Of a DNA stretch of 64,000 bases, positions 1-64,000 are shown piece after piece; the stretch's first letter is position 1, and each line of letters opens with the position of its first letter. Source of the DNA: a virus. The position numbers and the translations under genes were made by a program. Location: positions 40,081 to 104,080 of the IMG/VR virus record IMGVR_UViG_3300037468_000183; one strand, given 5' to 3'. The notes beneath the pieces are model-generated. The model made no database searches and was not told where the DNA came from. It saw nothing but the letters and a program-made list of their open reading frames with translations.

Positions 1-9
1 GCGTGGTGG

Positions 10-234
10 TTATGCGTGCTTCTGACGCAGCCACCACGTAAAATCAGCATACGTGAGCGGCTTGGGACATATTTCCGAGTCGTTCGGCCTGGCCTGATTA
101 TCTCCAGGCCACATCTCTCGGCGTACACCATATCCAAGCAGGCAACGCACGCCGATACTGTTTGTATATTCCAGCGCGCGGCAGTTTTTGCACGTCTGTT
201 TCTTGCGTGCGGTCATGCGTCCTCCGCATTGCAC
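10..234 (-). CDS. Small Cys-containing hypothetical protein
   Basis: ORF in tightly packed minus-strand operon; CxxC. Confidence 0.5.
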   Translation of the reverse strand: MQCGGRMTARKKQTCKNCRALEYTNSIGVRCLLGYGVRREMWPGDNQARPNDSEICPKPLTYADFTWWLRQKHA

Positions 235-247
235 CTGATAAGTGTGG

Positions 248-505
248 CTATACGTGCCTCAGCCAATCGGCTTCTGCGCTCAGATATTCCGCATGGCGTT
301 GCGCAACAATGTCACACTCGGCGTGATACGCGCCTTCCAGTGCTCGGATGGTCGCATATAACTCGGCGTCAAACGGCTTGCTGCTGTCGGCAAATGAGTC
401 GAGCACCGCATAGAGCGTGGCGCGCGCTTCGAGCATCTTGCCCACGGCAGCATACTCCGCGTGTTGTGCGTCGAGTCGCACCAGGTCTCTGTCGCGTGTT
501 ATCAT
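248..505 (-). CDS. Hypothetical protein
   Basis: GAGGAGG RBS, ATGA overlap with upstream ORF. Confidence 0.7.
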   Translation of the reverse strand: MITRDRDLVRLDAQHAEYAAVGKMLEARATLYAVLDSFADSSKPFDAELYATIRALEGAYHAECDIVAQRHAEYLSAEADWLRHV

Positions 506-822
506 ACGTCCTCCTCCGGGTCGGGCGCGTCGTCGGCGTCGAGCGTCGGGCAGGTCTCGCGCAGCACGGCGTAGCTGTCCGTCTGCACGTAGGGCGGATT
601 GCTGACAATCGCCAGGATGCTGTCCGGCGTGTGGTAGATGTCTGACGGCGGCGGCTTGCCACCGGGATAGCGCGCTTCGGCGGCCGCTTCGACAACCTTG
701 AGATCATCTGACGGCATCTGGTTGCCCTTCGAAATATAGAGCCACCACAGCGCCCCTTCGACAAAGGCGCGCCGCAGATCGTCGGCTGGCAGCCGTCCCT
801 CGATGTGATCGACCCAACTCAT
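502..822 (-). CDS. Hypothetical protein
   Basis: GGAGG RBS, ATGA overlap. Confidence 0.7.
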   Translation of the reverse strand: MSWVDHIEGRLPADDLRRAFVEGALWWLYISKGNQMPSDDLKVVEAAAEARYPGGKPPPSDIYHTPDSILAIVSNPPYVQTDSYAVLRETCPTLDADDAPDPEEDV

Positions 823-1109
823 GCGTCCTCCCTCGCTGCGTTCTCCGCAGCATTCGGCGCGAGCGCCGTCCGAATCACGTCACGCGCTTGCATCACGTTG
901 ACCGGCAGATATACGTGGTATTGGCTGCTCTGCTCCAGCAATCGCTGCACGTGCTCTAGCGCCGTGCGCAGGCGCGCGTTCTCGGCTTGCGCCTCATTTC
1001 GGACCAGTCGATACTGCTTCGTCAGGACAAGCACGTATTGCAGGCGCTCGCCGGTCGATTGCAGATAGTCGCGCAGGCGGTCGTTCTCGGCTTGCAGATC
1101 GTCTGTCAT
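819..1109 (-). CDS. Coiled-coil hypothetical protein
   Basis: GGAGG RBS; ATG at 1109 overlaps the MTase stop; QAENxRL heptads. Confidence 0.7.
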   Translation of the reverse strand: MTDDLQAENDRLRDYLQSTGERLQYVLVLTKQYRLVRNEAQAENARLRTALEHVQRLLEQSSQYHVYLPVNVMQARDVIRTALAPNAAENAAREDA

Positions 1110-2992
1110 GTGCGGGCCTCCGGTTTGCGAACAAACCATACATCCTCGTTCAGAATCGCCGCGTGCGGATTCTTCTCATTGGCGAGTCGGCGGAAAAAAC
1201 TCACCTTGTCGCATTTGAGCGACTTGTCCTCACCGAGCAGCCCCAATTGCGCGCCGTGATCGGTCGTCTTCCAGGCCGTGACGTGGAGCAGCGGATCGAA
1301 GCCAACTGATTCACACAGCGCCAACCACTGCTCCCCGAAGGGGACGCGCTGCTTGTTGCGCACGAAGTCGCCAGTGATCCAGGCCGCCACTGCGCCAGGC
1401 TTGAGCACGGCGTAGGTCTGGGCGACGATCTCGCGCGCGGCAGTCCAGAACGTGTCTGCCCGCAATGCGCCGACTTGCCCATCTGTGTCGCCGTAATTCG
1501 ACTGAAACATAGCAGCGCATCCAATGTTGGTAGGTGAAACGAATACATCCGGGCGCTTTGTCGTAAACTCACCTTTGGCGTATCGTTCGGCCTTACGTTG
1601 GCGGGCCGAATCATCATTGATCCCTGTATTGACGCTCGCCTCATACGGCGGACTGCTCACCGTCGCATCGAAGCCGTTGCCCGCTGGCATGGCGCCGAGT
1701 TGGCCGGGGGTGGCGCCGTAGCGTGCGCCCAGGGCCTTGCGCTGCTCCCAGCCGGCCGTCCCGCGAACGAAGTTGCCGTCAGCGTCGCGCAGTCCGCTCG
1801 CGCCTTCGTCTCCGCCTGGCCCGCCGTCGATGCGCGTCTCGGAGTAGGGTGGACTCGAAACACACGCCGAATACCCCTGCATCGTCAACGCCTGCGAGTG
1901 CTGGCCGGGCTTGTTGCCGGTGAGCTTGTCCGTGTCGATGCCGTTGCCGCCGTGCACGGTGTTGGCGCTGTAGGGGGGCGAACCAACTGCCGCCGAGTAG
2001 TCGCCGGGTGGCATCTGCTCCAGTTGCCCCGGTGTTGCGCCATAGCCAGGACGACGCGCTGTGCCTTCGGCGGCCCGGCGCGCGTCTTCAGCGGCATCCA
2101 AGCGCACGCTCTGTCCATCGTGACCAGTCGTGCCCGCATACGGCGGACTCGCAATCGCGCCATCGTAGCGCAGCGCCGCGTCGAAGTCGCCGGGTGGCAG
2201 CGCGCCCAGTTGGCCGGGCGAGGTGCCGTAGGACGCCACTTGCATTGTTCTTCCGGGGCGCGCTTCGGCATTGAATGCTGCATCTGTGCTTTGTAAGCTC
2301 CCCTGAAACGGCGGCGACGACACGACCGCATCCGCTTCCGCCACGATCTCCGCCAGCCGGCGCGAGTCGCCTTGCAGCACGCGCGCCGTGCCATAGCCGG
2401 GGAAGTGCGGCGCGTAGCGGGCGCGCCATGTCTCCAGGTTGCCGGGCTGATATTCGGCGCAAGGCACGGCGCGCTTGGCTTCCAACTGGCGCAGATGTGC
2501 CTGAGCTACAGTCAATTCGCTGGCGTAGTTCTCGCGCTCAGCATCCGTGATAGGGCGGGGTGGTTCCCAAGTGGCATCGGTTTCGTCATACCTGCCGGAC
2601 GATTGGATGCCCGTTTTTAGGATGGCCTCCAGGTCGCGCACGTGTTGGCGCTGGCGGTCAAGCTCGGCTTGGTTCTTGGCGCACGCCGGGCACAGATGCA
2701 AAGTGTTGCAGGTGTAGCCGCGGCACAAGTCAACGAACTTCGGCTCCAATTCCATGCCCGTCCAGTGCAGGCCATACAACGCGGCGTGGAAGGCGCAGCC
2801 GCCGATGCCGCCGAACGGATCAACAACTTTGTCACCAGGGGCCAGCCAACCTTCGGCCAGCATGTGGCGATAGATGCGCTCGGCCAGGCCGAAAGATATC
2901 TTTGCCGGATGCGCGTAGGCTTCAGCGGCCAACGGTGCGCTCTGCCACGAACCATCATAGCAGCCGAACCACTCAGTTTGCATTGGGGCCAT
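1106..2992 (-). CDS. DNA amino-methyltransferase (N4-C/N6-A type) with five tandem SPP(Y/F) motif-IV repeats
   Basis: N-terminal HPAK, motif I DPFGGIG, GMELEPKF, QGDSR, five SPPY/F copies, C-terminal VLKPG. Confidence 0.85.
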   Translation of the reverse strand: MAPMQTEWFGCYDGSWQSAPLAAEAYAHPAKISFGLAERIYRHMLAEGWLAPGDKVVDPFGGIGGCAFHAALYGLHWTGMELEPKFVDLCRGYTCNTLHLCPACAKNQAELDRQRQHVRDLEAILKTGIQSSGRYDETDATWEPPRPITDAERENYASELTVAQAHLRQLEAKRAVPCAEYQPGNLETWRARYAPHFPGYGTARVLQGDSRRLAEIVAEADAVVSSPPFQGSLQSTDAAFNAEARPGRTMQVASYGTSPGQLGALPPGDFDAALRYDGAIASPPYAGTTGHDGQSVRLDAAEDARRAAEGTARRPGYGATPGQLEQMPPGDYSAAVGSPPYSANTVHGGNGIDTDKLTGNKPGQHSQALTMQGYSACVSSPPYSETRIDGGPGGDEGASGLRDADGNFVRGTAGWEQRKALGARYGATPGQLGAMPAGNGFDATVSSPPYEASVNTGINDDSARQRKAERYAKGEFTTKRPDVFVSPTNIGCAAMFQSNYGDTDGQVGALRADTFWTAAREIVAQTYAVLKPGAVAAWITGDFVRNKQRVPFGEQWLALCESVGFDPLLHVTAWKTTDHGAQLGLLGEDKSLKCDKVSFFRRLANEKNPHAAILNEDVWFVRKPEART

Positions 2993-3007
2993 GATCTTCC
3001 TCTCTCG

Positions 3008-3361
3008 TCAAGACTCTGATAGATACGTCTCAATCTCAGCGGCGGCGTCCAGCCATTGCCAACACACCGCCACGCGATACCCCTGCACTCGCAGGGCGTC
3101 GATCCACCATTGCTGCGCCGCGCTGATGCGACCGCCTTTGGCCTTCATCTCGATGAACAGGCCATGATAGCCGTGACGGGCGCAAGGCAAAAACAAATCC
3201 GGCACTCCAGATTTTTCGCCTTCGGCCTTGAGTCGGGTCGCCGTGGCAATGTGTCGCCAGCCGCCGTTGGGTGTGTGGTGCAGCAGCGCCAACTCCGGCA
3301 GGCGCTGCTCGTTGTACGCCGTCCACTCGAATAGAGCGATCTGCTCTGAGGATTCGCTCAC
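3008..3361 (-). CDS. VRR-NUC domain nuclease
   Basis: EQIALFEW...HHTPNGG...GVPDLFL...FIEMK...QQWW. Confidence 0.9.
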   Translation of the reverse strand: MSESSEQIALFEWTAYNEQRLPELALLHHTPNGGWRHIATATRLKAEGEKSGVPDLFLPCARHGYHGLFIEMKAKGGRISAAQQWWIDALRVQGYRVAVCWQWLDAAAEIETYLSES

Positions 3362-3582
3362 TCTGAAGGTTCAGTTGCGGAGATGTCACCAGCAATGAGC
3401 GGCAATTGCCGCTCATTGCTGGTGACAATCAACTCCACCTCGTCCTTGTTGCTTGACAACCACGACAACCTGCCGCGCTGATCAAGCACATTCTGTGTCA
3501 GCGTCATCTCAAACGTGATGGTCGCGTTTCCCGTCACCATGTCGATGCGGGCGGATTTGATGATTGACTTTGGAAATATCAT
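3358..3582 (-). CDS. Hypothetical protein
   Basis: AAGGAG RBS, operon packing. Confidence 0.65.
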   Translation of the reverse strand: MIFPKSIIKSARIDMVTGNATITFEMTLTQNVLDQRGRLSWLSSNKDEVELIVTSNERQLPLIAGDISATEPSE

Positions 3583-3738
3583 GTTGGCTCCTTGTTGCTC
3601 ACGTTTTTGTCGTCTTCCAGAATCTACGCTTGCCGCACAGCCAGGTCATGTGCCTGCCGCTGTGGGCCGCGCTCCGCTCACAGATGCGAAATTTTCCCGC
3701 GACGGTTGTCGGAGATCCGCACTTGCGCATACGTCCTC

Positions 3739-3852
3739 CTATCGTTTCCCAGATATCTTCTCTCGAATCCACACGAGAATGGTCGCGACAGTCACTATCA
3801 CCAGAAACATGATGACGACATAGCCGAGCATCCGGCCGTCATAGTAGCTCAT
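3739..3852 (-). CDS. Small single-TM membrane protein
   Basis: MSYYDGRMLGYVVIMFLVIVTVATILVW; ATGA overlap. Confidence 0.5.
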   Translation of the reverse strand: MSYYDGRMLGYVVIMFLVIVTVATILVWIREKISGKR

Positions 3853-4160
3853 GCCAGCACCTCGATGATGCGCGCCAGGGGCACGGTTTCGAATTGCATA
3901 TGTCTCGCTATGGCCCACGAGCTTTGCATATGGCAGGTGGTGCGATTGACCTTGAGTATCACACCCTCCCATTCGTGGCGCGCCCATCCACCGATCTTGC
4001 CTTCGGCGCGCCGCATGTCCCAGAAGCGCACGCGCTGCCCGACCTGATACGCGCCTTCGTGCTCGCTCACTTTGCCTCCTGTGTTGCAAAAGTCGCAACC
4101 GTAAAGGTGATTGCCGCCACCGCAGCCGTGCGGGCCGGGGTAGTGGCGGCAGATGTTCAT
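3849..4160 (-). CDS. Hypothetical protein (Cys/His N-terminus, SH3-like C-terminus)
   Basis: ATGA overlap; YQVGQRVRF...EGVILKVN. Confidence 0.55.
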   Translation of the reverse strand: MNICRHYPGPHGCGGGNHLYGCDFCNTGGKVSEHEGAYQVGQRVRFWDMRRAEGKIGGWARHEWEGVILKVNRTTCHMQSSWAIARHMQFETVPLARIIEVLA

Positions 4161-4927
4161 ACGCCACAGATGCCGCTGCACTCGTCATTCCACAGCGACA
4201 GTTGCCCGCGCTCCTCGGCATTCGAGAAGTCCACCAGCGCCAACGGTTGCTGCGATGGATGCAGAAACAAGTCATAAGGCGGGCGCACCTTGCGAATGGC
4301 ATCGTCAACCTCGACGGCCTTGTGCCAGTCGCCGTTACCGGACGCCTTCATGTCGTGCCAGGCGCGGGTATCGTGAAACGGACAGAACACACAAGCGGAC
4401 TTGGGGGGCGTCGGTAGATTGTGGCGCGCCAACCAAGCGGCGCAATCGTTGCGTGTCATGCGCTTTTCGATCAGCGGCCAGCGGTGGGTGATGTACTTCA
4501 CGTCGCTGTCTCGCATACGCTGCACCTCATCAAGGCTGATGCCGATCCATTGCTCGACTGGGCGGCCTTCCCGGTTGGCTTGCAGCCAGCGGCGGATGGG
4601 TGCGATCTTCCAGCATTGGGTACATTGTCGGCGGAGTTGTCCGCCTCTATCGGTTGGCGTTGCCGTGAATGACGGGATGAAGATTTCCCCCCCCACCCGG
4701 TCGGTTACGATCCGGGGCGACTTGTCTTGCACCGTCACCACCCGCACGCCATGTTCTTCCAGCCACGGCGTCCACTGCCGCGCGAACGCATACGTCCCGC
4801 TCATCTCGTGCGTCGTGTCGGCGTGGATCGCGACATCCGGCATTTCGATCTCGCCCAGGGCCGCCATTGCCGCCAACGTGAAGGACTGCCAGCCCCAACC
4901 GAGCGAGAGTGTCACAAGTGGTTTCAT
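4157..4927 (-). CDS. PAPS-reductase-like / adenine nucleotide alpha-hydrolase family protein
   Basis: SLGWGWQS PP-loop-like motif, HADT, RQCT..WKI.PI, WIGISLDE, WPL, KSACVFCPF, terminal ECSGICGV. Confidence 0.8.
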   Translation of the reverse strand: MKPLVTLSLGWGWQSFTLAAMAALGEIEMPDVAIHADTTHEMSGTYAFARQWTPWLEEHGVRVVTVQDKSPRIVTDRVGGEIFIPSFTATPTDRGGQLRRQCTQCWKIAPIRRWLQANREGRPVEQWIGISLDEVQRMRDSDVKYITHRWPLIEKRMTRNDCAAWLARHNLPTPPKSACVFCPFHDTRAWHDMKASGNGDWHKAVEVDDAIRKVRPPYDLFLHPSQQPLALVDFSNAEERGQLSLWNDECSGICGV

Positions 4928-4936
4928 GTCATCTCC

Positions 4937-5050
4937 CTACCACGGCAAGCGCCGCGGTGCCAGCGGGTAGCTCGGAAACTCCCGCTCGAACATGATGCCG
5001 GCCAGGATGCCGGCGACGAAGGCGATAGCCGCGAGCAGCAAGAGTTTCAT
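4937..5050 (-). CDS. Small membrane protein
   Basis: MKLLLLAAIAFVAGILAGIMF; ATGA overlap. Confidence 0.5.
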   Translation of the reverse strand: MKLLLLAAIAFVAGILAGIMFEREFPSYPLAPRRLPW

Positions 5051-5340
5051 GGTTGCACCGCGATTTCTAGCGCCGCGCGTAGGCCGATGATCTCCGAGCG
5101 CAAGCGCTCGACCTCGGCCTGTGCCAATGCGCCTATCTGACACATGCGCACAAGGCCAGCATCTCCCCATGTTTCGACAACACCACCGCGTGTATACGCA
5201 AAACCTGCATCGATCATCAAGGCGCGCAGACTCTTGACCTCTGCGCGCAGGCGCTCGACTTCGGTCGCGAGTTCCTGCACTCCCTCGTCCGTCACGGTTG
5301 CGCCACCACGTATGATGGCTTCCAGTTCTTCGTTTGTCAT
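5047..5340 (-). CDS. Coiled-coil hypothetical protein
   Basis: AGGAGG RBS; repeated EVERLR. Confidence 0.65.
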   Translation of the reverse strand: MTNEELEAIIRGGATVTDEGVQELATEVERLRAEVKSLRALMIDAGFAYTRGGVVETWGDAGLVRMCQIGALAQAEVERLRSEIIGLRAALEIAVQP

Positions 5341-5344
5341 GGTG

Positions 5345-6376
5345 TTATTCCTCCTTCGTTGAGTCGTAAACATCGCCAAGCCGGAAGAACTCCGGCTGCA
5401 TCACCTGATCGAAACCGCCTGTGCCGCCCATCGTGTTTTTGTCAATCTGCACGTGGACGGTTGGCGAATAGTTGCCATCTGCCATGCGTTCGCGGCGCAG
5501 CAGAATTACGACATTCGCCTTATTCGACTTGCTGGCGCTGCCACTCATGGCGTTACGATCCATCGTGCGCGCCGTTTCGTCCTTACCGGCCTTGCTCATC
5601 TGTGCCACCATCACGACAGGCAACTCAACGGCCTCGGCCAGTACCTTGAGTTGCTCGACGTTATCAGCCTCGCGCTCCCAGGTATTCGAGCCGTACATCT
5701 GCAATTGGCGCTTACTCGGTTGCGCCTTCTCCAGATAGTCGATAACCGCCACGTCACAGGCGCCCGCTGCGTGCAACTTGCGCAACTCGGCAACCGTGCG
5801 CTCCATCGTCCAGCCAGGTGTATGCAGATAGGTGATATCACCTTCCCAGGCGAGCAGGCGGGGCCGTACTTCGGCAACCATGCTCCGCTGAGCAGGCGAC
5901 ATAATTCCGCTCTTGAGCGTGCGCACTGGAATCGACGTATGCCGTGCCGTGCGTCGATCCAACATCAATGTCCAGTTGAGCTCGTAGTGCACGAAGACCA
6001 CCTTGTGGCGGCGGCGCGCCCAATGCTCGGCTAGGCACTCAACGACAATCGTCTTGCCTTGTCCGTCCGGCGCAGTGATCGATACCAGCATACCGGCTTC
6101 GAGCGGATCAATGAAGGAGTTCCAGGAAGCCCAGGGCCAGTCAATCAAGCGGCGCTCGTTGAGCGGCAAAGCGGCTTGCGCGTCGCGCTTGGCGAGCAAG
6201 GCATCGTAGTAGTCAAATGATGCTGGCCAAGTCAACGCAGCATTGTCATCACCACCGCCGAAACGTGCCAGGGTCGCGCTCAGCCAGGCGTGCAGGTCGG
6301 TGGCGGTTTCGTCGGCCAGACAGCGGCGCAAGAGTTCCTTGCCCACTGCCTCGTATTGTGCGACATCGGGATCCAT
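5345..6376 (-). CDS. DnaB-like SF4 replicative helicase
   Basis: Walker A APDGQGKT, YEL, Walker B VIDYL, LKVLAE...PVVMVAQ, DKNTMG. Confidence 0.85.
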   Translation of the reverse strand: MDPDVAQYEAVGKELLRRCLADETATDLHAWLSATLARFGGGDDNAALTWPASFDYYDALLAKRDAQAALPLNERRLIDWPWASWNSFIDPLEAGMLVSITAPDGQGKTIVVECLAEHWARRRHKVVFVHYELNWTLMLDRRTARHTSIPVRTLKSGIMSPAQRSMVAEVRPRLLAWEGDITYLHTPGWTMERTVAELRKLHAAGACDVAVIDYLEKAQPSKRQLQMYGSNTWEREADNVEQLKVLAEAVELPVVMVAQMSKAGKDETARTMDRNAMSGSASKSNKANVVILLRRERMADGNYSPTVHVQIDKNTMGGTGGFDQVMQPEFFRLGDVYDSTKEE

Positions 6377-6388
6377 CTTAGCTTGCTC

Positions 6389-7141
6389 CTACCATGTTGC
6401 ATCCTCCGCCGTGCGTGGCGTCCGGCGTGCTTCGGCCTTTGTGTCCGCCCAGAAGTATATCCACTCTGCACCATCCGTAGACGGCATCCGTGTGATGACA
6501 TGCTCGTTGGTCGGTGGACTGTGACCGTTGCCACTTGCCAGCATTACGGATTCAGCGCAGCGTGCCACATAGTTGACCACGTTCTGCTTGCCCTCGGCTT
6601 TGGCGGCCTTCCAGCCCGCTTGCCACGCCACGAGACCCACTCTGCCTATCGTTTCGAGATGGGCGTCAAGGTGGGGCTTCGTCATCATCAGGTTATCTGC
6701 TTCATAGGCGGCGCGCACGGTGGCGGCGTATGATTCGGATTGGATTGGATTCGGATTGGATTGGATTACGGGTGCATCTGATTTCGGATGATTTCCATTG
6801 ATATCAGATGATATCATAGGCGGGTACTTGCTGCGCTTTGCCCGTATCTGCTGATGGTTCTCCCACGTGACGACTTGCAGATACGGCTTGTCAGCTACCA
6901 TGTAGAGCCGAATCAGGTTTACATCGGCCAGCACTCGCAAGGCACTGGCAACCCAACCCTCGGTGACAGTCGCAAGTTTGAGCGGAAAGCACTTCGCCCG
7001 GATGATCGCGGGGCGGGCGTCCATGCGCCCGTAGTCATCGCACTGTACGAGCAGGCGATACCAGAACACTTCTTGCTCAGGAGTCAGTTTGTCGAGATTG
7101 TCACTTGTGCAGATGCTATCCTTCAGGATGCGATTGGGCAT
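6389..7141 (-). CDS. Phage replisome organiser / replication initiator
   Basis: MPNRILKDSICTS...YRLLVQCDDYGR...W..HQQIR; sits directly upstream of helicase; internal DNA repeats. Confidence 0.8.
   Translation of the reverse strand: MPNRILKDSICTSDNLDKLTPEQEVFWYRLLVQCDDYGRMDARPAIIRAKCFPLKLATVTEGWVASALRVLADVNLIRLYMVADKPYLQVVTWENHQQIRAKRSKYPPMISSDINGNHPKSDAPVIQSNPNPIQSESYAATVRAAYEADNLMMTKPHLDAHLETIGRVGLVAWQAGWKAAKAEGKQNVVNYVARCAESVMLASGNGHSPPTNEHVITRMPSTDGAEWIYFWADTKAEARRTPRTAEDATW
6732..6816. repeat. (GGATT)n array and TGATATCA repeats inside the initiator gene; putative ori
   Basis: gattcggattggattggattcggattggattggatt and tgatatcagatgatatca. Confidence 0.5.
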
Positions 7142-7142
7142 G

Positions 7143-8018
7143 TTATACCACCTTCTGCCAGCCGAAGCGCTTGGCAATGCCGAACACTGTCGCCACGGTC
7201 ACGGCTCCGGTGGGGTTGCCCGTCTCGTGGAAGCTGCGCCACTTGCGCTCGACTTCGCCAGGCGCGCCATCGGCCCACGTTTCGGCCAGCGGTAAGCCGG
7301 CGTCGCCAAAGTTTGCTTGGAGTCCCATGAGCACCTGCACCCATTCGTCGTAGTCGATGCCCCAGGGCGGGATGCGCTTGAGTGCGTCATAGACTTCGGT
7401 CTGCGTGGCGGGAGCGGCGAAATCCTTGTGCTCGACAACGCGTTTCTCACGGCGGCCTGTGTCGCTCCATTGCTGGATCAGATGCTTGACCGTTTCCAGC
7501 GTCAGGACGTTTTCGAGATAGGCAATCTCGCAACCGGTCGCGCCGTAGAAGAAGCGCACCGGGTCTTTGCATTGCCGGTCGGCCGTGCCGAACAGCCACA
7601 AGAGCGCCTGCACGGCTTGACTGTAGTTCTTGGCCTGCATGATCGGCGTGTCGAGGAGGAAGACAGCGCGTGCTCGTGGCGCTTCGGGTGTGTGGCTGGT
7701 CGTGGTGTAGAGCAGACTGGCGTATTTGGCGATGAACTTATCGGCGCTGAGCGTCGCCAATGTGCTGCGACTGTCTTCGGTATCGAAGTCGAGTCCGATG
7801 TGTTGGCCGCAAACGTAATTCTCAGATGTGCGCCAGCCCTTTGCGTGCCAAGTCGTGAAAGCGTGCCCGGTGTAGATCGAGTCAGCTAAATCCATGCGGC
7901 TGACTTCTCGATTGACGAAACCGGCGTTGAACGTGCTCCAGAACGTATCACCAGCCGGAATCTTGTGCGTCAGCTGGTGCCTGGATACGGCCACGCGGAA
8001 TGAAGCGTCATTGCTCAT
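7143..8018 (-). CDS. AEP-type primase with C-terminal PriCT-2 domain
   Basis: IGLDFD, YTTTSH, RARAVF, KDPVRFFYG; C-terminal YDEWVQVLMGL...W...KWRSF...TVATVF. Confidence 0.8.
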   Translation of the reverse strand: MSNDASFRVAVSRHQLTHKIPAGDTFWSTFNAGFVNREVSRMDLADSIYTGHAFTTWHAKGWRTSENYVCGQHIGLDFDTEDSRSTLATLSADKFIAKYASLLYTTTSHTPEAPRARAVFLLDTPIMQAKNYSQAVQALLWLFGTADRQCKDPVRFFYGATGCEIAYLENVLTLETVKHLIQQWSDTGRREKRVVEHKDFAAPATQTEVYDALKRIPPWGIDYDEWVQVLMGLQANFGDAGLPLAETWADGAPGEVERKWRSFHETGNPTGAVTVATVFGIAKRFGWQKVV

Positions 8019-8442
8019 GCTGCACCTTCCTACTGTTGCCGCGCCCCGGCATCCAGGGCGTTACCAGATCGTGCCACAGGTCGTGATGGTATTTGCAGAG
8101 CAGCGCGCCGAATTGCTCCCAGGCGGCCCACTGTGGCGCGACTTCGGGGTGGTCGTTGAATACTTGCGGCATCCAGTGGTGATTTGCTGCGCCATCCTTC
8201 CCGCCGCATATCACGCATGATTGCCGATAGTCGTCTTGGATTGGCACATCGTCAAGCGTTTTGCCGACTGCGGCGGCCAGCGCGGTCGCTACCAGATGGC
8301 TGATGTAGCGCATTGGTTTCTCGGCCCATCCATCACAGGCGATGCAACGCCAGGCATACATCACTACGCCATCGGCACTGATGATGCGGCGGACATAGAC
8401 GCGCTGCGTCTTGCCACACTGACGGCAGGCGGGCTTTGCCAT
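8008..8442 (-). CDS. Zn-finger / HNH-like protein
   Basis: CRQC, CIAC, CVIC...NHHW...LCKYHHDLWH. Confidence 0.6.
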   Translation of the reverse strand: MAKPACRQCGKTQRVYVRRIISADGVVMYAWRCIACDGWAEKPMRYISHLVATALAAAVGKTLDDVPIQDDYRQSCVICGGKDGAANHHWMPQVFNDHPEVAPQWAAWEQFGALLCKYHHDLWHDLVTPWMPGRGNSRKVQHEQ

Positions 8443-8443
8443 A

Positions 8444-8656
8444 TCATGCCTCGGTATCTTGCAAGATTCTCGCAGATAGTCTGTCGTTCTGCGCCTTGAA
8501 GCGTTCGATCTCCGCGCGGTCAACGCGGTAACCTTTCGGCAGGGGTATCAGCCGGATCATGCCGGCCTTGCCCCAGCGCGTGAGCGTGCGGGTATGCACA
8601 CGAAGGATGGCGGCGGCTTCCTGTAGGGTGAGTAGTTCGTTTATCATGTCCATCAT
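8444..8656 (-). CDS. Excisionase/MerR-like HTH DNA-binding protein
   Basis: LLTLQEAAAILRVHTRTLTRW...GYRV. Confidence 0.85.
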   Translation of the reverse strand: MMDMINELLTLQEAAAILRVHTRTLTRWGKAGMIRLIPLPKGYRVDRAEIERFKAQNDRLSARILQDTEA

Positions 8657-8734
8657 TATACATCATCGGCTAGAAAAGTCAATTCGTCGCAACGGTCAAG
8701 CGGGCCGCAGCGCACGCCACGGCCCGGTCTGTGC

Positions 8735-9046
8735 TCAGCTATTATTCCGCGACAAGCTATCAAGCACGACGTGTAGCTGAGTGGTATACTCGTGCGCCTT
8801 TGCTGCCTCCGCATCGAGTTTTGCGGCGTAAGCTTTTGCCTGCGCGATTAGCCAGGCGTTGGCATCCGGCAACGTCCCGAATAGCTGATATGTGCCGATC
8901 TTCGTAACGCTCGGAAAATACATATAACCAAGTAGCGGCTCGTAATCCGGCGCGACTGAGTAGGTCTTCGTCGTTTCCTTGACGATGCCGATACGGGCTA
9001 GATTCGCCTTGCCCCACTCGAATTTTGCCGCATACTTAATCTGCAT
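8735..9046 (-). CDS. Hypothetical protein
   Basis: Clean ORF with GGAAGG RBS. Confidence 0.65.
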   Translation of the reverse strand: MQIKYAAKFEWGKANLARIGIVKETTKTYSVAPDYEPLLGYMYFPSVTKIGTYQLFGTLPDANAWLIAQAKAYAAKLDAEAAKAHEYTTQLHVVLDSLSRNNS

Positions 9047-9089
9047 AGTACCCTTCCATTCTGTGCGCGCCTTGCGACGCGCCCGATGT

Positions 9090-9266
9090 TCAGTCGATGA
9101 TCTTCAGCAGTCCGACGCTCACGCCCCACTGCACTTCGCGACAGGCGATGACCGTCGCCTCTGGATGCGCGAGGGCGTAGCGGCGGGCGGCATTCACGCC
9201 GTCACTGCCGGCCCATGTGACGATCCTGCCGTCGATCAAGAGCAACTCGAAGGTTCTGTCAGGCAT
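9090..9266 (-). CDS. Hypothetical protein
   Basis: GAGGAGG RBS upstream of ATG 9266. Confidence 0.55.
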   Translation of the reverse strand: MPDRTFELLLIDGRIVTWAGSDGVNAARRYALAHPEATVIACREVQWGVSVGLLKIID

Positions 9267-9424
9267 AGCAGAACGTCCTCCTCCTCGGCATCCTCGGCTA
9301 ACCAGGATTCGATCTCCTCGATGGTGAAGTTGCCTCGGATGGCCCGGCCGTAATTCTCGATGTCGCACGCCGCCGCGTCGCCATCAAACATCCAGTCGAA
9401 TGACATCATGTCATAGGTCTTCAC
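9236..9424 (-). CDS. Small acidic hypothetical protein
   Basis: AGGAG RBS before GTG; D/E-rich. Confidence 0.5.
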   Translation of the reverse strand: MKTYDMMSFDWMFDGDAAACDIENYGRAIRGNFTIEEIESWLAEDAEEEDVLLCLTEPSSCS

Positions 9425-9534
9425 GGTATCCACTCCTTGTCTGTTTCGCCCACCCCGCCGCCAGTATCTCTACCCCTCTGTTCCACGGGTCAATTCCCGG
9501 TGTAGAAGCGGCGCGCACGGAGCAGGCGATTGTA

Positions 9535-10728
9535 TCACTTGCCGACGATCTCTTTGCCGGCAACCTTCGCCTCGGCGCGCTTCTCCAGCGCCACGCAGAC
9601 GGCTTCCAGGTTCTCGGTCGTTACCTTCCGGAAGTTCTCGGCGTAGACCGCACGCAGAAGGTGCGGCATGTCGGCCTTGCCGTCCTTGCGATAGTACGGG
9701 AAGACCTGGACAAAGACCTCGCACCACTGCGCGAAGGCGTGGGCGGCCTTGCCTTCCATGTCCGCCATCTGGCCTCCGCCATGCGGCTTCGGGGCGGCGC
9801 TGCGCTCCACGGTGGCGCTCGTCATGGCGTGAAACTCCGCCTCCGCATCAGACAACGGCGGCTCGGTCGCGGGCGGTGGCTTGGACGCCGCGACGGGTGG
9901 CGGCTCCTCCTCGGCCAGGTCTTCGTCGTCGTCATCGTAGTCATCGTCATCGTCCGCGTCGTCAACGTGGCGGGCCGTCAGTTGCAACGGTTGGCCCGCG
10001 GCCAATGCCATCTGTTCCTCGGCCTCGACCTGCATCCGTGCCAACACCCACTCGGCGGCGGGCACGATCTTGACCAGGTCCTTGATGGTGCGATTGCGCC
10101 GGCCCGCAGCCTTATCCTCGTCCTTCCAGGCTGGCGTCGAGATGGATTGCTTGACGCGTAGCACGTTGAACAGGATGCCGTTGAGATGGCCGGCTTTGGT
10201 TTCGGCGTCCAGCAGACAGGCAGTGATGGAGACCAGATCATTAATGCTGTGTGTCTCCATCGTCACGAAGCCGACGAAGCCCGCCCGGATCAACTGCGGC
10301 ACGATCATGCTCAGGCGCCCGACTTGCTTACAGCCGGGGTTGTCCTTCGCGCGCGTCTTGGTTCCGGTGTAGTACGGACACGGCCGTTCGCCATCGGCAT
10401 AGTCGCCGTTGGCCGTGCGCCAGCGGTTCATTGTCTGACCGTCGCAACGATGCACCATACCGCCGTGGTCATATTCCTCAAACCACGTATTCCAATTCTG
10501 TTCCAGCGTCGCGAATGGCAGATAGGCCTCGATCAGCGCGGGCTTACCGCCGTATGCGGCATCGAAAGCGCGCTGCACATCCTGGCGTTCGCTCGTGAAA
10601 CGCCAGTGATCCAGGTCGGGGCCGGGGCGCTTCGGGTCGGTCTTGGGGCCGCCCTTGCGGAGTTTGCCCAAGTCCGGGAACTTGGGCGTGATGTCCTGGC
10701 GTCTTGTCATGCCGACTATGGGTGACAT
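9535..10728 (-). CDS. Gp3-like / recombination directionality factor-like protein with acidic linker
   Basis: LGKLRKG...RP..LDHWRFT, HRCDG, CPY...CKQVGRL, ETHS.N. Confidence 0.65.
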   Translation of the reverse strand: MSPIVGMTRRQDITPKFPDLGKLRKGGPKTDPKRPGPDLDHWRFTSERQDVQRAFDAAYGGKPALIEAYLPFATLEQNWNTWFEEYDHGGMVHRCDGQTMNRWRTANGDYADGERPCPYYTGTKTRAKDNPGCKQVGRLSMIVPQLIRAGFVGFVTMETHSINDLVSITACLLDAETKAGHLNGILFNVLRVKQSISTPAWKDEDKAAGRRNRTIKDLVKIVPAAEWVLARMQVEAEEQMALAAGQPLQLTARHVDDADDDDDYDDDDEDLAEEEPPPVAASKPPPATEPPLSDAEAEFHAMTSATVERSAAPKPHGGGQMADMEGKAAHAFAQWCEVFVQVFPYYRKDGKADMPHLLRAVYAENFRKVTTENLEAVCVALEKRAEAKVAGKEIVGK

Positions 10729-11396
10729 AAAAGTTCCTCCTCTGTATGCTCCTGTAACTTCTTGGCCTGCCACCTCGCGTTTGCCGCCGCGCTTTGCTTG
10801 GCCTTTCCATCCGGTGTAGCCAAGCGGACTTTGTGCGAGGCAGACATCTTGGCACGCGTCTCGGTGCTGTGTACGCGCCCCTTGATTGCAGCGCTGTGTT
10901 GGGCACGTGCCTCTGGATTGCTCATCTGAATTATTGCCGCGGCGCTTATCTTCTCGCGTGTCTCCGGGCTGACTACCTTGCCCCTCTGCGCCGCGCCTAT
11001 CTTAGCGCGTGTTTCGGCAGTCTGCGTCCGCCCTCTCAGCATGGCGCGTATTTCGTCGCTATAGTGAACTCCCCTGCACGTCCTGGGGTGTGGAGCTATG
11101 TTATAACCATGCTCTCTGTCGTATGATCGTAACGTGTCCATCCAGTGTTGTTCGCGCTCGTCCAGCCGCGCCAAATCCTCGATGTGTTCCAGGACAATGA
11201 TCTCGAAAGCCTCCCATCCGTACTTCGCAACGGCGCGATACAAAGGGTGCGGCTTCTTCCCGACCAAGCACCGATGTTGGTATATGCGCTCTCTGAGGCA
11301 CTGCGCCTGACCCACGTACACCTTGCCGCTTTCCACATGGAAGATGCCGTAGATGCCAGTAAACTTCCAGTCGCCCCAATACGCTTTCGGCATCAT
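10716..11396 (-). CDS. GIY-YIG homing endonuclease with NUMOD3 repeats
   Basis: GIYGI...YVGQA...R; GYNI; repeated HS.ETRAKMS. Confidence 0.9.
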   Translation of the reverse strand: MMPKAYWGDWKFTGIYGIFHVESGKVYVGQAQCLRERIYQHRCLVGKKPHPLYRAVAKYGWEAFEIIVLEHIEDLARLDEREQHWMDTLRSYDREHGYNIAPHPRTCRGVHYSDEIRAMLRGRTQTAETRAKIGAAQRGKVVSPETREKISAAAIIQMSNPEARAQHSAAIKGRVHSTETRAKMSASHKVRLATPDGKAKQSAAANARWQAKKLQEHTEEELLCHP

Positions 11397-11404
11397 GTTG
11401 CCTC

Positions 11405-11746
11405 CTATGTCTTGAGAATCGCGTCCTGCATATCTGCGGGCAATCCGGCGATGATGGTATCTTCCAGCGGATTGTACGGATGCGCTGCGGGTTGTTCGAT
11501 GGTATCCTGGAGCAGTGCGGCACGCACATGAGCCGCCGCCCCGCCGTCCGGGAACGTCAGCGTTGAGCCATCCACGAAGCGCACGAGTACGCCGGTATGC
11601 GTCTCGTGCTTGACCGCCACTGTGACCGCAAATCCATTGCGATCCTGCTCATACTGCGGCACGTCTTTTCGCCACTGAAAGTCAAGGTTGGCCCAGGCGA
11701 TGGCGTCTAGGTTAATGACATGGCCGCCCACGGCGATACTGTTCAT
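11405..11746 (-). CDS. Hypothetical protein
   Basis: AGGAG RBS, ATGA overlap. Confidence 0.65.
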   Translation of the reverse strand: MNSIAVGGHVINLDAIAWANLDFQWRKDVPQYEQDRNGFAVTVAVKHETHTGVLVRFVDGSTLTFPDGGAAAHVRAALLQDTIEQPAAHPYNPLEDTIIAGLPADMQDAILKT

Positions 11747-11985
11747 TGCTCACTCCTATAATGCTTCGGATCGTCCGACCAGTGGCGGTCGAAAGGATCG
11801 GCAAAGCCGAGTACGTCCACTGCGTAGCCGTATGCGGAGCAGATGACCTCTGGCGCATAGGCATTGTAGCCGTCAATCGTGGCTTTCGGCTCGAAGTCGT
11901 AGACTGCGCCGCCTGTCATGGCAATAAAGACGCCCTCGGCAAACTTGGGATATTCGGCGCTGTCCTCCTGCGGGGTATCGTCCAT
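11743..11985 (-). CDS. Hypothetical protein
   Basis: AAGGAGG RBS. Confidence 0.65.
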   Translation of the reverse strand: MDDTPQEDSAEYPKFAEGVFIAMTGGAVYDFEPKATIDGYNAYAPEVICSAYGYAVDVLGFADPFDRHWSDDPKHYRSEQ

Positions 11986-12102
11986 GTCATCCTCCTTACC
12001 TGAGTCCCCAGGCCGCGCCGGGTGACGCGGACACGACATAATACATGAATGCGCCGAATGCCACGCCGACGAGGAGCAGCAGAGCGGCGTCGATAAGACG
12101 GT

Positions 12103-12327
12103 TCATGCTTCCAGCCTAATCTGAATCGCGGACTTGATTACCGCGGGCAAGTTGCTCCAGGCGATCAACGGCAGTGAGCGTTGCACCTTTGCGGGTCGCC
12201 ACTGTATCCAAATGGCGGTGTTCATACGGGACAAATCAGGATTCGCCGTCACCTGATCTTCGCTGAAGAAATTCGCGTTTCCAGCACGTGAGCCGAGATG
12301 CAATGCTATCCACTGTGCGATATTCAT
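12103..12327 (-). CDS. Hypothetical protein
   Basis: AAGGAGG RBS. Confidence 0.6.
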   Translation of the reverse strand: MNIAQWIALHLGSRAGNANFFSEDQVTANPDLSRMNTAIWIQWRPAKVQRSLPLIAWSNLPAVIKSAIQIRLEA

Positions 12328-12494
12328 ACCCCATCCTCCTTTTGCAGGTCTAGCGCGCCTTGCCCATACGCGACATGCGCAGGGTTGCAACCGCCCGGAT
12401 GACCGGGGAGTAGCGCACCACGAGTTGACACGTGACCCCTAGACCTGCGCCCAAGCAATCATGCTCCGGCCGCCGATAAATGCGACTCGGTTGG

Positions 12495-12830
12495 TTATGA
12501 TGGCGTATGCCGCCGCTTGTATATGGCGTATGCTGCACGATTCAAGTGGCGTTTGCGCCACCCATCGTAGATGCCCCTGATCCAGAGGCCAAGACTCATA
12601 CTTACATGAGATTGCTCCTGCCACAACTTGACTTTCAACGTCTCGCGCATCTGGTAATAACGGTCGTTTTGCGCCTTACCACCCAAAATCTCAAGCCATT
12701 TTGCTTCGCCTTCGGGTGTACCAAATACGACAGTCTCACGCGCCAGCAGTACACGCTCCCACAACTCATCGAATTCTGCTTGTTCTTCGGGTGTAGGCTC
12801 TTGGCGCGTATCCTCTTTTTCGTCAAACAT
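12495..12830 (-). CDS. Hypothetical protein
   Basis: AAGGAG RBS. Confidence 0.65.
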   Translation of the reverse strand: MFDEKEDTRQEPTPEEQAEFDELWERVLLARETVVFGTPEGEAKWLEILGGKAQNDRYYQMRETLKVKLWQEQSHVSMSLGLWIRGIYDGWRKRHLNRAAYAIYKRRHTPS

Positions 12831-13213
12831 AGGTTTGCTCCTTCGATGCCAGCCTTTTGAGATGTCCGGCTGGCAGGGCGTGATATGCTTGCCGACCCAC
12901 AGCGTCTAGTCAGGTCTGGCCCACATTGCCCACGGCGGCATGGTGTCCGTCAGGGTTGCAACCGCCCCGCTCACGCGAGGGAGTAGTGGACTTCTAGATG
13001 ACGCATCGTCAGCTTGTCCCTGTCACCGGCGGCCGGTTGCCGGTTGGTTCTGTTTGCCTGACCACGTGGATCAGCGAGTGCGCTTACCAGCCGCCTGTAT
13101 CATCATGCCATCGCACCTCCTGTCTGTCATCTCCCGCCCTGGCGTCAAGTGTGACACGCCGTGCAGTCACGCTCCGCTAGGGGATTGTCACGAGCAGGGC
13201 AGGATATTGGCCG

Positions 13214-13414
13214 CTATGCCTCTCCGCCGCACATCGCGACGATGCTCGTCAGGGCGTCAATGATCCGGCCCATGTCCCCCACGTTGCCCCAGGTGACATC
13301 ATCCGGTGCGACCTCGCCCATGTCGGCCAGATAATCCTGGACACGAGACAGGAGTTCGGTCGCCACGGCGGTGCGGGCGATGTAGGCATCAAGTGCGGCC
13401 TGTTTGGTGTACAT
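13214..13414 (-). CDS. Hypothetical protein
   Basis: GGAAGGA RBS; PDDVTWGNVG motif seen in small phage proteins. Confidence 0.65.
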   Translation of the reverse strand: MYTKQAALDAYIARTAVATELLSRVQDYLADMGEVAPDDVTWGNVGDMGRIIDALTSIVAMCGGEA

Positions 13415-13430
13415 GGTTGCGTATCCTTCC

Positions 13431-13649
13431 CTATGCGATTCTGATGCAGTCATGCTGCACCTTGATCTTGCCTGCGTCGCACAGTGCGGCGATGATCTGC
13501 TGATACATATCCAGCGTCATGCCGAACTCAGACATGGCGGCGTAGATGATGCCGCTCGGTGCGCCAGTCGGCCCGGCGTGTTCGGCAGCGTCCAGGATGG
13601 CCGCACAAGTCAGCCGGAGGACCTTGATGGCCCGATCTTTGTCGGTCAT
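13431..13649 (-). CDS. Small winged-helix-like protein
   Basis: AGGAG RBS; GAPSGIIYAAM...LCDAGKI. Confidence 0.6.
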   Translation of the reverse strand: MTDKDRAIKVLRLTCAAILDAAEHAGPTGAPSGIIYAAMSEFGMTLDMYQQIIAALCDAGKIKVQHDCIRIA

Positions 13650-13840
13650 GGTTGCGACTCCTGAAGGGGATGCACGAACTCCATCCCTCCGATGTCGTGC
13701 CGCTTGCACTGTGCCAATCCCTCAGCAATCAGCTTGTCCAGAACGGTCGGGTTGACGAAACCGGATGAATAACGGCCATCGAATCTGCGAATCGGTTCCT
13801 CGGTCAAGATTTGCAAAATCCGTTCACGCTCGTCGGTCAT
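13646..13840 (-). CDS. Hypothetical protein
   Basis: AGGAG RBS, ATGA coupling. Confidence 0.65.
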   Translation of the reverse strand: MTDERERILQILTEEPIRRFDGRYSSGFVNPTVLDKLIAEGLAQCKRHDIGGMEFVHPLQESQP

Positions 13841-14106
13841 GGTTGCGACTCCTTGACAATCGCTGTGAAATAGCTCGTCTTGGGCCAATTGGCCCAGTCA
13901 TCGCGGCTCGTCACGGTGCCGGGAATGTCGGCCGCGCGGAGCGCCTGCTCAACGCTGTTGGCCCACATTTCGGCGGTCTTCCCGAAGGCGTAGAAGTAGC
14001 TGCGCTTCAGTTCGATCTCGCCGGTTTTCTTGCAGACGATTTGGTCAGCGAAAACCGGGGCAACGTCCTGGATGAAGGTCTTGATGCGTTCCTGATACGG
14101 TGTCAT
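13837..14106 (-). CDS. Hypothetical protein
   Basis: AGGAAAGGA RBS. Confidence 0.65.
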   Translation of the reverse strand: MTPYQERIKTFIQDVAPVFADQIVCKKTGEIELKRSYFYAFGKTAEMWANSVEQALRAADIPGTVTSRDDWANWPKTSYFTAIVKESQP

Positions 14107-14194
14107 GGTTGCGTGTCCTTTCCTGCGTGCTGCGGCGGGCATGGCCCTTCCGACCGGCGAAGGTCGGCGCTCGATGCCCGCCGCGGTTGTTGCG

Positions 14195-14464
14195 TTAGCG
14201 ATAATTACGAACGGCCTTCTTGGCCGCTAATACTGCTGCGTCCCAGGCGTCGTAATCGGCATCGCTGTAGTCATCATTCGTCGGGATGGCTGAGCGGAAC
14301 TGCGGCGCAACGATGTCGCGCACGAACTCGCGCAGTTGCTTGTTTGGTACATCGCCGGTGACAATGATGTCAATATTCCCATCGCCCGACTCTGAAACCT
14401 TCGGGTCTAGCAGTTTCACCCCGTCTACGGGGTGATTCACGATTGTGAATTTGATGGTTGCCAT
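14195..14464 (-). CDS. Hypothetical protein
   Basis: AGGAG/AAGGA RBS. Confidence 0.65.
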   Translation of the reverse strand: MATIKFTIVNHPVDGVKLLDPKVSESGDGNIDIIVTGDVPNKQLREFVRDIVAPQFRSAIPTNDDYSDADYDAWDAAVLAAKKAVRNYR

Positions 14465-14578
14465 GTCCTTATCTCCTGTGTTTATTGGCTCCTGACTGCA
14501 CACGTCAACGCTGCGATGGCGTGGCGCTGGATGTGCAGTCAGCAGCCAACAAGCGCGGGGCCTGTTGCTGCGGTGGTG

Positions 14579-14743
14579 TTAGCTGACCTGCTCCCAGATG
14601 AAGTCTTCAAGCGCCTTCTTGAAGTCGTGGTTGGTCAAGTACTCTCGAATCAGTTCGGTATCGGCTGCGGCGTCCAGCTTGCCCGCCTTGCGCTGCTCGT
14701 CTGCGATCTGGTTGAAGATGGCCCTTGCTTCTGCGGTGGTCAT
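14579..14743 (-). CDS. Hypothetical protein
   Basis: AGGAG RBS. Confidence 0.6.
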   Translation of the reverse strand: MTTAEARAIFNQIADEQRKAGKLDAAADTELIREYLTNHDFKKALEDFIWEQVS

Positions 14744-14783
14744 GTCTGCGGTCTCCTGTGCCCCGGTCGCTGCCGGGGCGGTG

Positions 14784-14969
14784 TTAGCGACTCGTTGCAA
14801 TCCGGTCGCTGATTTTCCATGCCAGTTCCTTGTCTTCCTGCGTTGCGCTGCGGCGAGCGAGCACCGTGCGGATGGCCTCACGAATGGTGCTCAGTCCCCA
14901 CTCCCGCATGTAGCGCACGCTGTTCTGGTCTTGCTCGTTCAGGATGCTGCGGGCTTCATTGAGTTTCAT
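14784..14969 (-). CDS. Hypothetical protein, first gene of the leftward early operon
   Basis: GAGGAGG RBS. Confidence 0.6.
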   Translation of the reverse strand: MKLNEARSILNEQDQNSVRYMREWGLSTIREAIRTVLARRSATQEDKELAWKISDRIATSR

Positions 14970-15242
14970 CCTGTCCTCCTCGTGTCCAGTCATCAGCATT
15001 GTGTCGAGGCTTTGAACTCGCACCCAGGTGGGTGGCTGCTTTACTGGTTGCCTCTGGTTTCTTCTTTTGTAGCTGTGCCCCTGCCAGTTTTCGATTCCCT
15101 CACGCTCGCTCCGGGTTTTGCTTCGGGTGATCTGCTGGGTTACTATCCCGCTTGGTTCACCCGCCTCCCCGTCTCGTCGTGGCGGTCTGCCTGGTCGTTC
15201 GGTCTCGGCTTTCAAGGTGCTTTCTACTTTCTAACTATCTAC

Positions 15243-15271
15243 ACTATAGCACGTTTATACACGTTTGTCAA
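15243..15271 (-). promoter_or_regulatory. Leftward sigma70-type early promoter
   Basis: TTGACA-17 bp-TATAGT on minus strand, in an AT-rich island. Confidence 0.85.
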
Positions 15272-15343
15272 TAGGTAAAAGGACGAGTTTTGGAAATGTG
15301 TTAAAATGTTAAGGTTCAAACTCATAAATACGCTGCGATAAGT

Positions 15344-15372
15344 TTGACAATCTGTTATAATGGGCTTAGACT
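15344..15372 (+). promoter_or_regulatory. Rightward sigma70-type promoter
   Basis: TTGACA-17 bp-TAGACT followed by AAGGAG RBS. Confidence 0.75.
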
Positions 15373-15393
15373 ATAAACAAAGGAGCAACAACA

Positions 15394-15603
15394 ATGAGCG
15401 AAAACGAATATCTTACCGTGGATCAGGCGGCGGAGCGTGCCAACCGCCACGCGCAGACGATCAGGAATTGGGTACGCTCAGGCAAACTACCTGCCTTTCG
15501 CCTGGGGCAATCGTATTTAATCCGGCCCGAAGACCTCGACGCAATGTATCAGCCGGTGCAGGTCAAGCCGGTGACGACCGTCGAGCCGGAGGTGGCGCCA
15601 TGA
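15394..15603 (+). CDS. HTH_17/excisionase-like DNA-binding protein
   Basis: YLTVDQAAE...HAQTIRNWVRSGKLPAFRLG. Confidence 0.9.
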   Translation: MSENEYLTVDQAAERANRHAQTIRNWVRSGKLPAFRLGQSYLIRPEDLDAMYQPVQVKPVTTVEPEVAP

Positions 15604-15899
15604 CCTGGCCTGCATCGGGCTGGACAACGCCGCTTGGCGAAACGTCGCCGCTGATTCATGGCGTCGTTCTGGCATTGCTGGCGCTGACGATCTGGATGTA
15701 CGGCCATTATTACGTCTGGCCGGTCGTCGTGCGCATCGGACAACGCGTGCCACGGCCAACGCCGCGTATGCGCACGGCTCAGGTCGCGCCACAGCCAGCG
15801 GCGGCCGATGAGGTGGACGTAATGGCGGCTGATACTGAAACCGTAGCTCAGACGACGCGGCGCGGCAAATACAACATGGGATTCGACTGGGAGCGTTAG
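15600..15899 (+). CDS. Single-TM membrane protein
   Basis: GGAGG RBS, ATGA coupling, hydrophobic GVVLALLALTIWMYG. Confidence 0.7.
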   Translation: MTWPASGWTTPLGETSPLIHGVVLALLALTIWMYGHYYVWPVVVRIGQRVPRPTPRMRTAQVAPQPAAADEVDVMAADTETVAQTTRRGKYNMGFDWER

Positions 15900-15902
15900 G
15901 CC

Positions 15903-17405
15903 ATGAGCGGTGGAAGGTTCGCACTTGCACTGGTGGCTGGCGGGGTCGTGATTGCCGTCTGCGTGATCGCGCTGAACTTTTTCGATCCACCGGCGCAGAG
16001 CGTGCGCGCCACGAGCGCGGCGTTGACCATCGCTGAGCAGCAGGCGCTCGCGCCGACCTGGATGGACGTCAAGCGCGGACTGCTGACAAGTGCGGGCATG
16101 GGTGGTTCGGTGCTGATCGTCTCGCTGTGCCTGGGCCTCTCGTTCCTGGTGCTACGCGAGCCCTTGCTCCTCCGCCATCACAAAGGTATCTTCCCCGCGT
16201 TCTTCACCATCCTCGGACTGCGCGCCAGCGACCCGCCCGGCAACCCGGAGGCGCACGCTGAGTATGCGCGTGTGGCTGGCGTGCAACGTCCGCTCGGTCG
16301 TCCGGCGTTGCCGCGGCCCGACGCACAACTGGCGCTGCCCGCGCCCGATGATCTCACTGTCGAGCTTGATCCCGTCGAGGTCTTGGCTCCCGAACTGGAT
16401 TCGCATCCGCACAAACTCATCATTGCCGAGAGTCGCTTCGGCAAAACCAACTTGGCGTGGGCCATCATCCGGCGCTATCAAGCGGCGCTGCCGGATTGCG
16501 AGTTCCTGGTGCTGTCGATGATCGAAAGCAAGTGGCCCGATCTGCAAGTCGCATCCACCGGCGCGCAGATGTTGGCGGCGATGACCGCCGTCGAGCAGGA
16601 ATTGATCCGGCGCGACAATCTGCTGAAGCAACTCCGAATCACGGACGTGCACGAGAGTGACGTGCTGAACGCGTTCGCCGTGGTCTTCGATGAGGTCGAG
16701 ACGACTTTCGAACTGATGTCCGGCGCACAGCGCACCGAGTTTCGGCGGCTGGTAACGCGCTACGTCAACCAAGCCGGCAACGTCAAAGGCGCGTTGATCT
16801 CGCTGTCGCAAACCGGCTCACGCGACATTCTGCCGAAGTCGATCCTGGCGAATGCAGATTTGTATATCGGGCGTTGTGGCACCTACGTGCCGGCGTCGTT
16901 CTCGATCCAGGAACCGGTGCTCGTGAACGCGCTCAGCCGGGCTGAGAAGGGCCAGTGGTATTCGTATCGTCATCGGGCCTGGTTCACGGCTCCGCTGGTC
17001 AAACCGCCACATGATGTGCGGCTGTGGAGTGGCTGGAAGCCGACGCTGGAACTCACCGCCGATGGCGAGGCGGATGGCATGGGTGCCAATGATGCACCGG
17101 ACGGCGCAGCCCTACCCCTACTCCCTACTGACGGGGAGGGGGGGGTGTGGCCCGATTTCGGAGTAGGGGTAGGCGTAGGCGACAGTAGGGGATATACATT
17201 TGCCATCGATGAGACCTTCAAGCGGCGCGTTCTGGAGGTTTGGGATGGTCTGGAGAAGCCGAACTATACTGCCGTCCAGAAGATTATGTTTCCCGATCAG
17301 GAAGACGGCGGGGCGCACTGGAAGGCCATCAAGGCGGTCATCATCGCGCGCCGTGAGGTAGAGCGCCAGCGGCATCGCAAGCAATACCTGGAGGCAACAG
17401 CATGA
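15903..17405 (+). CDS. Membrane-anchored FtsK/SpoIIIE/TraB-like P-loop ATPase
   Basis: Two N-terminal TM segments; PHKLIIAESRFGKT (Walker A), ELIRR, AVVFDE (Walker B), SLSQ; C-terminal helical domain. Confidence 0.75.
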   Translation: MSGGRFALALVAGGVVIAVCVIALNFFDPPAQSVRATSAALTIAEQQALAPTWMDVKRGLLTSAGMGGSVLIVSLCLGLSFLVLREPLLLRHHKGIFPAFFTILGLRASDPPGNPEAHAEYARVAGVQRPLGRPALPRPDAQLALPAPDDLTVELDPVEVLAPELDSHPHKLIIAESRFGKTNLAWAIIRRYQAALPDCEFLVLSMIESKWPDLQVASTGAQMLAAMTAVEQELIRRDNLLKQLRITDVHESDVLNAFAVVFDEVETTFELMSGAQRTEFRRLVTRYVNQAGNVKGALISLSQTGSRDILPKSILANADLYIGRCGTYVPASFSIQEPVLVNALSRAEKGQWYSYRHRAWFTAPLVKPPHDVRLWSGWKPTLELTADGEADGMGANDAPDGAALPLLPTDGEGGVWPDFGVGVGVGDSRGYTFAIDETFKRRVLEVWDGLEKPNYTAVQKIMFPDQEDGGAHWKAIKAVIIARREVERQRHRKQYLEATA

Positions 17406-17515
17406 AAGCCTGGCTATGGTTCGGCCTGGGCATGTTGACGATGTGGGTGCTCAGCAATCCGGGCATGTTCAAAGCCTGGCTGCTCAGCGCCTTCGCGATT
17501 ATGGGAGTACACTGA
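17402..17515 (+). CDS. Small hydrophobic membrane peptide
   Basis: GGAGG RBS, ATGA coupling; MKAWLWFGLGMLTMWVL. Confidence 0.55.
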   Translation: MKAWLWFGLGMLTMWVLSNPGMFKAWLLSAFAIMGVH

Positions 17516-17516
17516 C

Positions 17517-17999
17517 ATGGCAACCATCATCGTTGCCGCGCCGCAATGCACGCCGGCGCGCTACTGGCAGACGCGTGTCGAGGGCCAGCTTGCAGAGTAT
17601 GGCGCAAAACAGGCCGGCCTGCGCGTCGATGCGGAGGAAGTCGGGAAGTCCTACATCCGCATCAAGGTTGACGTTTCGGACGACTACGCCAACTTTGCCG
17701 AGTATACGCTACTGCGTTTCGGCTATCAGCAGATGTCGAAGCCCATCAATCCCAAGAATCAAAAGTTGGCGAAACGCTATCTCGACTTGGCGGCGGCTGG
17801 CGCATCATGGCAGGAAGCCGGCTGCAAGACGAAAAACAAAGGCGCGGTCATCGGGGAGCTTGGCGTGAGTGCGCCGGTGCCATCCTGGAAATCTCAGGGC
17901 AAACTATGGAGTCAAGGCTATAAGCCGGCGACCAAACGCCGCAAGGCGCGTCAGCACAAGGGTGCTTTGCGGACATGGCTGGAGGATTTGCTACCATGA
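17517..17999 (+). CDS. Hypothetical basic protein
   Basis: GGGAG RBS, operon packing. Confidence 0.65.
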   Translation: MATIIVAAPQCTPARYWQTRVEGQLAEYGAKQAGLRVDAEEVGKSYIRIKVDVSDDYANFAEYTLLRFGYQQMSKPINPKNQKLAKRYLDLAAAGASWQEAGCKTKNKGAVIGELGVSAPVPSWKSQGKLWSQGYKPATKRRKARQHKGALRTWLEDLLP

Positions 18000-18187
18000 C
18001 CCTGCCGCAACTGCTCGCCATCGCCGCTGGCATCGCCAGCATCATCCTGGTGCTGATCGACAACGAGCGCATCGCGGCACGCTCACCGCCAACGGACGCC
18101 ACGGAGGACACGCCCGAACCGCAGCCGGCCATCCGGCTGAACTCATGGGATGAGCAGGAGCGATACATTCGGAGGGAGAAACCATGA
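17996..18187 (+). CDS. Small N-terminally anchored membrane protein
   Basis: GGAGG RBS; LLAIAAGIASIILVLI. Confidence 0.6.
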   Translation: MTLPQLLAIAAGIASIILVLIDNERIAARSPPTDATEDTPEPQPAIRLNSWDEQERYIRREKP

Positions 18188-18471
18188 CCGGAGCATATTG
18201 GCCCGCGGCGACTTGGCCCGCAGATGACAACACGGAGGAAGCCATGACCGGAACGACACCACCGAAACAGCCGAGCACGACACTTGTCGCGTACTGTCCA
18301 GAGTGCTTTGGGATGCGCATGATCCTGTGTCGCGAGAACATTGTGAGCGACCGGCCGCAAGCGTATTGGTTCGCCTGCACGGACTGTGGGGTAGAAACGA
18401 CTCATGCGCCAACGCTCAGCGCCGTCAGAGACATGGTGCGCTGGGTGCCGATTGACGCCACGCTGGACTAG
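18184..18471 (+). CDS. Zn-ribbon (Lar-like) protein
   Basis: CPEC...CTDC...W; alternative start at 18244. Confidence 0.55.
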   Translation: MTGAYWPAATWPADDNTEEAMTGTTPPKQPSTTLVAYCPECFGMRMILCRENIVSDRPQAYWFACTDCGVETTHAPTLSAVRDMVRWVPIDATLD

Positions 18472-18545
18472 GCTGGACGCACCGCAAATGGCAAGGCCGA
18501 CTTCTTGCGGAGTCGGCCTTGTCATTGTTGGGGCAGGTGGTGCGG

Positions 18546-18800
18546 CTATTCGTCGGTCTTCCGTGGTCTTCCTCCGAGCTTGCCATTGGCGGCGCTGCTT
18601 TTGGCCTTGCGCTCGCTGCGGATGCTGCCTAGTGCAGCGGCGGCGGCGGATGTCGCACCGTAACTTATCACCTCGGCAAACAGGGCCTTGATTGTCGCTT
18701 CGTCTTTTACGGCAAAGCACTTGCTGGCCCAGGGCCAATATGCGTCATTGTATGCGGAGCACTTGGCGATCAGTTCATCAATGTTAAGGTCGGGTTTCAC
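18546..18800 (-). CDS. Small basic DNA-binding-like protein
   Basis: SAAAAALGS..SERKAKSSAANGKLGGRPRK tail. Confidence 0.65.
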   Translation of the reverse strand: MKPDLNIDELIAKCSAYNDAYWPWASKCFAVKDEATIKALFAEVISYGATSAAAAALGSIRSERKAKSSAANGKLGGRPRKTDE

Positions 18801-18824
18801 GACTTACCGCGCGATACCGGACGC

Positions 18825-18870
18825 CGCGTCACGTTGCCGCTTGACACGTGACGCGCATCGGATGTATGAT
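18825..18870 (+). promoter_or_regulatory. Promoter with an overlapping inverted-repeat operator
   Basis: TTGACA(18841)-18 bp-TATGAT(18865); CGCGTCACGT(18825)/ACGTGACGCG(18846) inverted repeat flanks the -35. Confidence 0.6.
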
Positions 18871-18874
18871 ACTC

Positions 18875-19106
18875 GCGATGCAGGCACAGACGCCCGCCGT
18901 GTGCGCGGGGCGCGTCAGGGGATGGGGCGCTCCGCCACACGCCTGCAACGCATACCACCGGAAACGCGGCGCTTTGGGCAGCGTCGCGCGACCGGCGCAC
19001 CTGGAGCAGATGACGTGCCTTGAGAAAGCCACAGCAACGTCACGGATGCGTTTTCCCTCCTTGTTCCGTGTCCGAAGGTCGAGTGTGCGCAGACCTGTCT
19101 GCTCCA
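18875..19106 (+). ncRNA. Candidate structured ncRNA (multi-stem)
   Basis: Own promoter; nested stems TGCAGGC/GCCTGCA, CGCGGCGCT/AGCGTCGCG, TGGAGCAGA/TCTGCTCCA enclosing three hairpins. Confidence 0.5.
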
Positions 19107-19164
19107 TTGTTCTCACGGATTCCCTCAGTGCAGTGCTCTCCTGGTCTCGAGCCTAAATTGCTGC

Positions 19165-19193
19165 TTGACACGCACCATGTATCGTGCTATGCT
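19165..19193 (+). promoter_or_regulatory. Strong sigma70-type promoter for the EAD/membrane operon
   Basis: TTGACA-17 bp-TATGCT with extended -10 TG. Confidence 0.8.
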
Positions 19194-19219
19194 GAACATA
19201 ATACCAATCCACAATATGG

Positions 19220-19717
19220 ATGAAGATGAATGCCACCGAGCTACGCGCGTTTATTGCAGATCGCTACAACGACGATGAGCTGCGCGCGTTGGCGTTTGAT
19301 CTTGGCATTCCGTTTGAGGATTTAGGCGCACCAGATAGCGGCAAAACCGCACGCGTGCAAGCTCTCATCGAGTGGTGTAATCGTCATGGCCGCTACGCAG
19401 AACTGGAAACCACCGCTCGCCGCGCGCGTACATCCGCCACGGCAGCCCGGCCCGCGCCCGCGATGAATGACTGGGGGCCAGCCGGCATTGATCGCATGGT
19501 GCGTCACATGGATGAGCTACGCGAGGATGTGGCCGAGCTGGTGACGAAAGTCGAGCTCCAGAACCAGAGGCTCGCGATGCTGGAGAAGCACATTGATAGG
19601 ATCATCGAGCATCCGCGGTCAGTATCCTGGCAGACGTGGGCCGTGGCCATCATCGGTCTCGGAATGGCCGTGGCGCTGGTCTACAGCGTCGGACAGTTCT
19701 TGCTAGGCGGGCACTAA
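19220..19717 (+). CDS. EAD7-like (effector-associated, Death-like) domain + coiled coil + C-terminal TM
   Basis: LRAFIADRYNDDELRALAFDLGIPFEDL...GKTARVQALIEWCNRHGR..EL resembles the EAD7 pattern; C-terminal hydrophobic helix. Confidence 0.7.
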   Translation: MKMNATELRAFIADRYNDDELRALAFDLGIPFEDLGAPDSGKTARVQALIEWCNRHGRYAELETTARRARTSATAARPAPAMNDWGPAGIDRMVRHMDELREDVAELVTKVELQNQRLAMLEKHIDRIIEHPRSVSWQTWAVAIIGLGMAVALVYSVGQFLLGGH

Positions 19718-20157
19718 TGGCAGATTATCCGCGTGAGGGTGTCGTCATCCTGTACGCGCTGCTGACGGCGACGCAGATTTATCTCGCGTTGCTATGGGCG
19801 CTGGGCCGGCTGCGACCGCTCGGCGTCGTCTGGAATACGCTCACCTATCTCGTGCTGGCGCTGGCGTTTGGCTTGACGACGCTGGGCACGTTCAACCCAC
19901 CGCTCGTCAACCTGGTCGAGCAGCGCTGGCTGTTGCGGGCCTGTTATACGGCATACCTCGTCTTGTGCGTCTTCGCCATCCTGACACATTGGTTTTCGCT
20001 GTTTCGGCAGACGATGCGGCGCGACGCGGAGGACGCCCGACGCATTGCTGAGGCACGGCAGATCGTGGCGGAGGATCGGCGGCGCATAGCGGAGGATGCG
20101 CGCACCGCTGAGCAGGATGCACGCAAGCATCCAGCGGATTCTCCGCCAGCATCCTGA
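19717..20157 (+). CDS. Multi-TM membrane protein with charged tail (holin-like)
   Basis: About three TM helices, then AEDARRIAE repeats; TAATG coupling. Confidence 0.6.
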   Translation: MADYPREGVVILYALLTATQIYLALLWALGRLRPLGVVWNTLTYLVLALAFGLTTLGTFNPPLVNLVEQRWLLRACYTAYLVLCVFAILTHWFSLFRQTMRRDAEDARRIAEARQIVAEDRRRIAEDARTAEQDARKHPADSPPAS

Positions 20158-20277
20158 TGTGTGGCAGATGGCGCGCTGAACCTCCATCAGCCTGGCAGCG
20201 CCACCGGGGTTTGACATTGGCTGCGGAAGGTCGAGCGCGCAGACCTGTCTGCCACACGACATAACGGAGGCGACATA

Positions 20278-20535
20278 ATGACAGCAACCGGCGACAAGAC
20301 GGCCGTATACGAGATCCCGGAGGCGCGCGAGATCGAGCCGATCCCATCGCAGCAACAGGCTCCGCATCTCTACGATTGGGCGACTCTCGCGCTGGCGATT
20401 GCCGGTATCATCGCGATCCTGGGTATGTTCGTGCTCTCGTTGCTTGGCAAGCCTGTGCCCGAGGGCATCGGCACGCTCGGCGGTGTGGCGCTTGGCGCGC
20501 TCGCGGGCATGGTGGCAGTCAGTCGCAAGCCGTAG
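20278..20535 (+). CDS. Two-TM holin-like membrane protein
   Basis: GGAGG RBS; two TMs separated by GKPVPEG; basic C-terminus. Confidence 0.55.
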   Translation: MTATGDKTAVYEIPEAREIEPIPSQQQAPHLYDWATLALAIAGIIAILGMFVLSLLGKPVPEGIGTLGGVALGALAGMVAVSRKP

Positions 20536-20549
20536 GGTTTTGAGGCAGT

Positions 20550-20825
20550 CGGATGGTGAGGGCGGGAGTAAGCGTGCCTACCCGTATTCACGGACAGGCA
20601 CAGCAGAAACGAGTCGGACGGAGCCGGGTTGGTCGTTTCGCATCCGTAGGTCAGACGTGTCCAGGCGCAGCTTTACCACTTCCTACGGGCCTACTCTCTT
20701 GCGAGACTGCGGCGGTTTGCGGATGATCTGGATGGGCGAAGGTCACGCCGTTACCCGAAGGCCCAGGATAGGCAATCCCTGGTGTTGTGCTGCATATGGC
20801 GCTTGAATCGCCTACAGCATAGCAT
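20550..20825 (+). ncRNA. Candidate structured ncRNA upstream of packaging genes
   Basis: Six or more consecutive hairpins, with G-U pairs favouring the + strand. Confidence 0.5.
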
Positions 20826-20844
20826 GACTAGAACGGCAGAGGAT

Positions 20845-20982
20845 GACATTGAGCCGACACGTTACCGACAGTGAGCCGACATCTAGCCGACATTCCGATA
20901 GTAATGATAACCCGTCAAGAGGGATTGACAACGAACGATACAGCTTGCTGACATTCAGCCGACATTCAGCCGACATTCAGCC
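20845..20982. repeat. 11-bp periodic repeats GACAnnnAGCC (5 + 3 copies)
   Basis: gacattgagcc gacacgttacc gacagtgagcc gacatctagcc gacattccgat; then gacattcagcc x3 at 20950-20982. Confidence 0.9.
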
Positions 20983-21015
20983 AGCGGCAAAATCATAATG
21001 CGCAAAACTGGCCTA

Positions 21016-21044
21016 TTGCGTTTTCGCGCATCCGGGTGTATGCT
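21016..21044 (+). promoter_or_regulatory. Putative late/packaging operon promoter (near-leaderless transcript)
   Basis: TTGCGT-17 bp-TATGCT, 9 nt before ATG 21054; no SD. Confidence 0.5.
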
Positions 21045-21053
21045 TGTGACGCC

Positions 21054-22409
21054 ATGAATCTAAGCGAGTTTCGTCCCGCACGAGTCAACGCAAATCGCCA
21101 CACGGCGCGCGGCATCGGCGCGCTCGAAAAGAGCATCCAGTCAGACGGCTGGATCGGCGCGATGACCACCGCCGCCGATGGCGAGATGATCGCCGGCAGC
21201 GCCCGCATCGAGACGGCGGCGGGCGTGTTCGGCGTGGACGCGGAGCCGGTTGTCATCCACAGCGACGGCAAGCGGCCTATTGTTGTCATTCGCGATGACA
21301 TCCCGAACGCGTCAACGAAGGTCGCGCAACGGCTGGCGCTGGCGGACAATCGCATTCACCAGCTTGACCTGGACTTCGACGTGCAGGTGCTCACCAGCTT
21401 CGATGCCGACGTGCTGGAAGGCTTGTGGACGGGCGACGAAATCAGCGACATGGGCCAGCAGTGGGCGGATGAGCAGAGCCGCAACGCCGAAGACCCCGGC
21501 GCGCAAGTGGACAAGGCGGAGGAACTGCAAGCCAAGTGGCACGTGCAACCCGGCGACCTGTGGGCGATGGGTGACCACCGTCTGCTGTGCGGAGATTGTC
21601 GGGAGCCTGCATCCTGGGTGCGCTTGCTTGCGGGCGTCAAGGCCAATGGCGTTTTCACATCCCCGCCTTATGCCGAGCAGCGCAAGGAGCAATACGGCGG
21701 GACACCAGCCGCCGAATACGTGGCATGGTGGGAAGCGGTGCAGGCCAACGTCAAGGCGCATCTCGCGCCCGATGGTTCGTTCTTCGTGAACATCAAGCCG
21801 CACTGCGCAGACGGCGAGCGTGTGCTGTACGTGTTTGATCTGGTGCTGGCGATGAAGCGGGAGTGGGGCTGGCGTTTCGTGGATGAGTTGTGTTGGACAA
21901 ACCGGGGATTCCCTGGCGAGCCGCAAGACAGATTCCAGAACGCTTTTGAGCCGGTATATCACTTTTCGGATGGAAAAATCAAGTTTCGCCCAAAGGCCGT
22001 TTGGCATTCAAGCGATTCGGTTCCCGTACACAAGGCGGGGCAGAACTTCAGGCAATCCAATCGAGGAAACGGCTTTGAGAGTCCAGACGTAGAAAGCGGG
22101 ATGGCCTACCCTCGCAATGTCCTGGATATCCCAAATGGCAATGGCGGAGATTCGCGACACGCTGCCGCCTTTCCAGTCGCGTTGCCTGACTTCTTCGTGC
22201 GCGCCTACTCGGACGCCGGCGACGTGTGGCTTGATCCGTTCTGCGGCAGTGGCACGACGATTGTCGCCGCGCACAACAACAAGCGGCGGGGATTCGGAAT
22301 CGAGATGCTGCCGAAGTATTGCGCCGTGATCCTGGAACGCATCAGCGGCCTGGGGATTACGCCTGCACTGTTGAGCAATGGGGGAACTGTGGCCGATGGC
22401 GGGCGCTGA
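21054..22409 (+). CDS. ParB-like N-domain fused to N4/N6 DNA methyltransferase
   Basis: NANRH...IAGSAR...LALADN; HRLLCGD, FTSPPY, HAAAFP, DPFCGSGTT. Confidence 0.9.
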   Translation: MNLSEFRPARVNANRHTARGIGALEKSIQSDGWIGAMTTAADGEMIAGSARIETAAGVFGVDAEPVVIHSDGKRPIVVIRDDIPNASTKVAQRLALADNRIHQLDLDFDVQVLTSFDADVLEGLWTGDEISDMGQQWADEQSRNAEDPGAQVDKAEELQAKWHVQPGDLWAMGDHRLLCGDCREPASWVRLLAGVKANGVFTSPPYAEQRKEQYGGTPAAEYVAWWEAVQANVKAHLAPDGSFFVNIKPHCADGERVLYVFDLVLAMKREWGWRFVDELCWTNRGFPGEPQDRFQNAFEPVYHFSDGKIKFRPKAVWHSSDSVPVHKAGQNFRQSNRGNGFESPDVESGMAYPRNVLDIPNGNGGDSRHAAAFPVALPDFFVRAYSDAGDVWLDPFCGSGTTIVAAHNNKRRGFGIEMLPKYCAVILERISGLGITPALLSNGGTVADGGR

Positions 22410-22740
22410 AAACCTGAAGCCGTTTGTCAAAGGCGATCCGCGCATTAACCGCAAGGGCCGACCTCGCACCTTCGACGCGCTGCGCGAGCTTGCGCAACAG
22501 ATCGCGCATGAGACCGTCAAGGACAAGAGCGGCGATCCCGTCGTCGTCGAGGGCCACGCCGCGACGGTGACCGAGATCATCCTGCGCAAGTGGGCGGCCA
22601 GCAATGATCCCCGCTTGCAGATGGCGTTCGTGGAAGTCGCCTACGGCAAAGAGGCGCTCAAGGCCGAAATCAGCGGGGCCAATGGTGGCACGCTCGATAT
22701 CCATGTGATCTACGATGCCAAGCCAGAACAGACGGGTTGA
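22396..22740 (+). CDS. terS: Terminase small subunit
   Basis: ENLKPFVKGDPRINRKGRP; EISGANGG; directly upstream of TerL. Confidence 0.75.
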   Translation: MAGAENLKPFVKGDPRINRKGRPRTFDALRELAQQIAHETVKDKSGDPVVVEGHAATVTEIILRKWAASNDPRLQMAFVEVAYGKEALKAEISGANGGTLDIHVIYDAKPEQTG

Positions 22741-23959
22741 CGTGCATCTGCCGACGCCGCACCAGCGCCAGGCGGAGTTCATCGCGTCCGGCGTGCCGAG
22801 AAAATGTGTCCGGGCAGGCAGACGCGGCGGGAAAACGGTCGGCGTGTCTGTGCTGGCCGTCGAGCAATTCCTGGCCGGCAAGCGCATCCTATACGGCGCG
22901 CCGACGACTGAGCAGGTGGATCGCTTCTGGACGACCGTCACGCGCGCGCTGGCCGAGCCGATCGCGCGCAAGGTCTTCTACAAAAACGAGACCGAGCACG
23001 TCATCGAGCGCCTGGGCACGGAGCAGCGCATCCGGGCCAAAACGTGCTGGAACAGCAATACCCTGCGTGGCGATTACGCCGACGTTTTGATCCTGGACGA
23101 ATGGCAACTCATGGACGAAGCCGCCTGGGATGAGGTCGGCGCGCCGATGCTGCTCGATAACAACGGTGACGCGATCTTCATTTACACGCCGCCCAGCCTG
23201 CATTCTCGTAGCGTCTCGAAGGCGCGTGATCCGCAACATGCGGCGAAGATGTTCAAGCGGGCGCAAGGGGACACGTCCGGCAGATGGCAGACGTTCCACT
23301 TCACGAGTCGCGAGAATCCGCACATCTCGACGGCGGCGCTGGACGAAATCGCGCACGACATGACGGCCGTAGCCTATCGCATGGAGATCATGGCCGAAGA
23401 TGTGGACGAAGCGCCTGGCGCACTCTGGAAGCGCGAGCACCTCGACAGCGGGCGAGTGCTCCAAGCGCCCGAACTCAAGCGCGTCTTCGTGGGTGTCGAT
23501 CCTTCCGGCAGCGTCGGCGGCGATGCGACTGGCATTGTGACGGTGGGTGGCGTCGGCAATCAGCTTTTTGTGCTGGCCGATGACACGCTCAACGGCACGC
23601 CGCTAGAATGGGCGAAAGCTGCCGTGACTGCCTACTATCGCCACGGCGCTAACGGCATCGTGGCAGAGGCCAACTTTGGCGGTGACATGGTGCTCCAGAC
23701 GATTCGCACGGTAGACGCCAATGTACCGGTCAAGCTGGTCACGGCTTCCCGCTCGAAGCAAGTGCGCGCCGAGCCGGTAGCAGCGGTCTTCGAGCAACAG
23801 CGCGGCCATCTCGTCGGCACGTTTCCGGCGCTGGAAGACGAGCTTGTGCTGTGGACGCCCGGCGATGCGTCACCGAATCGACTCGACGCTATGGTCTGGG
23901 CGGCGACCGATTTGCTGAGCAGACGACATTATGACAAACCTGGCGCAGTGGGGTACTGA
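22715..23959 (+). CDS. terL: Terminase large subunit
   Basis: AGRRGGKT, LRG...LILDE, VGVDPS, EANFGG, SK.VRA, RLDAMVWA. Confidence 0.95.
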   Translation: MPSQNRRVDVHLPTPHQRQAEFIASGVPRKCVRAGRRGGKTVGVSVLAVEQFLAGKRILYGAPTTEQVDRFWTTVTRALAEPIARKVFYKNETEHVIERLGTEQRIRAKTCWNSNTLRGDYADVLILDEWQLMDEAAWDEVGAPMLLDNNGDAIFIYTPPSLHSRSVSKARDPQHAAKMFKRAQGDTSGRWQTFHFTSRENPHISTAALDEIAHDMTAVAYRMEIMAEDVDEAPGALWKREHLDSGRVLQAPELKRVFVGVDPSGSVGGDATGIVTVGGVGNQLFVLADDTLNGTPLEWAKAAVTAYYRHGANGIVAEANFGGDMVLQTIRTVDANVPVKLVTASRSKQVRAEPVAAVFEQQRGHLVGTFPALEDELVLWTPGDASPNRLDAMVWAATDLLSRRHYDKPGAVGY

Positions 23960-25464
23960 TGGCTGATGACGTGCGGCTGAGTTTCCTGTCATGGTTGGCG
24001 CAGCAGGACACCGAGCGCGAGCAGGGTTATCGCTTGTATCGCGAGTATTATGATGGCGACCACGATACGCAACTCACCGACCGGATGCGCAAGTACTTGC
24101 AAGTCAAATCGCACGTCGAGTTTCGCGCGAATTATTGTCCCATCGTCGTGGACGCGCTGGCGGAGCGTCTGAACATCACTGGCATAACGGCCGAGGATCA
24201 ATCGGCGGTGCTGTGGGGCTGGTGGACAGCGGGCCGCCTCGATGGCTTGCAGGTGGTCTTGCACACGGCGGCGCCACGCGACGGGGACGCTTATGTGCTC
24301 GTGGAATGGGACGCCGAAACCCTGACACCCAAGTTCTTCTTCGAGCCGGCTTTCGACGGCGGCGATGGCGTGCAGGTGGTTTATGACGACGCGACCAACA
24401 CGCCAAGCATGGCCATCAAGCGTTGGCGCGCCAAGTCGGGGCCGGGGGCGGGCTATCTGCGGCGCATCAACGTCTACTACCCGGATCGCGTCGAAAAGTA
24501 TGTGTCAAGCGACAAAGACCAGAGCGGCCAGTGGCAGAAATTCAAGGAGGACAACGAAGCTTGGCCGATGCCGTGGCTGCGCGCGGACGGGCGGCCGATG
24601 GGCATTCCGATTGTCCACTACAAGAACCGCGATCAAGGCACGAACTATGGGCAGTCCGAACTCAAGGACGTGCTGCCGCTCCAGAACGCGCTGAACAAAG
24701 CTGTCATCGACCTGCTGGCCGCGGCGGATACCACCGCCTTCCGCATTTATTGGATGCTTGGCGACGATCCGTCTGCCGTGTCCGTGTCACCCGGCTCATG
24801 GGTCTACAGCACCAAGCCGCCATCGGGCGACGACGCGGCCAGCCTAGGCTATTTCCCCGGCGAAGACCTTGCCAATCTGATCGGCCTCAAAGACTCGCTC
24901 GCGATTGAGATTGCGCGAGTATCCAGGACGCCGGTAAGCTACTTCCAGGTAAGCGGCCAACGGCCAGCCGAGGGCACGCTCAAACAGGAGGAGAGCGGTC
25001 TCGTCGGACGGGCACGTGCGCGCATGGTGTCATTCGGCAATGCCTGGGAGGACGCCTTCGGCATTGCGCGCAAGATGTGGAATGAATGGGGCGACGGCGA
25101 TCCGCTCGATGAAGCCGTGCCGATCACGATTGTTTGGAAGGATCCGGAAACGCGCAACGACAAGGCGCTGTTGGAAACGCTCAAAATCAAGGCTGATCTG
25201 GGCGTGCCGAAACAGCAGCTTTGGACAGAGATGGGCTACAGCGCCGACGAAATCGAGCATATGCAGGAGATGGTAGACGAGGAACAGTCCAGCCAGGCTG
25301 ACCTGGGCGAGACGTTGCTGAACGCCTTCGAGAAAGCGCCACGCATGGCGGCGACGGGCCAGATGCCGCCACAGATGCCGGCGCAGGCGACCGAGATTGC
25401 GCAGGCCGAGCCGGAAGATGAGATGGACGGTGATGGCGGCGGGGTGCCGAGTGATGCCCGATAA
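23959..25464 (+). CDS. Portal protein (SPP1 gp6-like)
   Basis: YYDGDH, NYCPIVVDALAERL, GQSEL...LQNALNK; position after TerL. Confidence 0.9.
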   Translation: MADDVRLSFLSWLAQQDTEREQGYRLYREYYDGDHDTQLTDRMRKYLQVKSHVEFRANYCPIVVDALAERLNITGITAEDQSAVLWGWWTAGRLDGLQVVLHTAAPRDGDAYVLVEWDAETLTPKFFFEPAFDGGDGVQVVYDDATNTPSMAIKRWRAKSGPGAGYLRRINVYYPDRVEKYVSSDKDQSGQWQKFKEDNEAWPMPWLRADGRPMGIPIVHYKNRDQGTNYGQSELKDVLPLQNALNKAVIDLLAAADTTAFRIYWMLGDDPSAVSVSPGSWVYSTKPPSGDDAASLGYFPGEDLANLIGLKDSLAIEIARVSRTPVSYFQVSGQRPAEGTLKQEESGLVGRARARMVSFGNAWEDAFGIARKMWNEWGDGDPLDEAVPITIVWKDPETRNDKALLETLKIKADLGVPKQQLWTEMGYSADEIEHMQEMVDEEQSSQADLGETLLNAFEKAPRMAATGQMPPQMPAQATEIAQAEPEDEMDGDGGGVPSDAR

Positions 25465-27142
25465 CGTCACGCTTCTCCAGGGCGACTGCCGCGACGTGCT
25501 GCGCGAGATGGCGCGTCAGAACGGCACAGGGCCGCGCTTCACGGCGCTTGTGACCGATCCGCCTGCGGGGATTTCGTTCATGGGAAAAGAGTGGGACAAC
25601 CCCAATGGCGTTTCCCGCACTGGTTCAGGCATCGGGCAGGAAGGCAAGGATGCCGATTATGACCGCTACGGCAAGGGTGCGATGCCCTACGGCTACAGCG
25701 GATCGAATGCCGGACGCAATATCACAGACCGAGAAGCCTTCATCGCAACCATGACCGAGATCGCCGCCCTCGCGCTCGACCTGTGTCTGCCCGGCGCTCA
25801 TGCGCTCGTGTGGGCGCTGCCACGCACGTCGCACTGGACGGCGACGGCCTGGGAGAATGGCGGGTGGGAAGTCAGGGACAGGATTCGGTACGCATCCTCG
25901 AAGGACGCCAAAGTTGCCGCATTTCTGGCATCGTTGACGGATGAGCAGCGCAAGGCGTTGGAGGTCATCTCTGACGATTCGGGAGTATCACATTGCTTCG
26001 GTTCTGGCTTCCCCAAGTCGCTCGACGTGAGCAAGGCACTCGACAAGGCCGCGGGCATGGAGCGGGAAGTGGTAGCGGGCCGAGGATGGCATCATTCAAC
26101 GGGGCGCGGGAATGGGATGGCGGGAAATGCCGATGAATCATGGCCTAAGCCATACGAGGCGGGAGATGCGGCACGAGGCGAACCTATCACCGCCCCTGCG
26201 ACCGCCCTGGCGCGCGAGTGGGCGGGCTACGGCTCGGCACTCAAGCCTGCCATCGAAGACTGGTGGCTGCTGCGCAAGCCGCTCGACGGGACGATCGCTG
26301 GCAATGCGGCAAAGCACGGCTGCGGGGCGTTGAATGTGGACGGATGCAGGGTGGAACTAGACGATGCTGCGAAGTCCATGCTTGGAAAGGCGAAACAGCG
26401 CACGAATAAGCCGAGCGGCAAAGGATTGCATCACGATCCTGATTCAACGGTTGAGCGCGAACGATTACAAGCCGAAATTGACACATTCAAAGCAAGCGGT
26501 CGCTTCCCCGCGCATCTCATCACAGACGGCAGCGAGGAGGTGACGGCGTGCTTTCCGTCACCGCATGGAGCTGGCTTCAAGAGGAATCCATATGCGGACG
26601 GCAAGGGAGAAACCGGCATTTATGGCGCTTATGGCGGCGAAGGTGTTGGCGGTGCGAGAATAGGCGACACCGGCTCTGCGGCCCGCTTCTTCGCCGTCTG
26701 CCCGCCGGATGCCGATGCGCCACGGCTCGCGTACATCCCGAAGGCGAGCCGGCGCGAGCGCGAGGCGGGGTGCGATGGGTTGGAGTTTCATGGACGAAAT
26801 GAGGTATACGGCGACGGATTCAACACGGCAACAAAGTGTGATCCGTCAATGCACACCACAGAAAGCGTAGAGGCGCGTCCGCAAGTGCGTAACGGACATC
26901 CCACGGTCAAGCCGCTTGCACTTTGCAGATATCTGCTCACCCTGCTGCGCCAGCCGACCGTCAACCTCGTGCTTGATCCATTCATGGGTTCCGGTTCGAC
27001 GGGCGTGGCGTGCGTGCAGCTTGGCATCCCGTTTGTGGGGATCGAACGCGATCCTGAGTATTTCGAGATCGCACGAAGGCGCATCGCACACGCGCAGGAG
27101 CAGATGGCGGCGCAACCGCTCGCGCAACTGGAACTGCTGTAA
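25454..27142 (+). CDS. DNA methyltransferase (beta class), DPPA variant
   Basis: QGDC, TDPPAGISFMGKEWD, GSGFPKS, LKPA.E, GRFPA, HPTVKP, DPFMGSGST. Confidence 0.85.
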   Translation: MPDNVTLLQGDCRDVLREMARQNGTGPRFTALVTDPPAGISFMGKEWDNPNGVSRTGSGIGQEGKDADYDRYGKGAMPYGYSGSNAGRNITDREAFIATMTEIAALALDLCLPGAHALVWALPRTSHWTATAWENGGWEVRDRIRYASSKDAKVAAFLASLTDEQRKALEVISDDSGVSHCFGSGFPKSLDVSKALDKAAGMEREVVAGRGWHHSTGRGNGMAGNADESWPKPYEAGDAARGEPITAPATALAREWAGYGSALKPAIEDWWLLRKPLDGTIAGNAAKHGCGALNVDGCRVELDDAAKSMLGKAKQRTNKPSGKGLHHDPDSTVERERLQAEIDTFKASGRFPAHLITDGSEEVTACFPSPHGAGFKRNPYADGKGETGIYGAYGGEGVGGARIGDTGSAARFFAVCPPDADAPRLAYIPKASRREREAGCDGLEFHGRNEVYGDGFNTATKCDPSMHTTESVEARPQVRNGHPTVKPLALCRYLLTLLRQPTVNLVLDPFMGSGSTGVACVQLGIPFVGIERDPEYFEIARRRIAHAQEQMAAQPLAQLELL

Positions 27143-28185
27143 TGCCAACGCCTGATATCCTGGCCGTCTCAGCGCAATTCGAGGCGCAACTGGACGCCGG
27201 TTTCACGTCAGCGGCCACGACCATGACGGCGCAGTACGACCAGGTGCTACGCGGCATGGACGCGACGGTACAGGCGCTACACAAAGAATACGCCGCTCGT
27301 ACCGCAGCAGGCGAAACCATCAAGCCGTACATGATTGCGCAGGATGCGCGTTACCGGGAGCTAATGGCCCAAGTGCAGACGCAACTCGCGAGGCTGAGCA
27401 ACAGCGGCGCGCCAGCCATCGAAGATTTGCAACGCGCCGGCATCGTGACCGGCATGGACACGGCGGAAGCGCAAGTCAATGCGCTGGTGCCGCCGGGAGT
27501 ATCGATCCCGTTCAACCGTCTGCCTGTGGGCGCGCTGGAGAGCATGGTGGGCTTTCTGCAAGATGGCAGCCCGCTGAAGGCGCTCTTGGATGACATCGCC
27601 AAAGATGCGACGCGCGCCATTGGCGATTTGCTGGTGCGAGCAATTGCCGAGGGCTGGAATCCCAAGAAGACGGCGGCGGCTATCAAGCAGGCGGTCGGAG
27701 TGCCACTGACGCGGGCGTTGCGCATTGCACGCACGGAGCAACTGCGGGCGTGGCGCAAATCCAGTATCCAGGGCTATCGCGATCAAGGCGCGCTGATCAT
27801 CGGCTACCGTCGCCATGCGCAACAGGATACGCGCACGTGCTTTGCGTGTCTCATGCAAGACGGCCAAATGTATAGGCTAGAAGAAGATTTTACTGATCAT
27901 GTGCAAGGAAGATGTGCAGTTTTGCCGATTTCACGCTCCTGGAAGGACTTGGGCTTTCCCGACATCCCGGACACCAACGCCCAATGGCAACCGGGCAAAG
28001 ATTGGTTCTTGGAGCAGTCGGCTGCGGCACAGAAGGAGATTCTCGGCGCAGCGCGCTTCGGCGCCTGGAAGCGCGGCGAAGTGGGGCTAGAGGACATGCA
28101 GACGTTGCACAAGTCGGCCAAATGGGGCGACTCGTGGCAGGTGGCATCACTCAAACAGGCGAAAGCCAACGCAGGTGCGCCATGA
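27142..28185 (+). CDS. Minor head / head morphogenesis protein (SPP1 gp7 / Mu gpF-like)
   Basis: RALRIARTE, RTCFACL..DG, H..GRC. Confidence 0.85.
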   Translation: MPTPDILAVSAQFEAQLDAGFTSAATTMTAQYDQVLRGMDATVQALHKEYAARTAAGETIKPYMIAQDARYRELMAQVQTQLARLSNSGAPAIEDLQRAGIVTGMDTAEAQVNALVPPGVSIPFNRLPVGALESMVGFLQDGSPLKALLDDIAKDATRAIGDLLVRAIAEGWNPKKTAAAIKQAVGVPLTRALRIARTEQLRAWRKSSIQGYRDQGALIIGYRRHAQQDTRTCFACLMQDGQMYRLEEDFTDHVQGRCAVLPISRSWKDLGFPDIPDTNAQWQPGKDWFLEQSAAAQKEILGAARFGAWKRGEVGLEDMQTLHKSAKWGDSWQVASLKQAKANAGAP

Positions 28186-28385
28186 GCTACGGGCCAGCGG
28201 CAACAGCCAAAGTGACGACCGAACTCTACGCGGAGTGCCAAGTCTGCCATACGCAATGGCAGGTGTGGGGCGATCCGCCGACGAACACGAAGGGCTGTGC
28301 GTTCTGTGACGCACCAGCGGCTGCAATTATCACACATTCGGAAGCTATCAAGGTCGGTTCGACAACTGTCAGACAGACAGGCTAA
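28182..28385 (+). CDS. Small Zn-ribbon protein
   Basis: CQVC...CAFC; ATGA coupling. Confidence 0.55.
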   Translation: MSYGPAATAKVTTELYAECQVCHTQWQVWGDPPTNTKGCAFCDAPAAAIITHSEAIKVGSTTVRQTG

Positions 28386-28433
28386 CATTTCACATAACGC
28401 GACGCGGCGGTAAAACGCGGGGGAGACAAGATC

Positions 28434-29129
28434 ATGGCAGCGACAGACGAAACCAGCACAGTAAGCGCACCAGTGGCGCAAGCGGCATTGCCGGCGAGCG
28501 AGAAACCGGGCACAGTAGACGCACCAGCCAGCGGCAAAACGGCTGAGGAAGGCCGGACATTCACGCAGCAGGAAATCGACCGCATCGTGGCCGAGCGCCT
28601 GACGCGGCAGAAAGAAAAGTATGCCGACTACGAGGCGCTGAAGGACAAGGCCACCAAATGGGCGTCCTACGAGGAAGCGCAGAAGACCGAGACGCAGAAA
28701 CAGCAGGAACTATTCGCCAAGATGCAGTTGGAGCGTGATACCGCACTCCAGGTCGCCAATGACCGGCTGATTCGGGCGGCGTTTCTCGCAGACGCCGCAA
28801 GACTCGGCGTGCTGTATCCGGGCGATGTGTACGCGCTGGCCGATCTGTCTGGGGTAACGATTGACGAACGGGGCATGGTGCAAGGCGCAACGGAAGCCGT
28901 CAAAGCCGTGGTCGAAGCGGGCCGGGTGCCATTGCAGGCACAGGCTGGCGCTGGCATTGCGCCGAAACCACAGCCGGGCAAGCTCGACGGTGGGGCTGGC
29001 ACGGGCCACAAACGCACGGATGCGACGGCGACGCTGAGCGATGAGGAGTTAGCAATCGCACAACGGCTCGGCATCAGCCCTGAAAAGTACCTGGCTCGCC
29101 GCAAGGAAGTGCAAGCGACGCGCCAATAG
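28434..29129 (+). CDS. Head scaffolding protein
   Basis: TFTQQEIDRIVAERL...YADYEALK; C-terminal AQRLGISPEKY. Confidence 0.85.
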   Translation: MAATDETSTVSAPVAQAALPASEKPGTVDAPASGKTAEEGRTFTQQEIDRIVAERLTRQKEKYADYEALKDKATKWASYEEAQKTETQKQQELFAKMQLERDTALQVANDRLIRAAFLADAARLGVLYPGDVYALADLSGVTIDERGMVQGATEAVKAVVEAGRVPLQAQAGAGIAPKPQPGKLDGGAGTGHKRTDATATLSDEELAIAQRLGISPEKYLARRKEVQATRQ

Positions 29130-29137
29130 GTTGGCAG

Positions 29138-29821
29138 ATGATCATCTATGCGTTGACCGATCCCGATAGCGGAGAGATTCGCTACATAGGCAAGACGGGG
29201 CAGTCGCCCAAGTATCGCTTGACGCAACATCTCAAGCGGGCGCGGGATGGTAAGCCAGGGCATCTATGTTGTTGGTTGCGGATGTTGCTGCGCGAGGATC
29301 AGCGACCGGGTATCTGCGTTCTTGAAGAGCTTGCCGCCGATGCGGATTGGCAAGTATCCGAAAGAGCTTGGATCGAGCGCGGTCGGGTCGCGGGTTGGCC
29401 GTTGACGAACATGACGGCTGGCGGGGAAGGTCTTCTTGATCCGTCACCGGAGTTACGGCAGCAACGCGCTGAGCGGATGCGCGGCAATCACATTGCTGAT
29501 GGCAATCGCAACGCAGCGGGCGCACGGTCTGAGGCTTTTCGGCATAGAATGGCCGAGTCAGCCAGAGTGACCAAGAATCACAGCGGCCACGCACTTTCGG
29601 CTGAGACGCGCAAGGTGATCAGCGAGAAGTTGATGGGACACGAGACCGTCAAGGGCGAAGACAATGGTCAAGCCAGACTAACGGTAGAGCGGGTGCGCGA
29701 GATTCGTATGCGCTACGCCGCTGGCGGGATCAGTCATCGTACTTTGGCGCAAGAGTATGGCGTGCGCCATGAAACGATTCGCAAGGTTGTGAATCGCGAG
29801 ACTTGGCAACACGTTATGTGA
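29138..29821 (+). CDS. GIY-YIG / NUMOD3 homing endonuclease with C-terminal HTH
   Basis: IYALTDP...IRYIGKT, LTNMTAGGEG, GEDNGQARLT...LAQEYGV. Confidence 0.85.
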   Translation: MIIYALTDPDSGEIRYIGKTGQSPKYRLTQHLKRARDGKPGHLCCWLRMLLREDQRPGICVLEELAADADWQVSERAWIERGRVAGWPLTNMTAGGEGLLDPSPELRQQRAERMRGNHIADGNRNAAGARSEAFRHRMAESARVTKNHSGHALSAETRKVISEKLMGHETVKGEDNGQARLTVERVREIRMRYAAGGISHRTLAQEYGVRHETIRKVVNRETWQHVM

Positions 29822-29833
29822 GGAGCAAATATC

Positions 29834-30295
29834 ATGGCGACTAGGGGCTTTGAATTCGGGTACATGCTCGACGGGAGCATGGCGACACCCGTCATTCGCG
29901 ACTTCATCCTGAGCACGGCGGCGGCGCACAAGGCCGGCGACCTGATGGTGCTGGACTCGGATGGCGATCTGACGCAGGCGGCGACCAACGCCACGGAAGT
30001 AACGGCGGTGTGTCAAGAGACCGTCGCTGCCGCGGCGATCACGGCGAGCACGACAAAAGCCAAATGCGCGATCATCACGCGCAACCAGGTTTGGCGCTGT
30101 TCGACGGATAACGATCACTGGAATGCCTCGTGGGTCATCGGCTACACCAAGACCGGCAACCTTGTGGACTGCAACACCATCGACCACAACGTGCCGACCA
30201 GTGGCGGCATGATCCTGGTGGACACCGGCACGGATGACGAGGGCAAGGCAATGGGTTATGTCATCTTTGCCGATACCACGTTCGGCAACGCATAG
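29834..30295 (+). CDS. Capsid decoration/cement protein, paralogue 1
   Basis: Between scaffold and MCP; GFEF...GDL.V pattern. Confidence 0.7.
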   Translation: MATRGFEFGYMLDGSMATPVIRDFILSTAAAHKAGDLMVLDSDGDLTQAATNATEVTAVCQETVAAAAITASTTKAKCAIITRNQVWRCSTDNDHWNASWVIGYTKTGNLVDCNTIDHNVPTSGGMILVDTGTDDEGKAMGYVIFADTTFGNA

Positions 30296-30304
30296 GAGGC
30301 GAAC

Positions 30305-30760
30305 ATGGCTACTGCTGGATTCGAGTTCGCCTACTCTCTGGACGGCAGCCACGCGACGCCGGTTATCCGGGATCTCCCGGTACACGGCACCGGGGCCTAT
30401 GCCATCGGCGACCTGGTGGTCGTTAACGGTTCTGCGGGCGGCGAGGTGGTGCGCGTCACTAGCACGACCGCGGAAGTAACCGGCGTGATGCAGGAGACGC
30501 GGGCGTCCGGGTCGGATGCCGCGCTAATGAAGGTCGCGCTCATCATGCGGGAACAGGTCTGGCGTTGCTCGATGGACGCGGCGACCACGGCGTTCGTCGT
30601 CGGCTACACCAAGAGCATCGACACGACGGATCACAACACCATCAGCGCGAGCGATTCGACTGGCGGCAAGATGATCCTGGTGGACAAGTCTGAACTCGAT
30701 GGCGACGGCAACGTTCTGGCCTACGTGGTGTTTTCGGATACCACGTTCGGCAATACATAG
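30305..30760 (+). CDS. Capsid decoration/cement protein, paralogue 2
   Basis: Tandem paralogue of the preceding gene. Confidence 0.7.
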   Translation: MATAGFEFAYSLDGSHATPVIRDLPVHGTGAYAIGDLVVVNGSAGGEVVRVTSTTAEVTGVMQETRASGSDAALMKVALIMREQVWRCSMDAATTAFVVGYTKSIDTTDHNTISASDSTGGKMILVDKSELDGDGNVLAYVVFSDTTFGNT

Positions 30761-30772
30761 GACAGGTGACAC

Positions 30773-31681
30773 ATGGCAATCTCCGAACAATGGGCGCAGT
30801 TGCTCGAACCGGGCCTGCGCGAAGTTTTCTATCACACGGTGGAGCCGTTGGCGACCGCCAGCCGCATTCCACTGCTGTTCGACGTTGGCGGTAGCACGAA
30901 GGCCGCTGAGTCATTCCTGAGCGCCGGCGCGATGGGCAACTGGAAGACCTTCAAGGGCGCTATCGAGTATGACGACATCGACCAGGGCTACAAGACCACC
31001 CTGACGCACGAGGAATACGTGCAGGGCTTCAAGATCGAGCGCAAGCTGGTCGAAGACGACCAGTACGGGCTGTTCATGGATCGCCCGGCTGAGCTGGCAA
31101 TGTCGGCCATGCGCACGCGCGAGAACCATGCGGCGAGCGTGTTCTCCAACGCCTTCACGGGCGGGGCCACTGCGGGCGGCGATGCCGTGGCGCTGTGCTC
31201 GGACTCGCATCCCAATTCGCCAGCCAACGCCGGCTCGACGCAGGACAACAACGGCTTGCTCTCGCTGAGCTACGCCAACGTCGAAGCCGTGCGCCAACTG
31301 ATGCGCGCTTGGAAGGACGACCGCGGCAATCTGATTCCCGTCAATCCCGATACGCTGCTGGTGCCGGCTGAGTTGGAGAAGACGGCCTTCGAGATCGTGC
31401 GCACGGCGAACGTGCCGGACACGACCGACTACAAGGCCAACTTCGTCGCCGGCTTCATCCGCCAAACCATCGTCTGGGACTATCTGACGGATGCGAATGC
31501 CTGGTTCGTCATCGACTCGATGCGCATGAAGCAGGCGCTCAAGTGGATCGACCGGGTACCGCTGGAGTTCGCGCTCGATCCGACCAGCAATTTCCGGCTG
31601 GAGTCGCGCTGGCGCGGGTACATGCGCTACAGCTACGGCTTCAAAGATTGGCGCTGGATTTACGGGAACAACCCGTCATAA
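30773..31681 (+). CDS. Major capsid protein (Mu gpT-like family)
   Basis: LLEPGLREVF, ERKLVEDDQY, ALCSDSHP, PDTLLVP.ELE, YLTD..AWF, RYSYGFKDWR. Confidence 0.9.
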   Translation: MAISEQWAQLLEPGLREVFYHTVEPLATASRIPLLFDVGGSTKAAESFLSAGAMGNWKTFKGAIEYDDIDQGYKTTLTHEEYVQGFKIERKLVEDDQYGLFMDRPAELAMSAMRTRENHAASVFSNAFTGGATAGGDAVALCSDSHPNSPANAGSTQDNNGLLSLSYANVEAVRQLMRAWKDDRGNLIPVNPDTLLVPAELEKTAFEIVRTANVPDTTDYKANFVAGFIRQTIVWDYLTDANAWFVIDSMRMKQALKWIDRVPLEFALDPTSNFRLESRWRGYMRYSYGFKDWRWIYGNNPS

Positions 31682-31705
31682 GGCTACAGCCTGAGGAGGG
31701 TTGAC

Positions 31706-32455
31706 ATGGCACAATCAAATCTGAGCGGCCCGCTCAACATCGACGGCGCGCTGGTGGTTGGCGGCGCGGCGACGATTGCGGGCGGCATCACTTTCAGCGG
31801 TGGCACGATCAACGCGGAGAACGCGTTGGACGTGACGGGCGGCACCATCACCGTGGCAGATGTGACGGCGACGGGCGTGGTGTCTGCCGGAAACTTCACC
31901 TCGTTGGGCACGGCGGGCATTCACAACGCTGTGACCGTCCACAGCCTCGTCAACGAAGGTGCGTATTCCGGCTTCGGTACAGTCGGCATCCATGAAGCGT
32001 TGTCTGTCCACAGCCTGGTTGACGAAGGCGCACTGACGGCGCTCGGCACGACCGGACTGCAAGCGACGACCGTCTTCGGGGCACTGAACGTCATCGGCAC
32101 GGCGGGCGTACACGCCGCGGTGTCGGTGCATTCGCTGGCCTCGGAAGGCGCGATCACCGCCACGACGATCTCCGGCACCGACCTGAGCATGGTTGGCACG
32201 GCGGGCGTGCATGGCGAATTGACGGCGCACAGCATCGTGGACGAAGGCGCGTTGACGACGCTCGGCACGCTGGGCGTGCATGGCACGGCATTCGGTTTCG
32301 GCACGCAGATTTTCGGCCAAGCCGCGACGATTCCGGTGGCGGGCGGCTTCATCGGCAACATCCGCTGGAATACCGCACCGGTGGTGACAGGGCCTATCGG
32401 GTGGGTCTGCACTGCGCCAGGCACCTGGTCAGCGTTCGGGACGATTGCCGCATAA
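31706..32455 (+). CDS. Head fibre-like protein with His-containing repeats
   Basis: Follows MCP; GTxGxHxxxxxHSxxxEG repeats; C-terminal GWVCT..GTW..FG. Confidence 0.6.
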   Translation: MAQSNLSGPLNIDGALVVGGAATIAGGITFSGGTINAENALDVTGGTITVADVTATGVVSAGNFTSLGTAGIHNAVTVHSLVNEGAYSGFGTVGIHEALSVHSLVDEGALTALGTTGLQATTVFGALNVIGTAGVHAAVSVHSLASEGAITATTISGTDLSMVGTAGVHGELTAHSIVDEGALTTLGTLGVHGTAFGFGTQIFGQAATIPVAGGFIGNIRWNTAPVVTGPIGWVCTAPGTWSAFGTIAA

Positions 32456-32464
32456 GGGGGGCCA

Positions 32465-32806
32465 ATGTTGACACAGATTGGTCTTCCACCGCTGACGACG
32501 AACACAACGGGTTCGGTCGTGAGCGTCACGCCGGTCGAGGCCGAGTTGCTGGCGATTTACGTCTCCAGCAACAGCCTGGGCACCGTGACGCTCGCGACCA
32601 CCAGTCCCGCGCCTATGACGATTATGACGCTGGACACGGTAGGTACGGCGTGGTTCTATCCACGCGTACCCCTCAACACGGCGGGCACTGCCGCGGGAAC
32701 GATCCTGCTTTCCGGCGCTTACGACATCATGCCCCTGACGGGCTACGTGCAGGTCAGCACGAACGCGGCGGGCACGGTCAATGTGACGCTGGTAGTGGAG
32801 ATGTGA
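32465..32806 (+). CDS. Small beta-rich virion protein
   Basis: Position and T/V-rich composition. Confidence 0.6.
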   Translation: MLTQIGLPPLTTNTTGSVVSVTPVEAELLAIYVSSNSLGTVTLATTSPAPMTIMTLDTVGTAWFYPRVPLNTAGTAAGTILLSGAYDIMPLTGYVQVSTNAAGTVNVTLVVEM

Positions 32807-32811
32807 TAGAC

Positions 32812-32839
32812 GAGGGGCGGACATGTCCGCCCCTCTTTT
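32812..32839 (+). terminator. Intrinsic terminator
   Basis: GAGGGGCGGACATGTCCGCCCCTC palindrome followed by TTTT. Confidence 0.7.
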
Positions 32840-32854
32840 ACAGGAGACAAAATC

Positions 32855-33448
32855 ATGGCAGACGAAGACACAACCTGGAAAGAGACGGTCGAACAGGCCA
32901 ACTCACAAAATCTCAAGCGTTTCGTTGACGAGTGGGCGGAGGTCTCGCACAACAAGGCGAGCCAGCAAGCAGGCCTCCAAGACTCGGTCAACAGCCTATT
33001 CCTGAAATGGGCGATGGACGCGCAGGGCATCACCAATCGCGCGGCAAACGACGGTGCGAACGTCAGCGCAACCCTCAACAGCGCGATGGCGTTGGCGTCG
33101 GCGCGCGGCAATGATGCTGCCGGGGCAATGCAGAACCTGATTCTTGCCGCGGCCCTGGGGCAGCAGGTGAGCATCAACAAGATGGCCGCCGAGACTGCGA
33201 GCGCGGATATTGTCGCCAAGAAAGCCGTGGACGCGGCAACGGCGGCCATGACCGGCACCAGTGCGCCGGCGCAAGGCACGTCCGGTTTCGCGCAAGGCTC
33301 GATCCAGGGCACGGGCGGCGTTGCGACATCGGCTATCATGGCGCAGATCACCAAGCTCGGTGAGGTCAATACCGCAGTGCTGGCTTCGTTGGCAGTACTG
33401 GCCGAGAAAGTCGCGGCGCTGGAAGTGGCAACCAAACCGGCTGCGTAG
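32855..33448 (+). CDS. Ala/Gln/Asn-rich helical hypothetical protein
   Basis: AGGAG RBS; flanked by hairpins. Confidence 0.7.
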   Translation: MADEDTTWKETVEQANSQNLKRFVDEWAEVSHNKASQQAGLQDSVNSLFLKWAMDAQGITNRAANDGANVSATLNSAMALASARGNDAAGAMQNLILAAALGQQVSINKMAAETASADIVAKKAVDAATAAMTGTSAPAQGTSGFAQGSIQGTGGVATSAIMAQITKLGEVNTAVLASLAVLAEKVAALEVATKPAA

Positions 33449-33471
33449 TAAGCGGAGTAAGCGGAGTAAGT

Positions 33472-33503
33472 TTGCCGCCTGTCTGACGCATTGACAGGCG
33501 GCA
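33472..33503. terminator. Stable hairpin (terminator or processing site)
   Basis: TTGCCGCCTGTC-loop-GACAGGCGGCAA, preceded by GCGGAGTAA tandem repeats. Confidence 0.55.
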
Positions 33504-33519
33504 AGAGGAAGTAGCGCCA

Positions 33520-33912
33520 ATGTCATTCACCTACGGGCGAGCATTGACCACGGATCGCGACCGGCTGCGCTTCTACATCGGGGACGTGACCAGCGGCAGC
33601 GGGCCATTGCCGGGCAGCGTCAACTTCACGGACGAAGAGCTTGACGGGCTGTTGACTACCGAGGGCGCATGGCAGCGCGCCGAAGCCGCGGCTTTCGAGC
33701 GCCTGGCGGCGGCATGGATGGGGCATCCATCATTCTCGGCAGATGGCCTGCAACTGTCACGCTCGGATATCGCAAAAGGTTATGCCGAGAAAGCCGCGGC
33801 TTTGCGCAAAAAGTATGGCTCATCCACGGCGACGAATGTCAGCCGCGTCGGATCGCACGCGGTTACGCGCGTCGATGGTTACTCGGACGATGTGACCAGT
33901 TGGGAGACCTGA
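33520..33912 (+). CDS. Head-tail adaptor (connector) protein
   Basis: DRDRLRFYIGD...FTDEELD.LL pattern. Confidence 0.75.
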   Translation: MSFTYGRALTTDRDRLRFYIGDVTSGSGPLPGSVNFTDEELDGLLTTEGAWQRAEAAAFERLAAAWMGHPSFSADGLQLSRSDIAKGYAEKAAALRKKYGSSTATNVSRVGSHAVTRVDGYSDDVTSWET

Positions 33913-35015
33913 TGCTGCACGTGTGGGAGCCAGTGCTCGACGGTAATGAGACGGCCTACGTCATGGCGGCCTTGACCGCCCGGAGGTTATCGGCGGATGC
34001 ACACGTATCGCAGTTTGAAGCGGCGTTTGCGGAGTTGGCTGGCTGCGCATGGGGTGTTGCGGTATCGAGTGGGACTACGGCGTTACATCTGATGCTCGCG
34101 GCGCTCGGCATCGGGCCGGGTGATGAGGTCATTCTACCCGCGCTAACTTTTGTCGCCACAGCGAACGCCGTGCGCTACTGCGGCGCCACGCCGGTACTGG
34201 CGGACATTGATCCTGACACATGGTGCATCGATCCTGAGCAAGTGCTCCAATGCAGCGGGCCGCGCACGAAAGCCGTGCTCGCCGTGCATCTCTACGGGCA
34301 GCCGGCTGACATGCTCCAATTGCAAACGTTGTGCGACGCGACGGGTTGGCTCTTGCTCGAAGACGCTGCCGAAGCGCCTGGGGCACGGCTGGCCGGACAA
34401 CCCGTTGGCGGATTCGGCGCAGCAGCGGCGTTCTCGTTCTACGCTAACAAGACCATCACCACCGGCGAAGGCGGCATGGTGACGACTTCCGACGACCGGC
34501 TTGTCGAACGCCTGCGTCTGCTGCGCGGCCAGGGGCAGGATCCAAAACGGCGCTACTGGCATACTGAGGTCGGCTACAACTATCGCATGAGCGAACTGCA
34601 AGGCGCATTGGGACTGGCGCAAGTCGAACAGATCGACAAGCGGCTCTACGAAGCGCGCCTTCTCGCGCGCACGTATCGGGCCTATCCGCAGACGACCTGG
34701 CGCTGGCAGCACAGCTATCGCCGCGCCGAACCGTCCTTCTGGGCCAATGTCGCGCTGTTGCCGGAGGGCGTCAACCGCGATGCCGTGGCACAGGAATTGT
34801 TGGCGCAGGGTATCGAGACGCGCCCGGCCTTCTACCCGTTGCACCTGTTGCCGGCGTATCAGGGCTACGGCGCGCCGGGTGACTATCCGGTGGCGGAGCG
34901 CGTCGGCAGGCAGGGCCTCGTGCTGCCGAGTCACAGCCTGGTCACGGATGTGGATGCGTGGCGCGTATGCGAGACGTTGGAGCGCGTGTGTCAGGCGCAG
35001 GCGGTGCTGGTATGA
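33912..35015 (+). CDS. DegT/DnrJ/EryC1/StrS PLP sugar aminotransferase (perosamine synthase-like)
   Basis: SSGTTALHL, GPGDEVILPALTFVATANA, VHLYG, EDAAEA, SFYANKTITTGEGG, GYNYRM. Confidence 0.95.
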   Translation: MLHVWEPVLDGNETAYVMAALTARRLSADAHVSQFEAAFAELAGCAWGVAVSSGTTALHLMLAALGIGPGDEVILPALTFVATANAVRYCGATPVLADIDPDTWCIDPEQVLQCSGPRTKAVLAVHLYGQPADMLQLQTLCDATGWLLLEDAAEAPGARLAGQPVGGFGAAAAFSFYANKTITTGEGGMVTTSDDRLVERLRLLRGQGQDPKRRYWHTEVGYNYRMSELQGALGLAQVEQIDKRLYEARLLARTYRAYPQTTWRWQHSYRRAEPSFWANVALLPEGVNRDAVAQELLAQGIETRPAFYPLHLLPAYQGYGAPGDYPVAERVGRQGLVLPSHSLVTDVDAWRVCETLERVCQAQAVLV

Positions 35016-36055
35016 TTGACTTGCGCCTGGGCGACTGCTTGGAGCTTATGCCGACGCTGCCGGATAACAGCGTTGACCTGGTGCTTACCGATCCGCCCTA
35101 CTACAAGGTCAAGACGGAGCCGTGGGACAGGCAATGGGACACCGCAGCGGGCTTCCTGGCGTGGCTTGACAAGTTGCTGGCAGAGTTTCAACGGGTGCTC
35201 AAGCCCAACGGATCGCTATACCTGTTTGCCGCGCCGAAGATGGCGGCGAGAGTGGAAGTGCTGATAGGCGAGCGGTTCAACGTGCTGAACTCGATAACGT
35301 GGATCAAAGAGAATGGTTGGCATCAGCATCAGCACGAAGAAGATTTACGGTCATGGTTCCCGCAAACGGAACGCCTGATCTTTGCTGAGCACTACGGGGC
35401 CGACAACATCGCGAAAGGCGAAGCGGGCTACGTTGCCAAGTGCGACGAATTGCGGGGCTTCATCTTCGAGCCGTTGCGGGCGTATCTGGACGGGGAGCGG
35501 ATACGGGCGGGGCTTTCGGTGCAGGACGTTGCGGAAGCGTGGCGCGTCAAGACCGGCAACGCAGAGCGTACCGGCATGGCTGGACACTGGTTTTCGACGG
35601 TGCAATGGACGCCACCCACAGCAGATAATTACGGATGGCTGCGTGAGACGTTCGCCCGCCTCAACCACGGCGGCGACTACCTGCGGCGGGAGTACGAAGA
35701 CCTGCGGCGGGAGTACGAAGACCTGCGGCGCGAGTACGAAGACCTGCGGCGGCCATTCGCCGTCACCGCCGCTGTGCCGTATACCGATGTCTGGACGTTT
35801 CCGACCGTGGCGCACTATCCCGGCAAGCATCCTTGCGAAAAGCCGCTGCCGCTGCTGAAGCATATCATCACAGCGAGCAGCAAGCCGGGGGCGGTGGTGC
35901 TGGATGCCTGCATGGGCCACGGCAACACCGGCATTGCGGCGCGCGACCTGGGGCGGCGGTTCATCGGCATGGAACAACATGCGCCGTACTTCGCGCGGGC
36001 ACAAGCCCGTCTCGCAACGACGCAATTGCAAATGCCACTGGAGGCGACAGCATGA
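35012..36055 (+). CDS. N6-adenine/N4-cytosine DNA methyltransferase
   Basis: LTDPPY, (RREYEDL)x3, HPCEKP, LDACMGHG. Confidence 0.9.
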   Translation: MIDLRLGDCLELMPTLPDNSVDLVLTDPPYYKVKTEPWDRQWDTAAGFLAWLDKLLAEFQRVLKPNGSLYLFAAPKMAARVEVLIGERFNVLNSITWIKENGWHQHQHEEDLRSWFPQTERLIFAEHYGADNIAKGEAGYVAKCDELRGFIFEPLRAYLDGERIRAGLSVQDVAEAWRVKTGNAERTGMAGHWFSTVQWTPPTADNYGWLRETFARLNHGGDYLRREYEDLRREYEDLRREYEDLRRPFAVTAAVPYTDVWTFPTVAHYPGKHPCEKPLPLLKHIITASSKPGAVVLDACMGHGNTGIAARDLGRRFIGMEQHAPYFARAQARLATTQLQMPLEATA

Positions 36056-36684
36056 AAGACGCGCTGCTGCTCCAGGTCGGCATCGGCGCTGAGTTTGCGG
36101 CCATGCTCGACGCCAGCCATGCGCGGCATGTGGCGTATTGCGCCGCGCACGGCTTTGACTTCCTAGACATAACGGAGCCGGTCGCGCCGACGCCTCCGAT
36201 GTGGCAGCGGTATTTCTGCATCGCCTGGGCCTTCACGGCGGGTTATCAGTTCGTGGCGGCGTTGGATGCCGATGCGCTGATAGCCAACACCCGCATTGAT
36301 CTGCGCTCGGCCAGCACCAAGCCGCTGGCGATGAAGTGGGCGCAAGCGCCAGGCGGTGAACCACCCGGCTACAATGCCGGTGCGATATTCGCCAGGGCCG
36401 CGAGTGCTCCGCTATTCGATGAGATGACGCTGCGTGCGCCAGGGCCGGGCGTCAAGCAAGATGGGCCGTGGTGGTTGTTGCAAGACGGCGAACAACGCAT
36501 TCTGAACGAACTGCTCAGACAGGAGCGCTGGGCCATGCAAACCGAGCCGCTAGGCATGTTCTGGAATTGCGTGCTCGGTATCGAAGATGTGCCACAGCCG
36601 GTTGTCGTGGCGTGGCACGGCATCGAAGACACCGGCGAGCGCCTGCGGCTGCTGCGCCAATGGTTGCAGAGGAATAGCGCATGA
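36052..36684 (+). CDS. GT-A glycosyltransferase (GT34/MNN10-like)
   Basis: YCAAHGFDF, LDADA (DxD), YNAGAIF, EQ..LN, WN, WHG. Confidence 0.7.
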   Translation: MKDALLLQVGIGAEFAAMLDASHARHVAYCAAHGFDFLDITEPVAPTPPMWQRYFCIAWAFTAGYQFVAALDADALIANTRIDLRSASTKPLAMKWAQAPGGEPPGYNAGAIFARAASAPLFDEMTLRAPGPGVKQDGPWWLLQDGEQRILNELLRQERWAMQTEPLGMFWNCVLGIEDVPQPVVVAWHGIEDTGERLRLLRQWLQRNSA

Positions 36685-37349
36685 CCCTGCCGGCATTTGG
36701 CGATAGGCACATCACGGCGTATACGCTGCTGACGATTGAGCAATTAGCGCCTGATTCCGTCAACAAGCGGGCGCTGCTCAAATATCTGGGGGCCGGATTG
36801 CGTGCTAACACGCCCTGCACTGAGTTGCGCACGATCCTGCGGACATTGGCACACCAACGCCAACCGCGGAGTTACCTGGAAATCGGCGTGCGGCGGGGGT
36901 GGAGCTTGGCGCAAGTGGTCGCTGAGTGTCCACAGGTAGACGTGACGGCGTGCGACTCCTGGGTAGTGGGTTACGGCGGGGTCGCTAATCCCGGTGCGCA
37001 GTTCGTGCGTGACGAATTGGCAAAGGTCGCTCCGCAATGGCAGGGCCAGCTAACCTTTCTCGAAGGCTCGTCGCGCGACTTTCTGCCTGAGCTGGTGCGC
37101 CAGGGGTGTCGTTACGATCTGATTACGATTGACGGCGACCACACGGTAGCAGGCACACGCGCCGACTTGCGCGATGGTCTGGCGCTGCTGACCTGGGGTG
37201 GGGCGTTGGTGATGGATGACCTGATAGATCATGCCGATGGCGGCGGTTCGCTGCTGCAAACGTGGCGCGCTGTGCAGGCGGAATTTCCCGGCTTCGTGTG
37301 GCACGAGTTGGCGGGCCTGGTTCCGGTGGGGGTGGCGGAGCACGCATGA
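36681..37349 (+). CDS. Class I SAM methyltransferase (Methyltransf_24-like, sugar O-methyltransferase)
   Basis: YLEIGVRRGWS, EGSSRD, DLITIDGDH, GGALVMDD. Confidence 0.85.
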   Translation: MTLPAFGDRHITAYTLLTIEQLAPDSVNKRALLKYLGAGLRANTPCTELRTILRTLAHQRQPRSYLEIGVRRGWSLAQVVAECPQVDVTACDSWVVGYGGVANPGAQFVRDELAKVAPQWQGQLTFLEGSSRDFLPELVRQGCRYDLITIDGDHTVAGTRADLRDGLALLTWGGALVMDDLIDHADGGGSLLQTWRAVQAEFPGFVWHELAGLVPVGVAEHA

Positions 37350-38068
37350 AGACGTATCCACAAGTTTGCATGTTGTCCCTGTGGAGAAACGACGCGGCCC
37401 GCGACCTGGAATTTCGGGCACGTCACCTGCTCAGCAAGTCTTTTCCCGCGCTACGTTGGGTATGGGTGGTTGGAGACTCCGACGACGACACCTATCAGCG
37501 GCTGCTGGCCATCATCAACGCAGTCAGGCCGTGGCGGCATGTCGATCTGATTCGCCACACGACCGGCATACCCGGCAATGATCCGCCGCAACGTCGCGAG
37601 CGCCTCTCGGCATCGGCCAACTTCGGCTTGTCGCTGCTGAGCGCCGAAGATGATTATTTTCTGATGCACGAATCAGACTTGCGCAGTCCGCCGAATCTGG
37701 TTGAGCGTTTTCTGGATCACGCCGCGGCGGGGCGCTGTCCGGTGGCGGGCTGGCCGATTCTGCCGATTAGCCAGACGCAGGCGTTGTTTTACGACATCTG
37801 GGCCTATCGCAAAGACGGCAGCATGTTTACGAATGCGCCGCCCTACCACGTGTGCTATAATGCCGCTACGCCATTCGAGGTTGACAGCTTCGGCTCGTGC
37901 TGGCTGGCGGATGCGGAGGACATGCGGCAGGTGGGCATTCGCTTCGCGGAGTTGGCAGTGTTGGACATTTGCGCACAGTTGCGGGAGCTAGGTCGGCACC
38001 TGTGGGTCGATCCCAAGCTGACGATTGTCCAGCCCGCGGCATTATGGGAGTGCCATCCGGTAACATGA
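37346..38068 (+). CDS. GT-A fold glycosyltransferase (Anp1/GT62-like)
   Basis: GDSDDDT, LMHESDL, FYDIWAYR, EVDSFGSC. Confidence 0.65.
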   Translation: MKTYPQVCMLSLWRNDAARDLEFRARHLLSKSFPALRWVWVVGDSDDDTYQRLLAIINAVRPWRHVDLIRHTTGIPGNDPPQRRERLSASANFGLSLLSAEDDYFLMHESDLRSPPNLVERFLDHAAAGRCPVAGWPILPISQTQALFYDIWAYRKDGSMFTNAPPYHVCYNAATPFEVDSFGSCWLADAEDMRQVGIRFAELAVLDICAQLRELGRHLWVDPKLTIVQPAALWECHPVT

Positions 38069-38203
38069 GAAGTTTGCGGGCGCGTTCTATCCTGGTATTA
38101 GATCGCACGCCCGGCGAGTTGTACACGCTCCTGGGCCACTGTCGCAGCGGTGTGTATTGGAGCAACGAGCTTGCACGAGTGCGGGCGGAAAGGGCTAAAC
38201 AGG

Positions 38204-38680
38204 ATGCCGATATTCGAGCCAGTGGTGATCCTGAAACCGGAAATGGTACAGATCGCGGAGAGCGCCAGGGTGGACAGCTTCGTGAAAATCGAAGGCGGCC
38301 AGGGCGTAACGATTGGCGAGTATACGCACATTGCCTCGTTCTGCCATGTCAACGTGGGCGGCGGCAAGGTGACCATCGGTAAGCATGTCGGGCTGGCCAG
38401 CGGCGCAAAGGTGTTGGGTGGCAGCGCCTCGCCACGCGGACTGTCCATGTCTGCGGCTAGTCCGCCTGAGATGCAGGTGATTACACATCGGCATACGGTG
38501 ATCGGGGACTACTGTCTGATCGGTACGAATGCGATTGTTCGGGAAGGGGTGCAGATGGGCGAGGGGTCAGTACTGGCCGCCGGTAGTGTCGCGACGCACG
38601 ACATCCCGCCGTGGACGATTGCGGCAGGTGAACCGGCTAAAGTCATCAAGCCGCGAGAGCACGACGCCGCGACCAGGTAG
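38204..38680 (+). CDS. Hexapeptide-repeat (LbH) acetyltransferase
   Basis: VTIGEYTHI, VTIGKHVGL, VIGDYCLIG, AGSVATHDIP...AGEPAK. Confidence 0.9.
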   Translation: MPIFEPVVILKPEMVQIAESARVDSFVKIEGGQGVTIGEYTHIASFCHVNVGGGKVTIGKHVGLASGAKVLGGSASPRGLSMSAASPPEMQVITHRHTVIGDYCLIGTNAIVREGVQMGEGSVLAAGSVATHDIPPWTIAAGEPAKVIKPREHDAATR

Positions 38681-38696
38681 GGTGGTAGAGGACGCA

Positions 38697-38891
38697 ATGC
38701 CCAACGATCTCGGCACACTCGAACTCGATCCGAACGTCGTCTTGCGCGGCGCAGTGCTGCATATCCGGCTGGTCAACGTGCGCGCCTTGCGCATCCGGTT
38801 GCTGCTCACGGCTTGGCTGCTGTGTCTGATCGGCATTCTGCTGGATTGCTACATCGTATTTGACAAAGAGGACGCGGAGGAGGGCGCATGA
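38697..38891 (+). CDS. Small hypothetical protein
   Basis: GAGG RBS; hydrophobic C-terminal half. Confidence 0.5.
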   Translation: MPNDLGTLELDPNVVLRGAVLHIRLVNVRALRIRLLLTAWLLCLIGILLDCYIVFDKEDAEEGA

Positions 38892-39091
38892 GGCTACTGC
38901 TATTCCGAATCGACCTACAGCCGCAGTTTCAAGGGCTGGACTGGGAAGCCGTGCGCTTCGAGCATTGTACCGCCGAAGCTCAGAACGCAGTGCGCGCTGT
39001 GGGGATGGGGCAGTACTGGGAGATGGACGATTACGTTGACGGCGCGTATACCGACATTCGATCCGATGACCAGCACAAGACGGGTGCCTAG
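38888..39091 (+). CDS. Small hypothetical protein
   Basis: GGAGGAGG RBS, ATGA coupling. Confidence 0.5.
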   Translation: MRLLLFRIDLQPQFQGLDWEAVRFEHCTAEAQNAVRAVGMGQYWEMDDYVDGAYTDIRSDDQHKTGA

Positions 39092-39094
39092 TCG

Positions 39095-39475
39095 ATGACC
39101 AGCTTTATCAGCGCCGCAGAACTGACACAGATGCGCGCCGACGCCGCACGCACGTTGCTGGACGCAACCTGCACGCTGTTGACGCCGACTGCAAATGTCA
39201 ATGGCATTGGCGAGACAACGTTGACTTGGGGCACAGTTGGCGTTGCGGTGCCGTGTCGTCTGCGGCCGGCTGGTCTCCAGGCGCAGATGGTGCAGCTTGG
39301 CGGCCAGCCGCAAACGTCCGCTGACTGGCAATTGACGCTGCCGTTTGGCACGGTCACGGTTGCGCCAGGTGACCGCGTGGTGATCGACGGCGCAACCTTC
39401 GAGGTCAAACAAAGCATCGAGGAAGAAACGTGGCGCACGGCTGTGCGGGTGAACATGCTCCGCATTGAGGTTTGA
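39095..39475 (+). CDS. Head closure / stopper protein
   Basis: PCRL...LTLPFGT...GDRVVIDG.TFEV. Confidence 0.8.
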   Translation: MTSFISAAELTQMRADAARTLLDATCTLLTPTANVNGIGETTLTWGTVGVAVPCRLRPAGLQAQMVQLGGQPQTSADWQLTLPFGTVTVAPGDRVVIDGATFEVKQSIEEETWRTAVRVNMLRIEV

Positions 39476-39476
39476 C

Positions 39477-39857
39477 GTGTCTATCGTGACAACGGTGGTT
39501 TTCGACAACTTGCCAGCGCTGAACAAGCAGGCGACAGCGATGGCGGTGCAGGCGGTGAAGAAAGCCGCTTTCGATATCGAGGAGCACGCGAAGACGATTG
39601 TGCCTGTGGATACCGGCTTCCTGAAGAACTCGATTGCGACACAGGTCGGGGCCGATGGGTTGCACAGTCCACGGGGGTCATCTTCGCATCAGCACTCACC
39701 AGCAAACGACTTGACGGCCTACGTTGGGGCACACGCGGAGTATGCGGCGAATGTCGAGTACGGTCTCGGCCAACGACCGCAGCCGTACTTGCGGCCCGCA
39801 GTCGAGCGGGTGCGACCGGCGTTTATCGAGGCGATGAAGCAGATCGCGAAGATGTGA
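39477..39857 (+). CDS. HK97 gp10-like tail completion protein
   Basis: PVDTGFLKNSI, EYAANVEYG, PQPYLRPA. Confidence 0.9.
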   Translation: MSIVTTVVFDNLPALNKQATAMAVQAVKKAAFDIEEHAKTIVPVDTGFLKNSIATQVGADGLHSPRGSSSHQHSPANDLTAYVGAHAEYAANVEYGLGQRPQPYLRPAVERVRPAFIEAMKQIAKM

Positions 39858-39901
39858 TAGGGGCGATGTAGCACTAGCAATAGAAAGAGAGAACGCAACA
39901 A

Positions 39902-41131
39902 ATGCGGATACTTTTTCAGGCAAATGCGCCGTGGTGCGCAACGGGATATGGTGTGCAAGGCAAGCACCTCGTGCCGCGCCTTCAGGCGCTCGGCCACGAT
40001 CTGGCGTACTTCGCCTTCTACGGGCTACAGAATGGCGTGCTGAACATTTCCGGCGTGCCAATCTACCCGATGGGGACACAGCCCTGGGGCCAAGATGTCG
40101 TCAGCGCGCATATGGCGCACTTCAAGGCCGATCTGCTTATCTCGCTGCTCGACGTGTGGGTGCTCGACGGCTACGGCGCGAAGGCCAAAGAGGGCGGCTG
40201 GCTGTGGTGTCCCTGGACGCCGGTGGATTGCGAGCCGGTGCCACCGCTGGTACTCAAGCGGCTCGAAGGTGCGCACACGGTCATTCCATACGCCCGGCAC
40301 GGCGAAGCGGAGTTTCGCAAGGCCGGCATACTCAACACGCGCTATATCCCGCATGGCGTGGTGACTGAGACCTTCAAGCCAATGGATCAACACGACTGCC
40401 GTCAGGCGCTAGGTCTGCCGCAAAACGTGTTCATCATCGGCATGGTCGCAGCGAACAAGGGCTTTCCGGCGCGCAAGTGTTTTGCGGAGCAGTTGACGGC
40501 CTTCGCAGAATTCAAGAAGAAGGTGCCAGATGCCATCTTCTATCTGCACACGATCCGGGGCCAGGAGCATGGCGGCATCAATTTTGCCGAATTACTGTGG
40601 CGACTCGGTTTGACCGAGGGCAAGGACGTGATCTTCAGCGACCAGTACACGTACATTCTCGGCTGGCCCGAAGAACGCATGGCGCAGCTTTACAATTGCT
40701 TCGATGTGCTATCACTGGCATCGATGGGCGAGGGCTTCGGCATCCCGCTAATCGAGGCGCAAGCCTGCGGGATTCCGGTGGTTTCCTGCGACAATACCGC
40801 CATGACCGAGTTGACTTTTGCGGGCGTGTGCATCCCGAAGGCGCAGCAATATCCCTGGTGGACGCCGTTGGCTTCCTGGCAGATGATTCCGCAGATCGGC
40901 GCGATTCTGGACGCCTATGTCGATCTGTACGAACAACTCACGCGCACGCCGGGGCGTCGTCAAGAGTTGGCACAGGTCGCCCGCGCGGGCGCGTTGGCTT
41001 ACGATTGGGATCGCGTCGTGGCTGACTTCTGGAAGCCATTCCTGGAAGGTCTTCAGGCTGAGAAAGACGCCAAGCGCGTCGCGCCGGACGGGGCCGCGGA
41101 GGTGCGGGAGTATGAAGAACAACGTTCTTGA
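39902..41131 (+). CDS. GT4 (GT-B) glycosyltransferase
   Basis: TGYG, IPHGV, ANK..RK, EGFGIPLIEAQACGIPVV. Confidence 0.9.
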   Translation: MRILFQANAPWCATGYGVQGKHLVPRLQALGHDLAYFAFYGLQNGVLNISGVPIYPMGTQPWGQDVVSAHMAHFKADLLISLLDVWVLDGYGAKAKEGGWLWCPWTPVDCEPVPPLVLKRLEGAHTVIPYARHGEAEFRKAGILNTRYIPHGVVTETFKPMDQHDCRQALGLPQNVFIIGMVAANKGFPARKCFAEQLTAFAEFKKKVPDAIFYLHTIRGQEHGGINFAELLWRLGLTEGKDVIFSDQYTYILGWPEERMAQLYNCFDVLSLASMGEGFGIPLIEAQACGIPVVSCDNTAMTELTFAGVCIPKAQQYPWWTPLASWQMIPQIGAILDAYVDLYEQLTRTPGRRQELAQVARAGALAYDWDRVVADFWKPFLEGLQAEKDAKRVAPDGAAEVREYEEQRS

Positions 41132-41358
41132 GGTATGAGGCTGTGCAACTATACGAGGCAACTAACGGCTACGTCGGACAAGATTATGTGCGCCTGTACG
41201 TTTGGGCAAAGAGCCAGGAGCGGGCCACGGAACTTGCACTTCAGAAGTTCAAGAACGGCAGAGACAAAATCGTTCTCGAATTGCTTTTCTCCGCTGACAC
41301 GTCCGAGTTTTGCACTGACGTTAGCGATACCGGATGGGACAGGAGCCTTGAGGCATGA
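41128..41358 (+). CDS. Hypothetical protein
   Basis: Fills the operon gap; coupled to both neighbours. Confidence 0.5.
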   Translation: MRYEAVQLYEATNGYVGQDYVRLYVWAKSQERATELALQKFKNGRDKIVLELLFSADTSEFCTDVSDTGWDRSLEA

Positions 41359-41753
41359 GCGAGAACGCGTTTGAGACGGCGCTGCGCACACAACTCGCCA
41401 GCGGGACGGCGCTCATCAATCTGCTTGGCGGCACGGCCATCTACAACGGCCAGCCGCCTGCCGGCATCGCGCGACCATGGGTGACCTTCTCGCTGGCATC
41501 GGGTATGGAGGACAATCAGACTCCGTATGATACGCAGCGGCTGGTCTACCTGGTCAAGGCTGTGGCAGACTCACTGCTGACGGCGGGCTTGATTGCCAAC
41601 GAGATTCAAAGTCGATTACATCACCAAGAGACCGCGATTGGCAGCGGTGTGTTTTGGGCGACGCGGGAAACCGTGGTGCGGTATCAGGAAATCGACCCGG
41701 TGGGCCACGTAATCGGCCACGCCGGGGGCGAGTACGCGTTTAGGCGCGGTTGA
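41355..41753 (+). CDS. Tail terminator (DUF3168-like)
   Basis: ETALRTQL...LLGGTAIY...P...PWVTF; position before the tail tube gene. Confidence 0.75.
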   Translation: MSENAFETALRTQLASGTALINLLGGTAIYNGQPPAGIARPWVTFSLASGMEDNQTPYDTQRLVYLVKAVADSLLTAGLIANEIQSRLHHQETAIGSGVFWATRETVVRYQEIDPVGHVIGHAGGEYAFRRG

Positions 41754-41793
41754 CGGATGGACATTGACGCTATGAGCAGCTAGGAGGTTTTAC

Positions 41794-42204
41794 ATGGCAC
41801 GTTACACAGGCAGAGATTTGGCCGTCTGCTGGAATTACGTGGGCGGTTCGGTATTCCTGGAGGATGACTTTCGGTCGCTGGACGTGACCGAGGGCGTGCA
41901 GGACGCCAATAGCACGGCAGGCAACGATACCTATGCCGGGCATCTGGCAACCTACATCGATGCGTCGGCATCCTTCGAGATGGTGGGCACGGCTGGCAGC
42001 GGTACCGTGCACTGGTCGAAGCTCGCGCCACGCAGCGCCGGGACGCTGGTATGGCATCCCGAAGGCACGGCGCAGGGCAAGCCGAAACACACGGCGGCCG
42101 CGTACATCAGCAAGCGCGACCGTTCGTATCCGTACGCGGATGTGGTGACCGTAAGCCTGGGGTTTCAGTTCGACGGCGCGATCACGGACGGGGAAGTGGC
42201 TTGA
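41794..42204 (+). CDS. Major tail tube protein
   Basis: AGGAGG RBS; PEGT..GKPK...Y..VVT.S..FQ..G. Confidence 0.8.
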   Translation: MARYTGRDLAVCWNYVGGSVFLEDDFRSLDVTEGVQDANSTAGNDTYAGHLATYIDASASFEMVGTAGSGTVHWSKLAPRSAGTLVWHPEGTAQGKPKHTAAAYISKRDRSYPYADVVTVSLGFQFDGAITDGEVA

Positions 42205-42263
42205 CGCTCTGGGGCGTGGGTCACGACTCGCGCCCCAACGTCAGCAGGAAAGGAAAACACAGG

Positions 42264-42569
42264 ATGCCTAAAGTTGATTTGCCGGGTGATAAGAGCGCGA
42301 TCTTGGCGCTACGCATGAGCGAATTCCGTCAGTTGTGGTCAAGCGGTGCCGTGCAGAAATTGCAGGGCATGAACGCTGTGGGCGCTGACCTGAGCGAGAT
42401 TTATCCCTTGCTGGCGATTGCCGTGCGTGAATGGGACTGCACGGATGAGGCCGGCAAACCGCTTGACCCGCATAACGTTGCCAGCTATGACGAGTTGCCG
42501 CCAAGCGTCTTCATGGTGCTGATGCGAGAACTCGGCCAGCTCGTGAGCGGCGTCGAAGTAAAAAACTGA
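42264..42569 (+). CDS. Tail assembly chaperone (gpG-like)
   Basis: Between tube and tape measure; W...DE.G.PL; ends at a slippery site. Confidence 0.8.
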   Translation: MPKVDLPGDKSAILALRMSEFRQLWSSGAVQKLQGMNAVGADLSEIYPLLAIAVREWDCTDEAGKPLDPHNVASYDELPPSVFMVLMRELGQLVSGVEVKN

Positions 42570-42742
42570 GCAAGGAGGTCTTCCTGTCCTTGCGAGGCGG
42601 GAAGCCTCCACCCTACGAAATGACGCGGGCGCAGGTGTGTGAGCGCATGGGCTGGACGTTTGCCTACTATGATTCGCTCGATTGGGATGACGTGCTCGGC
42701 CTGTTGCAGGTTTGGGATGGGCTGGACAAGGCGCGCCGCTAG
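42560..42742 (+). other. -1 programmed frameshift (A AAA AAC) giving the gpGT-like extension
   Basis: Slippery heptamer 42560-42566; -1 frame open to TAG 42742 (LSKEVF...CERMGWT...KARR). Confidence 0.8.
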
Positions 42743-42749
42743 GTGATTT

Positions 42750-45700
42750 ATGGCTGAAACCATTGCCGAACTACTGGTAAAAGTTGGCGCTGATATTTCC
42801 GGGATGCAGCAGGGCTTCTCGGATGCTGAGACGAAGTTGACCAACTTCGGCAACACCGCGACGACCGCGGGCACGAACCTGGTCAAGCTCGGCGCGCCAT
42901 TGGTGGCATTGGGTGGAGCCGTGGCGGTCGTGGCCGGCGACTTTGAAACGTCCATGAACATCCTGAACGTCGCGGCGGGCGGAAGTAACACGACGCTGGA
43001 GGATTTGCGCAAGACGGCCGTCAAGGCGGGCGCAGATGTGAACCTGGTTGGCGTGAGTGCTTCTGACGTTGCCACGGCCATGAGCAACTTTACAAAAGCT
43101 GGCGTGCCGCTCAATACCATGCTTGGCAGCATGGAGGGCTATCTGAATGGCACCGCACAGATGGGCGGCACACTCAGGGCGGCGATTGATCTGGCTGCGG
43201 CCAGTGAACTGGACTTGGAGGAAGCCAGCCGTCTGGTGATTACGACACTGGCAACCTTCGGCACGGGCGCAGGCAGCGCCAGCGATGCAATGGATTTGAT
43301 GGTGCGTGCGGCGGATGCATCCGTATTGAGCGTCAACGATATCAAAGAGGCGCTTATCAATGTCGGCCCAACGATGTCCGGTTTTGGCGTACCGTTGGGC
43401 GAAGTCGTGACGGCGCTGGCATTGCTCTCGACACGCGGCATCACCGGGGCCGAGGCGGGTACGGCGCTCCAGTCGATGATGCTGAATCTGATGCGCACTA
43501 CGCCAGATGTGACGAAGACGCTGAACGCGCTGAACGTCTCGCTGTACGATCAGGACGGCGCATTGAAACCGCTGCCGACGATCATCGGTGATTTGCAGCG
43601 GGCAATGGCCGGTATGACTGAGGAGCAGCGCAACGCGACCATTATCACGTTGGCAGGCACTTACGGCCAAAAGGCCATGAATACGCTGTTGACAGAGGGC
43701 ACGCCCGGTTGGGACGCTATGACAATAGCCATTGGCAGTGCTGCGACGATGCAAGGGACGGCAGAAGCGCGTACGAAGGGTTTCAATGCGTCAATGGAGC
43801 AGCTAAAATCCTCTGTCGAGACCTTCATGATCAATGCTGGCACGCCGCTGATTCAAAACATCTTGACACCACTGATTCAGAAATTCACCGATATCATAGG
43901 CGGGCTGGCGCTGATGGATCCGCAATGGGTGAGTATCGCTGTGGTCATCGGCGTGGTGCTGGTGGCGCTCGGCGGCCTGCTGCTAGTTGCCGGACAGTTT
44001 GCCATCGCAATCGCGGCGCTGGGGCCGGTGTTGGCAGTGATCGGCGCGGCACTAGGCGCGATCTCATTGCCGGTGCTGGCGATAGGTGTCGCATTGGCGG
44101 CGCTGGTTCTGGCGTGGAATGGCAATTGGTTCGGCATTCGTGACACGTTGACGGCGGTCTGGGATGATAAACTCAAGCCGGTATTCGAGGCGATCAAGGC
44201 GTGGTTGGAAGTCAACATTCCTGCGGCGATTGCGGTCGTAGTGGGCTTCTGGACTAATACGCTGCTTCCCGCGATCAAAGACGTTGGCGATTTCTTTACG
44301 TTGATTTTGATACCGATTTTCGCAACGATTGTTACATGGTTAGCGACGACCATCGGTGCGGCCATTACGACGCTCGCCGGCTTCTGGAATGACACGCTCC
44401 TCCCGGCAATCAAAGCCGTCTGGACGTTCATCAACGACACGCTAATCCCGATTTTTGTAACCATCGTCACCTGGCTCGGCACGACCATCGGCGGCGCAAT
44501 CTCGACGTTAGCCGGCTTCTGGAATGACACGCTGCTCCCGGCAATCAAGGCGGTCTACGACTTCATCAACGACACCCTAATCCCGATTTTTGTGACCGTC
44601 GTGGATTGGCTGGCGACGACCATCGGCGCCGCTCTCTCCACACTGGCGGGCTTCTGGACAGATACGCTGCTGCCGGCTATTACATCCGTCTACGACTTCA
44701 TCAATGTTACGTTAATCCCGATCTTTGAGACGATTCTCACATGGCTGGAGACCACTCTCACAGGCGCTATTACGACATTGGCAGGCTTCTGGAACGACAC
44801 TCTGCTACCCGCCATTACGGCCGTCTGGACGTTCATCGATACCTACATCATTCCAATTTTCAATGCGATTGCCGATGTTATCAACGCTGCGCTGACATTG
44901 GCGTTGACCGCCCTGCAAGGACTTTGGGAGAACGTGTTGCTGCCGGCGCTCAAAGCCGTTTACGATTTCATCAACGACTACATCCTGATCATTTTTGGCA
45001 CCATAGCGAGCACCATCAGCGGGGCTATTACCACCGCACTAAACGACCTAACGGGCCTATGGAATGATACGCTGTTACCGGCGTTGAAGGCCGTCTACAA
45101 CTTCATCAACGATACGCTCATTGGTATTTTCGGCAGTGTGGCGGACAAGATGAGCGGCGGTGTTACCACCGCGCTTAATGACCTTTCCGGCTTGTGGAAT
45201 GACACGCTGCTCCCGGCGTTGAAGGCCGTCTACAATTTCATCAACGACACGCTCGGCGGTGTCTTCGGGACTCTGGCGGATAATCTGAGCGGTGGTGTGA
45301 CGACCGCGACCAATGACCTTTCGGGTCTGTGGAATAACACCTTGCTGCCGGCGTTGAAGGGCGTCAAGACTTATGTCGAAACTGAACTTCCAACTGTCTT
45401 TGATACGTTGGCAAGCAACTTCTCGACGGGCATCGGCGCCGCAGTGACGTCACTGACGAACCTGTGGAATCTCGATCTGCTACCGGCGTTGCAGGGTATT
45501 TGGGGCTTCATCAAGTATTCTGTTCTCGGTGTGTTTAGCGACTTGACCACCGCAGTCGGCACGACACTGAGCGGGCCGCTGACGACGATCAAGGATTTGT
45601 GGGCGGCGCTGAAACTGTCAATTGATGGTATTCCGCAAATTCTCACGGATATCGCCACGTGGTTCGGCACGTTGGCGACCAAGATTTCAGGACTCACGCT

Positions 45701-46037
45701 GCCGTCATGGTTGACGCCCGGCTCACCAACGCCGTTTGAGACGGCGCTGCGCGGCATCCTGAGCGCTTTGCAGGATGTGTCCAACGGGCCGTGGCAGTGG
45801 TTCCTGGACTTCGTAGATTTCGTGACAGGCGGCAATGGTGGAGGTGGCAAGGGGCCGACGACGAATATCAATGTCACCGTAGCCGCGGGCGCGGTGGTGG
45901 TCTATGGCAATGCCGGCACTGGCACCGGTGACGAAATCGGGTTGGGCATCGCGCGGGCGCTCGCGGCGTTGATCAAAGCGGAAGGGACTGCTGGGGCGGC
46001 GGCGTCGGGTTCGTATATTCCGCCGTGGGCTTTCTGA
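42750..46037 (+). CDS. Tape measure protein (TP901-type core, about 40-aa W/F repeats)
   Basis: AELLVKVGAD, GAEAGTAL, YDQDG.LKPL, repeated FWNDTLLPAIKAV. Confidence 0.95.
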   Translation: MAETIAELLVKVGADISGMQQGFSDAETKLTNFGNTATTAGTNLVKLGAPLVALGGAVAVVAGDFETSMNILNVAAGGSNTTLEDLRKTAVKAGADVNLVGVSASDVATAMSNFTKAGVPLNTMLGSMEGYLNGTAQMGGTLRAAIDLAAASELDLEEASRLVITTLATFGTGAGSASDAMDLMVRAADASVLSVNDIKEALINVGPTMSGFGVPLGEVVTALALLSTRGITGAEAGTALQSMMLNLMRTTPDVTKTLNALNVSLYDQDGALKPLPTIIGDLQRAMAGMTEEQRNATIITLAGTYGQKAMNTLLTEGTPGWDAMTIAIGSAATMQGTAEARTKGFNASMEQLKSSVETFMINAGTPLIQNILTPLIQKFTDIIGGLALMDPQWVSIAVVIGVVLVALGGLLLVAGQFAIAIAALGPVLAVIGAALGAISLPVLAIGVALAALVLAWNGNWFGIRDTLTAVWDDKLKPVFEAIKAWLEVNIPAAIAVVVGFWTNTLLPAIKDVGDFFTLILIPIFATIVTWLATTIGAAITTLAGFWNDTLLPAIKAVWTFINDTLIPIFVTIVTWLGTTIGGAISTLAGFWNDTLLPAIKAVYDFINDTLIPIFVTVVDWLATTIGAALSTLAGFWTDTLLPAITSVYDFINVTLIPIFETILTWLETTLTGAITTLAGFWNDTLLPAITAVWTFIDTYIIPIFNAIADVINAALTLALTALQGLWENVLLPALKAVYDFINDYILIIFGTIASTISGAITTALNDLTGLWNDTLLPALKAVYNFINDTLIGIFGSVADKMSGGVTTALNDLSGLWNDTLLPALKAVYNFINDTLGGVFGTLADNLSGGVTTATNDLSGLWNNTLLPALKGVKTYVETELPTVFDTLASNFSTGIGAAVTSLTNLWNLDLLPALQGIWGFIKYSVLGVFSDLTTAVGTTLSGPLTTIKDLWAALKLSIDGIPQILTDIATWFGTLATKISGLTLPSWLTPGSPTPFETALRGILSALQDVSNGPWQWFLDFVDFVTGGNGGGGKGPTTNINVTVAAGAVVVYGNAGTGTGDEIGLGIARALAALIKAEGTAGAAASGSYIPPWAF

Positions 46038-46047
46038 GGATTAGAGC

Positions 46048-46383
46048 ATGGCCGAGACGTTCGGGACGATCCCATTCACGGTTTTGCAGGCAGGCATGGG
46101 CCGCGTGCAGACGGCTAATGTGGCGTTTGCGCATATTCCTGGCGGCAATGTGACGTATGTCGATTACGGCGGCCAGCAACCACTGAGCCTGCCGTACAAT
46201 CTGCTACTCAGCGAAGCCAACTATCGCACGCTGGAGGGCACGGTCGGCGGCACGGCGGCGCTGGTAACAACGGTAGACGGCTCGATCAATACAGCGGTGC
46301 TGCTGAGCCTCAGCCGCGCGTCGCGCATTCCCGTTTCCGGCACCGTCTTTGTGACCGCAGCCTTTGTGGTGGTGACGCCCTAA
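46048..46383 (+). CDS. Distal tail-like protein
   Basis: Position after tape measure; IPGGNVTYVDYGG. Confidence 0.6.
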   Translation: MAETFGTIPFTVLQAGMGRVQTANVAFAHIPGGNVTYVDYGGQQPLSLPYNLLLSEANYRTLEGTVGGTAALVTTVDGSINTAVLLSLSRASRIPVSGTVFVTAAFVVVTP

Positions 46384-47534
46384 TGTCCGTCATCTATCGG
46401 CAGCCGTATCTGCTCGTGACGGTCAACGGCACACCGTTGACGAACGTCCTGAGCGCGGCAGTGCAGGCCAGTCTCACGGCGCGCATCGCCTCGGCCACGG
46501 TCGAGGTGACCAGCTTGCCGGTCGGCTTGTTGCCCTGGGACGCGGTTGTTATCACGATGGGCGCGACACAAGCCACGGCTGCCGTGCGCTTCACCGGTTA
46601 TTTCGTCTCGCAGTCCGGCGTGCTATACCCGAAAGGCGCGACGCTCAGTTGCTCCGGCAAGTTGATTCTGGCCGAGCAGTACGAGAATGCCGTACAGATC
46701 GACCTATCCAGTGCCGGTGTGGGCGCGACAGACGAAGTGCTCATCAGCACGGTGCTGTACTATTGCGGCTTGTCCGGCGCGTGGACGCCAGCCGATGCGC
46801 CAACGGCTATGACCGGCATCGGCGGCACCGGCAAGACGCTCGGCACGGTTGCCAAAGACCGGGCCTTCTCATGGTTCGCAGGTGCGTCCGGCATCGCCTT
46901 CATCGACATGCTGGATGGCGTCTGCCTGGGCTATCGCACCTATGACACATTCGACGGCACGATCCGGCGCACGCAGATCACGACAATTCCCGCTGTCTCT
47001 GCGGTCGCGACCTTCACCGAGCATGTGGACATCAGCGCGGCGACCGAATCCACGACGATCCTGGGCGCCAGCAACAAAGTTGTGGTTACCGGATTTCCGG
47101 GGATGCAGAGTAACGCGCCGACGACCTACACGGCGACGGCGGGCAATCCGTTCTTGCTCTGGGACATCACCAGCAATCTCGGCTCGGCCACCATCGAGAA
47201 GCAGAACATTGCGAGTGCCGGAAATGGTTTGAGTTGCGAGGAAGTGGCGCTGTGGCTGTTGGCTGAGCGCAATCGCTACAAAGAGTCCATCGCGCTGACA
47301 ACGCCGCGCGATGACGTAATAGAGCCCGGCGACACGCTTGCCGTCGCCGCGCCCACGCGCCTGGGCCTGACGTTGCGCCGCATGTGGGTCGAGAGCGTAA
47401 GCGTCAGCATCGATAACGCGGGTGCGTTCAGTCAAGCCTTCACCTGTCTCGCTGCGGTGCCGGTGACGCTGCTGATGGAGAACGGCGATTTCGTGTTGAC
47501 TGAGGATGGACTTTACATCCTGGAGAGTGAGTGA
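46383..47534 (+). CDS. Baseplate hub / Tal-like protein
   Basis: RFTGY, NKVVVTG, IEPGDTL, WVESVS; C-terminal LLMENGDFVLTEDG. Confidence 0.65.
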   Translation: MSVIYRQPYLLVTVNGTPLTNVLSAAVQASLTARIASATVEVTSLPVGLLPWDAVVITMGATQATAAVRFTGYFVSQSGVLYPKGATLSCSGKLILAEQYENAVQIDLSSAGVGATDEVLISTVLYYCGLSGAWTPADAPTAMTGIGGTGKTLGTVAKDRAFSWFAGASGIAFIDMLDGVCLGYRTYDTFDGTIRRTQITTIPAVSAVATFTEHVDISAATESTTILGASNKVVVTGFPGMQSNAPTTYTATAGNPFLLWDITSNLGSATIEKQNIASAGNGLSCEEVALWLLAERNRYKESIALTTPRDDVIEPGDTLAVAAPTRLGLTLRRMWVESVSVSIDNAGAFSQAFTCLAAVPVTLLMENGDFVLTEDGLYILESE

Positions 47535-48166
47535 TGGCGAATGCCAAATTAACCGCGCTGCCGGCTGACACGTCGCTTGCCAGCACGGACATTCTATATG
47601 TCGTGATCGATCCGCTGACTACTCCGGTCAGCAAACAAGCGACGATTGCGACGGTAGTGAGTGCGGCGGGCGCGATTGCCGTGACGACTGTCACCGCGAG
47701 CGGACTGTTGACAGGCGGCAATATCACAACCGCAGGCACCATCGGCGCGGCGGCGATTACGTCAAGTGCGTTACTGACAGGGGCCAACATTACCACCGCA
47801 GGCACGATTGGGGCCGCGGCGATCACTTCCAGCGCCTTGCTGACGGGTGCCAATATCTCGACGGCTGGCACGGTTGGGGCCGGCGCGATTACGTCCAGCG
47901 CCTTGTTGACAGCAGCCAACATCTCGACGGCCGGCACCATCGGCGCGGCCAGTCTGACGGCCAGCGGTAACATTGCGCTTACAGGCGGCACGCTGACGCT
48001 CGGCACCATCGTAGTCGCCAGAGGCACCAATTCGCCCGCGCTCGGCACCTGGAATGCGGGGGATATCCTGTTCAACAGCATCCCAGCGGTGGGCACGGTC
48101 ACGGGCTGGATTTGCACGGTCGGTGGCACGGCGGGCGGCACCTGGCTGGGGTTCGGTACACTATGA
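47534..48166 (+). CDS. Short tail fibre-like protein with 20-aa repeats
   Basis: AITSSALLTGANITTAGTIG repeats; C-terminal GWICT..GTW.GFG. Confidence 0.65.
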   Translation: MANAKLTALPADTSLASTDILYVVIDPLTTPVSKQATIATVVSAAGAIAVTTVTASGLLTGGNITTAGTIGAAAITSSALLTGANITTAGTIGAAAITSSALLTGANISTAGTVGAGAITSSALLTAANISTAGTIGAASLTASGNIALTGGTLTLGTIVVARGTNSPALGTWNAGDILFNSIPAVGTVTGWICTVGGTAGGTWLGFGTL

Positions 48167-48741
48167 TTCCGCAACCACCTGTCCCGATCCCGACTCCGCA
48201 GAAGTACGATCCGACAGCAGACACGCTCACCTATACCCTGTTGCTGTGGTCACACATCAATAAGTTGCGGGGCAAATTCGGCCTGCATCACACAACGCAC
48301 GAGCCGAGCGGGATGGATGCGATTCAGATGCCGCTCGGTGGGCTGGTGGACGTGGCGCTAGGGTCTACAATCGCAGATGGCGCGGCGTTGGTCTACAATC
48401 TGGCGGGCACGGCTTGGGGTGCAGGCACAGCCGCGACGACTAGCTTCGGTCAAGCCTTCTTCATGGCCGCAGGCACCATCATACCTGGCGGAGCGCCGGG
48501 GCCTACGAATTTAAGCGCGGCGTCTCTGACGATCACGCGCGTGCTGGTGCAGGCAGATGCTGAGGTGGTCGGTGACGTGACGGCGGGCGGCGGGTTTTCA
48601 TTTGGCTCAGGCGGTGGTTCAGACGATAGCGTTGGCTTGACTTACGAGTGGCCGAGCGGGGGCAGCCTGGCTATCCAGGTAACTTCAGTTGGGACGCCAG
48701 CGCCATCGTATCTGACCGCCGATGTGTACTTCACGAGGTAG
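48163..48741 (+). CDS. Tail fibre-associated protein
   Basis: HHTTHEPSGMDAI, LGGLVDV...DGAALVYN motifs typical of fibre proteins. Confidence 0.55.
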   Translation: MIPQPPVPIPTPQKYDPTADTLTYTLLLWSHINKLRGKFGLHHTTHEPSGMDAIQMPLGGLVDVALGSTIADGAALVYNLAGTAWGAGTAATTSFGQAFFMAAGTIIPGGAPGPTNLSAASLTITRVLVQADAEVVGDVTAGGGFSFGSGGGSDDSVGLTYEWPSGGSLAIQVTSVGTPAPSYLTADVYFTR

Positions 48742-48743
48742 CG

Positions 48744-49823
48744 ATGCCGTGGCAGATTGATGACGTAGACGCAACGCTTTCGTATGCCATTTATGGCGGC
48801 TTTGATTCCAGCGGCAATCCGCATATTGGCTATAACGCCAACGGAACTCTGAAGCACGCCTGGCGAGTTAGCGGAGTGTGGTATACGGAAACGCTTGGGA
48901 CGACGCCTATGTATCTTGGCGGTTCTGATTTTGGCTTTGCGATTCGCGACGATGTGATGCACGCAGTGTGGCTGTGGTATGACGGGCTTCGTGTGCCTGG
49001 CGGGCCTAACACCAACTGTCGCATTACGCACGTGACGGCAACAGTGGGCGGGAGTTGGACAACGACAACGCATAACATGCCGGACTACGGCGCGTATGCG
49101 GGCACGTGTCAGGTGGCGATTGACTCTACTGGTGCGTACCACGTTTTTTGGGTGGGTTGGTACAGCGATCTGCCAGGGCGCGCGATTTACGTTCCTGGGT
49201 CGAGTTGGACACCGAGCATTGTCTATGAGAACGCTCGGCAGGTAGGATACGCGCGCCCGCACGCCTTTTTTTGTGATTCGAATGACGATTTACACGCGGT
49301 TTGGTGGGCGAAAGGTGCAATTGGCGATACTGAGCACGCATATTACTGGGGCGGTGGCAGTGTGCAAGATGTGATCGCAGTTCCCACGGAAGAAGCGTAC
49401 TGGAATAGCGCGGAACCTGGCCCGGTGGCTGCTAATGCCGATGGCGATGTTAAGATTGTGAACCTTATTTATGTCGGGGATGCAGGAATCGCGACGGGGC
49501 AATTTGTGAACGGCCCTGGCGGAGCTATTGAAAGTTGGAGTGCGGAAAGCTACGCCGACCTGCTGCCGGTTGATGATGTGTGGTGGGCGGTTGACGCGCC
49601 TTACTATGCAGCTACGCTTACGTTCAAGACGCGCAGCGTAGGCGGAGTCTGGAGCCGTCAGACGGTAACGAACATGGCGGGCGAGAATGGCTATTGGGGC
49701 TGCGCGTTGTTGCGGTCGCCTACAGGTTGGCCGGGCATCGCTTACGGTGATGACAGCGGGCTGCATTTCGCCGGGCGGCTGCCGGCTATGGATGGCCGCT
49801 GGACGATGATGGCGTTGCTGTGA
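48744..49823 (+). CDS. Beta-propeller-like tail/receptor-binding protein
   Basis: Repeated DSxGxxHIxY / DxxDxLHAVW blades. Confidence 0.6.
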   Translation: MPWQIDDVDATLSYAIYGGFDSSGNPHIGYNANGTLKHAWRVSGVWYTETLGTTPMYLGGSDFGFAIRDDVMHAVWLWYDGLRVPGGPNTNCRITHVTATVGGSWTTTTHNMPDYGAYAGTCQVAIDSTGAYHVFWVGWYSDLPGRAIYVPGSSWTPSIVYENARQVGYARPHAFFCDSNDDLHAVWWAKGAIGDTEHAYYWGGGSVQDVIAVPTEEAYWNSAEPGPVAANADGDVKIVNLIYVGDAGIATGQFVNGPGGAIESWSAESYADLLPVDDVWWAVDAPYYAATLTFKTRSVGGVWSRQTVTNMAGENGYWGCALLRSPTGWPGIAYGDDSGLHFAGRLPAMDGRWTMMALL

Positions 49824-49857
49824 CGGACGCGGACGCGCGGGGTGCGGGAGGTGTAAC

Positions 49858-50919
49858 ATCGCAACAATAGTTGCAGACAGTAGCGGGAATTGGAGCGCGA
49901 CAGGCACCTGGACGGGCGACACCAAACCCGGCGTCGGTGACACGGCGCAGACCGGCGCGTACACCGTCACCATTGATGAGAATGTGACCTGCACGCAGAT
50001 CGAAGCCACGTCGAGCGGGCATTTCGAGGTCACGACGGGCGGCATCACGATCAATGCGAATTTCGTCATGGCGTCCAGCTATGCGACCAACGGCGGCCTG
50101 CGCTGCACACACACCACCGGCACGGTCACGCTAAACGGCACGATCTCAGGTACGTCCGGCACTGTGGCAGTCGGCAATGGCGCAGCGGGCACGCTTACGG
50201 TGGTTGGCGCAACGGTCACCGCGCCGCCAACCAGTTCTTCCATAGGCATCAACAACGCCTCGACGGGCACCGTAAATGTCACCGCCGACGTTTACGGCGG
50301 CTCAAATAATAGCTCTCTTGGACTCAGATGCGCCGGCAACGGCAATGTCAACATCACCGGCAACGCCTTTGGCGGCGGCGGTTTTATTGCAATTGGCGTA
50401 CAACAGCATGGCACCGGTACCGTGGCGATCAGCGGCAATGCTACGGCAGGCGCGGGCATCGGCGCGTGCGGCTGCCAAAATTTCGACAACACGGGCACCC
50501 TCACAGTTGGCGGCACGGCAACGGGCAGCGCGACGAGCGGAGCTTACGATACTTTCGGTGCATATAACTATGGCACCGGCACTCTCACAGTCGATCAAGC
50601 TGTAGCCGGCGCGCACAAAGATTCACCCGGTCTCTACGGCACCGAGAGCGGCGGCACGACGACCTACAAGCGCATCGGCTCGCAGGCCAACGGCAATAGC
50701 GCGCTTGGCGGCTTCTGCAAGATGGTGGTTGACGCGGACTACAATGTGATTGTCGTCAAAGACAGCGCGGGCAATGACGTGAGCATGAGCAACGACTATC
50801 CGGCAGTAACCGATGTCAAGGACGGCGTGATCTACAATCGCACGACGCTGGAAGGCACATTGGCGGCAGGTGGTCGGCCGGTGCGCATCGTGCCCCTCAT
50901 AGGAGCGTTAGGCAAATGA
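49858..50919 (+). CDS. G/T-rich beta-helix virion protein; apparent ATC start
   Basis: GGAGGTG RBS then in-frame ATC; SGNWS..GTW...P..GD...TVTID N-terminal motif; C-terminal P...DVKDGVIY. Confidence 0.7.
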   Translation: MATIVADSSGNWSATGTWTGDTKPGVGDTAQTGAYTVTIDENVTCTQIEATSSGHFEVTTGGITINANFVMASSYATNGGLRCTHTTGTVTLNGTISGTSGTVAVGNGAAGTLTVVGATVTAPPTSSSIGINNASTGTVNVTADVYGGSNNSSLGLRCAGNGNVNITGNAFGGGGFIAIGVQQHGTGTVAISGNATAGAGIGACGCQNFDNTGTLTVGGTATGSATSGAYDTFGAYNYGTGTLTVDQAVAGAHKDSPGLYGTESGGTTTYKRIGSQANGNSALGGFCKMVVDADYNVIVVKDSAGNDVSMSNDYPAVTDVKDGVIYNRTTLEGTLAAGGRPVRIVPLIGALGK

Positions 50920-53141
50920 CAGTCAAGAGCGCGCAGACATGGGCCGGGGTCGTGGCGGCATTGGGCGCAGCGGGCGGGACAGTGCCGCTGACAGGTGGCA
51001 CGGCGACGCTGTATGTCAATGGCACGGCTAACGCTGCGGCAGTGACGCTCGGCACGGTATACCCCTATTCCTGGTCGGTGACGTTGCCTGCATTGACAGC
51101 CGGCCAAGCCGTCAGCATGTATGTTGCGGGGACGGTTGAAACGACCTGGACAGCCGCCGTGGTGCGTGAGGATATGGCCGATACGGTTTATGTCAGCGAT
51201 CTGGCAACGGCGGCGGAACTGGCGAAGGTGCCTAAGTCCGACTCTAACGTAACCTGGAACGCGACCGCCCTGGCGTCGATCAACGCCGAAGTGGATACCG
51301 CACTGAACACGGCGATTCCGGGCAGCCCGACCGCTGACAGCATCAACGAGCGCGTAAAGGCCATTGACGATCTGACGCAGGCGAGCGGCGGCGGCGACTT
51401 GGCCGCGCTGCTTACGCGCATCGGCACGCCGGCCAACATCGACAGCGGCGGCGCCACCATTGCCGACAACCTCAAGAAGATCGCGGACGATAACGGCGGC
51501 GCTTCGTTCGACGCCACGGTGAGCAGCCTCAACAAGCTGTCAACGGCAGTCGTTACCGGCGTGGCGGCGACGCTGCAAGCCACCGCCAACACAGAGACCA
51601 CCGGCACGCTGATCAGCGGCACGTATGCCAGCACCTACCTGAGCAATGGCACCTCCTGGGTGACCGCGCCTGTCACGCCTGCCGTGGCCGAAGCGGGCAG
51701 TACCTTGTCGCCGTTCGGGTTGAATGTCAACCTGCTGTACACGGCCGGCGCAAGTCAGACCATCAACAGCGTCTCGATCCGGGGCAACTTCGCCGCGGGG
51801 CCGGGGCGTTACGTCAACGTCTACGCCTACAACTACATCACGACGACTTGGGACATGCTGAGTGATGTAGGCACGCGGCTCAATAACAGCACGACATTGA
51901 CTACCTACTCCTACACGCTGCTGTCATCGCATCAGAAAACGGACGTGGGCGGCGACGGCGTGGGCGCGATCCGCATCGGTTTCAAGTCGCCGTCTGTGAA
52001 CACCGGCGACCGGCTCAACGTCGATCTGTCCCTGGTCAACGTGGCGACCGCGGGCGCATCCGTGGCCGACATTGCCGACGCGGTGTATGCCAAACTCGCG
52101 ACTTCGGTCTACGGGCGGCAAGTTTGGATCGACACGGTAGACGGTACGGACGGCTACGTCATCGGCGTCAATGGCCTGGATCATACGCCGGTCAAGACCA
52201 TCGCCTGTGCCTATCAGTTGTGCGATGACCTGGGGCTGAAGACCATCGCCTTTAAATCGGGCAGCAACGTCACAGCGGTCACGCTGACGCGTTCGGCGCA
52301 GGGCTGGCGCTTCTACGGGCCGGGCAAGATCGCACTGAACGGGCAGAGCATCGCCGATGCAAAGTTCGAGGAATGTTATTCCGTCTACGGAACGAGCACC
52401 GGCGACGATGCTGATTTCTATCGTTGCCAGATCGGCAGCGGCGGGTTGACGCTAGATCACGCCTACATCACGGCGTGCCGCATCAAAGGCGCAATCACGC
52501 TGATTGCCAACGCCGATCCGATTATCTTCCACGACTGCATCGACGCGACCGGCTCGGGGGCCGACTTCGAGCTGATCTTCGTCGCCAACGCCACGGCCAT
52601 CGTGCGCAACTTCCAGGGCGCGTTGACGCTCAAGGACATGGCGGGCACTAACAGCATCGTGATTGACGGGGCCTGTCGTGTGACGATTGACGCCAGCAGC
52701 ACGGCGGGCGCGATCACGCTGCGCGGCTTTGCGGACTTGCCGAGCGGCGCGACCGGCAACACCTTCGGCGCGACCGGCACCATCGTGCAGACGGCGCGCT
52801 TTGCCACGGATAACACGATATCCGCCAACGTCGCCAGCATCAGCGGCGACAGCACGGCGGCGGATCGGCTCGAAGCCATCCTGGACGCCACGCCGACTGG
52901 AACCGTGGTAGACGACAACGACCCCGACCCGCTCGCGACGGCGTTCGAGACCAACCTGGCTGAGGCGAGCGACAACCACTATAACGGCGCGTTCCTGGTG
53001 TTCTACTCCGGCGCGCTGCTCGGCCAGTCGCGCAAAATCAGTGATTACGACGGCACGACGAAAGTCGTCACCGTCGCGAATGCTTTTACCGAAGCGCCCG
53101 GTGCGGGCGATCTCTTTATGATCCTGGGTAGGAGCGAATAG
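50916..53141 (+). CDS. Large virion/tail protein
   Basis: T/A/G-rich; C-terminal DNHYNG...GQSRKISDYDG...FTEAP. Confidence 0.65.
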   Translation: MTVKSAQTWAGVVAALGAAGGTVPLTGGTATLYVNGTANAAAVTLGTVYPYSWSVTLPALTAGQAVSMYVAGTVETTWTAAVVREDMADTVYVSDLATAAELAKVPKSDSNVTWNATALASINAEVDTALNTAIPGSPTADSINERVKAIDDLTQASGGGDLAALLTRIGTPANIDSGGATIADNLKKIADDNGGASFDATVSSLNKLSTAVVTGVAATLQATANTETTGTLISGTYASTYLSNGTSWVTAPVTPAVAEAGSTLSPFGLNVNLLYTAGASQTINSVSIRGNFAAGPGRYVNVYAYNYITTTWDMLSDVGTRLNNSTTLTTYSYTLLSSHQKTDVGGDGVGAIRIGFKSPSVNTGDRLNVDLSLVNVATAGASVADIADAVYAKLATSVYGRQVWIDTVDGTDGYVIGVNGLDHTPVKTIACAYQLCDDLGLKTIAFKSGSNVTAVTLTRSAQGWRFYGPGKIALNGQSIADAKFEECYSVYGTSTGDDADFYRCQIGSGGLTLDHAYITACRIKGAITLIANADPIIFHDCIDATGSGADFELIFVANATAIVRNFQGALTLKDMAGTNSIVIDGACRVTIDASSTAGAITLRGFADLPSGATGNTFGATGTIVQTARFATDNTISANVASISGDSTAADRLEAILDATPTGTVVDDNDPDPLATAFETNLAEASDNHYNGAFLVFYSGALLGQSRKISDYDGTTKVVTVANAFTEAPGAGDLFMILGRSE

Positions 53142-53143
53142 AC

Positions 53144-53596
53144 ATGGCAAGCAGAATTTATAATGAGGCGCTGCGCGCAATCGCAGCCGGGGAAATCGAC
53201 CTGAACGCCGCCGACATCCGGGCGAAACTGCTGATGACAGACACGACCGCAGACACGCAGAACGATGCGGTGGTTGTGGTTGCGGACATCACGACGCTGG
53301 ATTTGTGCGACGCAGGCAGCTACGCCGACATCGACATGGCATCGTTGGCGGTTAACAAAGACGACCCCAACGACCGGGCGGAGTTTGCCGCGGCAACGCT
53401 GGTATTCAGCGGCTTGACAACTGTCGCCACGCGCGATTATCAGGGCGTGCTGCTCTACGTTTGGGTGGACGGCAACCCGGCCAATGACAAGGTGATCGCG
53501 TTCATCGACTTCACGGCGGACATACCGAAAGCGGCGACGCAGGTCACGGTGCCATGGGACGCCGAGGGTATCATCCAATTCGCGCAAGCCGCCTGA
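53144..53596 (+). CDS. Tail-associated protein
   Basis: GEIDL....IRAKL...V.WDAEGI pattern. Confidence 0.65.
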   Translation: MASRIYNEALRAIAAGEIDLNAADIRAKLLMTDTTADTQNDAVVVVADITTLDLCDAGSYADIDMASLAVNKDDPNDRAEFAAATLVFSGLTTVATRDYQGVLLYVWVDGNPANDKVIAFIDFTADIPKAATQVTVPWDAEGIIQFAQAA

Positions 53597-53607
53597 CGGA
53601 GTAGTCC

Positions 53608-54621
53608 ATGCCGCTCTGGTGGTGGTGGTACGGTAAGCCCGCGGCTAATGAGCAGTCGGCGGCGGTAACGCCGCTGGCTGTGACGGTCTCGCTGCCTGCT
53701 GTCACTGCCACATATGCGGCTACGCTTACGGCCAGTGTTGCGCCGTTGGCGGTCACGGCCACCCTGCCAGCAGTCACGGCCACTTACGCCAGCGCATTGA
53801 CGGCGGCGGTCGTGCCTGTTGCAGTCACGGTCACGCTGCCTGCCGTTACAACGACCTTCCTGAGCGTGCAGGTTGCGAGCGTCGCACCGCTGGCTGTGAC
53901 GGTCACGCTGCCCGCCGTTACCGCCACGTATGCGAGCGTGCTAACTGCTGCGGTTGCGCCGGTCGCGGTTGCTGTAACGCTGCCGGCTGTCACCGCAACC
54001 TACGTCAGCGCGTTAACGGCCAGCGGCGCTCCCGTAGCGGTGACGGTCACGCTGCCAGCAGTCACGGCCACATACGCGGCGGCGCTCAGTGCGGCGGTTG
54101 CGCCGCTTACTGTGGCGGTGGCCCTACCCGCTGTCACGGCCAGCTATGTCAGCGCCTTGACAGCGGCGTTGGCGCCGCTGGTCGTCTACGTCAGTCTGCC
54201 AGCGGTCACGGCAAGCAGCGGTATCGTCCACATCGCCACGGTCGCGCCCGTTGTCGTGCAGGTCACCCTGCCGGCAGTTACGGCGACCTATCTGGCACTG
54301 CATAGCGCGGCAGTCGTGCCGCTGCAAGTGCGGATGACGCTGGTCAGCGTGACGGCGGTCGGCATCATACCCGCGCTGTACACGGCCGCCGTGACACCGC
54401 TGCAAGTGCTGATCACGCTGATCGCAGTGACGGCGCGCATCGGCCCACCGCCAGCCTGTCGCATTTTCGACGTGCTGGCGGAAGGTCGCATTTACGAGAT
54501 GGCGGCGGAGGATCGGGTGTTTAGTATGGCGGCTGAAGATCGGGTATTCGCGGTAGCAGCGGAGGATCGGATATTCGACGTGGCAGCGGAGGATCGCATC
54601 TACGAGGTGGAATGTGGGTGA
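53608..54621 (+). CDS. Ala/Val/Thr repeat fibre protein
   Basis: About 23-aa repeats VAPVAVTVTLPAVTATYASALTA; C-terminal (AAEDRxF)n. Confidence 0.7.
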   Translation: MPLWWWWYGKPAANEQSAAVTPLAVTVSLPAVTATYAATLTASVAPLAVTATLPAVTATYASALTAAVVPVAVTVTLPAVTTTFLSVQVASVAPLAVTVTLPAVTATYASVLTAAVAPVAVAVTLPAVTATYVSALTASGAPVAVTVTLPAVTATYAAALSAAVAPLTVAVALPAVTASYVSALTAALAPLVVYVSLPAVTASSGIVHIATVAPVVVQVTLPAVTATYLALHSAAVVPLQVRMTLVSVTAVGIIPALYTAAVTPLQVLITLIAVTARIGPPPACRIFDVLAEGRIYEMAAEDRVFSMAAEDRVFAVAAEDRIFDVAAEDRIYEVECG

Positions 54622-54907
54622 TAGCAAGGTTTTTACGAAAGACCCGGAAGCCATTCTTGACTACGGCATTGACTGGCACGCCAACGACTGGCTTGGCGTG
54701 GATACCATTGCGACGGGTGCGACCGGCTCGACATGGACGGTGCCGAGCGGTATCACGAAAGTCTCGGACAGCAAGACGACGACAACGACCACCATCTGGC
54801 TGTCAGGGGGCACGGCGGGTGAGACCTATGCCGTTAAGAATCACATCATCACGGCAGGCGGGCGCGCGGAGGACTGCACGCTGTCGATTGTGTGTGAGTC
54901 GAAGTAG
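54614..54907 (+). CDS. Fibre-tail adaptor protein
   Basis: KDPEAILDYGIDW...W.VP.G...WLSGGT.G..Y...N.I.T..GR. Confidence 0.75.
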   Translation: MGDSKVFTKDPEAILDYGIDWHANDWLGVDTIATGATGSTWTVPSGITKVSDSKTTTTTTIWLSGGTAGETYAVKNHIITAGGRAEDCTLSIVCESK

Positions 54908-54926
54908 GCGCTCACAAGGGGTTGCT

Positions 54927-55565
54927 ATGATCGGTAAATGGATAACTGGCACAGGCGGTCTGAATCTCGAAATCGTGCCTTACGAGACGCGCCCGGATGC
55001 CGCGCGTTGGCAGGGCGGGCCGGTGTATCGCGTCAAGGACATATTCTCGACGCGCAACGGCTCATGGGAAACCAGTACCGATTTTGGCGGCATCGACCAA
55101 TGGGCGAAGGATGCGTACTGGTCGGGTGCCAAGTTCGACGGGGCAGGCGGCGACCACAACTTTTTCATCCTGGCGCTGGATGAAGCGGGCCAGCCGATCC
55201 CCGGTAAGGGCCTGCTGTTCTGGCAAGGCGCAATGACCGCTGATTTCACTCCGAGCGACCCGCGCACGGCGAAACATGACGGCTCTGAGAATATCCCGGT
55301 ATTCGGCTCGTATGCGCCGGATCGCGACGAGCATGGTTCGTGGAGCGGCGCGGTACTGGGTAAGAGCGATGTGCTGATGGGCGTCGGGATGCCGTGGAAT
55401 CATCACGTCTCGACGTTCCTGGTGCTACAAGCGGTTGCTGATTCCCAGCCCCCGCCACGACCGCCCGAACCTCTACCGGATGCCGACTTCCAGAAGACCG
55501 TATTGGCGCATCTCGACGCCATTTATTTGCGGCTCGATGACATGGCGAAGCACTTGGGCGCATGA
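54927..55565 (+). CDS. Hypothetical protein with a Chloroflexota-like extracellular domain
   Basis: GGDHNFFILALDEAG.P..G and SDVL.G.GMP.NHHVS motifs; lies where a lysin usually sits. Confidence 0.55.
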   Translation: MIGKWITGTGGLNLEIVPYETRPDAARWQGGPVYRVKDIFSTRNGSWETSTDFGGIDQWAKDAYWSGAKFDGAGGDHNFFILALDEAGQPIPGKGLLFWQGAMTADFTPSDPRTAKHDGSENIPVFGSYAPDRDEHGSWSGAVLGKSDVLMGVGMPWNHHVSTFLVLQAVADSQPPPRPPEPLPDADFQKTVLAHLDAIYLRLDDMAKHLGA

Positions 55566-55591
55566 AAACATGTGAGGGGCGCGCTAAAATA

Positions 55592-57958
55592 ATGGTCAAA
55601 CTCGTGACGGTCATCCTAGTGGCCTCTTTGCTGGCTGGCTGTATCGCGCCGCCATATACCAGCGTTGGCAACTATCGCGCCACGTTGCCGCTGCAAATCC
55701 CCCGGCAAATGCCTGCTATGCCACGTGCGCCGCAGACGGCGACCTGGACATACGCGCTGCCTGCGAAGGCGTGTCCCTGGTCAGCCACGGACAGCAATTG
55801 CCATTATAGTTCGCCCGCGCTCGCTGATCTCAATCATACTGGTACACTGGATATTATTGTCGCGACAAATAACGGCCATGTCGTGGCAATCGATCATGCC
55901 GGTAAGCTGCTTTGGGATGTGGATGTGGCACCCTTCTTCGGCATGGCGGCGGGTACTCAGGAAATCGCTTCATCTCCAGCCGTGGGCGATATCGATGCCG
56001 ATGGTGAGTTGGAGATCGCGGTAGGCGTTGGTAGCGTCTATCCTTCCGTCTGCACCACGGGCGGTGTGATCGTCCTGGACAATCAAGGCCGAATCAAGCC
56101 TGGCTGGCCGCAACTGGCCGACGATTGGAGCCTGCCGCTCGGTTGTCGCGATACCGTTTTCAGCACGCCTGCGCTAGGCGATCTCGACAAGGACGGCAAG
56201 CTGGAAATCGTGGTTGGCAGTTTCGACATGAAAATCTATGCCTGGCGCGCGGACGGCACACTCATGCCGGGTTTCCCGCCCGATGGCGCTCATGCCGCGC
56301 GCTTTCCGACTGAGCCGGAACTACAAGGCCGTCTCAGTGATACCATCTGGTCATCGCCCGCGCTGGGCGACTTAGACCGTGATGGCTTCCTGGAAATCGT
56401 CATCGGCAGCGACGAGGGCAACCGACCGCCGGGCTATAGCTGCCCTTATCGCCTGCCCCCGAATTGGCGGCCCGACTACTGCGGCGGCGCGCTCTATGTC
56501 CTGGATCGCTTTGGGCGCTATCTGCCGGGCTTCCCGAAGTACGTTCTCGATATCATCGCATCCTCGCCCGCGCTGGTGGATTTGGATGGCGACGGCTGGC
56601 TGAATATCGTGGTGGGTACTGGCCCGTTCTACTACGATAACAGCCCCAACTATCCCGTCAGTGGCTTTCGGGTCTACGCCTGGAATCATCGCGGCAATGA
56701 TCTACCGGGCTGGGAGGGCGGTAAGCTCGTTGGCGGCCCAACACCTGCTTCCCCCAGCATTGGCGATCTGGACGGTGATGGCGAACCGGAAATAGTCGGG
56801 GCAACCTATGATCCAGAGCGTAAGCTGTACGCCTGGCATGTTGACGGTGCGCTATTGCCCGGCTTCCCGATGGCACCAACCTTCAACGGCGTGACTTACG
56901 CCAGCTTCGACACGCCCGCGAATTTCATCCTGGCGGATTACAATGGCGACGGCAAGCAGGAAATCTTTTTCAGCACCGGCTGGCTGGTAACAGTCGTGGA
57001 CGGTACTGGACAGCAGCTTACCAACACCGGCTATGGCAGCCCATTACCATCCTACATGACAAACGGCTCGCTGATCAATAATCCCGCCATTGGTGACCTG
57101 CATCAAGACGGCAGACTGGCGTTGATTGCCACTAACAGCCAAGTCACTGTTTGGGATTTACCGCGTGCTGACCGGGCAGCCGCCTGGCCGCTCTTTCGCA
57201 ACAACGTATCACGCACAGGCAGCCTGGGCGCAATCATACCTCTGCCCATCATTCCCCATAGCGCACGCGGGCTTGTGGAACGCTTCTATCTGCATGTCCT
57301 GCGGCGCGCACCGGATCAGACGGGTATGGATACCTGGACTAATGCGCTACTGGATCGGGCCATGAGCGGGGCTGATCTGGCGCGTGCGTTTGTCCTCAGT
57401 TCGGAGTTTGGCGACAGCAACACCACCAATGACGATTTCCTAACCATCATATATCGCGCATTCTTCGACCGCGTGCCGGATGCTGACGGTTACAACGTCT
57501 GGCTCAGTGCACTCAACAATGGACTACCGCGCGTCGAAATGCTGGACGGCTTTATCCGTTCGCGCGAATTTGCTGAACTATGCGATAGGTACGGCATCCG
57601 CGCCAACACGACGCACCAGGACAAGCTACGCACCTACATAATGCGCCTGTATCGCGAAGTCTTGGGCCGCGCCCCAGATGCCGCGGGGTTGGCGATGTGG
57701 GCCACGGGCAACCATACGGGCAGCGAGATGGCGCGCGGCTTCGTGCTCAGCCAGGAGTTCAGCAAACGCGCGTTCAGCGACGAGCAATTCGTGACCATGC
57801 TGTATCGCGCGCTCCTTAATCGCGTGCCGGATAGTGGCGGCTTTGACTTCTGGCTCGCTAATTTGCAGAGCGGCATGAGTCGAGATCGCGTGTTGGAGAG
57901 CTTTATCGGTTCGGCGGAATTTGCCAAACTATGCGAGAGCTACGGTATCGCACCATAA
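55592..57958 (+). CDS. Lipoprotein with FG-GAP/VCBS repeats and two DUF4214-like domains
   Basis: Lipobox LLAGC; repeated SSPALGDLD.DG.LEIV; FV..LYRA.L.R.PD..G...W...F..S.EF; alternative start 55562. Confidence 0.85.
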   Translation: MVKLVTVILVASLLAGCIAPPYTSVGNYRATLPLQIPRQMPAMPRAPQTATWTYALPAKACPWSATDSNCHYSSPALADLNHTGTLDIIVATNNGHVVAIDHAGKLLWDVDVAPFFGMAAGTQEIASSPAVGDIDADGELEIAVGVGSVYPSVCTTGGVIVLDNQGRIKPGWPQLADDWSLPLGCRDTVFSTPALGDLDKDGKLEIVVGSFDMKIYAWRADGTLMPGFPPDGAHAARFPTEPELQGRLSDTIWSSPALGDLDRDGFLEIVIGSDEGNRPPGYSCPYRLPPNWRPDYCGGALYVLDRFGRYLPGFPKYVLDIIASSPALVDLDGDGWLNIVVGTGPFYYDNSPNYPVSGFRVYAWNHRGNDLPGWEGGKLVGGPTPASPSIGDLDGDGEPEIVGATYDPERKLYAWHVDGALLPGFPMAPTFNGVTYASFDTPANFILADYNGDGKQEIFFSTGWLVTVVDGTGQQLTNTGYGSPLPSYMTNGSLINNPAIGDLHQDGRLALIATNSQVTVWDLPRADRAAAWPLFRNNVSRTGSLGAIIPLPIIPHSARGLVERFYLHVLRRAPDQTGMDTWTNALLDRAMSGADLARAFVLSSEFGDSNTTNDDFLTIIYRAFFDRVPDADGYNVWLSALNNGLPRVEMLDGFIRSREFAELCDRYGIRANTTHQDKLRTYIMRLYREVLGRAPDAAGLAMWATGNHTGSEMARGFVLSQEFSKRAFSDEQFVTMLYRALLNRVPDSGGFDFWLANLQSGMSRDRVLESFIGSAEFAKLCESYGIAP

Positions 57959-57973
57959 CGGCATTCAATCCGC

Positions 57974-58013
57974 AAACACAAAGCCCGCTGCGTGTGCAAC
58001 GGGCTTTGTGTTT
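57974..58013. terminator. Bidirectional intrinsic terminator between the convergent arms
   Basis: AAACACAAAGCCCG-loop-CGGGCTTTGTGTTT. Confidence 0.85.
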
Positions 58014-58024
58014 CACGTGAAACA
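58009..58024. promoter_or_regulatory. parS: parS site (chromosomal-type ParB binding palindrome)
   Basis: Perfect TGTTTCACGTGAAACA. Confidence 0.85.
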
Positions 58025-58050
58025 TTCGCGGCGCTCAGCCGTCATGCGCG

Positions 58051-58272
58051 TCAAGCGGCATCTGCACGGCGCGCGGCTCCGGCTCGCGGCAGGCCATCGC
58101 TCTGACCGTTCCAGTCATCGAACAGGATCGAACAGAACGAGTTGGCGCGATTGCAAACCTTGCACGTGACGCCATCGCTCAGGTAGTAGCCAACATTCGT
58201 TTTCACGTCCGCGACTTCGCGTCCGCAAGGCGTCCTGCCTGTAGGTTGCCAGCGATGTACTATGTTGCTCAT
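58051..58272 (-). CDS. Small Cys-containing protein
   Basis: VH...CG...VTCKVC. Confidence 0.55.
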   Translation of the reverse strand: MSNIVHRWQPTGRTPCGREVADVKTNVGYYLSDGVTCKVCNRANSFCSILFDDWNGQSDGLPRAGAARRADAA

Positions 58273-58277
58273 GTTGC

Positions 58278-58448
58278 TCAGTCCTCCAGCGCCACCGGCG
58301 CGCAGGTCGCCGCGTCCACGAGCAGATCATCGCCGCCATTCTCCGTGCGGATGTACAAGCGTTGCCCGTCCGCATGGCCGCAGATGACGACGGCGGGATG
58401 ACCGTCGTGCAGGATGCGGTCGCCGGGCAGATAGATGTTACGACTCAT
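58278..58448 (-). CDS. Small SH3-like protein
   Basis: GGAGG RBS; PGDRILHDG.PAVV. Confidence 0.55.
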   Translation of the reverse strand: MSRNIYLPGDRILHDGHPAVVICGHADGQRLYIRTENGGDDLLVDAATCAPVALED

Positions 58449-58869
58449 CGGATGCCTCCAGAGAACAGATGATATCCAAGTACTCATCCCATGTCCAGCC
58501 GTGGGCGCGGCGTCGAGCGTCGAGCTTGGCGCGGGTCGCCGGCTGGATGCCGCCGATGCCGACTGTGCTGCGCTTGCGTGGCCGCCTGGCATTCCATTTG
58601 TCAAGCCGCTCCCACAAACTGCAGCCAGACAAGTCGGTCTCTCTGCTACGCTCTATCAAGTACTTGCCAAACTCAGCGTCGATTCTCGCAATCCTACGGA
58701 AACCATTGGCGCGGAATTGCTCGCCGTCACTATCGACAACGAAGTAGCGGATGCGCTTCTCCTCAACTCCCTCGACGTGATCCAGGGAGCCGACGCACCA
58801 ATGATCCTGCGGATCGCCATCACTCCACTTGGTAGCTAGGACGTATTCACCTTTTTGTATGTCAGACAT
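58438..58869 (-). CDS. Hypothetical protein with C-terminal RHH-like domain
   Basis: GGAGG RBS; C-terminus shared with 59143-59664. Confidence 0.7.
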   Translation of the reverse strand: MSDIQKGEYVLATKWSDGDPQDHWCVGSLDHVEGVEEKRIRYFVVDSDGEQFRANGFRRIARIDAEFGKYLIERSRETDLSGCSLWERLDKWNARRPRKRSTVGIGGIQPATRAKLDARRRAHGWTWDEYLDIICSLEASDES

Positions 58870-58923
58870 CACATTCCTCCAGTAGCTTCTGCAATTGCCC
58901 ACGGCGCACCTGTTTGTCGATGC

Positions 58924-59130
58924 TCAGTCGTGGCCGGTAGCACGGCGGGGACGTTTTGCGCGCCGGCTTTCGTTATAATTTCCGACAAAAACCAGCTTCT
59001 TCCGGCGCATGATGAACGGCCCACGCGCCCGCGTGCCGCAGCGCAGACAAGTAACGCCAATATGCGACACGTCTTCCTTGTATCCGCAGTCGCACATGCC
59101 AAACGGACCGCCAAGCAAAAAGTGAATCAT
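58924..59130 (-). CDS. Small Zn-finger protein
   Basis: CDCG...VTCLRC; GGGAGGG RBS. Confidence 0.5.
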   Translation of the reverse strand: MIHFLLGGPFGMCDCGYKEDVSHIGVTCLRCGTRARGPFIMRRKKLVFVGNYNESRRAKRPRRATGHD

Positions 59131-59142
59131 CTTCCCTCCCAT

Positions 59143-59664
59143 TCATCCCGCGTCATCGAATGCCTCCTCAAGTGATGCGATGATTTCTAGGTACTCGTCC
59201 CATGTCCAGCCGTGGGCGCGGCGACGGGCGTCGAGCTTGGCGCGTGTCGCGGGCTGGATGCCGCCAATGCCGACTGTGGTGCGCTGGCGTGGCTGTGGCG
59301 CGGGCAATGTTTCACGTGAAACATGCGGCGCGTCCGTGACGCGCTCGCCGGGGGCCAGGATCACGACCGCCGCGATGGGCGCGTTGTGGCAGTCGCCGGC
59401 GATGTGGATGCCGTGGCAGGAGGGACAGGGCGTGAGCATGAACGGTTCTGGCAACGGGGACAGGCCCAGGTGCTTCCGCAAGTCGTTCTCGCTTGCCAGT
59501 GTCAACGCTCCGGGGCGTCTGCGCAGCACGTCCGAAAGCGTCCCAATGGTATTCCGGGGCAGTCCGAGAGTGTCCGCCAGGATGCGCAGAGAGGCACCGC
59601 ATTTTCGCTCAGACAATGCGGACACGGTAGACTCATCTGTGTAATGGAGTGCCCTAGTGTACAT
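59143..59664 (-). CDS. HTH + Zn-knuckle + RHH-like DNA-binding protein
   Basis: SLRILADTLGL..TLSDVL; CPSCHGIH; shared C-terminal module. Confidence 0.7.
   Translation of the reverse strand: MYTRALHYTDESTVSALSERKCGASLRILADTLGLPRNTIGTLSDVLRRRPGALTLASENDLRKHLGLSPLPEPFMLTPCPSCHGIHIAGDCHNAPIAAVVILAPGERVTDAPHVSRETLPAPQPRQRTTVGIGGIQPATRAKLDARRRAHGWTWDEYLEIIASLEEAFDDAG
59308..59323. promoter_or_regulatory. parS: Second parS site (within a CDS, encodes VSRET)
   Basis: Perfect TGTTTCACGTGAAACA, extending to an 18-bp palindrome at 59307-59324. Confidence 0.85.
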
Positions 59665-59735
59665 TTAGCCTTGCCTCTTGTAGTGTGATTCTACGGGTAC
59701 TGTGCCAGGGTGCGAAATCTGGCGCTACGGACGTT

Positions 59736-60221
59736 TTAGCTTTCTGGAGAATGATGATTGTCCGCGTACTCCGCATCGATCTTCCTCGCTGACCAGACGC
59801 GTAGACGTGTCAAGAACCTTGCCCATTCATCCGGCGTGTAGGTTCGCCATTCTTTATCTGGCTGCGGATGCAATCGCATGACTCTGAACTCCGCAATATC
59901 CCACCACTGCTTATCAGCGGGATTCCTTTCATCTGCCAATCTGTAAAGCAGCACGTAGGCTGGCAGTATCGGATTGCATCGCTGCGCAAGGCGTGTGGTC
60001 ACGGTTGCGGGTTTGTAGTCCTGCCCAACATCCCTCGCGGTTTCGATCAGTGCGAGTGGTTCTTTTGTCGAATCGTCATACTCGACATAAAGCGATGCGT
60101 CAAGATCAATCATCGCCAGGACTTGCGCGGTTTCGATGCCAACAAAGCGCCGTGTTGATTCGCGACGATGCCATGCTGAGTATGATCTATCGCGCGTGTT
60201 GTAGATTTCCTCTTGAGGCAT
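59736..60221 (-). CDS. PD-(D/E)xK-like protein coupled to the MTase
   Basis: YSAWHR...IDLD...VEY...ALIETA; TAATG coupling to the MTase. Confidence 0.5.
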   Translation of the reverse strand: MPQEEIYNTRDRSYSAWHRRESTRRFVGIETAQVLAMIDLDASLYVEYDDSTKEPLALIETARDVGQDYKPATVTTRLAQRCNPILPAYVLLYRLADERNPADKQWWDIAEFRVMRLHPQPDKEWRTYTPDEWARFLTRLRVWSARKIDAEYADNHHSPES

Positions 60222-61522
60222 TACGACACCTCCCAAACCACAATCTCCCTGGTAAGTACCAGGCATTTGCGGTTCGCTTTCGCCCATATCACCATCTGCG
60301 CATTGGCTTGCTGGCTCTCGTAGGGGACTGAGTAGCGCATGTCAACCGGGAGCTTGACCATTCTTAGCATGTCGCCAACGTGATCCGTGTAACTCTTGTT
60401 ATCTGCCTTCCACTGCGTTGGTTGGATGATCAGCGCGATGTAGGCCGGTTTCTCTCGCACGGATGTTTTCAGTTTTGACGCAAACGCCTTGATGATGCCG
60501 GATAGCGCGCCGTTGAACTGCTCAATCGTGATATTCGCTAGGTCGGTAGCATCCTTGCTGTACTGGCCTTCGGCTTGCTTCCAGTATGGCGGATCAAGAT
60601 AGACTAAACCTACGTCCTTCCAGCGCGGCACACTTGGCAAGATAATCGCACCGTCCGCAGCAAGCAGATCGTGCTGCCTGATATCTTCGCGCTCGACAAT
60701 CGGCTTGCGATCACTGGCGTAGTAACGGCGCATACGTCTCTTGCATAACTCAATCGTGCTACCGCCTCCCGCAAAGGGATCGACAACCACGTCGAATGGT
60801 TCGGTGTACAGGTAAAGTAGATTGTCAAGCCATTGGATCTCCGAGTTGCCGAAGTGCTTGACGCCGTTGGTCTTTTCCTGTTGCTTCCAGATGTTGTAGA
60901 TTGGCGGCTTCCATTCCGGCTCGGCATAGGTCGCGAGCGTTTGCGCAGGTTTCGTCAGTTTTTCCAGTTCTGGAAATTCTGACCAAATCTCGCTAATCGC
61001 GCCATCGCTCAAATCCTCACTTAGCGCGATTTCCTCTCGTGTCCAGCACGCCAGCCACTTGGCGAAAATGCGCTTGTTCCTGGCGTCCTTCGTGTCCTTG
61101 TCGATACGCGATAACCAAGACTCCACGGTTGACAATGACACGCTCAGGATGCGCGCGAGGTCTTTCTTTTTGTCTGCGCGGGCACGCTCGGCTGTGCTGT
61201 TGTAAATCCGGCGCGCCATGTCCTGCTTGTCCTCCTGGCTGAGTTGTAAGCCATGGGCGGCATTGCGCTCGATTGCCAATTCCAGCAGATGCGCGTCGCT
61301 TGTCGTCTGGGTGATGATAACGGAGATGGTTGGAGAATTGGCTTTCTTGTGCGCTGTCCAGCGATGCCAACCGTCGATCAATATGTCGTTTTGGTTGATC
61401 TCGATTGGCGGAAGTACAGTCAGATCGTCGGCGTACTTTTGGACGGTTTCGGGACTCTTGGCGATGCGCGGATACAGGTCTTCGCGCCAGATGATATCTT
61501 GCGTGTTACGTGATTCTGACAT
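60221..61522 (-). CDS. ParB-like N-domain + HTH + DNA methyltransferase (alpha class)
   Basis: PPI...LIDGWHR, N..HG; DPFAGGGST then YLDPPYW. Confidence 0.85.
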   Translation of the reverse strand: MSESRNTQDIIWREDLYPRIAKSPETVQKYADDLTVLPPIEINQNDILIDGWHRWTAHKKANSPTISVIITQTTSDAHLLELAIERNAAHGLQLSQEDKQDMARRIYNSTAERARADKKKDLARILSVSLSTVESWLSRIDKDTKDARNKRIFAKWLACWTREEIALSEDLSDGAISEIWSEFPELEKLTKPAQTLATYAEPEWKPPIYNIWKQQEKTNGVKHFGNSEIQWLDNLLYLYTEPFDVVVDPFAGGGSTIELCKRRMRRYYASDRKPIVEREDIRQHDLLAADGAIILPSVPRWKDVGLVYLDPPYWKQAEGQYSKDATDLANITIEQFNGALSGIIKAFASKLKTSVREKPAYIALIIQPTQWKADNKSYTDHVGDMLRMVKLPVDMRYSVPYESQQANAQMVIWAKANRKCLVLTREIVVWEVS

Positions 61523-61534
61523 GACGTTTCCTCC

Positions 61535-61640
61535 AAGAACAAGAACAGCCCGCCGTTGCAAGCGTGTCGAAGGCTGCGCGGCGGGCTGTGGTTAGTCCCT
61601 TGCGGGATTGATCCCTATGTTGTTATGCAGCCTTCGACAA
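61535..61640 (-). promoter_or_regulatory. Structured 5' leader / attenuator of the ParB-MTase operon
   Basis: Terminator stem CAGCCCGCCG/CGGCGGGCTG + U-rich tail; its loop is complementary over 13 nt to the transcript 5' end. Confidence 0.7.
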
Positions 61641-61644
61641 CCAC

Positions 61645-61673
61645 ATTCTACCATACATCGCCCGCCGTGTCAA
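61645..61673 (-). promoter_or_regulatory. Sigma70-type promoter
   Basis: TTGACA-17 bp-TAGAAT with extended TG. Confidence 0.85.
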
Positions 61674-61697
61674 CCGGGCCGCGCGGCGCGCCGCGTC

Positions 61698-61859
61698 TCA
61701 TTCATGCCAGTCGATTGACCAATCAAACTTGTTGTCGATGCGGGCGTGAAAGACATTCTCGCAGCGCGGACAGGTGATCGTTACGTCGTCAATCGCAGTT
61801 GGCGGTCCGCTCACTTCCGCGCCGCACTCTGGACAGTAGTAGATATCCATTGTTACCAT
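61698..61859 (-). CDS. Zn-ribbon protein
   Basis: CPECG...CPRC. Confidence 0.6.
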   Translation of the reverse strand: MVTMDIYYCPECGAEVSGPPTAIDDVTITCPRCENVFHARIDNKFDWSIDWHE

Positions 61860-61908
61860 TCCTGCAATCAGCGGCGCGCCGAACTCCACACGGCGCGCCG
61901 TCCAGGTG

Positions 61909-62121
61909 TCAAGGCCGCGCTTCCTCGACCGTCTCAGCAATGTCTTGCGTAGCGCACTCGGCGTGGCTGATGATACTGTGCAGACTGTCCGCGATGGCGC
62001 GCTCGTTGTATTCTCGATTCTCGCCCGCCTGGAGTTGTTTGCAATATATCGCAATCATCTCAGCGCATGTTTGAATGGCGAAGGCGTGATCTTTGACTTG
62101 CAAGACACCCAGGGCATTCAT
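61909..62121 (-). CDS. Hypothetical protein
   Basis: GGAGGTG RBS, ATGA coupling. Confidence 0.55.
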   Translation of the reverse strand: MNALGVLQVKDHAFAIQTCAEMIAIYCKQLQAGENREYNERAIADSLHSIISHAECATQDIAETVEEARP

Positions 62122-62315
62122 GGTCGCACCTCCGGCGCGCATTCCTGGTGCTGATACACGTTCTCCACCAACACCCCATCGCCTTTGCCGGCGCGGATGC
62201 CGACGATGCGATATGGCGCTTGCCCGCTGATCTTCTCGCCGCACACGTCGCAGAATATCGGGAACCTATCCCGCAGCGTCTTTGCACCGTTGCCGGATTC
62301 AAGTTTGTCATCCAT
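62118..62315 (-). CDS. Zn-finger protein
   Basis: CDVCGE...HQEC. Confidence 0.6.
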   Translation of the reverse strand: MDDKLESGNGAKTLRDRFPIFCDVCGEKISGQAPYRIVGIRAGKGDGVLVENVYQHQECAPEVRP

Positions 62316-62329
62316 GTCCACGTCCCTCC

Positions 62330-62560
62330 TCAAACCGGCTCTGGCACGAACTCATCCGGGCAGCGCCACAGTACAATGCTGCCATCCGACAAGCGTACCT
62401 TGCGTGGCACGATGCTTTCGAGTTCTGCGATGCGCGCCATCAGGTGCTCATTGACAGCAGCCAGAGCCACAGCGCAATCTTCGGCGGTGCCGTGGAGCAT
62501 GAGATTCGCCACGATAGGGTTATTGATCTGCAAGACCTCAAACGGTGTCAACGGTGTCAT
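62330..62560 (-). CDS. Hypothetical protein
   Basis: GAGG RBS. Confidence 0.55.
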   Translation of the reverse strand: MTPLTPFEVLQINNPIVANLMLHGTAEDCAVALAAVNEHLMARIAELESIVPRKVRLSDGSIVLWRCPDEFVPEPV

Positions 62561-62573
62561 GTCATCCTCTTTG

Positions 62574-63005
62574 TCATTCCAGCATCTCGATGATGAAATT
62601 CTCGGCATCGAGCGCGGCCTTCTGCCAGTCGTTCCCGACCGTGCGACCGTGCGCCAGCTTCCCGCGCGCAATCTGCATCATGTTGTGCCATTCATCCTCG
62701 GAGTGCGCGGCGCGGCGCAGCAGATCGATGACAACGGCAGCGGTGTTGCCTTCGCCGTGGTACGCATCTGGCTCATGCTCGGCCAGCCAGTCGTTGATGC
62801 GGGCGATTTGATTCTCCGGTGTGTCCATCTTCACCTTCCTGAGTGTGGCGCATGTCGCCTCCACGGTCGCGATGCGCAACTGTTCAGCCGCCGCGTCTTC
62901 GGCAGCCTGCGCGTTCAACGCTGCATCCTCGCATCTGCGCGCTTCGGCAACCGCTACCAGCCATGCCTCATAGGCCGAGATATATGTGGGTGGATCAGTC
63001 GGCAT
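62574..63005 (-). CDS. Helical hypothetical protein
   Basis: GGAGG RBS. Confidence 0.6.
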   Translation of the reverse strand: MPTDPPTYISAYEAWLVAVAEARRCEDAALNAQAAEDAAAEQLRIATVEATCATLRKVKMDTPENQIARINDWLAEHEPDAYHGEGNTAAVVIDLLRRAAHSEDEWHNMMQIARGKLAHGRTVGNDWQKAALDAENFIIEMLE

Positions 63006-63414
63006 GATTGCCTCCGTTGCGCACGCCGCGCCGCACATCTTCCGTGGACTTTTTGACGGCCGCGGCCATCACGTCGAAAGCGTATTCGTCGGCCCACGTC
63101 AGCGCCTCCGCTGTGTTCGCCAGCGTCACCGCCACGTCTGGCAGTTCATCCTTCAACCCGGCGTATGACCGGATGCGCCCGTAGCTCTGCCAGCGCTTCA
63201 GATCATCGAACTCAGCGCGCGCTGCGTCGTGCAACGTGGCGATCAGTTCGTCGGTTTGGCCGCTGAAGCCCTCGACATGGCGCGCCGCCTCGCAGGCTTC
63301 CTCAAGCAGCTTGCAGACCTGGCGTGCCGTCAGTTGTTCGGCGGTGAGTCCTGCCGTGTAGCCACGTGCTACCAGCGCCTCGAAGATAGCTCCCTGGGCC
63401 TCAAGTGTGTTCAT
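62995..63414 (-). CDS. MazG-like nucleotide pyrophosphohydrolase
   Basis: KLLEEACEA ... KDELPDV (EExxE / ExxD). Confidence 0.65.
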   Translation of the reverse strand: MNTLEAQGAIFEALVARGYTAGLTAEQLTARQVCKLLEEACEAARHVEGFSGQTDELIATLHDAARAEFDDLKRWQSYGRIRSYAGLKDELPDVAVTLANTAEALTWADEYAFDVMAAAVKKSTEDVRRGVRNGGNHAD

Positions 63415-63998
63415 TGCGTTGTGTCCTCTCTGTCCCGAATCCAATACTCCCAAACGCCATCACGCTTCCTGCGAGCCAGTGTGCCTTTCTTCTCCATCCT
63501 CGTCAGACAGTTGCTCGCCAACGAGCCGGGAAGATCGAGCACAGCGTTGACCTCCCGGAATGTCAGCGGTGTCGATGCCGTGACCAGCAGAGCCACCACC
63601 TTTTCAATGTGCTTCTGCTTGCGACCGACCGGGTTGGCCGGCACAGGCGAAGGCACGGCGTTACCCGTTGCCAGCCAAGTCGTGCGTTCCTTGCAGCGTT
63701 CGGGACGTGCGAGACCCACGGCAACGATACGGCTCTGATTGCGCAGCAAACGCCACGCACCCAGCAGCAACGACTTCTCTCTGTCCACGCCAACGCAACA
63801 CTCGGAGAACATCGCTGGACGATCCAGGAGGAGCAGGTTTGCCAGCAGCGTTTCAGCGACCGCGGCAATCTGTACGCGCCTTTGCTCGGCCACGGCTTGC
63901 GCGTCTGCCTCGTCAACCGCTGCACGGCAGACAACCGCCTCCCGCGCGATGTTGGCGCGCTGGCATTCTGCGTAGTACGGACAGGCAGGCCGTTTGGT
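63411..63998 (-). CDS. Winged-helix-containing protein, 5' end outside the window
   Basis: Frame is open to the window edge; LTFREVNAVL...LTRMEKKG..R. Confidence 0.55.
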   Translation of the reverse strand, partial: TKRPACPYYAECQRANIAREAVVCRAAVDEADAQAVAEQRRVQIAAVAETLLANLLLLDRPAMFSECCVGVDREKSLLLGAWRLLRNQSRIVAVGLARPERCKERTTWLATGNAVPSPVPANPVGRKQKHIEKVVALLVTASTPLTFREVNAVLDLPGSLASNCLTRMEKKGTLARRKRDGVWEYWIRDREDTTQ

Positions 63999-64000
63999 CT

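Follow-up and report, generated by a model that had tools for sequence, protein, structure and literature searches.

An FtsK/SpoIIIE-superfamily ATPase with a putative in-gene loading site in a membrane-protein operon of an uncultured tailed phage

TcpA, encoded by plasmid pCW3 of Clostridium perfringens, has two N-terminal membrane helices, and its partners are a full conjugation apparatus, the VirB4-like TcpF, TcpH, and the relaxase TcpM. In Streptomyces plasmids, TraB binds 8-bp repeats in clt via its C-terminus and the spd genes form translationally coupled operons, with SpdB2 homologues on actinophages having been suggested to spread phage DNA (PMC4447253). FtsK-like genes have been annotated in phages for two decades without a known role, and the FtsK-like proteins of cluster J phages have no membrane domain (PMC3706429). 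The operon described here belongs to an uncultured tailed phage, and its layout is, by analogy, that used by Streptomyces plasmids to pump DNA through membranes.

The window, meaning the whole stretch of 64,000 nucleotides that was analyzed, carries DnaB-like, PriCT, and GIY-YIG genes on its minus arm and methylase, terminase, SPP1-type portal, Mu F, capsid, and tape measure genes on its plus arm. The operon (15344-18526) is built around a membrane-anchored motor protein and comprises seven tightly packed genes on the plus strand (Table 1). The start and stop codons of successive genes overlap or abut throughout, and the GC1/GC2/GC3 patterns agree with the called reading frames. The genes for the ATPase and the small membrane proteins are translationally coupled in this operon. 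Seven promoter-like sites were found in the region against 2.3 expected, and two of these, on opposite strands, are arranged back to back; AAAGGAG lies just 5′ of the ATG at 15394. The initial annotation had described an own promoter followed by genes for an HTH protein, a transmembrane (TM) protein, a 500-aa TM-anchored ATPase, a TM peptide, a basic protein, and another TM protein, all transcribed divergently from the early arm, and this layout was recovered in full at the same coordinates. The first gene product also matches the TIGR01764 excisionase family (4.8e-12, 46 bits, above the model cut-off), and the CxxC...CxxC protein encoded by the last gene has weak Lar/zinc-ribbon matches in Pfam (E about 0.03-0.05). 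A packaging-ATPase reading of the motor protein was rejected on the ground that the phage already has an ordinary terminase large subunit and portal.

Table 1. Sequence features of the operon and its borders in window coordinates.
Feature	Position	Strand	Remarks
Leftward early promoter-like site	15271-15243	-	TTGACA-17-TATAGT, TG extended
Operon promoter-like site, sigma-70-like	15344-15372	+	TTGACA-17-TAGACT; AAAGGAG ribosome-binding site after it
Excisionase/MerR-type HTH protein, 69 aa, first operon gene	15394-15603	+	Pfam HTH_17 1.2e-14
Single-pass membrane protein, 99 aa	15600-15899	+	Stop codon 1 nt 5′ of ATPase start codon
FtsK/SpoIIIE-superfamily ATPase, 500 aa	15903-17405	+	AF2 model, Foldseek, family profile
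Walker A AESRFGKT, residues 175-182	16425-16448	+	Family consensus GxTGSGKS
Walker B VVFDE, residues 260-264 (D263, E264)	16680-16694	+	Invariant in family alignments
AGNVKGALISLSQ segment, Gly292 in place of conserved family Arg	16773-16811	+	11 residues before sensor Gln303
Repeat array, 3 CCTAC + 4 GTAGG around G8 run	17111-17189	.	Inside ATPase linker codons
C-terminal three-helix, HTH-like domain, residues 436-500	17208-17402	+	AF2 helices 437-449, 455-462, 471-499
Hydrophobic peptide, 37 aa	17402-17515	+	Gene call; GC3 0.81
Basic protein, 160 aa, pI 9.8	17517-17999	+	Gene call; homologues directly 3′ of ATPase in L004, L054
Single-pass membrane protein, 70 aa, acidic tail	17975-18187	+	Gene call
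CxxC...CxxC zinc-ribbon protein, 95 aa, last operon gene	18184-18471	+	Gene call
Hairpin, 16-bp stem, 94% complementary	18487-18526	.	Between operon and convergent gene 18546-18800 (-)

To judge from family profiles and an AF2 model, the 500-aa ATPase is a phage-specific, divergent branch of the FtsK/SpoIIIE superfamily. Searched alone, it had no match in Pfam, NCBIfam, or PADLOC and only a weak one to phrog_1358 (3e-4), and a PDB sequence search, a phage tblastn, and a PF01580 scan of the record gave nothing useful. Known families were reached only through the profile of its own phage-only family, which consists of about 50 clusters at 50% identity. PF01580 is matched by 41 of the 48 family members at E<=0.01, and hhalign gave 99.95% between the family and an alignment of distant matches, 32 of 34 of which match PF01580. 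In all 48 members, Walker A is preceded by two to three hydrophobic segments. Among solved structures, TcpA of pCW3 is the best match, with EccC and FtsK next: the family profile found TcpA at 4e-15, EccC at 1e-13 (4nh0), and FtsK at 1e-9 in the PDB, and the best Foldseek matches of the model were TcpA 6o1x (E 7.5e-8), FtsK 2ius, and EssC, with a range of 7.5e-8 to 1e-5 over TcpA, FtsK, EssC/EccC, and HerA. The protein is a membrane-anchored member of the superfamily, in keeping with the FtsK/TraB-like translocase first proposed. Tblastn against 50,697 phage records found no family member (24-27% identity over the core at best), a scan of genome contigs gave weak core matches only among the matches listed, and a metagenome scan yielded at least two short contigs.

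In its architecture, the ATPase matches DNA translocases that consist of a single protein, such as TcpA, TraB, or FtsK. In the AF2 model, two membrane helices (about residues 6-24 and 60-84) and a linker precede a RecA-type core (about 150-380, pLDDT 80-90), which is followed by a disordered linker (382-433) and a C-terminal three-helix domain (436-499, helices with pLDDT about 70-85); no alpha domain is seen. The motifs AESRFGKT, VVFDE, and SQ (residues 302-303) are as first described, and K181, D263-E264, and Q303 align with the family and with FtsK and TcpA. The claim that the Walker A motif is atypical holds within the family, where the first position is G in 47 of 48 members and A in the window copy, but not in general, since A fits the classical [AG]xxxxGK[ST] pattern. 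Departures of greater note are Arg178 and a Phe within the P-loop and the absence of the family arginine. In the register of PaFtsK (R620/T630-Q631; bioRxiv 10.1101/2022.01.03.474797), the trans-acting arginine finger R620, 11 residues before the sensor Gln, corresponds to Gly292 of the window ATPase. This Arg is kept in >=90% of the family, and P0001, P0002, and L063 carry the same change as the window. Because a Gly occupies the arginine-finger position, the cycle of the window ATPase may differ or be weak.

The C-terminal domain appears HTH-like from the full-length model and a family sequence pattern, W..G.S...(helix)..GY.GG..(helix), in an alignment that is poor across lineages. One family member matches HTH_32, Pfam gave no FtsK_gamma match for the domain, and its type differs among close relatives. 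Just 5′ of its codons lies the repeat array, the only such CCTAC/GTAGG cluster in the 64 kb; simulations (n=200) gave <=3 sites per 100 bp. The order of its two inverted-repeat pairs, L1 L2 R1 R2, does not allow both to form in one hairpin. Lineage-specific arrays of 5-9-bp repeats in both orientations are present in the linker codons of seven of eight lineages, with other motifs in the same linker region of L072, L054, L005, L066, and L064 and no array in the linker of L006. Over six lineages (L004 being left out and L064 lying outside the test), the combined empirical P is 6e-4. Linker regions are low in complexity, which makes short repeats more likely. Hairpin folding of the arrays is possible as well, with a z of -5.3 in L072.

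The relative L004, 47% identical, keeps the layout of 3 CCTAC and 4 GTAGG, and its contig was the sole match in an exact-pattern scan with the left arm of the array. Because this layout survives despite a different frame for the second GTAGG and a different peptide (GVGVGVGDSRG vs GVGRRPVGSRD), we read the array as a candidate DNA-level site, like the clt of TraB plasmids. Between the window and L004, the C-terminal part and the array are far more conserved than the motor. Synonymous identity is raised over the whole last third of the ATPase gene, and recent recombination thus explains part of the array conservation.

Related phages carry the module in the same position, between early genes and terminase, and it is thus neither absent from these relatives nor placed in them at random. 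In L063 and L004, the ATPase is preceded by homologues of the 99-aa membrane protein, with a WPGW..GE N-terminus and a ..WER end, and L063 also keeps the end of a 69-aa HTH homologue upstream. Directly downstream of the ATPase, L004 (56%) and L054 (29%) encode homologues of the 160-aa basic protein, which forms 4 clusters among 5.8 billion proteins; an AF2 model with BFVD and VIA-wide searches gave a generic ferredoxin-like N-terminal domain only (Z <= 7.5) and no functional lead. Against L063, the ATPase gene has a dN/dS of 0.10 and is under strong purifying selection, a value on which a reading as a decaying or degenerate gene was rejected.

The initial annotation had further placed the module in the lysogeny phase of a filamentous host, and neither part of this proposal found support; the cell-to-cell transfer and the link to the parS sites that it also put forward are likewise conjectural. 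The 104-kb record has no integrase, and the window-phage genes scanned include no repressor. In L005, the ATPase gene lies in the early-right (rightward) operon opposite a gene that looks from its sequence like a CI-type repressor, an arrangement suggesting that the gene is expressed in the lytic cycle. With 27% identity, the portal is similar to those of actinophages, and sequence look-alikes point loosely toward viruses, Cyanobacteriota, and Chloroflexota. Searches of 401 Actinomycetota genomes, where matches are core-only (75-78 bits), and of 301 Planctomycetota genomes yielded no family member.

The explanation that we favor, to which we give an even chance, is that the ATPase would assemble as a ring at the cytoplasmic membrane, be loaded by its C-terminal domain on phage DNA at the in-gene inverted-repeat array, and then pump or hold double-stranded phage DNA there, with the small membrane proteins translated along with it and the basic 160-aa protein as probable accessory parts. 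The analysis directly supports membership in the family, anchoring in the membrane, the operon structure, conservation of the module among relatives, DNA-level conservation of the array, and purifying selection. Ring formation, the pairing of the HTH-like domain with the array, and the substrate, direction, and purpose of pumping are predictions of the model. The EccC/EssC protein-export ATPases score nearly as well as DNA translocases, and this counts against it.

A sub-case of this explanation adds a purpose. A TraB-like pump, loaded at a clt-like in-gene array, could push the phage genome across septa or from one cell or compartment to its neighbor in a host that is multicellular, buds, or sporulates, in the way that Streptomyces plasmids spread with TraB and Spd proteins, and this virion-free route would be common to the family. 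The TraB/Spd-like architecture and operon logic together with the array, the missing integrase, and the earlier proposal for SpdB2 homologues on actinophages (PMC4447253) are all consistent with such spread. It is nevertheless unlikely: the small membrane proteins are at best putative counterparts of Spd, and a search of 72,556 plasmids turned up no member of the family.

Quite unlikely is a role in membrane tethering or partition, in which replicating or plasmid-like prophage DNA would be held at the membrane or division site and cleared from closing septa in the manner of FtsK/SpoIIIE, possibly with host ParB acting on phage parS. FtsK/SpoIIIE homology, a candidate sequence-specific site on the phage DNA, and the lack of an integrase would fit this role, but there is no sign of lysogeny or of a plasmid state, no ParA/ParB was seen among the genes scanned, and the L005 gene belongs to a lytic early operon. 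It is also conceivable, at a low probability, that the protein is a genome entry pump, a membrane translocase that is made early, binds the entering genome at the array, and draws in the remainder, similar to the two-step entry of T5 or phi29. The candidate specific site would serve this purpose too, and the operon starts from a host-type promoter where the two arms meet. Against this, the gene lies deep inside a long operon in L054 and L005, and the literature searched shows no precedent in this ATPase family.

A DNA pump and a type VII-like protein-export ATPase cannot be told apart by sequence alone. A one-domain EccC/EssC-like enzyme might export small phage proteins or aid lysis or exclusion, with the repeats acting as an RNA or regulatory element. 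The EccC match noted above (4nh0), the EssC scores, NCBIfam EssC/EccC matches that for family members are slightly better than those to TraB, and the ability of the arrays to form hairpins speak for export. However, the protein has a single ATPase domain, neither FHA nor tandem domains, and an HTH-like C-terminal domain; no WXG100-like partner was detected in the operon; and the repeat order in the window is incompatible with one hairpin. Export has little chance of being the correct reading. Least probable of all is defense or superinfection exclusion, in which a phage-borne relative of defense ATPases (MADS Mad8, HerA-type) with its HTH partner would act on competing incoming DNA, given that, although family members match PADLOC mad8 (1.3e-14, 9.8e-10) and the 69-aa HTH matches mad1 (5.8e-7), the window ATPase itself has no PADLOC match, the HTH fits the generic HTH_17 far better, the operon is without mad6 and mad7, which with mad8 are mandatory in the MADS model (bioRxiv 10.1101/2023.03.30.534895), and the Mad8 profile, being 314 positions long, has no counterpart of the family's N-terminal membrane part. 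Membership in MADS was rejected, as mad8-like similarity is confined to family members and mad1-like similarity to the HTH, with no PADLOC match for the other operon proteins.

To FtsK-like phage genes, this family adds a membrane anchor, a swappable putative C-terminal DNA-reading domain, and a matching lineage-specific in-gene array, which together predict a specific protein-DNA pair. If the favored pump does move phage DNA between cells or compartments, the line between phage and conjugative element would be blurred, and models of spread, host range, and carrier states would change. If it only tethers or imports DNA, the phage life cycle would gain a new step all the same. The window copy is a natural experiment in motor chemistry, with the arginine finger lost, a P-loop arginine gained, and purifying selection still strong.

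Several known systems share parts of this arrangement. EccC and EssC have tandem ATPase domains where the window ATPase has one, their equivalog models score family members at 15-28 bits against cut-offs of 346-778, and no WXG100 match was found in the operon with Pfam. Among cultured phages, FtsK-like proteins occur in Mycobacterium cluster J (for example, Omega gp203), in SPO1-like Bacillus phages, and in PHROG 1358. To FtsK/SpoIIIE, the family is related through PF01580 and has the same order of parts (membrane anchor, linker, motor, and a C-terminal domain that in the phage family is a putative sequence reader), with the catalytic Glu and sensor Gln of the window ATPase in register. The window protein differs from these in being much shorter, in having no alpha domain in the model, and in its Gly at the PaFtsK R620 position and its Arg178 in the P-loop. 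TcpA (PDB 6o1w/6o1x/6o1y/6o1z) is the best solved match by fold and family profile. TcpA and the window family have one FtsK-type ATPase domain each and share the motifs PH.L..G.TGSGKS, hhhhDE, and R..GI.L....Q. Sequence identity is about 16%, however, and the C-terminal HTH-like domain and in-gene array belong to the phage side. No TcpA-type conjugation apparatus or relaxase was found in the operon or window genes scanned, nor VirB4, VirB6, or relaxase families among the operon or flanking genes scanned, and the element here is a tailed phage.

The comparison with TraB of pSVH1 and pIJ101 is similarly mixed. The window protein does not match the TraB model NF041214 plasmid_TraB, and family members reach 20-23 bits (2.5e-5) against a cut-off of 800. 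The repeats of clt are direct and 8 bp long, whereas those of the phage arrays are 5-9 bp, in both orientations, and inside linker codons. The regulator is GntR-type TraR in TraB plasmids and an excisionase-type HTH in the phage operon, and TraB systems reside on plasmids, unlike the window element with its terminase, portal, and tail genes. Despite these differences, TraB is a single FtsK-like ATPase for which a type IV secretion system is not needed, and no genes for such a system are seen among the operon or flanking genes scanned here either. In TraB plasmids and in the window phage alike, the genes for small membrane proteins lie beside that of the motor and are translationally coupled in operons.

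The 500-aa ATPase of the window, when searched alone, gave no match in Pfam, NCBIfam or PADLOC and a weak match to phrog_1358, "FtsK/SpoIIIE-like" (3e-4). Word-level relatives were limited to four from 5.8 billion proteins, and a profile built from them recovered 112 representatives from 1.84 billion proteins, about 50 of which are 440-550 aa long and align over their full length. This family carries the FtsK/SpoIIIE signature (PH.L..G.TGSGKS, hhhhEE.E and MGRK.GI.L...TQ), matches PF01580 in 41 of 48 members, and scores 99.95% by hhalign against the alignment of weaker profile hits, of which 32 of 34 match PF01580. By family profile, the top solved relatives are TcpA of pCW3 (4e-15), EccC (1e-13) and FtsK (1e-9). 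The core of the AlphaFold model is confident (residues 150-380, pLDDT 80-90), and Foldseek ranks TcpA, FtsK, EssC/EccC and HerA first; together with the family's PF01580 matches, this supports the FtsK-like nature proposed in the initial annotation. Two or three hydrophobic segments precede the Walker A motif in all 48 members, and the core leads into a disordered linker and then a C-terminal domain of three helices whose sequence pattern is HTH-like, an order of parts shared with FtsK, TraB and TcpA. The motors of two family members, P0017 and P0010, closely match the PADLOC profile of Mad8 from the MADS defence system (1.3e-14 at best), so Mad8 is likely to be an ATPase of the FtsK/HerA type and a relative of this phage family.

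The window protein, the family members P0001 and P0002, and the member on contig L063 form a sub-lineage with two departures from the family. Its Walker A, AESRFGKT (16425-16448), retains the Lys and Thr and has an Arg within the loop, and AGN or VGN stands in place of the family's best-conserved arginine (GR; 16773-16781 in the window). In Pseudomonas aeruginosa FtsK, the catalytic residue is E596, the sensor T630-Q631 and the finger R620 (bioRxiv 10.1101/2022.01.03.474797), numbering that puts the finger 11 residues ahead of the sensor Gln. The family arginine lies in exactly this register, where the window has Gly292. The catalytic arginine may have moved, the finger being lost and Arg178 gained. 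Both changes are confined to this sub-lineage, and the pair is retained in P0002 at 60% overall identity. The window gene is under strong purifying selection, with a dN/dS of 0.10 at a dS of 0.56 against L063 over 311 codons; decay of the gene is rejected by this ratio.

The window, which makes up the right-hand 64 kb of a 104-kb IMG/VR virus record, reads as one tailed-phage genome. Its leftward early arm encodes a DnaB-like helicase, part of a PriCT primase, a Gp3-like protein and a GIY-YIG nuclease, and its rightward late arm a methylase, terminase large subunit, SPP1-type portal, Mu F, capsid protein and tape measure; the ATPase operon lies at the junction of the two. The operon products agree with the initial annotation.

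Features of the ATPase operon in the window and repeat arrays in related ATPase genes
Feature	Position	Strand	Details
Promoter-like site	15271-15243	-	back to back with + site
Promoter-like site	15344-15372	+	back to back with - site
Seven-gene operon	15394-18471	+	stops and starts overlap or abut
Operon gene, excisionase-type HTH			HTH_17 1.2e-14; TIGR01764
Operon gene, single-pass membrane protein			99 aa
Operon gene, ATPase	15903-17405	+	500 aa
Operon gene, hydrophobic peptide			37 aa
Operon gene, basic protein			160 aa; pI 9.8
Operon gene, single-pass protein			70 aa
Operon gene, zinc-ribbon protein			95 aa
Hairpin	18487-18526		16-bp stem; between operon and convergent gene
L072 array	same place in gene		CGTTCC, 3+3
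L054 array	same place in gene		CGGTT, 3+3
L005 array	same place in gene		GGTGC, 5+4
L066 array	same place in gene		ACAACCG, 5 copies
L064 array	same place in gene		CGGTACAAC, four direct copies, 12-bp period, plus inverted copies

The convergent gene (18546-18800, - strand) encodes an 84-aa protein ending in GGRPRK and is followed by a strong promoter-like site, TTGACA-18-TATGAT (11/12; 18841-18870, +); a second promoter at 19165 serves a membrane protein with an EAD7 domain (Pfam EAD7, 3e-16). The window also has at least four scattered genes for N6_N4 DNA methylases (1106-2992, 21036-22409, 25397-27142 and 60221-61561). The 104-kb record opens with 40 kb that hold a different late-gene set and are not a continuation of the window phage. 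Record positions 30289-33711 and 38789-39773 (G000:C1) are 86-87% identical to 54532-57961 and 63015-64000 of the window, which cover its tail-fibre region and its right end. Two related phages therefore appear to be joined end to end in the record, either through assembly or as tandem elements; the window alone amounts to about one genome.

No family member was found in 50,697 GenBank phage records, in 72,556 plasmids, among the matches listed from a one-genome-per-species scan, or in 401 Actinomycetota and 301 Planctomycetota genomes. The only contigs on which members were found are uncultured viral or metagenomic ones (L004, L005, L006, L054, L066, L072, L063 and L064). Where flanks are long enough, the ATPase gene comes after early or replication-type genes; a terminase lies downstream in L004 and L005, and tail-type genes are nearby in L006. 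A small membrane protein gene is immediately upstream in the window, L063, L004, L054, L005 and L006, and a gene for the 160-aa basic protein is downstream in L004 and L054. The operon had been proposed to be a lysogeny-phase module, a view disfavoured by L005, in which it is divergent from a gene resembling a CI-type repressor by sequence, a layout that suggests early lytic expression. No tyrosine or serine recombinase is present in the 104-kb record.

Within the linker codons, at 17111-17189, three CCTAC and four GTAGG units flank a G8 run. No other cluster of this kind exists in the 64 kb, and all 200 Markov simulations gave at most three sites per 100 bp. L004 (47% protein identity) has the same 3+4 layout, with the caveat that the gene's entire final third shows raised synonymous identity between the two, a sign of recent exchange. 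The reading frame of the second GTAGG and the encoded peptide are both different in L004; what is conserved is thus the DNA motif and not the peptide. Arrays of other sequence occupy this place in other lineages, and L006 is the only lineage without one in the linker. Compared with same-size regions of each locus, seven lineages (L064 left out) gave per-locus P values of 0.007-0.35, and a combined P of 6e-4 with L004 also left out; the linkers are of low complexity and the arrays are able to fold as hairpins. The two repeat pairs of the window follow the order L1 L2 R1 R2, an arrangement incompatible with one hairpin. In L006, a 4+3 inverted ACACG array (193-260) lies between genes, 1.3 kb ahead of the one for the ATPase. 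The G8 run is central to the array in both phages (17140-17147 in the window, 11237-11244 in L004), and each GTAGG unit creates a TAG stop in one of the two alternative frames; it is pure speculation that slippage on the G run would, because of these stops, yield a protein lacking the C-terminal DNA-reading domain.

The type of C-terminal domain varies among close relatives, as would be expected of a specificity module. P0002 (555 aa, 60% identical over 79%) has a RuvA_C (PF07499) match, and its C-terminal end is of another type, common to P0004 and P0005, which points to a swappable module; the motors of all three are of the same clade. When window 17050-17999 is compared with L004 11150-12558, amino-acid identity is 77-97% and synonymous identity 65-82% in the final third of the ATPase gene, far above the 30-55% and 25-55% of the motor; the adjoining gene for the basic 160-aa protein is 56% identical. 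The linker, the C-terminal domain and perhaps the partner gene seem to have been swapped together in a mosaic exchange.

The best-supported reading, to which we give roughly an even chance, is a sequence-guided, membrane-anchored motor that would act at the membrane on the phage's own dsDNA. Candidate roles for such a motor are spread to neighbouring cells or compartments, tethering or partition, and genome entry; protein export and exclusion are candidates for the ATPase as well. The cell-to-cell reading is given a low probability. FtsK-like genes are known in phages without explanation, for example in cluster J mycobacteriophages, whose proteins lack a membrane domain (PMC3706429), in contrast to the membrane-anchored family described here. 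A membrane-anchored family with an in-gene array was not found in the literature searched. For the sequence-guided phage motor, the proposed logic is that of TraB and its recognition locus clt on Streptomyces plasmids: TraB recognises short plasmid repeats through its C-terminus, and the spd genes beside traB are translationally coupled and encode small, membrane-bound products (PMC4447253).

Follow-up and report, generated by a model that had tools for sequence, protein, structure and literature searches.

Two perfect chromosomal-type parS sites on an uncultured tailed phage are candidate docking sites for host ParB

The stretch of DNA analyzed here (the window, 64,000 bp) is part of a 104,080-bp record and carries an uncultured, tailed 64-kb phage from freshwater sediment, which has 60% GC and a tape-measure protein. 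The features that surround the convergence of its late and early arms are listed below.

55562-57958, plus strand: tail-fibre gene, with which the late arm ends; its copy in a second phage unit of the record (phage A) is 90% identical
57974-58013, plus strand: GC-rich hairpin with a 14-bp stem, which ends the tail-fibre transcript and whose 3' arm extends 5 nt into parS-1
58009-58024, no strand assigned: parS-1, between genes, where the late (+) and early (-) arms converge
58025-58075, minus strand: remnant of an otherwise deleted N6/N4 methylase gene, its last ~13 codons (ending in RAVQMPLDAHDG and the stop codon), abutting parS-1
58051-58272, 58278-58451, 58438-58902 and 58924-59142, minus strand: four small ORFs between parS-1 and parS-2, from GC3-based gene calls
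59143-59664, minus strand: 173-aa gene hosting parS-2, with an HTH-like N-terminus, a zinc-ribbon-like CPSC..HIAGDC and an AVVILAPGERV motif
59308-59323, no strand assigned: parS-2, inside the linker of this coding sequence
60221-61561, minus strand: 446-aa protein in which a ParB/Noc-like N-terminal domain and HTH are joined to an N6/N4 DNA methylase, 0.9 kb from parS-2

The last 127 bp of the record are a copy of an internal stretch, and the window therefore corresponds to approximately one complete circular phage map. Since it covers 64,000 of the 64,307 bp of this map, almost nothing of the phage genome is unseen. The circularity is that of the assembly, and headful-packaged lytic phages yield a circular map likewise. 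The parent 104-kb record also holds phage A, a unit related to the one in the window (phage B); the record may represent two phages that share the module at record 39.6-55.9 kb or one 120-kb molecule. The element is a phage and not oriC-proximal host DNA, and contamination with host DNA was rejected, as the sites lie within phage genes and the map of the phage is circular.

The replication module of the phage comprises a DnaB-like helicase and a PriCT-2 primase, and an HTH_17 protein as well as weak MarR-like and FtsK-like matches were also detected. The C-terminus of the tail fibre weakly matches a phage protease/chaperone domain, while the four ORFs between the parS sites have no Pfam or PHROG match. 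No tRNA genes were found, and no repressor, lysogeny or dormancy module was recognised among the phage genes. The initial annotation had described the window as free of integrase, ParA and stand-alone ParB, and searches with Pfam profiles extended this to the whole 104,080-bp record, in which integrase/resolvase (PF00589, PF00239), ParA (PF13614, PF01656) and canonical ParB (PF17762) profiles were without a match. The sole match to PF02195 across the record was sub-threshold and located inside a methylase gene. The description of the ParB-like domains as methyltransferase fusions was likewise correct, with two such fusions in the window (21036-22409 and 60221-61561).

Both copies of the 16-bp palindrome TGTTTCACGTGAAACA are exact, at 58009-58024 (parS-1) and 59308-59323 (parS-2), as first annotated, and their assignment to the conserved chromosomal parS stands, each agreeing in 16 of 16 positions with the near-universal consensus TGTTNCACGTGAAACA (taken from PMC7022226). 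By sequence, the palindromes are chromosomal-type parS sites of the universal kind. Not one site arose in 100 dinucleotide-preserving shuffles of the window (chance expectation 0), and a chance origin was rejected on this basis; besides these two, the window holds no parS with up to 2 mismatches. A scan of the full record, which the initial annotation had proposed, returned two further perfect parS and neither integrase nor parA, and a comparison with relatives revealed that the sites are conserved in these. The two additional sites belong to phage A (record positions 34535 and 36680, four perfect sites in total) and occupy paralogous positions, and the paired arrangement recurs with a spacing of 2145 bp in phage A, 1299 bp in phage B and 2197 bp in the metagenome contig L129. 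Chromosomal sites of identical 16-bp sequence cluster near oriC by parAB, whereas those described here are viral, have no parAB operon beside them and are thus orphan sites. That the host itself uses this parS is assumed from the near-universal consensus.

Site 1 overlaps a hairpin of considerable predicted stability (MFE -34.5 kcal/mol, z = -3.8), which none of 200 shuffled sequences equalled. An RNA-library contig spans 57984-58248, which is no demonstration of transcription. In phage A (record position 34535) and in L129 (1 mismatch), the counterparts of site 1 come after the stop codon of the methylase gene, are placed between stop codon and ribosome-binding site and lack the hairpin. A role of site 1 in the hairpin only was rejected on account of this recurrence without one. 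The adjoining methylase gene is intact in phage A (PF01555, 2.5e-35) and in L129. Site 1 was kept in three genomes, in phage B despite the reduction of the neighbouring methylase to 13 codons.

Site 2 lies within the 173-aa gene, which in addition to the parts listed above has an exchangeable module at its C-terminus and a variable linker of the pattern TDAP..VSRET..PRK. An Atlas look-up of the protein returned only HTH leads scoring below 0.8, and its product is probably an HTH protein. The site is read as the codons xxT, GTT, TCA, CGT, GAA and ACA, encoding (H)VSRET, and the rare codons used for VSRET give this spelling a probability of ~8e-5 under the codon usage of the record itself. The preceding residue varies between H, D and N, and its codon always ends in T. 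While parS-2 is identical in all 16 positions in five homologues, the 40-nt flanks are only 57-58% identical. More distant homologues (L127, L128, L130-132 and P0014) lack exactly this linker and also lack parS; Pfam searches with L127 gave nothing informative.

Based on the rare-codon spelling and identity of site 2 relative to its diverged flanks, as well as on the survival of site 1 beyond the deletion of the methylase, both sites are under selection as DNA, and they are maintained by selection in relatives, as would be expected of a phi29-type use of host ParB. The trait is accessory, since parS is absent from some homologues of the site-2 gene and from relatives of the head module (portal 54-57% identical), which include a complete 61-kb genome. 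This accessory, patchy distribution counts against docking of host ParB. Viral contigs scanned with site-2 protein alignments and the tail fibre contained no relatives. The collections of cultured phages and plasmids held no DNA match for 56500-64000 and none for the FtsK-like protein; the tail fibre found one partial match of 35% identity there and the helicase only matches of 22-26%. Neither prophage nor plasmid relatives were found, the prophage search spanning 185,579 species genomes. The reading preferred in the initial annotation, an extrachromosomal prophage that is segregated by host ParABS, thus gained no independent support from the gene content or from relatives. Among genome contigs the site-2 protein family retrieved nothing, and the sole portal match (33% identical) was located in a Chloroflexota MAG. 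The sampled Chloroflexota genomes use the same parS consensus, which does not discriminate the host.

Extrachromosomal maintenance by a ParA/ParB-type mechanism replaces integration in P1 (parABS), N15 (sopABC) and actinobacteriophages (parABS), all of which possess their own ParA and ParB and private centromere sequences. In contrast to these systems, the record analyzed here encodes neither ParA nor a cognate ParB. A closer resemblance exists to the virulent Bacillus phages phi29 and Nf, which carry host-type parS (Meijer et al. 2005, as related in PMC2731898 and PMC9437464). According to these papers, phi29 has five parS, which the Spo0J of its host binds, and it encodes no ParB. Both the phi29/Nf genomes and the present one bear sites of the host ParB type and lack ParA, ParB and integrase; host segregation machinery handles the DNA of the former, and the same is proposed here from the sites. 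The phages differ in that phi29, a protein-primed podovirus of 19 kb, infects a low-GC spore former and has five sites paired with Spo0A boxes, which make the lytic cycle pause, whereas the present phage is tailed, with 64 kb and 60% GC, and has two perfect sites at a convergent arm junction, one of them in a coding linker. Of the two, only phi29 is known to have host-regulator boxes and a link to sporulation.

Two findings outside of phages are comparable. Otherwise unstable plasmids are stabilised by one chromosomal parS in combination with the host par genes (PMC7022226), and SGI1, which has two parS mimics, makes use of the ParAB of another replicon (PMC10954446). Like the present phage, SGI1 is mobile, encodes no ParAB and bears two parS of another replicon; it is stabilised by the ParB/ParA of the helper replicon, and additional copies turn the mimics into an incompatibility/titration factor. 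Unlike the phage, for which the proposed target is chromosomal, SGI1 is integrative, exploits the ParABS of an IncC plasmid and adds a helper protein, Sci.

The use of host ParB is the most economical reading of the identity of the parS, their phage context, the lack of cognate par and integrase genes and the conservation in relatives. We consider it probable that host ParB docks at the palindromes and that these are functional, orphan parS sites of the host type, and infer both this binding and its pay-off from these observations. Upon entry of the phage DNA, dimers of the host chromosomal ParB (a Spo0J-type CTP clamp) would nucleate on both sites and slide onto the adjoining phage DNA, and a small partition complex would be built on a genome in which ParA, canonical ParB and integrase genes are missing. 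With the pair positioned where late and early arms converge, we infer that RNA polymerases would push sliding clamps back to the sites and not off them. As the most likely pay-off, the host ParA/ParB(-SMC) machinery would then treat the unintegrated phage genomes like a chromosome origin, and these genomes would be retained and distributed while infected cells divide or differentiate, in a carrier, dormant or plasmid-like state. This proposed retention is likened to the entrapment of phi29 in spores. Inheritance as the specific pay-off is drawn by analogy and is a tentative proposal, to which we assign somewhat less than an even chance.

A different pay-off, which we regard as unlikely, would be the diversion of ParB/SMC during lytic growth, in which the sites soak up host ParB and its ParA/SMC partners as phage copies rise, with the result that segregation of the host origin or division is derailed or that the phage replication pool is compacted or positioned, with no role in inheritance. 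Docking of host ParB is common to this explanation and the favored one, which differ only in the pay-off, and the same sequence evidence applies to both. The phage looks lytic, having neither integrase nor recognisable repressor, its DnaB-like helicase and PriCT-2 primase form a replication module, prophage relatives are missing from the 185,579 species genomes, and the copy-number-dependent incompatibility of the SGI1 mimics shows that titration works (PMC10954446), all of which is consistent with diversion. However, two sites per genome could absorb little ParB except at high copy number, and in phi29, the only phage whose parS have been studied, they serve inheritance and not titration (PMC2731898).

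The sites could also be read by the phage itself. The initial annotation was right about the fusions to methylases but had missed that the 446-aa protein contains a full ParB/Noc-like N-terminal domain and HTH, 0.9 kb from site 2. In this region, its family profile has matches to Noc, ParB and Spo0J chains (E 3.5e-5 to 6e-4), and a Foldseek search with its AlphaFold model (pLDDT 90.6) recovered Noc, Caulobacter ParB-parS, KorB and Spo0J over ~190-215 columns (E ~1e-5), so that the ParB N-terminal domain and HTH fold are present. The encoding of such an HTH protein at this distance counts against docking of host ParB. Binding of the palindromes by the 446-aa protein, either for the targeting of methylation or nicking or as a clamp of its own, would render host ParB irrelevant, and the profile and model matches as well as the proximity of the gene to site 2 speak for it. 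The residues required for reading parS argue otherwise. In an hhalign alignment of the family with canonical ParBs (probability 95.6%), the recognition helix GKSRSxVAN lies opposite LSVSLSTVES, and of the published parS contacts (Q162, G170, K171, S172, R173 and N178 in Caulobacter ParB numbering; PMC7383237) only S172 is kept while the other five are replaced. Moreover, the size of the family, 2,373 members, suggests a methylase type that is common in phages, and an HMM of the N-terminal half matched nothing else in the record, so that phage A retains its parS pair without this module. Both fusions in the window resemble ParB-domain phage methylases such as Bce_0392 (cited in PMC5512222), which are enzymes with a ParB/Srx-type domain and not partition proteins, the copy at 60221-61561 keeping the HTH but not the parS-reading residues. 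A ParB-methylase fusion that has been studied nicks non-specifically, according to the summary in PMC5512222. Taken with these points, reading of the sites by the phage is improbable.

Slightly less probable still is a use unrelated to ParB, as operator for a phage HTH protein (e.g. the product of the site-2 gene), part of a terminator, target of a methylase or restriction enzyme (core CACGTG) or recombination hotspot at a mosaic boundary. The fusion of site 1 to a strong hairpin, the location of site 2 in a probable HTH gene (with weak leads) at the boundary of an exchangeable module, and the breaking of assembly contigs from the source sample near the conserved block would fit such uses. An unrelated operator would nevertheless not be expected to agree with the ParB site in 16 of 16 positions, as is the case at all four places in the record and also in three metagenome relatives, site 1 of phage A and L129 is without a hairpin, and homologues of the HTH gene exist that have no site. 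That the sites are functionless passengers from a host chromosome or plasmid is already disfavoured and very improbable, as, despite the mosaicism of phage genomes and the patchiness of the trait, the sites are perfect while their flanks diverge to ~57% identity, the rare-codon spelling of site 2 is kept inside a phage ORF, site 1 outlasts the loss of its neighbouring gene and no host-like genes flank them.

Docking of host ParB, which remains our preferred reading, is known in principle from phi29, with SGI1 as an analogue. The novelty that the initial annotation had attributed to the use of host ParB by a phage was thus overstated, considering the five Spo0J-bound parS of phi29 and its lack of ParB (PMC2731898). 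The pattern of multiple perfect parS without ParB on viral contigs has barely been described in print beyond phi29. Perfect parS occur in at least 119 IMG/VR stretches, 26 of which hold 2-5 sites (GC 0.30-0.72), and 17 multi-site records are without a ParB domain. A speculative and rather doubtful extension is that orphan chromosomal parS constitute a widespread, cross-phylum phage device by which DNA is disguised as origin-proximal chromosome via host ParB (SMC/ParA). Such a disguise would let phage DNA be inherited without integration as cells divide or differentiate, and might shelter it from SMC-like defences that restrict plasmids. In this lineage, the sites would be so valuable that one was written into a coding linker and the other outlives its neighbour gene.

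The VSRET segment can be recoded synonymously, which would destroy the site and leave the protein untouched. If host ParB loads onto these sites, a lytic-looking phage without lysogeny genes would gain a cheap 16-bp route to inheritance or positioning. This would blur the divide between lytic and temperate phages through carrier states and entrapment in dormant cells, and would bear on the prediction of phage persistence from genomes, in the annotation of which orphan parS could mark non-integrative persistence.

The 16-bp palindrome TGTTTCACGTGAAACA was present exactly at 58009-58024 (site 1) and 59308-59323 (site 2). It agrees at every base with the near-universal parS consensus of bacterial chromosomes, which is bound by ParB/Spo0J, TGTTNCACGTGAAACA (PMC7022226). 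No further sites with up to two mismatches were found in the window, 100 dinucleotide-preserving shuffles of the window yielded none, and the chance expectation based on base composition is ~1e-5 per 100 kb of 60% GC sequence. The two perfect parS sites reported in the initial annotation were fully confirmed and extended by two more, since the whole record contains four: 34535 and 36680 (record positions) in a second, related unit (phage A) as well as both window sites in the unit nearly equal to the window (phage B). The sites of the two phages occupy paralogous positions. The members of a pair are 1299 bp apart in phage B, compared to 2145 bp in phage A and 2197 bp in the metagenome contig L129.

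The window represents the final 64,000 bases of the 104,080-bp IMG/VR virus record. Self-comparison revealed the second unit (record 30289-33711 versus 94612-98041, 86% identity; 38789-39773 versus 103095-104080, 87% identity), with two different head modules in the record and baseplate and fibre genes common to both. The last 127 bp (record 103954-104080, window 63874-64000) repeat record 39647-39773 without a difference, as is typical when a k=127 assembly path re-enters itself. In the simplest reading, the record is a lariat in which the cycle 39647-103953 constitutes the 64,307-bp circular map of phage B (64,000 bp of which form the window), while bases 1-39646 form an arm private to phage A, which shares the early/replication module with phage B. 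The genome size of phage B is supported by a relative of 61 kb, which has direct terminal repeats and just one head module. One molecule of ~120 kb with the shared module duplicated is a possible alternative, because contigs specific to A and to B were covered to a comparable depth (27-33) in the source run; the choice between the two has no effect on the parS finding.

Phage B, which had no match among cultured phages, encodes structural proteins (TerL, portal, head-morphogenesis protein, major head protein and a 1095-aa tape-measure protein) and, in its leftward arm, a DnaB-like helicase, PriCT-2 primase, Gp3-like protein, VRR-NUC, GIY-YIG endonuclease and methylases. The Gp3-like protein is of the "recombination directionality factor-like" type (PF18897, 8e-23), with no serine integrase anywhere in the genome, and its gene is adjoined by that of a GIY-YIG/NUMOD3 homing endonuclease (pair at 9535-10773 and 10716-11396, both minus strand). 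An HTH_17 (excisionase/MerR-like) gene (15394-15603, plus strand) opens the rightward arm with no integrase alongside, and the 500-aa protein encoded just after it (15903-17405, plus strand) has a weak FtsK/SpoIIIE-like match. The nearest genome match was in a Chloroflexota MAG, on a contig resembling phage DNA (TerL 53%, portal 33%). ParB was present in the Chloroflexota genomes sampled, along with parS that was identical or differed by one mismatch; this consensus is too widespread to discriminate the host. The features of phage B considered here are (window positions):

21036-22409, ParB-domain methylase
57974-58013, hairpin (-34.5 kcal/mol, z = -3.8)
59143-59664, minus strand, 173-aa gene containing site 2
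60221-61561, minus strand, 446-aa protein with a complete ParB/Noc-like N-terminal domain, HTH and N6/N4 methylase, 0.9 kb from site 2

Site 2 is spelled by the codons xxT GTT TCA CGT GAA ACA. The 14 database homologues of the gene containing it have a zinc-ribbon-like core in common (CPSC..HIAGDC..P[IV]AAVVILAPGERV); their N- and C-terminal modules are exchangeable, and the site falls in the variable linker downstream of this conserved core. Among eight metagenome loci encoding relatives, the linker of L125, L126 and L129 likewise contained a perfect parS, with L129 also exhibiting a site-1-type parS with one mismatch 2.2 kb away. L127, L128 and L130-132 as well as the homologous protein P0014 lacked exactly this linker segment, and no parS with up to two mismatches was found in these linker-less relatives. 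Across the five sequences with the site, its 16 bases were 100% identical, compared to an average of 57-58% for the 40-nt flanks. All five complete codons are minor in the record (GTT 0.14, TCA 0.10, CGT 0.12, GAA 0.39 and ACA 0.13), the probability of this spelling for VSRET is ~8e-5, and the preceding residue was H, D or N with a T-ending codon in every case. Judged from the sequences, such a pattern would be expected of selection acting on a DNA site and not on a peptide. The neighbouring genes at 58438-58902 and 59143-59664 also have a 3' module in common (58445-58582 and 59153-59293, 86% identical) encoding TVGIGGIQPATRAKLDARRRAHGWTWDEYL, an exchangeable C-terminal domain that is joined to other N-terminal parts on L125 and L126.

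Sites of the site-1 type are located ~10 nt past the stop of an N6/N4 methylase gene; in phage A and L129, what follows is a ribosome-binding site with a gene whose product begins MAYFVTY. This gene is replaced in phage B by the strong hairpin and a converging tail-fibre gene. Also in phage B, the methylase gene abutting the site in phage A and L129 is deleted, leaving its last ~13 codons next to site 1 as well as the stretch preceding its start (58025-58075 and 58330-58437). A metatranscriptome library of another study (run X8) contained a 265-nt contig, possibly DNA carry-over, that matched 57984-58248 with three differences and spanned the hairpin, site 1 and the first of the small ORFs.

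When the complete record was searched in six frames, no tyrosine integrase (PF00589), resolvase-type serine recombinase (PF00239), ParA (PF13614 and PF01656) or ParB HTH (PF17762) was detected, and PF02195 had a single, sub-threshold match (14.6 bits) within a methylase gene; the integrase, recombinase, ParA and ParB HTH profile searches were each positive in most control genomes. The absence of integrase, ParA and stand-alone ParB described in the initial annotation therefore holds record-wide and, since little of the genome lies outside the window, no longer depends on what an unseen part might encode.

The predicted borrowing of host ParB by these sites is well supported by comparative sequence evidence. 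Host ParB-CTP clamps would nucleate at both sites and spread locally on phage DNA. The pair lies at the convergence of the ~21-kb leftward and ~42-kb rightward arms (circular map, gene calls), a position at which transcription from either side would sweep sliding clamps toward the sites and not away from them. By analogy to phi29, in which five Spo0J sites are reported to let the host segregation machinery bring the genome into the prespore (PMC2731898, PMC9437464), the favoured pay-off of such a complex would be that unintegrated genomes are retained and partitioned in dividing or differentiating cells. The extrachromosomal prophage segregated by host ParB that was preferred initially gained no independent support: no repressor was recognised among phage B genes and our searches found no related prophages or plasmids. 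The main alternative, ParB/SMC diversion during lytic replication, may likewise be argued by analogy, as the two borrowed parS copies of SGI1 can both stabilise their carrier and poison the par-system owner (PMC10954446). The principle of borrowing host ParB is already published for phi29; the present case adds a new lineage and genome type, a site inside a coding linker spelled with rare codons, one site outliving its neighbouring gene, and the placement at a convergent arm junction.

The 446-aa protein belongs to a large family (2,373 matches), the profile of which matches Noc, ParB and Spo0J chains across the N-terminal domain and HTH, with the C-terminal half being the methylase. Its predicted structure (pLDDT 90.6) aligns to Noc, Caulobacter ParB-parS, KorB and Spo0J over ~190-215 columns (Foldseek E ~1e-5). 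However, alignment of the family to canonical ParBs from Chloroflexota genomes (hhalign, 95.6% probability) placed the ParB recognition segment GKSRSxVAN opposite LSVSLSTVES, and among the published parS contacts (Q162, G170, K171, S172, R173 and N178; PMC7383237) S172 alone was retained, the others being replaced. An HMM of the N-terminal half found no second copy in the record, and phage A thus has its parS pair in the absence of any such protein; moreover, the ParB-methylase fusions so far studied are reported to act as non-specific nickases (PMC5512222). That the phage's own ParB-like methylase reads the sites is accordingly very improbable, and host ParB is the preferred reader.

An exact 16-mer scan of IMG/VR identified at least 119 stretches with a perfect parS (L006-L124, e.g. 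L026, L065, L011, L025, L069 and L075). Among the matches listed, at least 26 hold two to five perfect sites (GC 0.30-0.72) and at least 17 multi-site records lack a ParB N-terminal domain, including at least two complete 15-16-kb genomes with inverted terminal repeats. Other contigs from the same sediment samples (runs X1 and X2) carry two parS 18-40 nt apart with unrelated spacers and may be host chromosome or further elements. No parS was present in relatives sharing the head module of phage B (portal 54-57% identical), and the trait therefore travels with a small early-arm cassette and not with the lineage.
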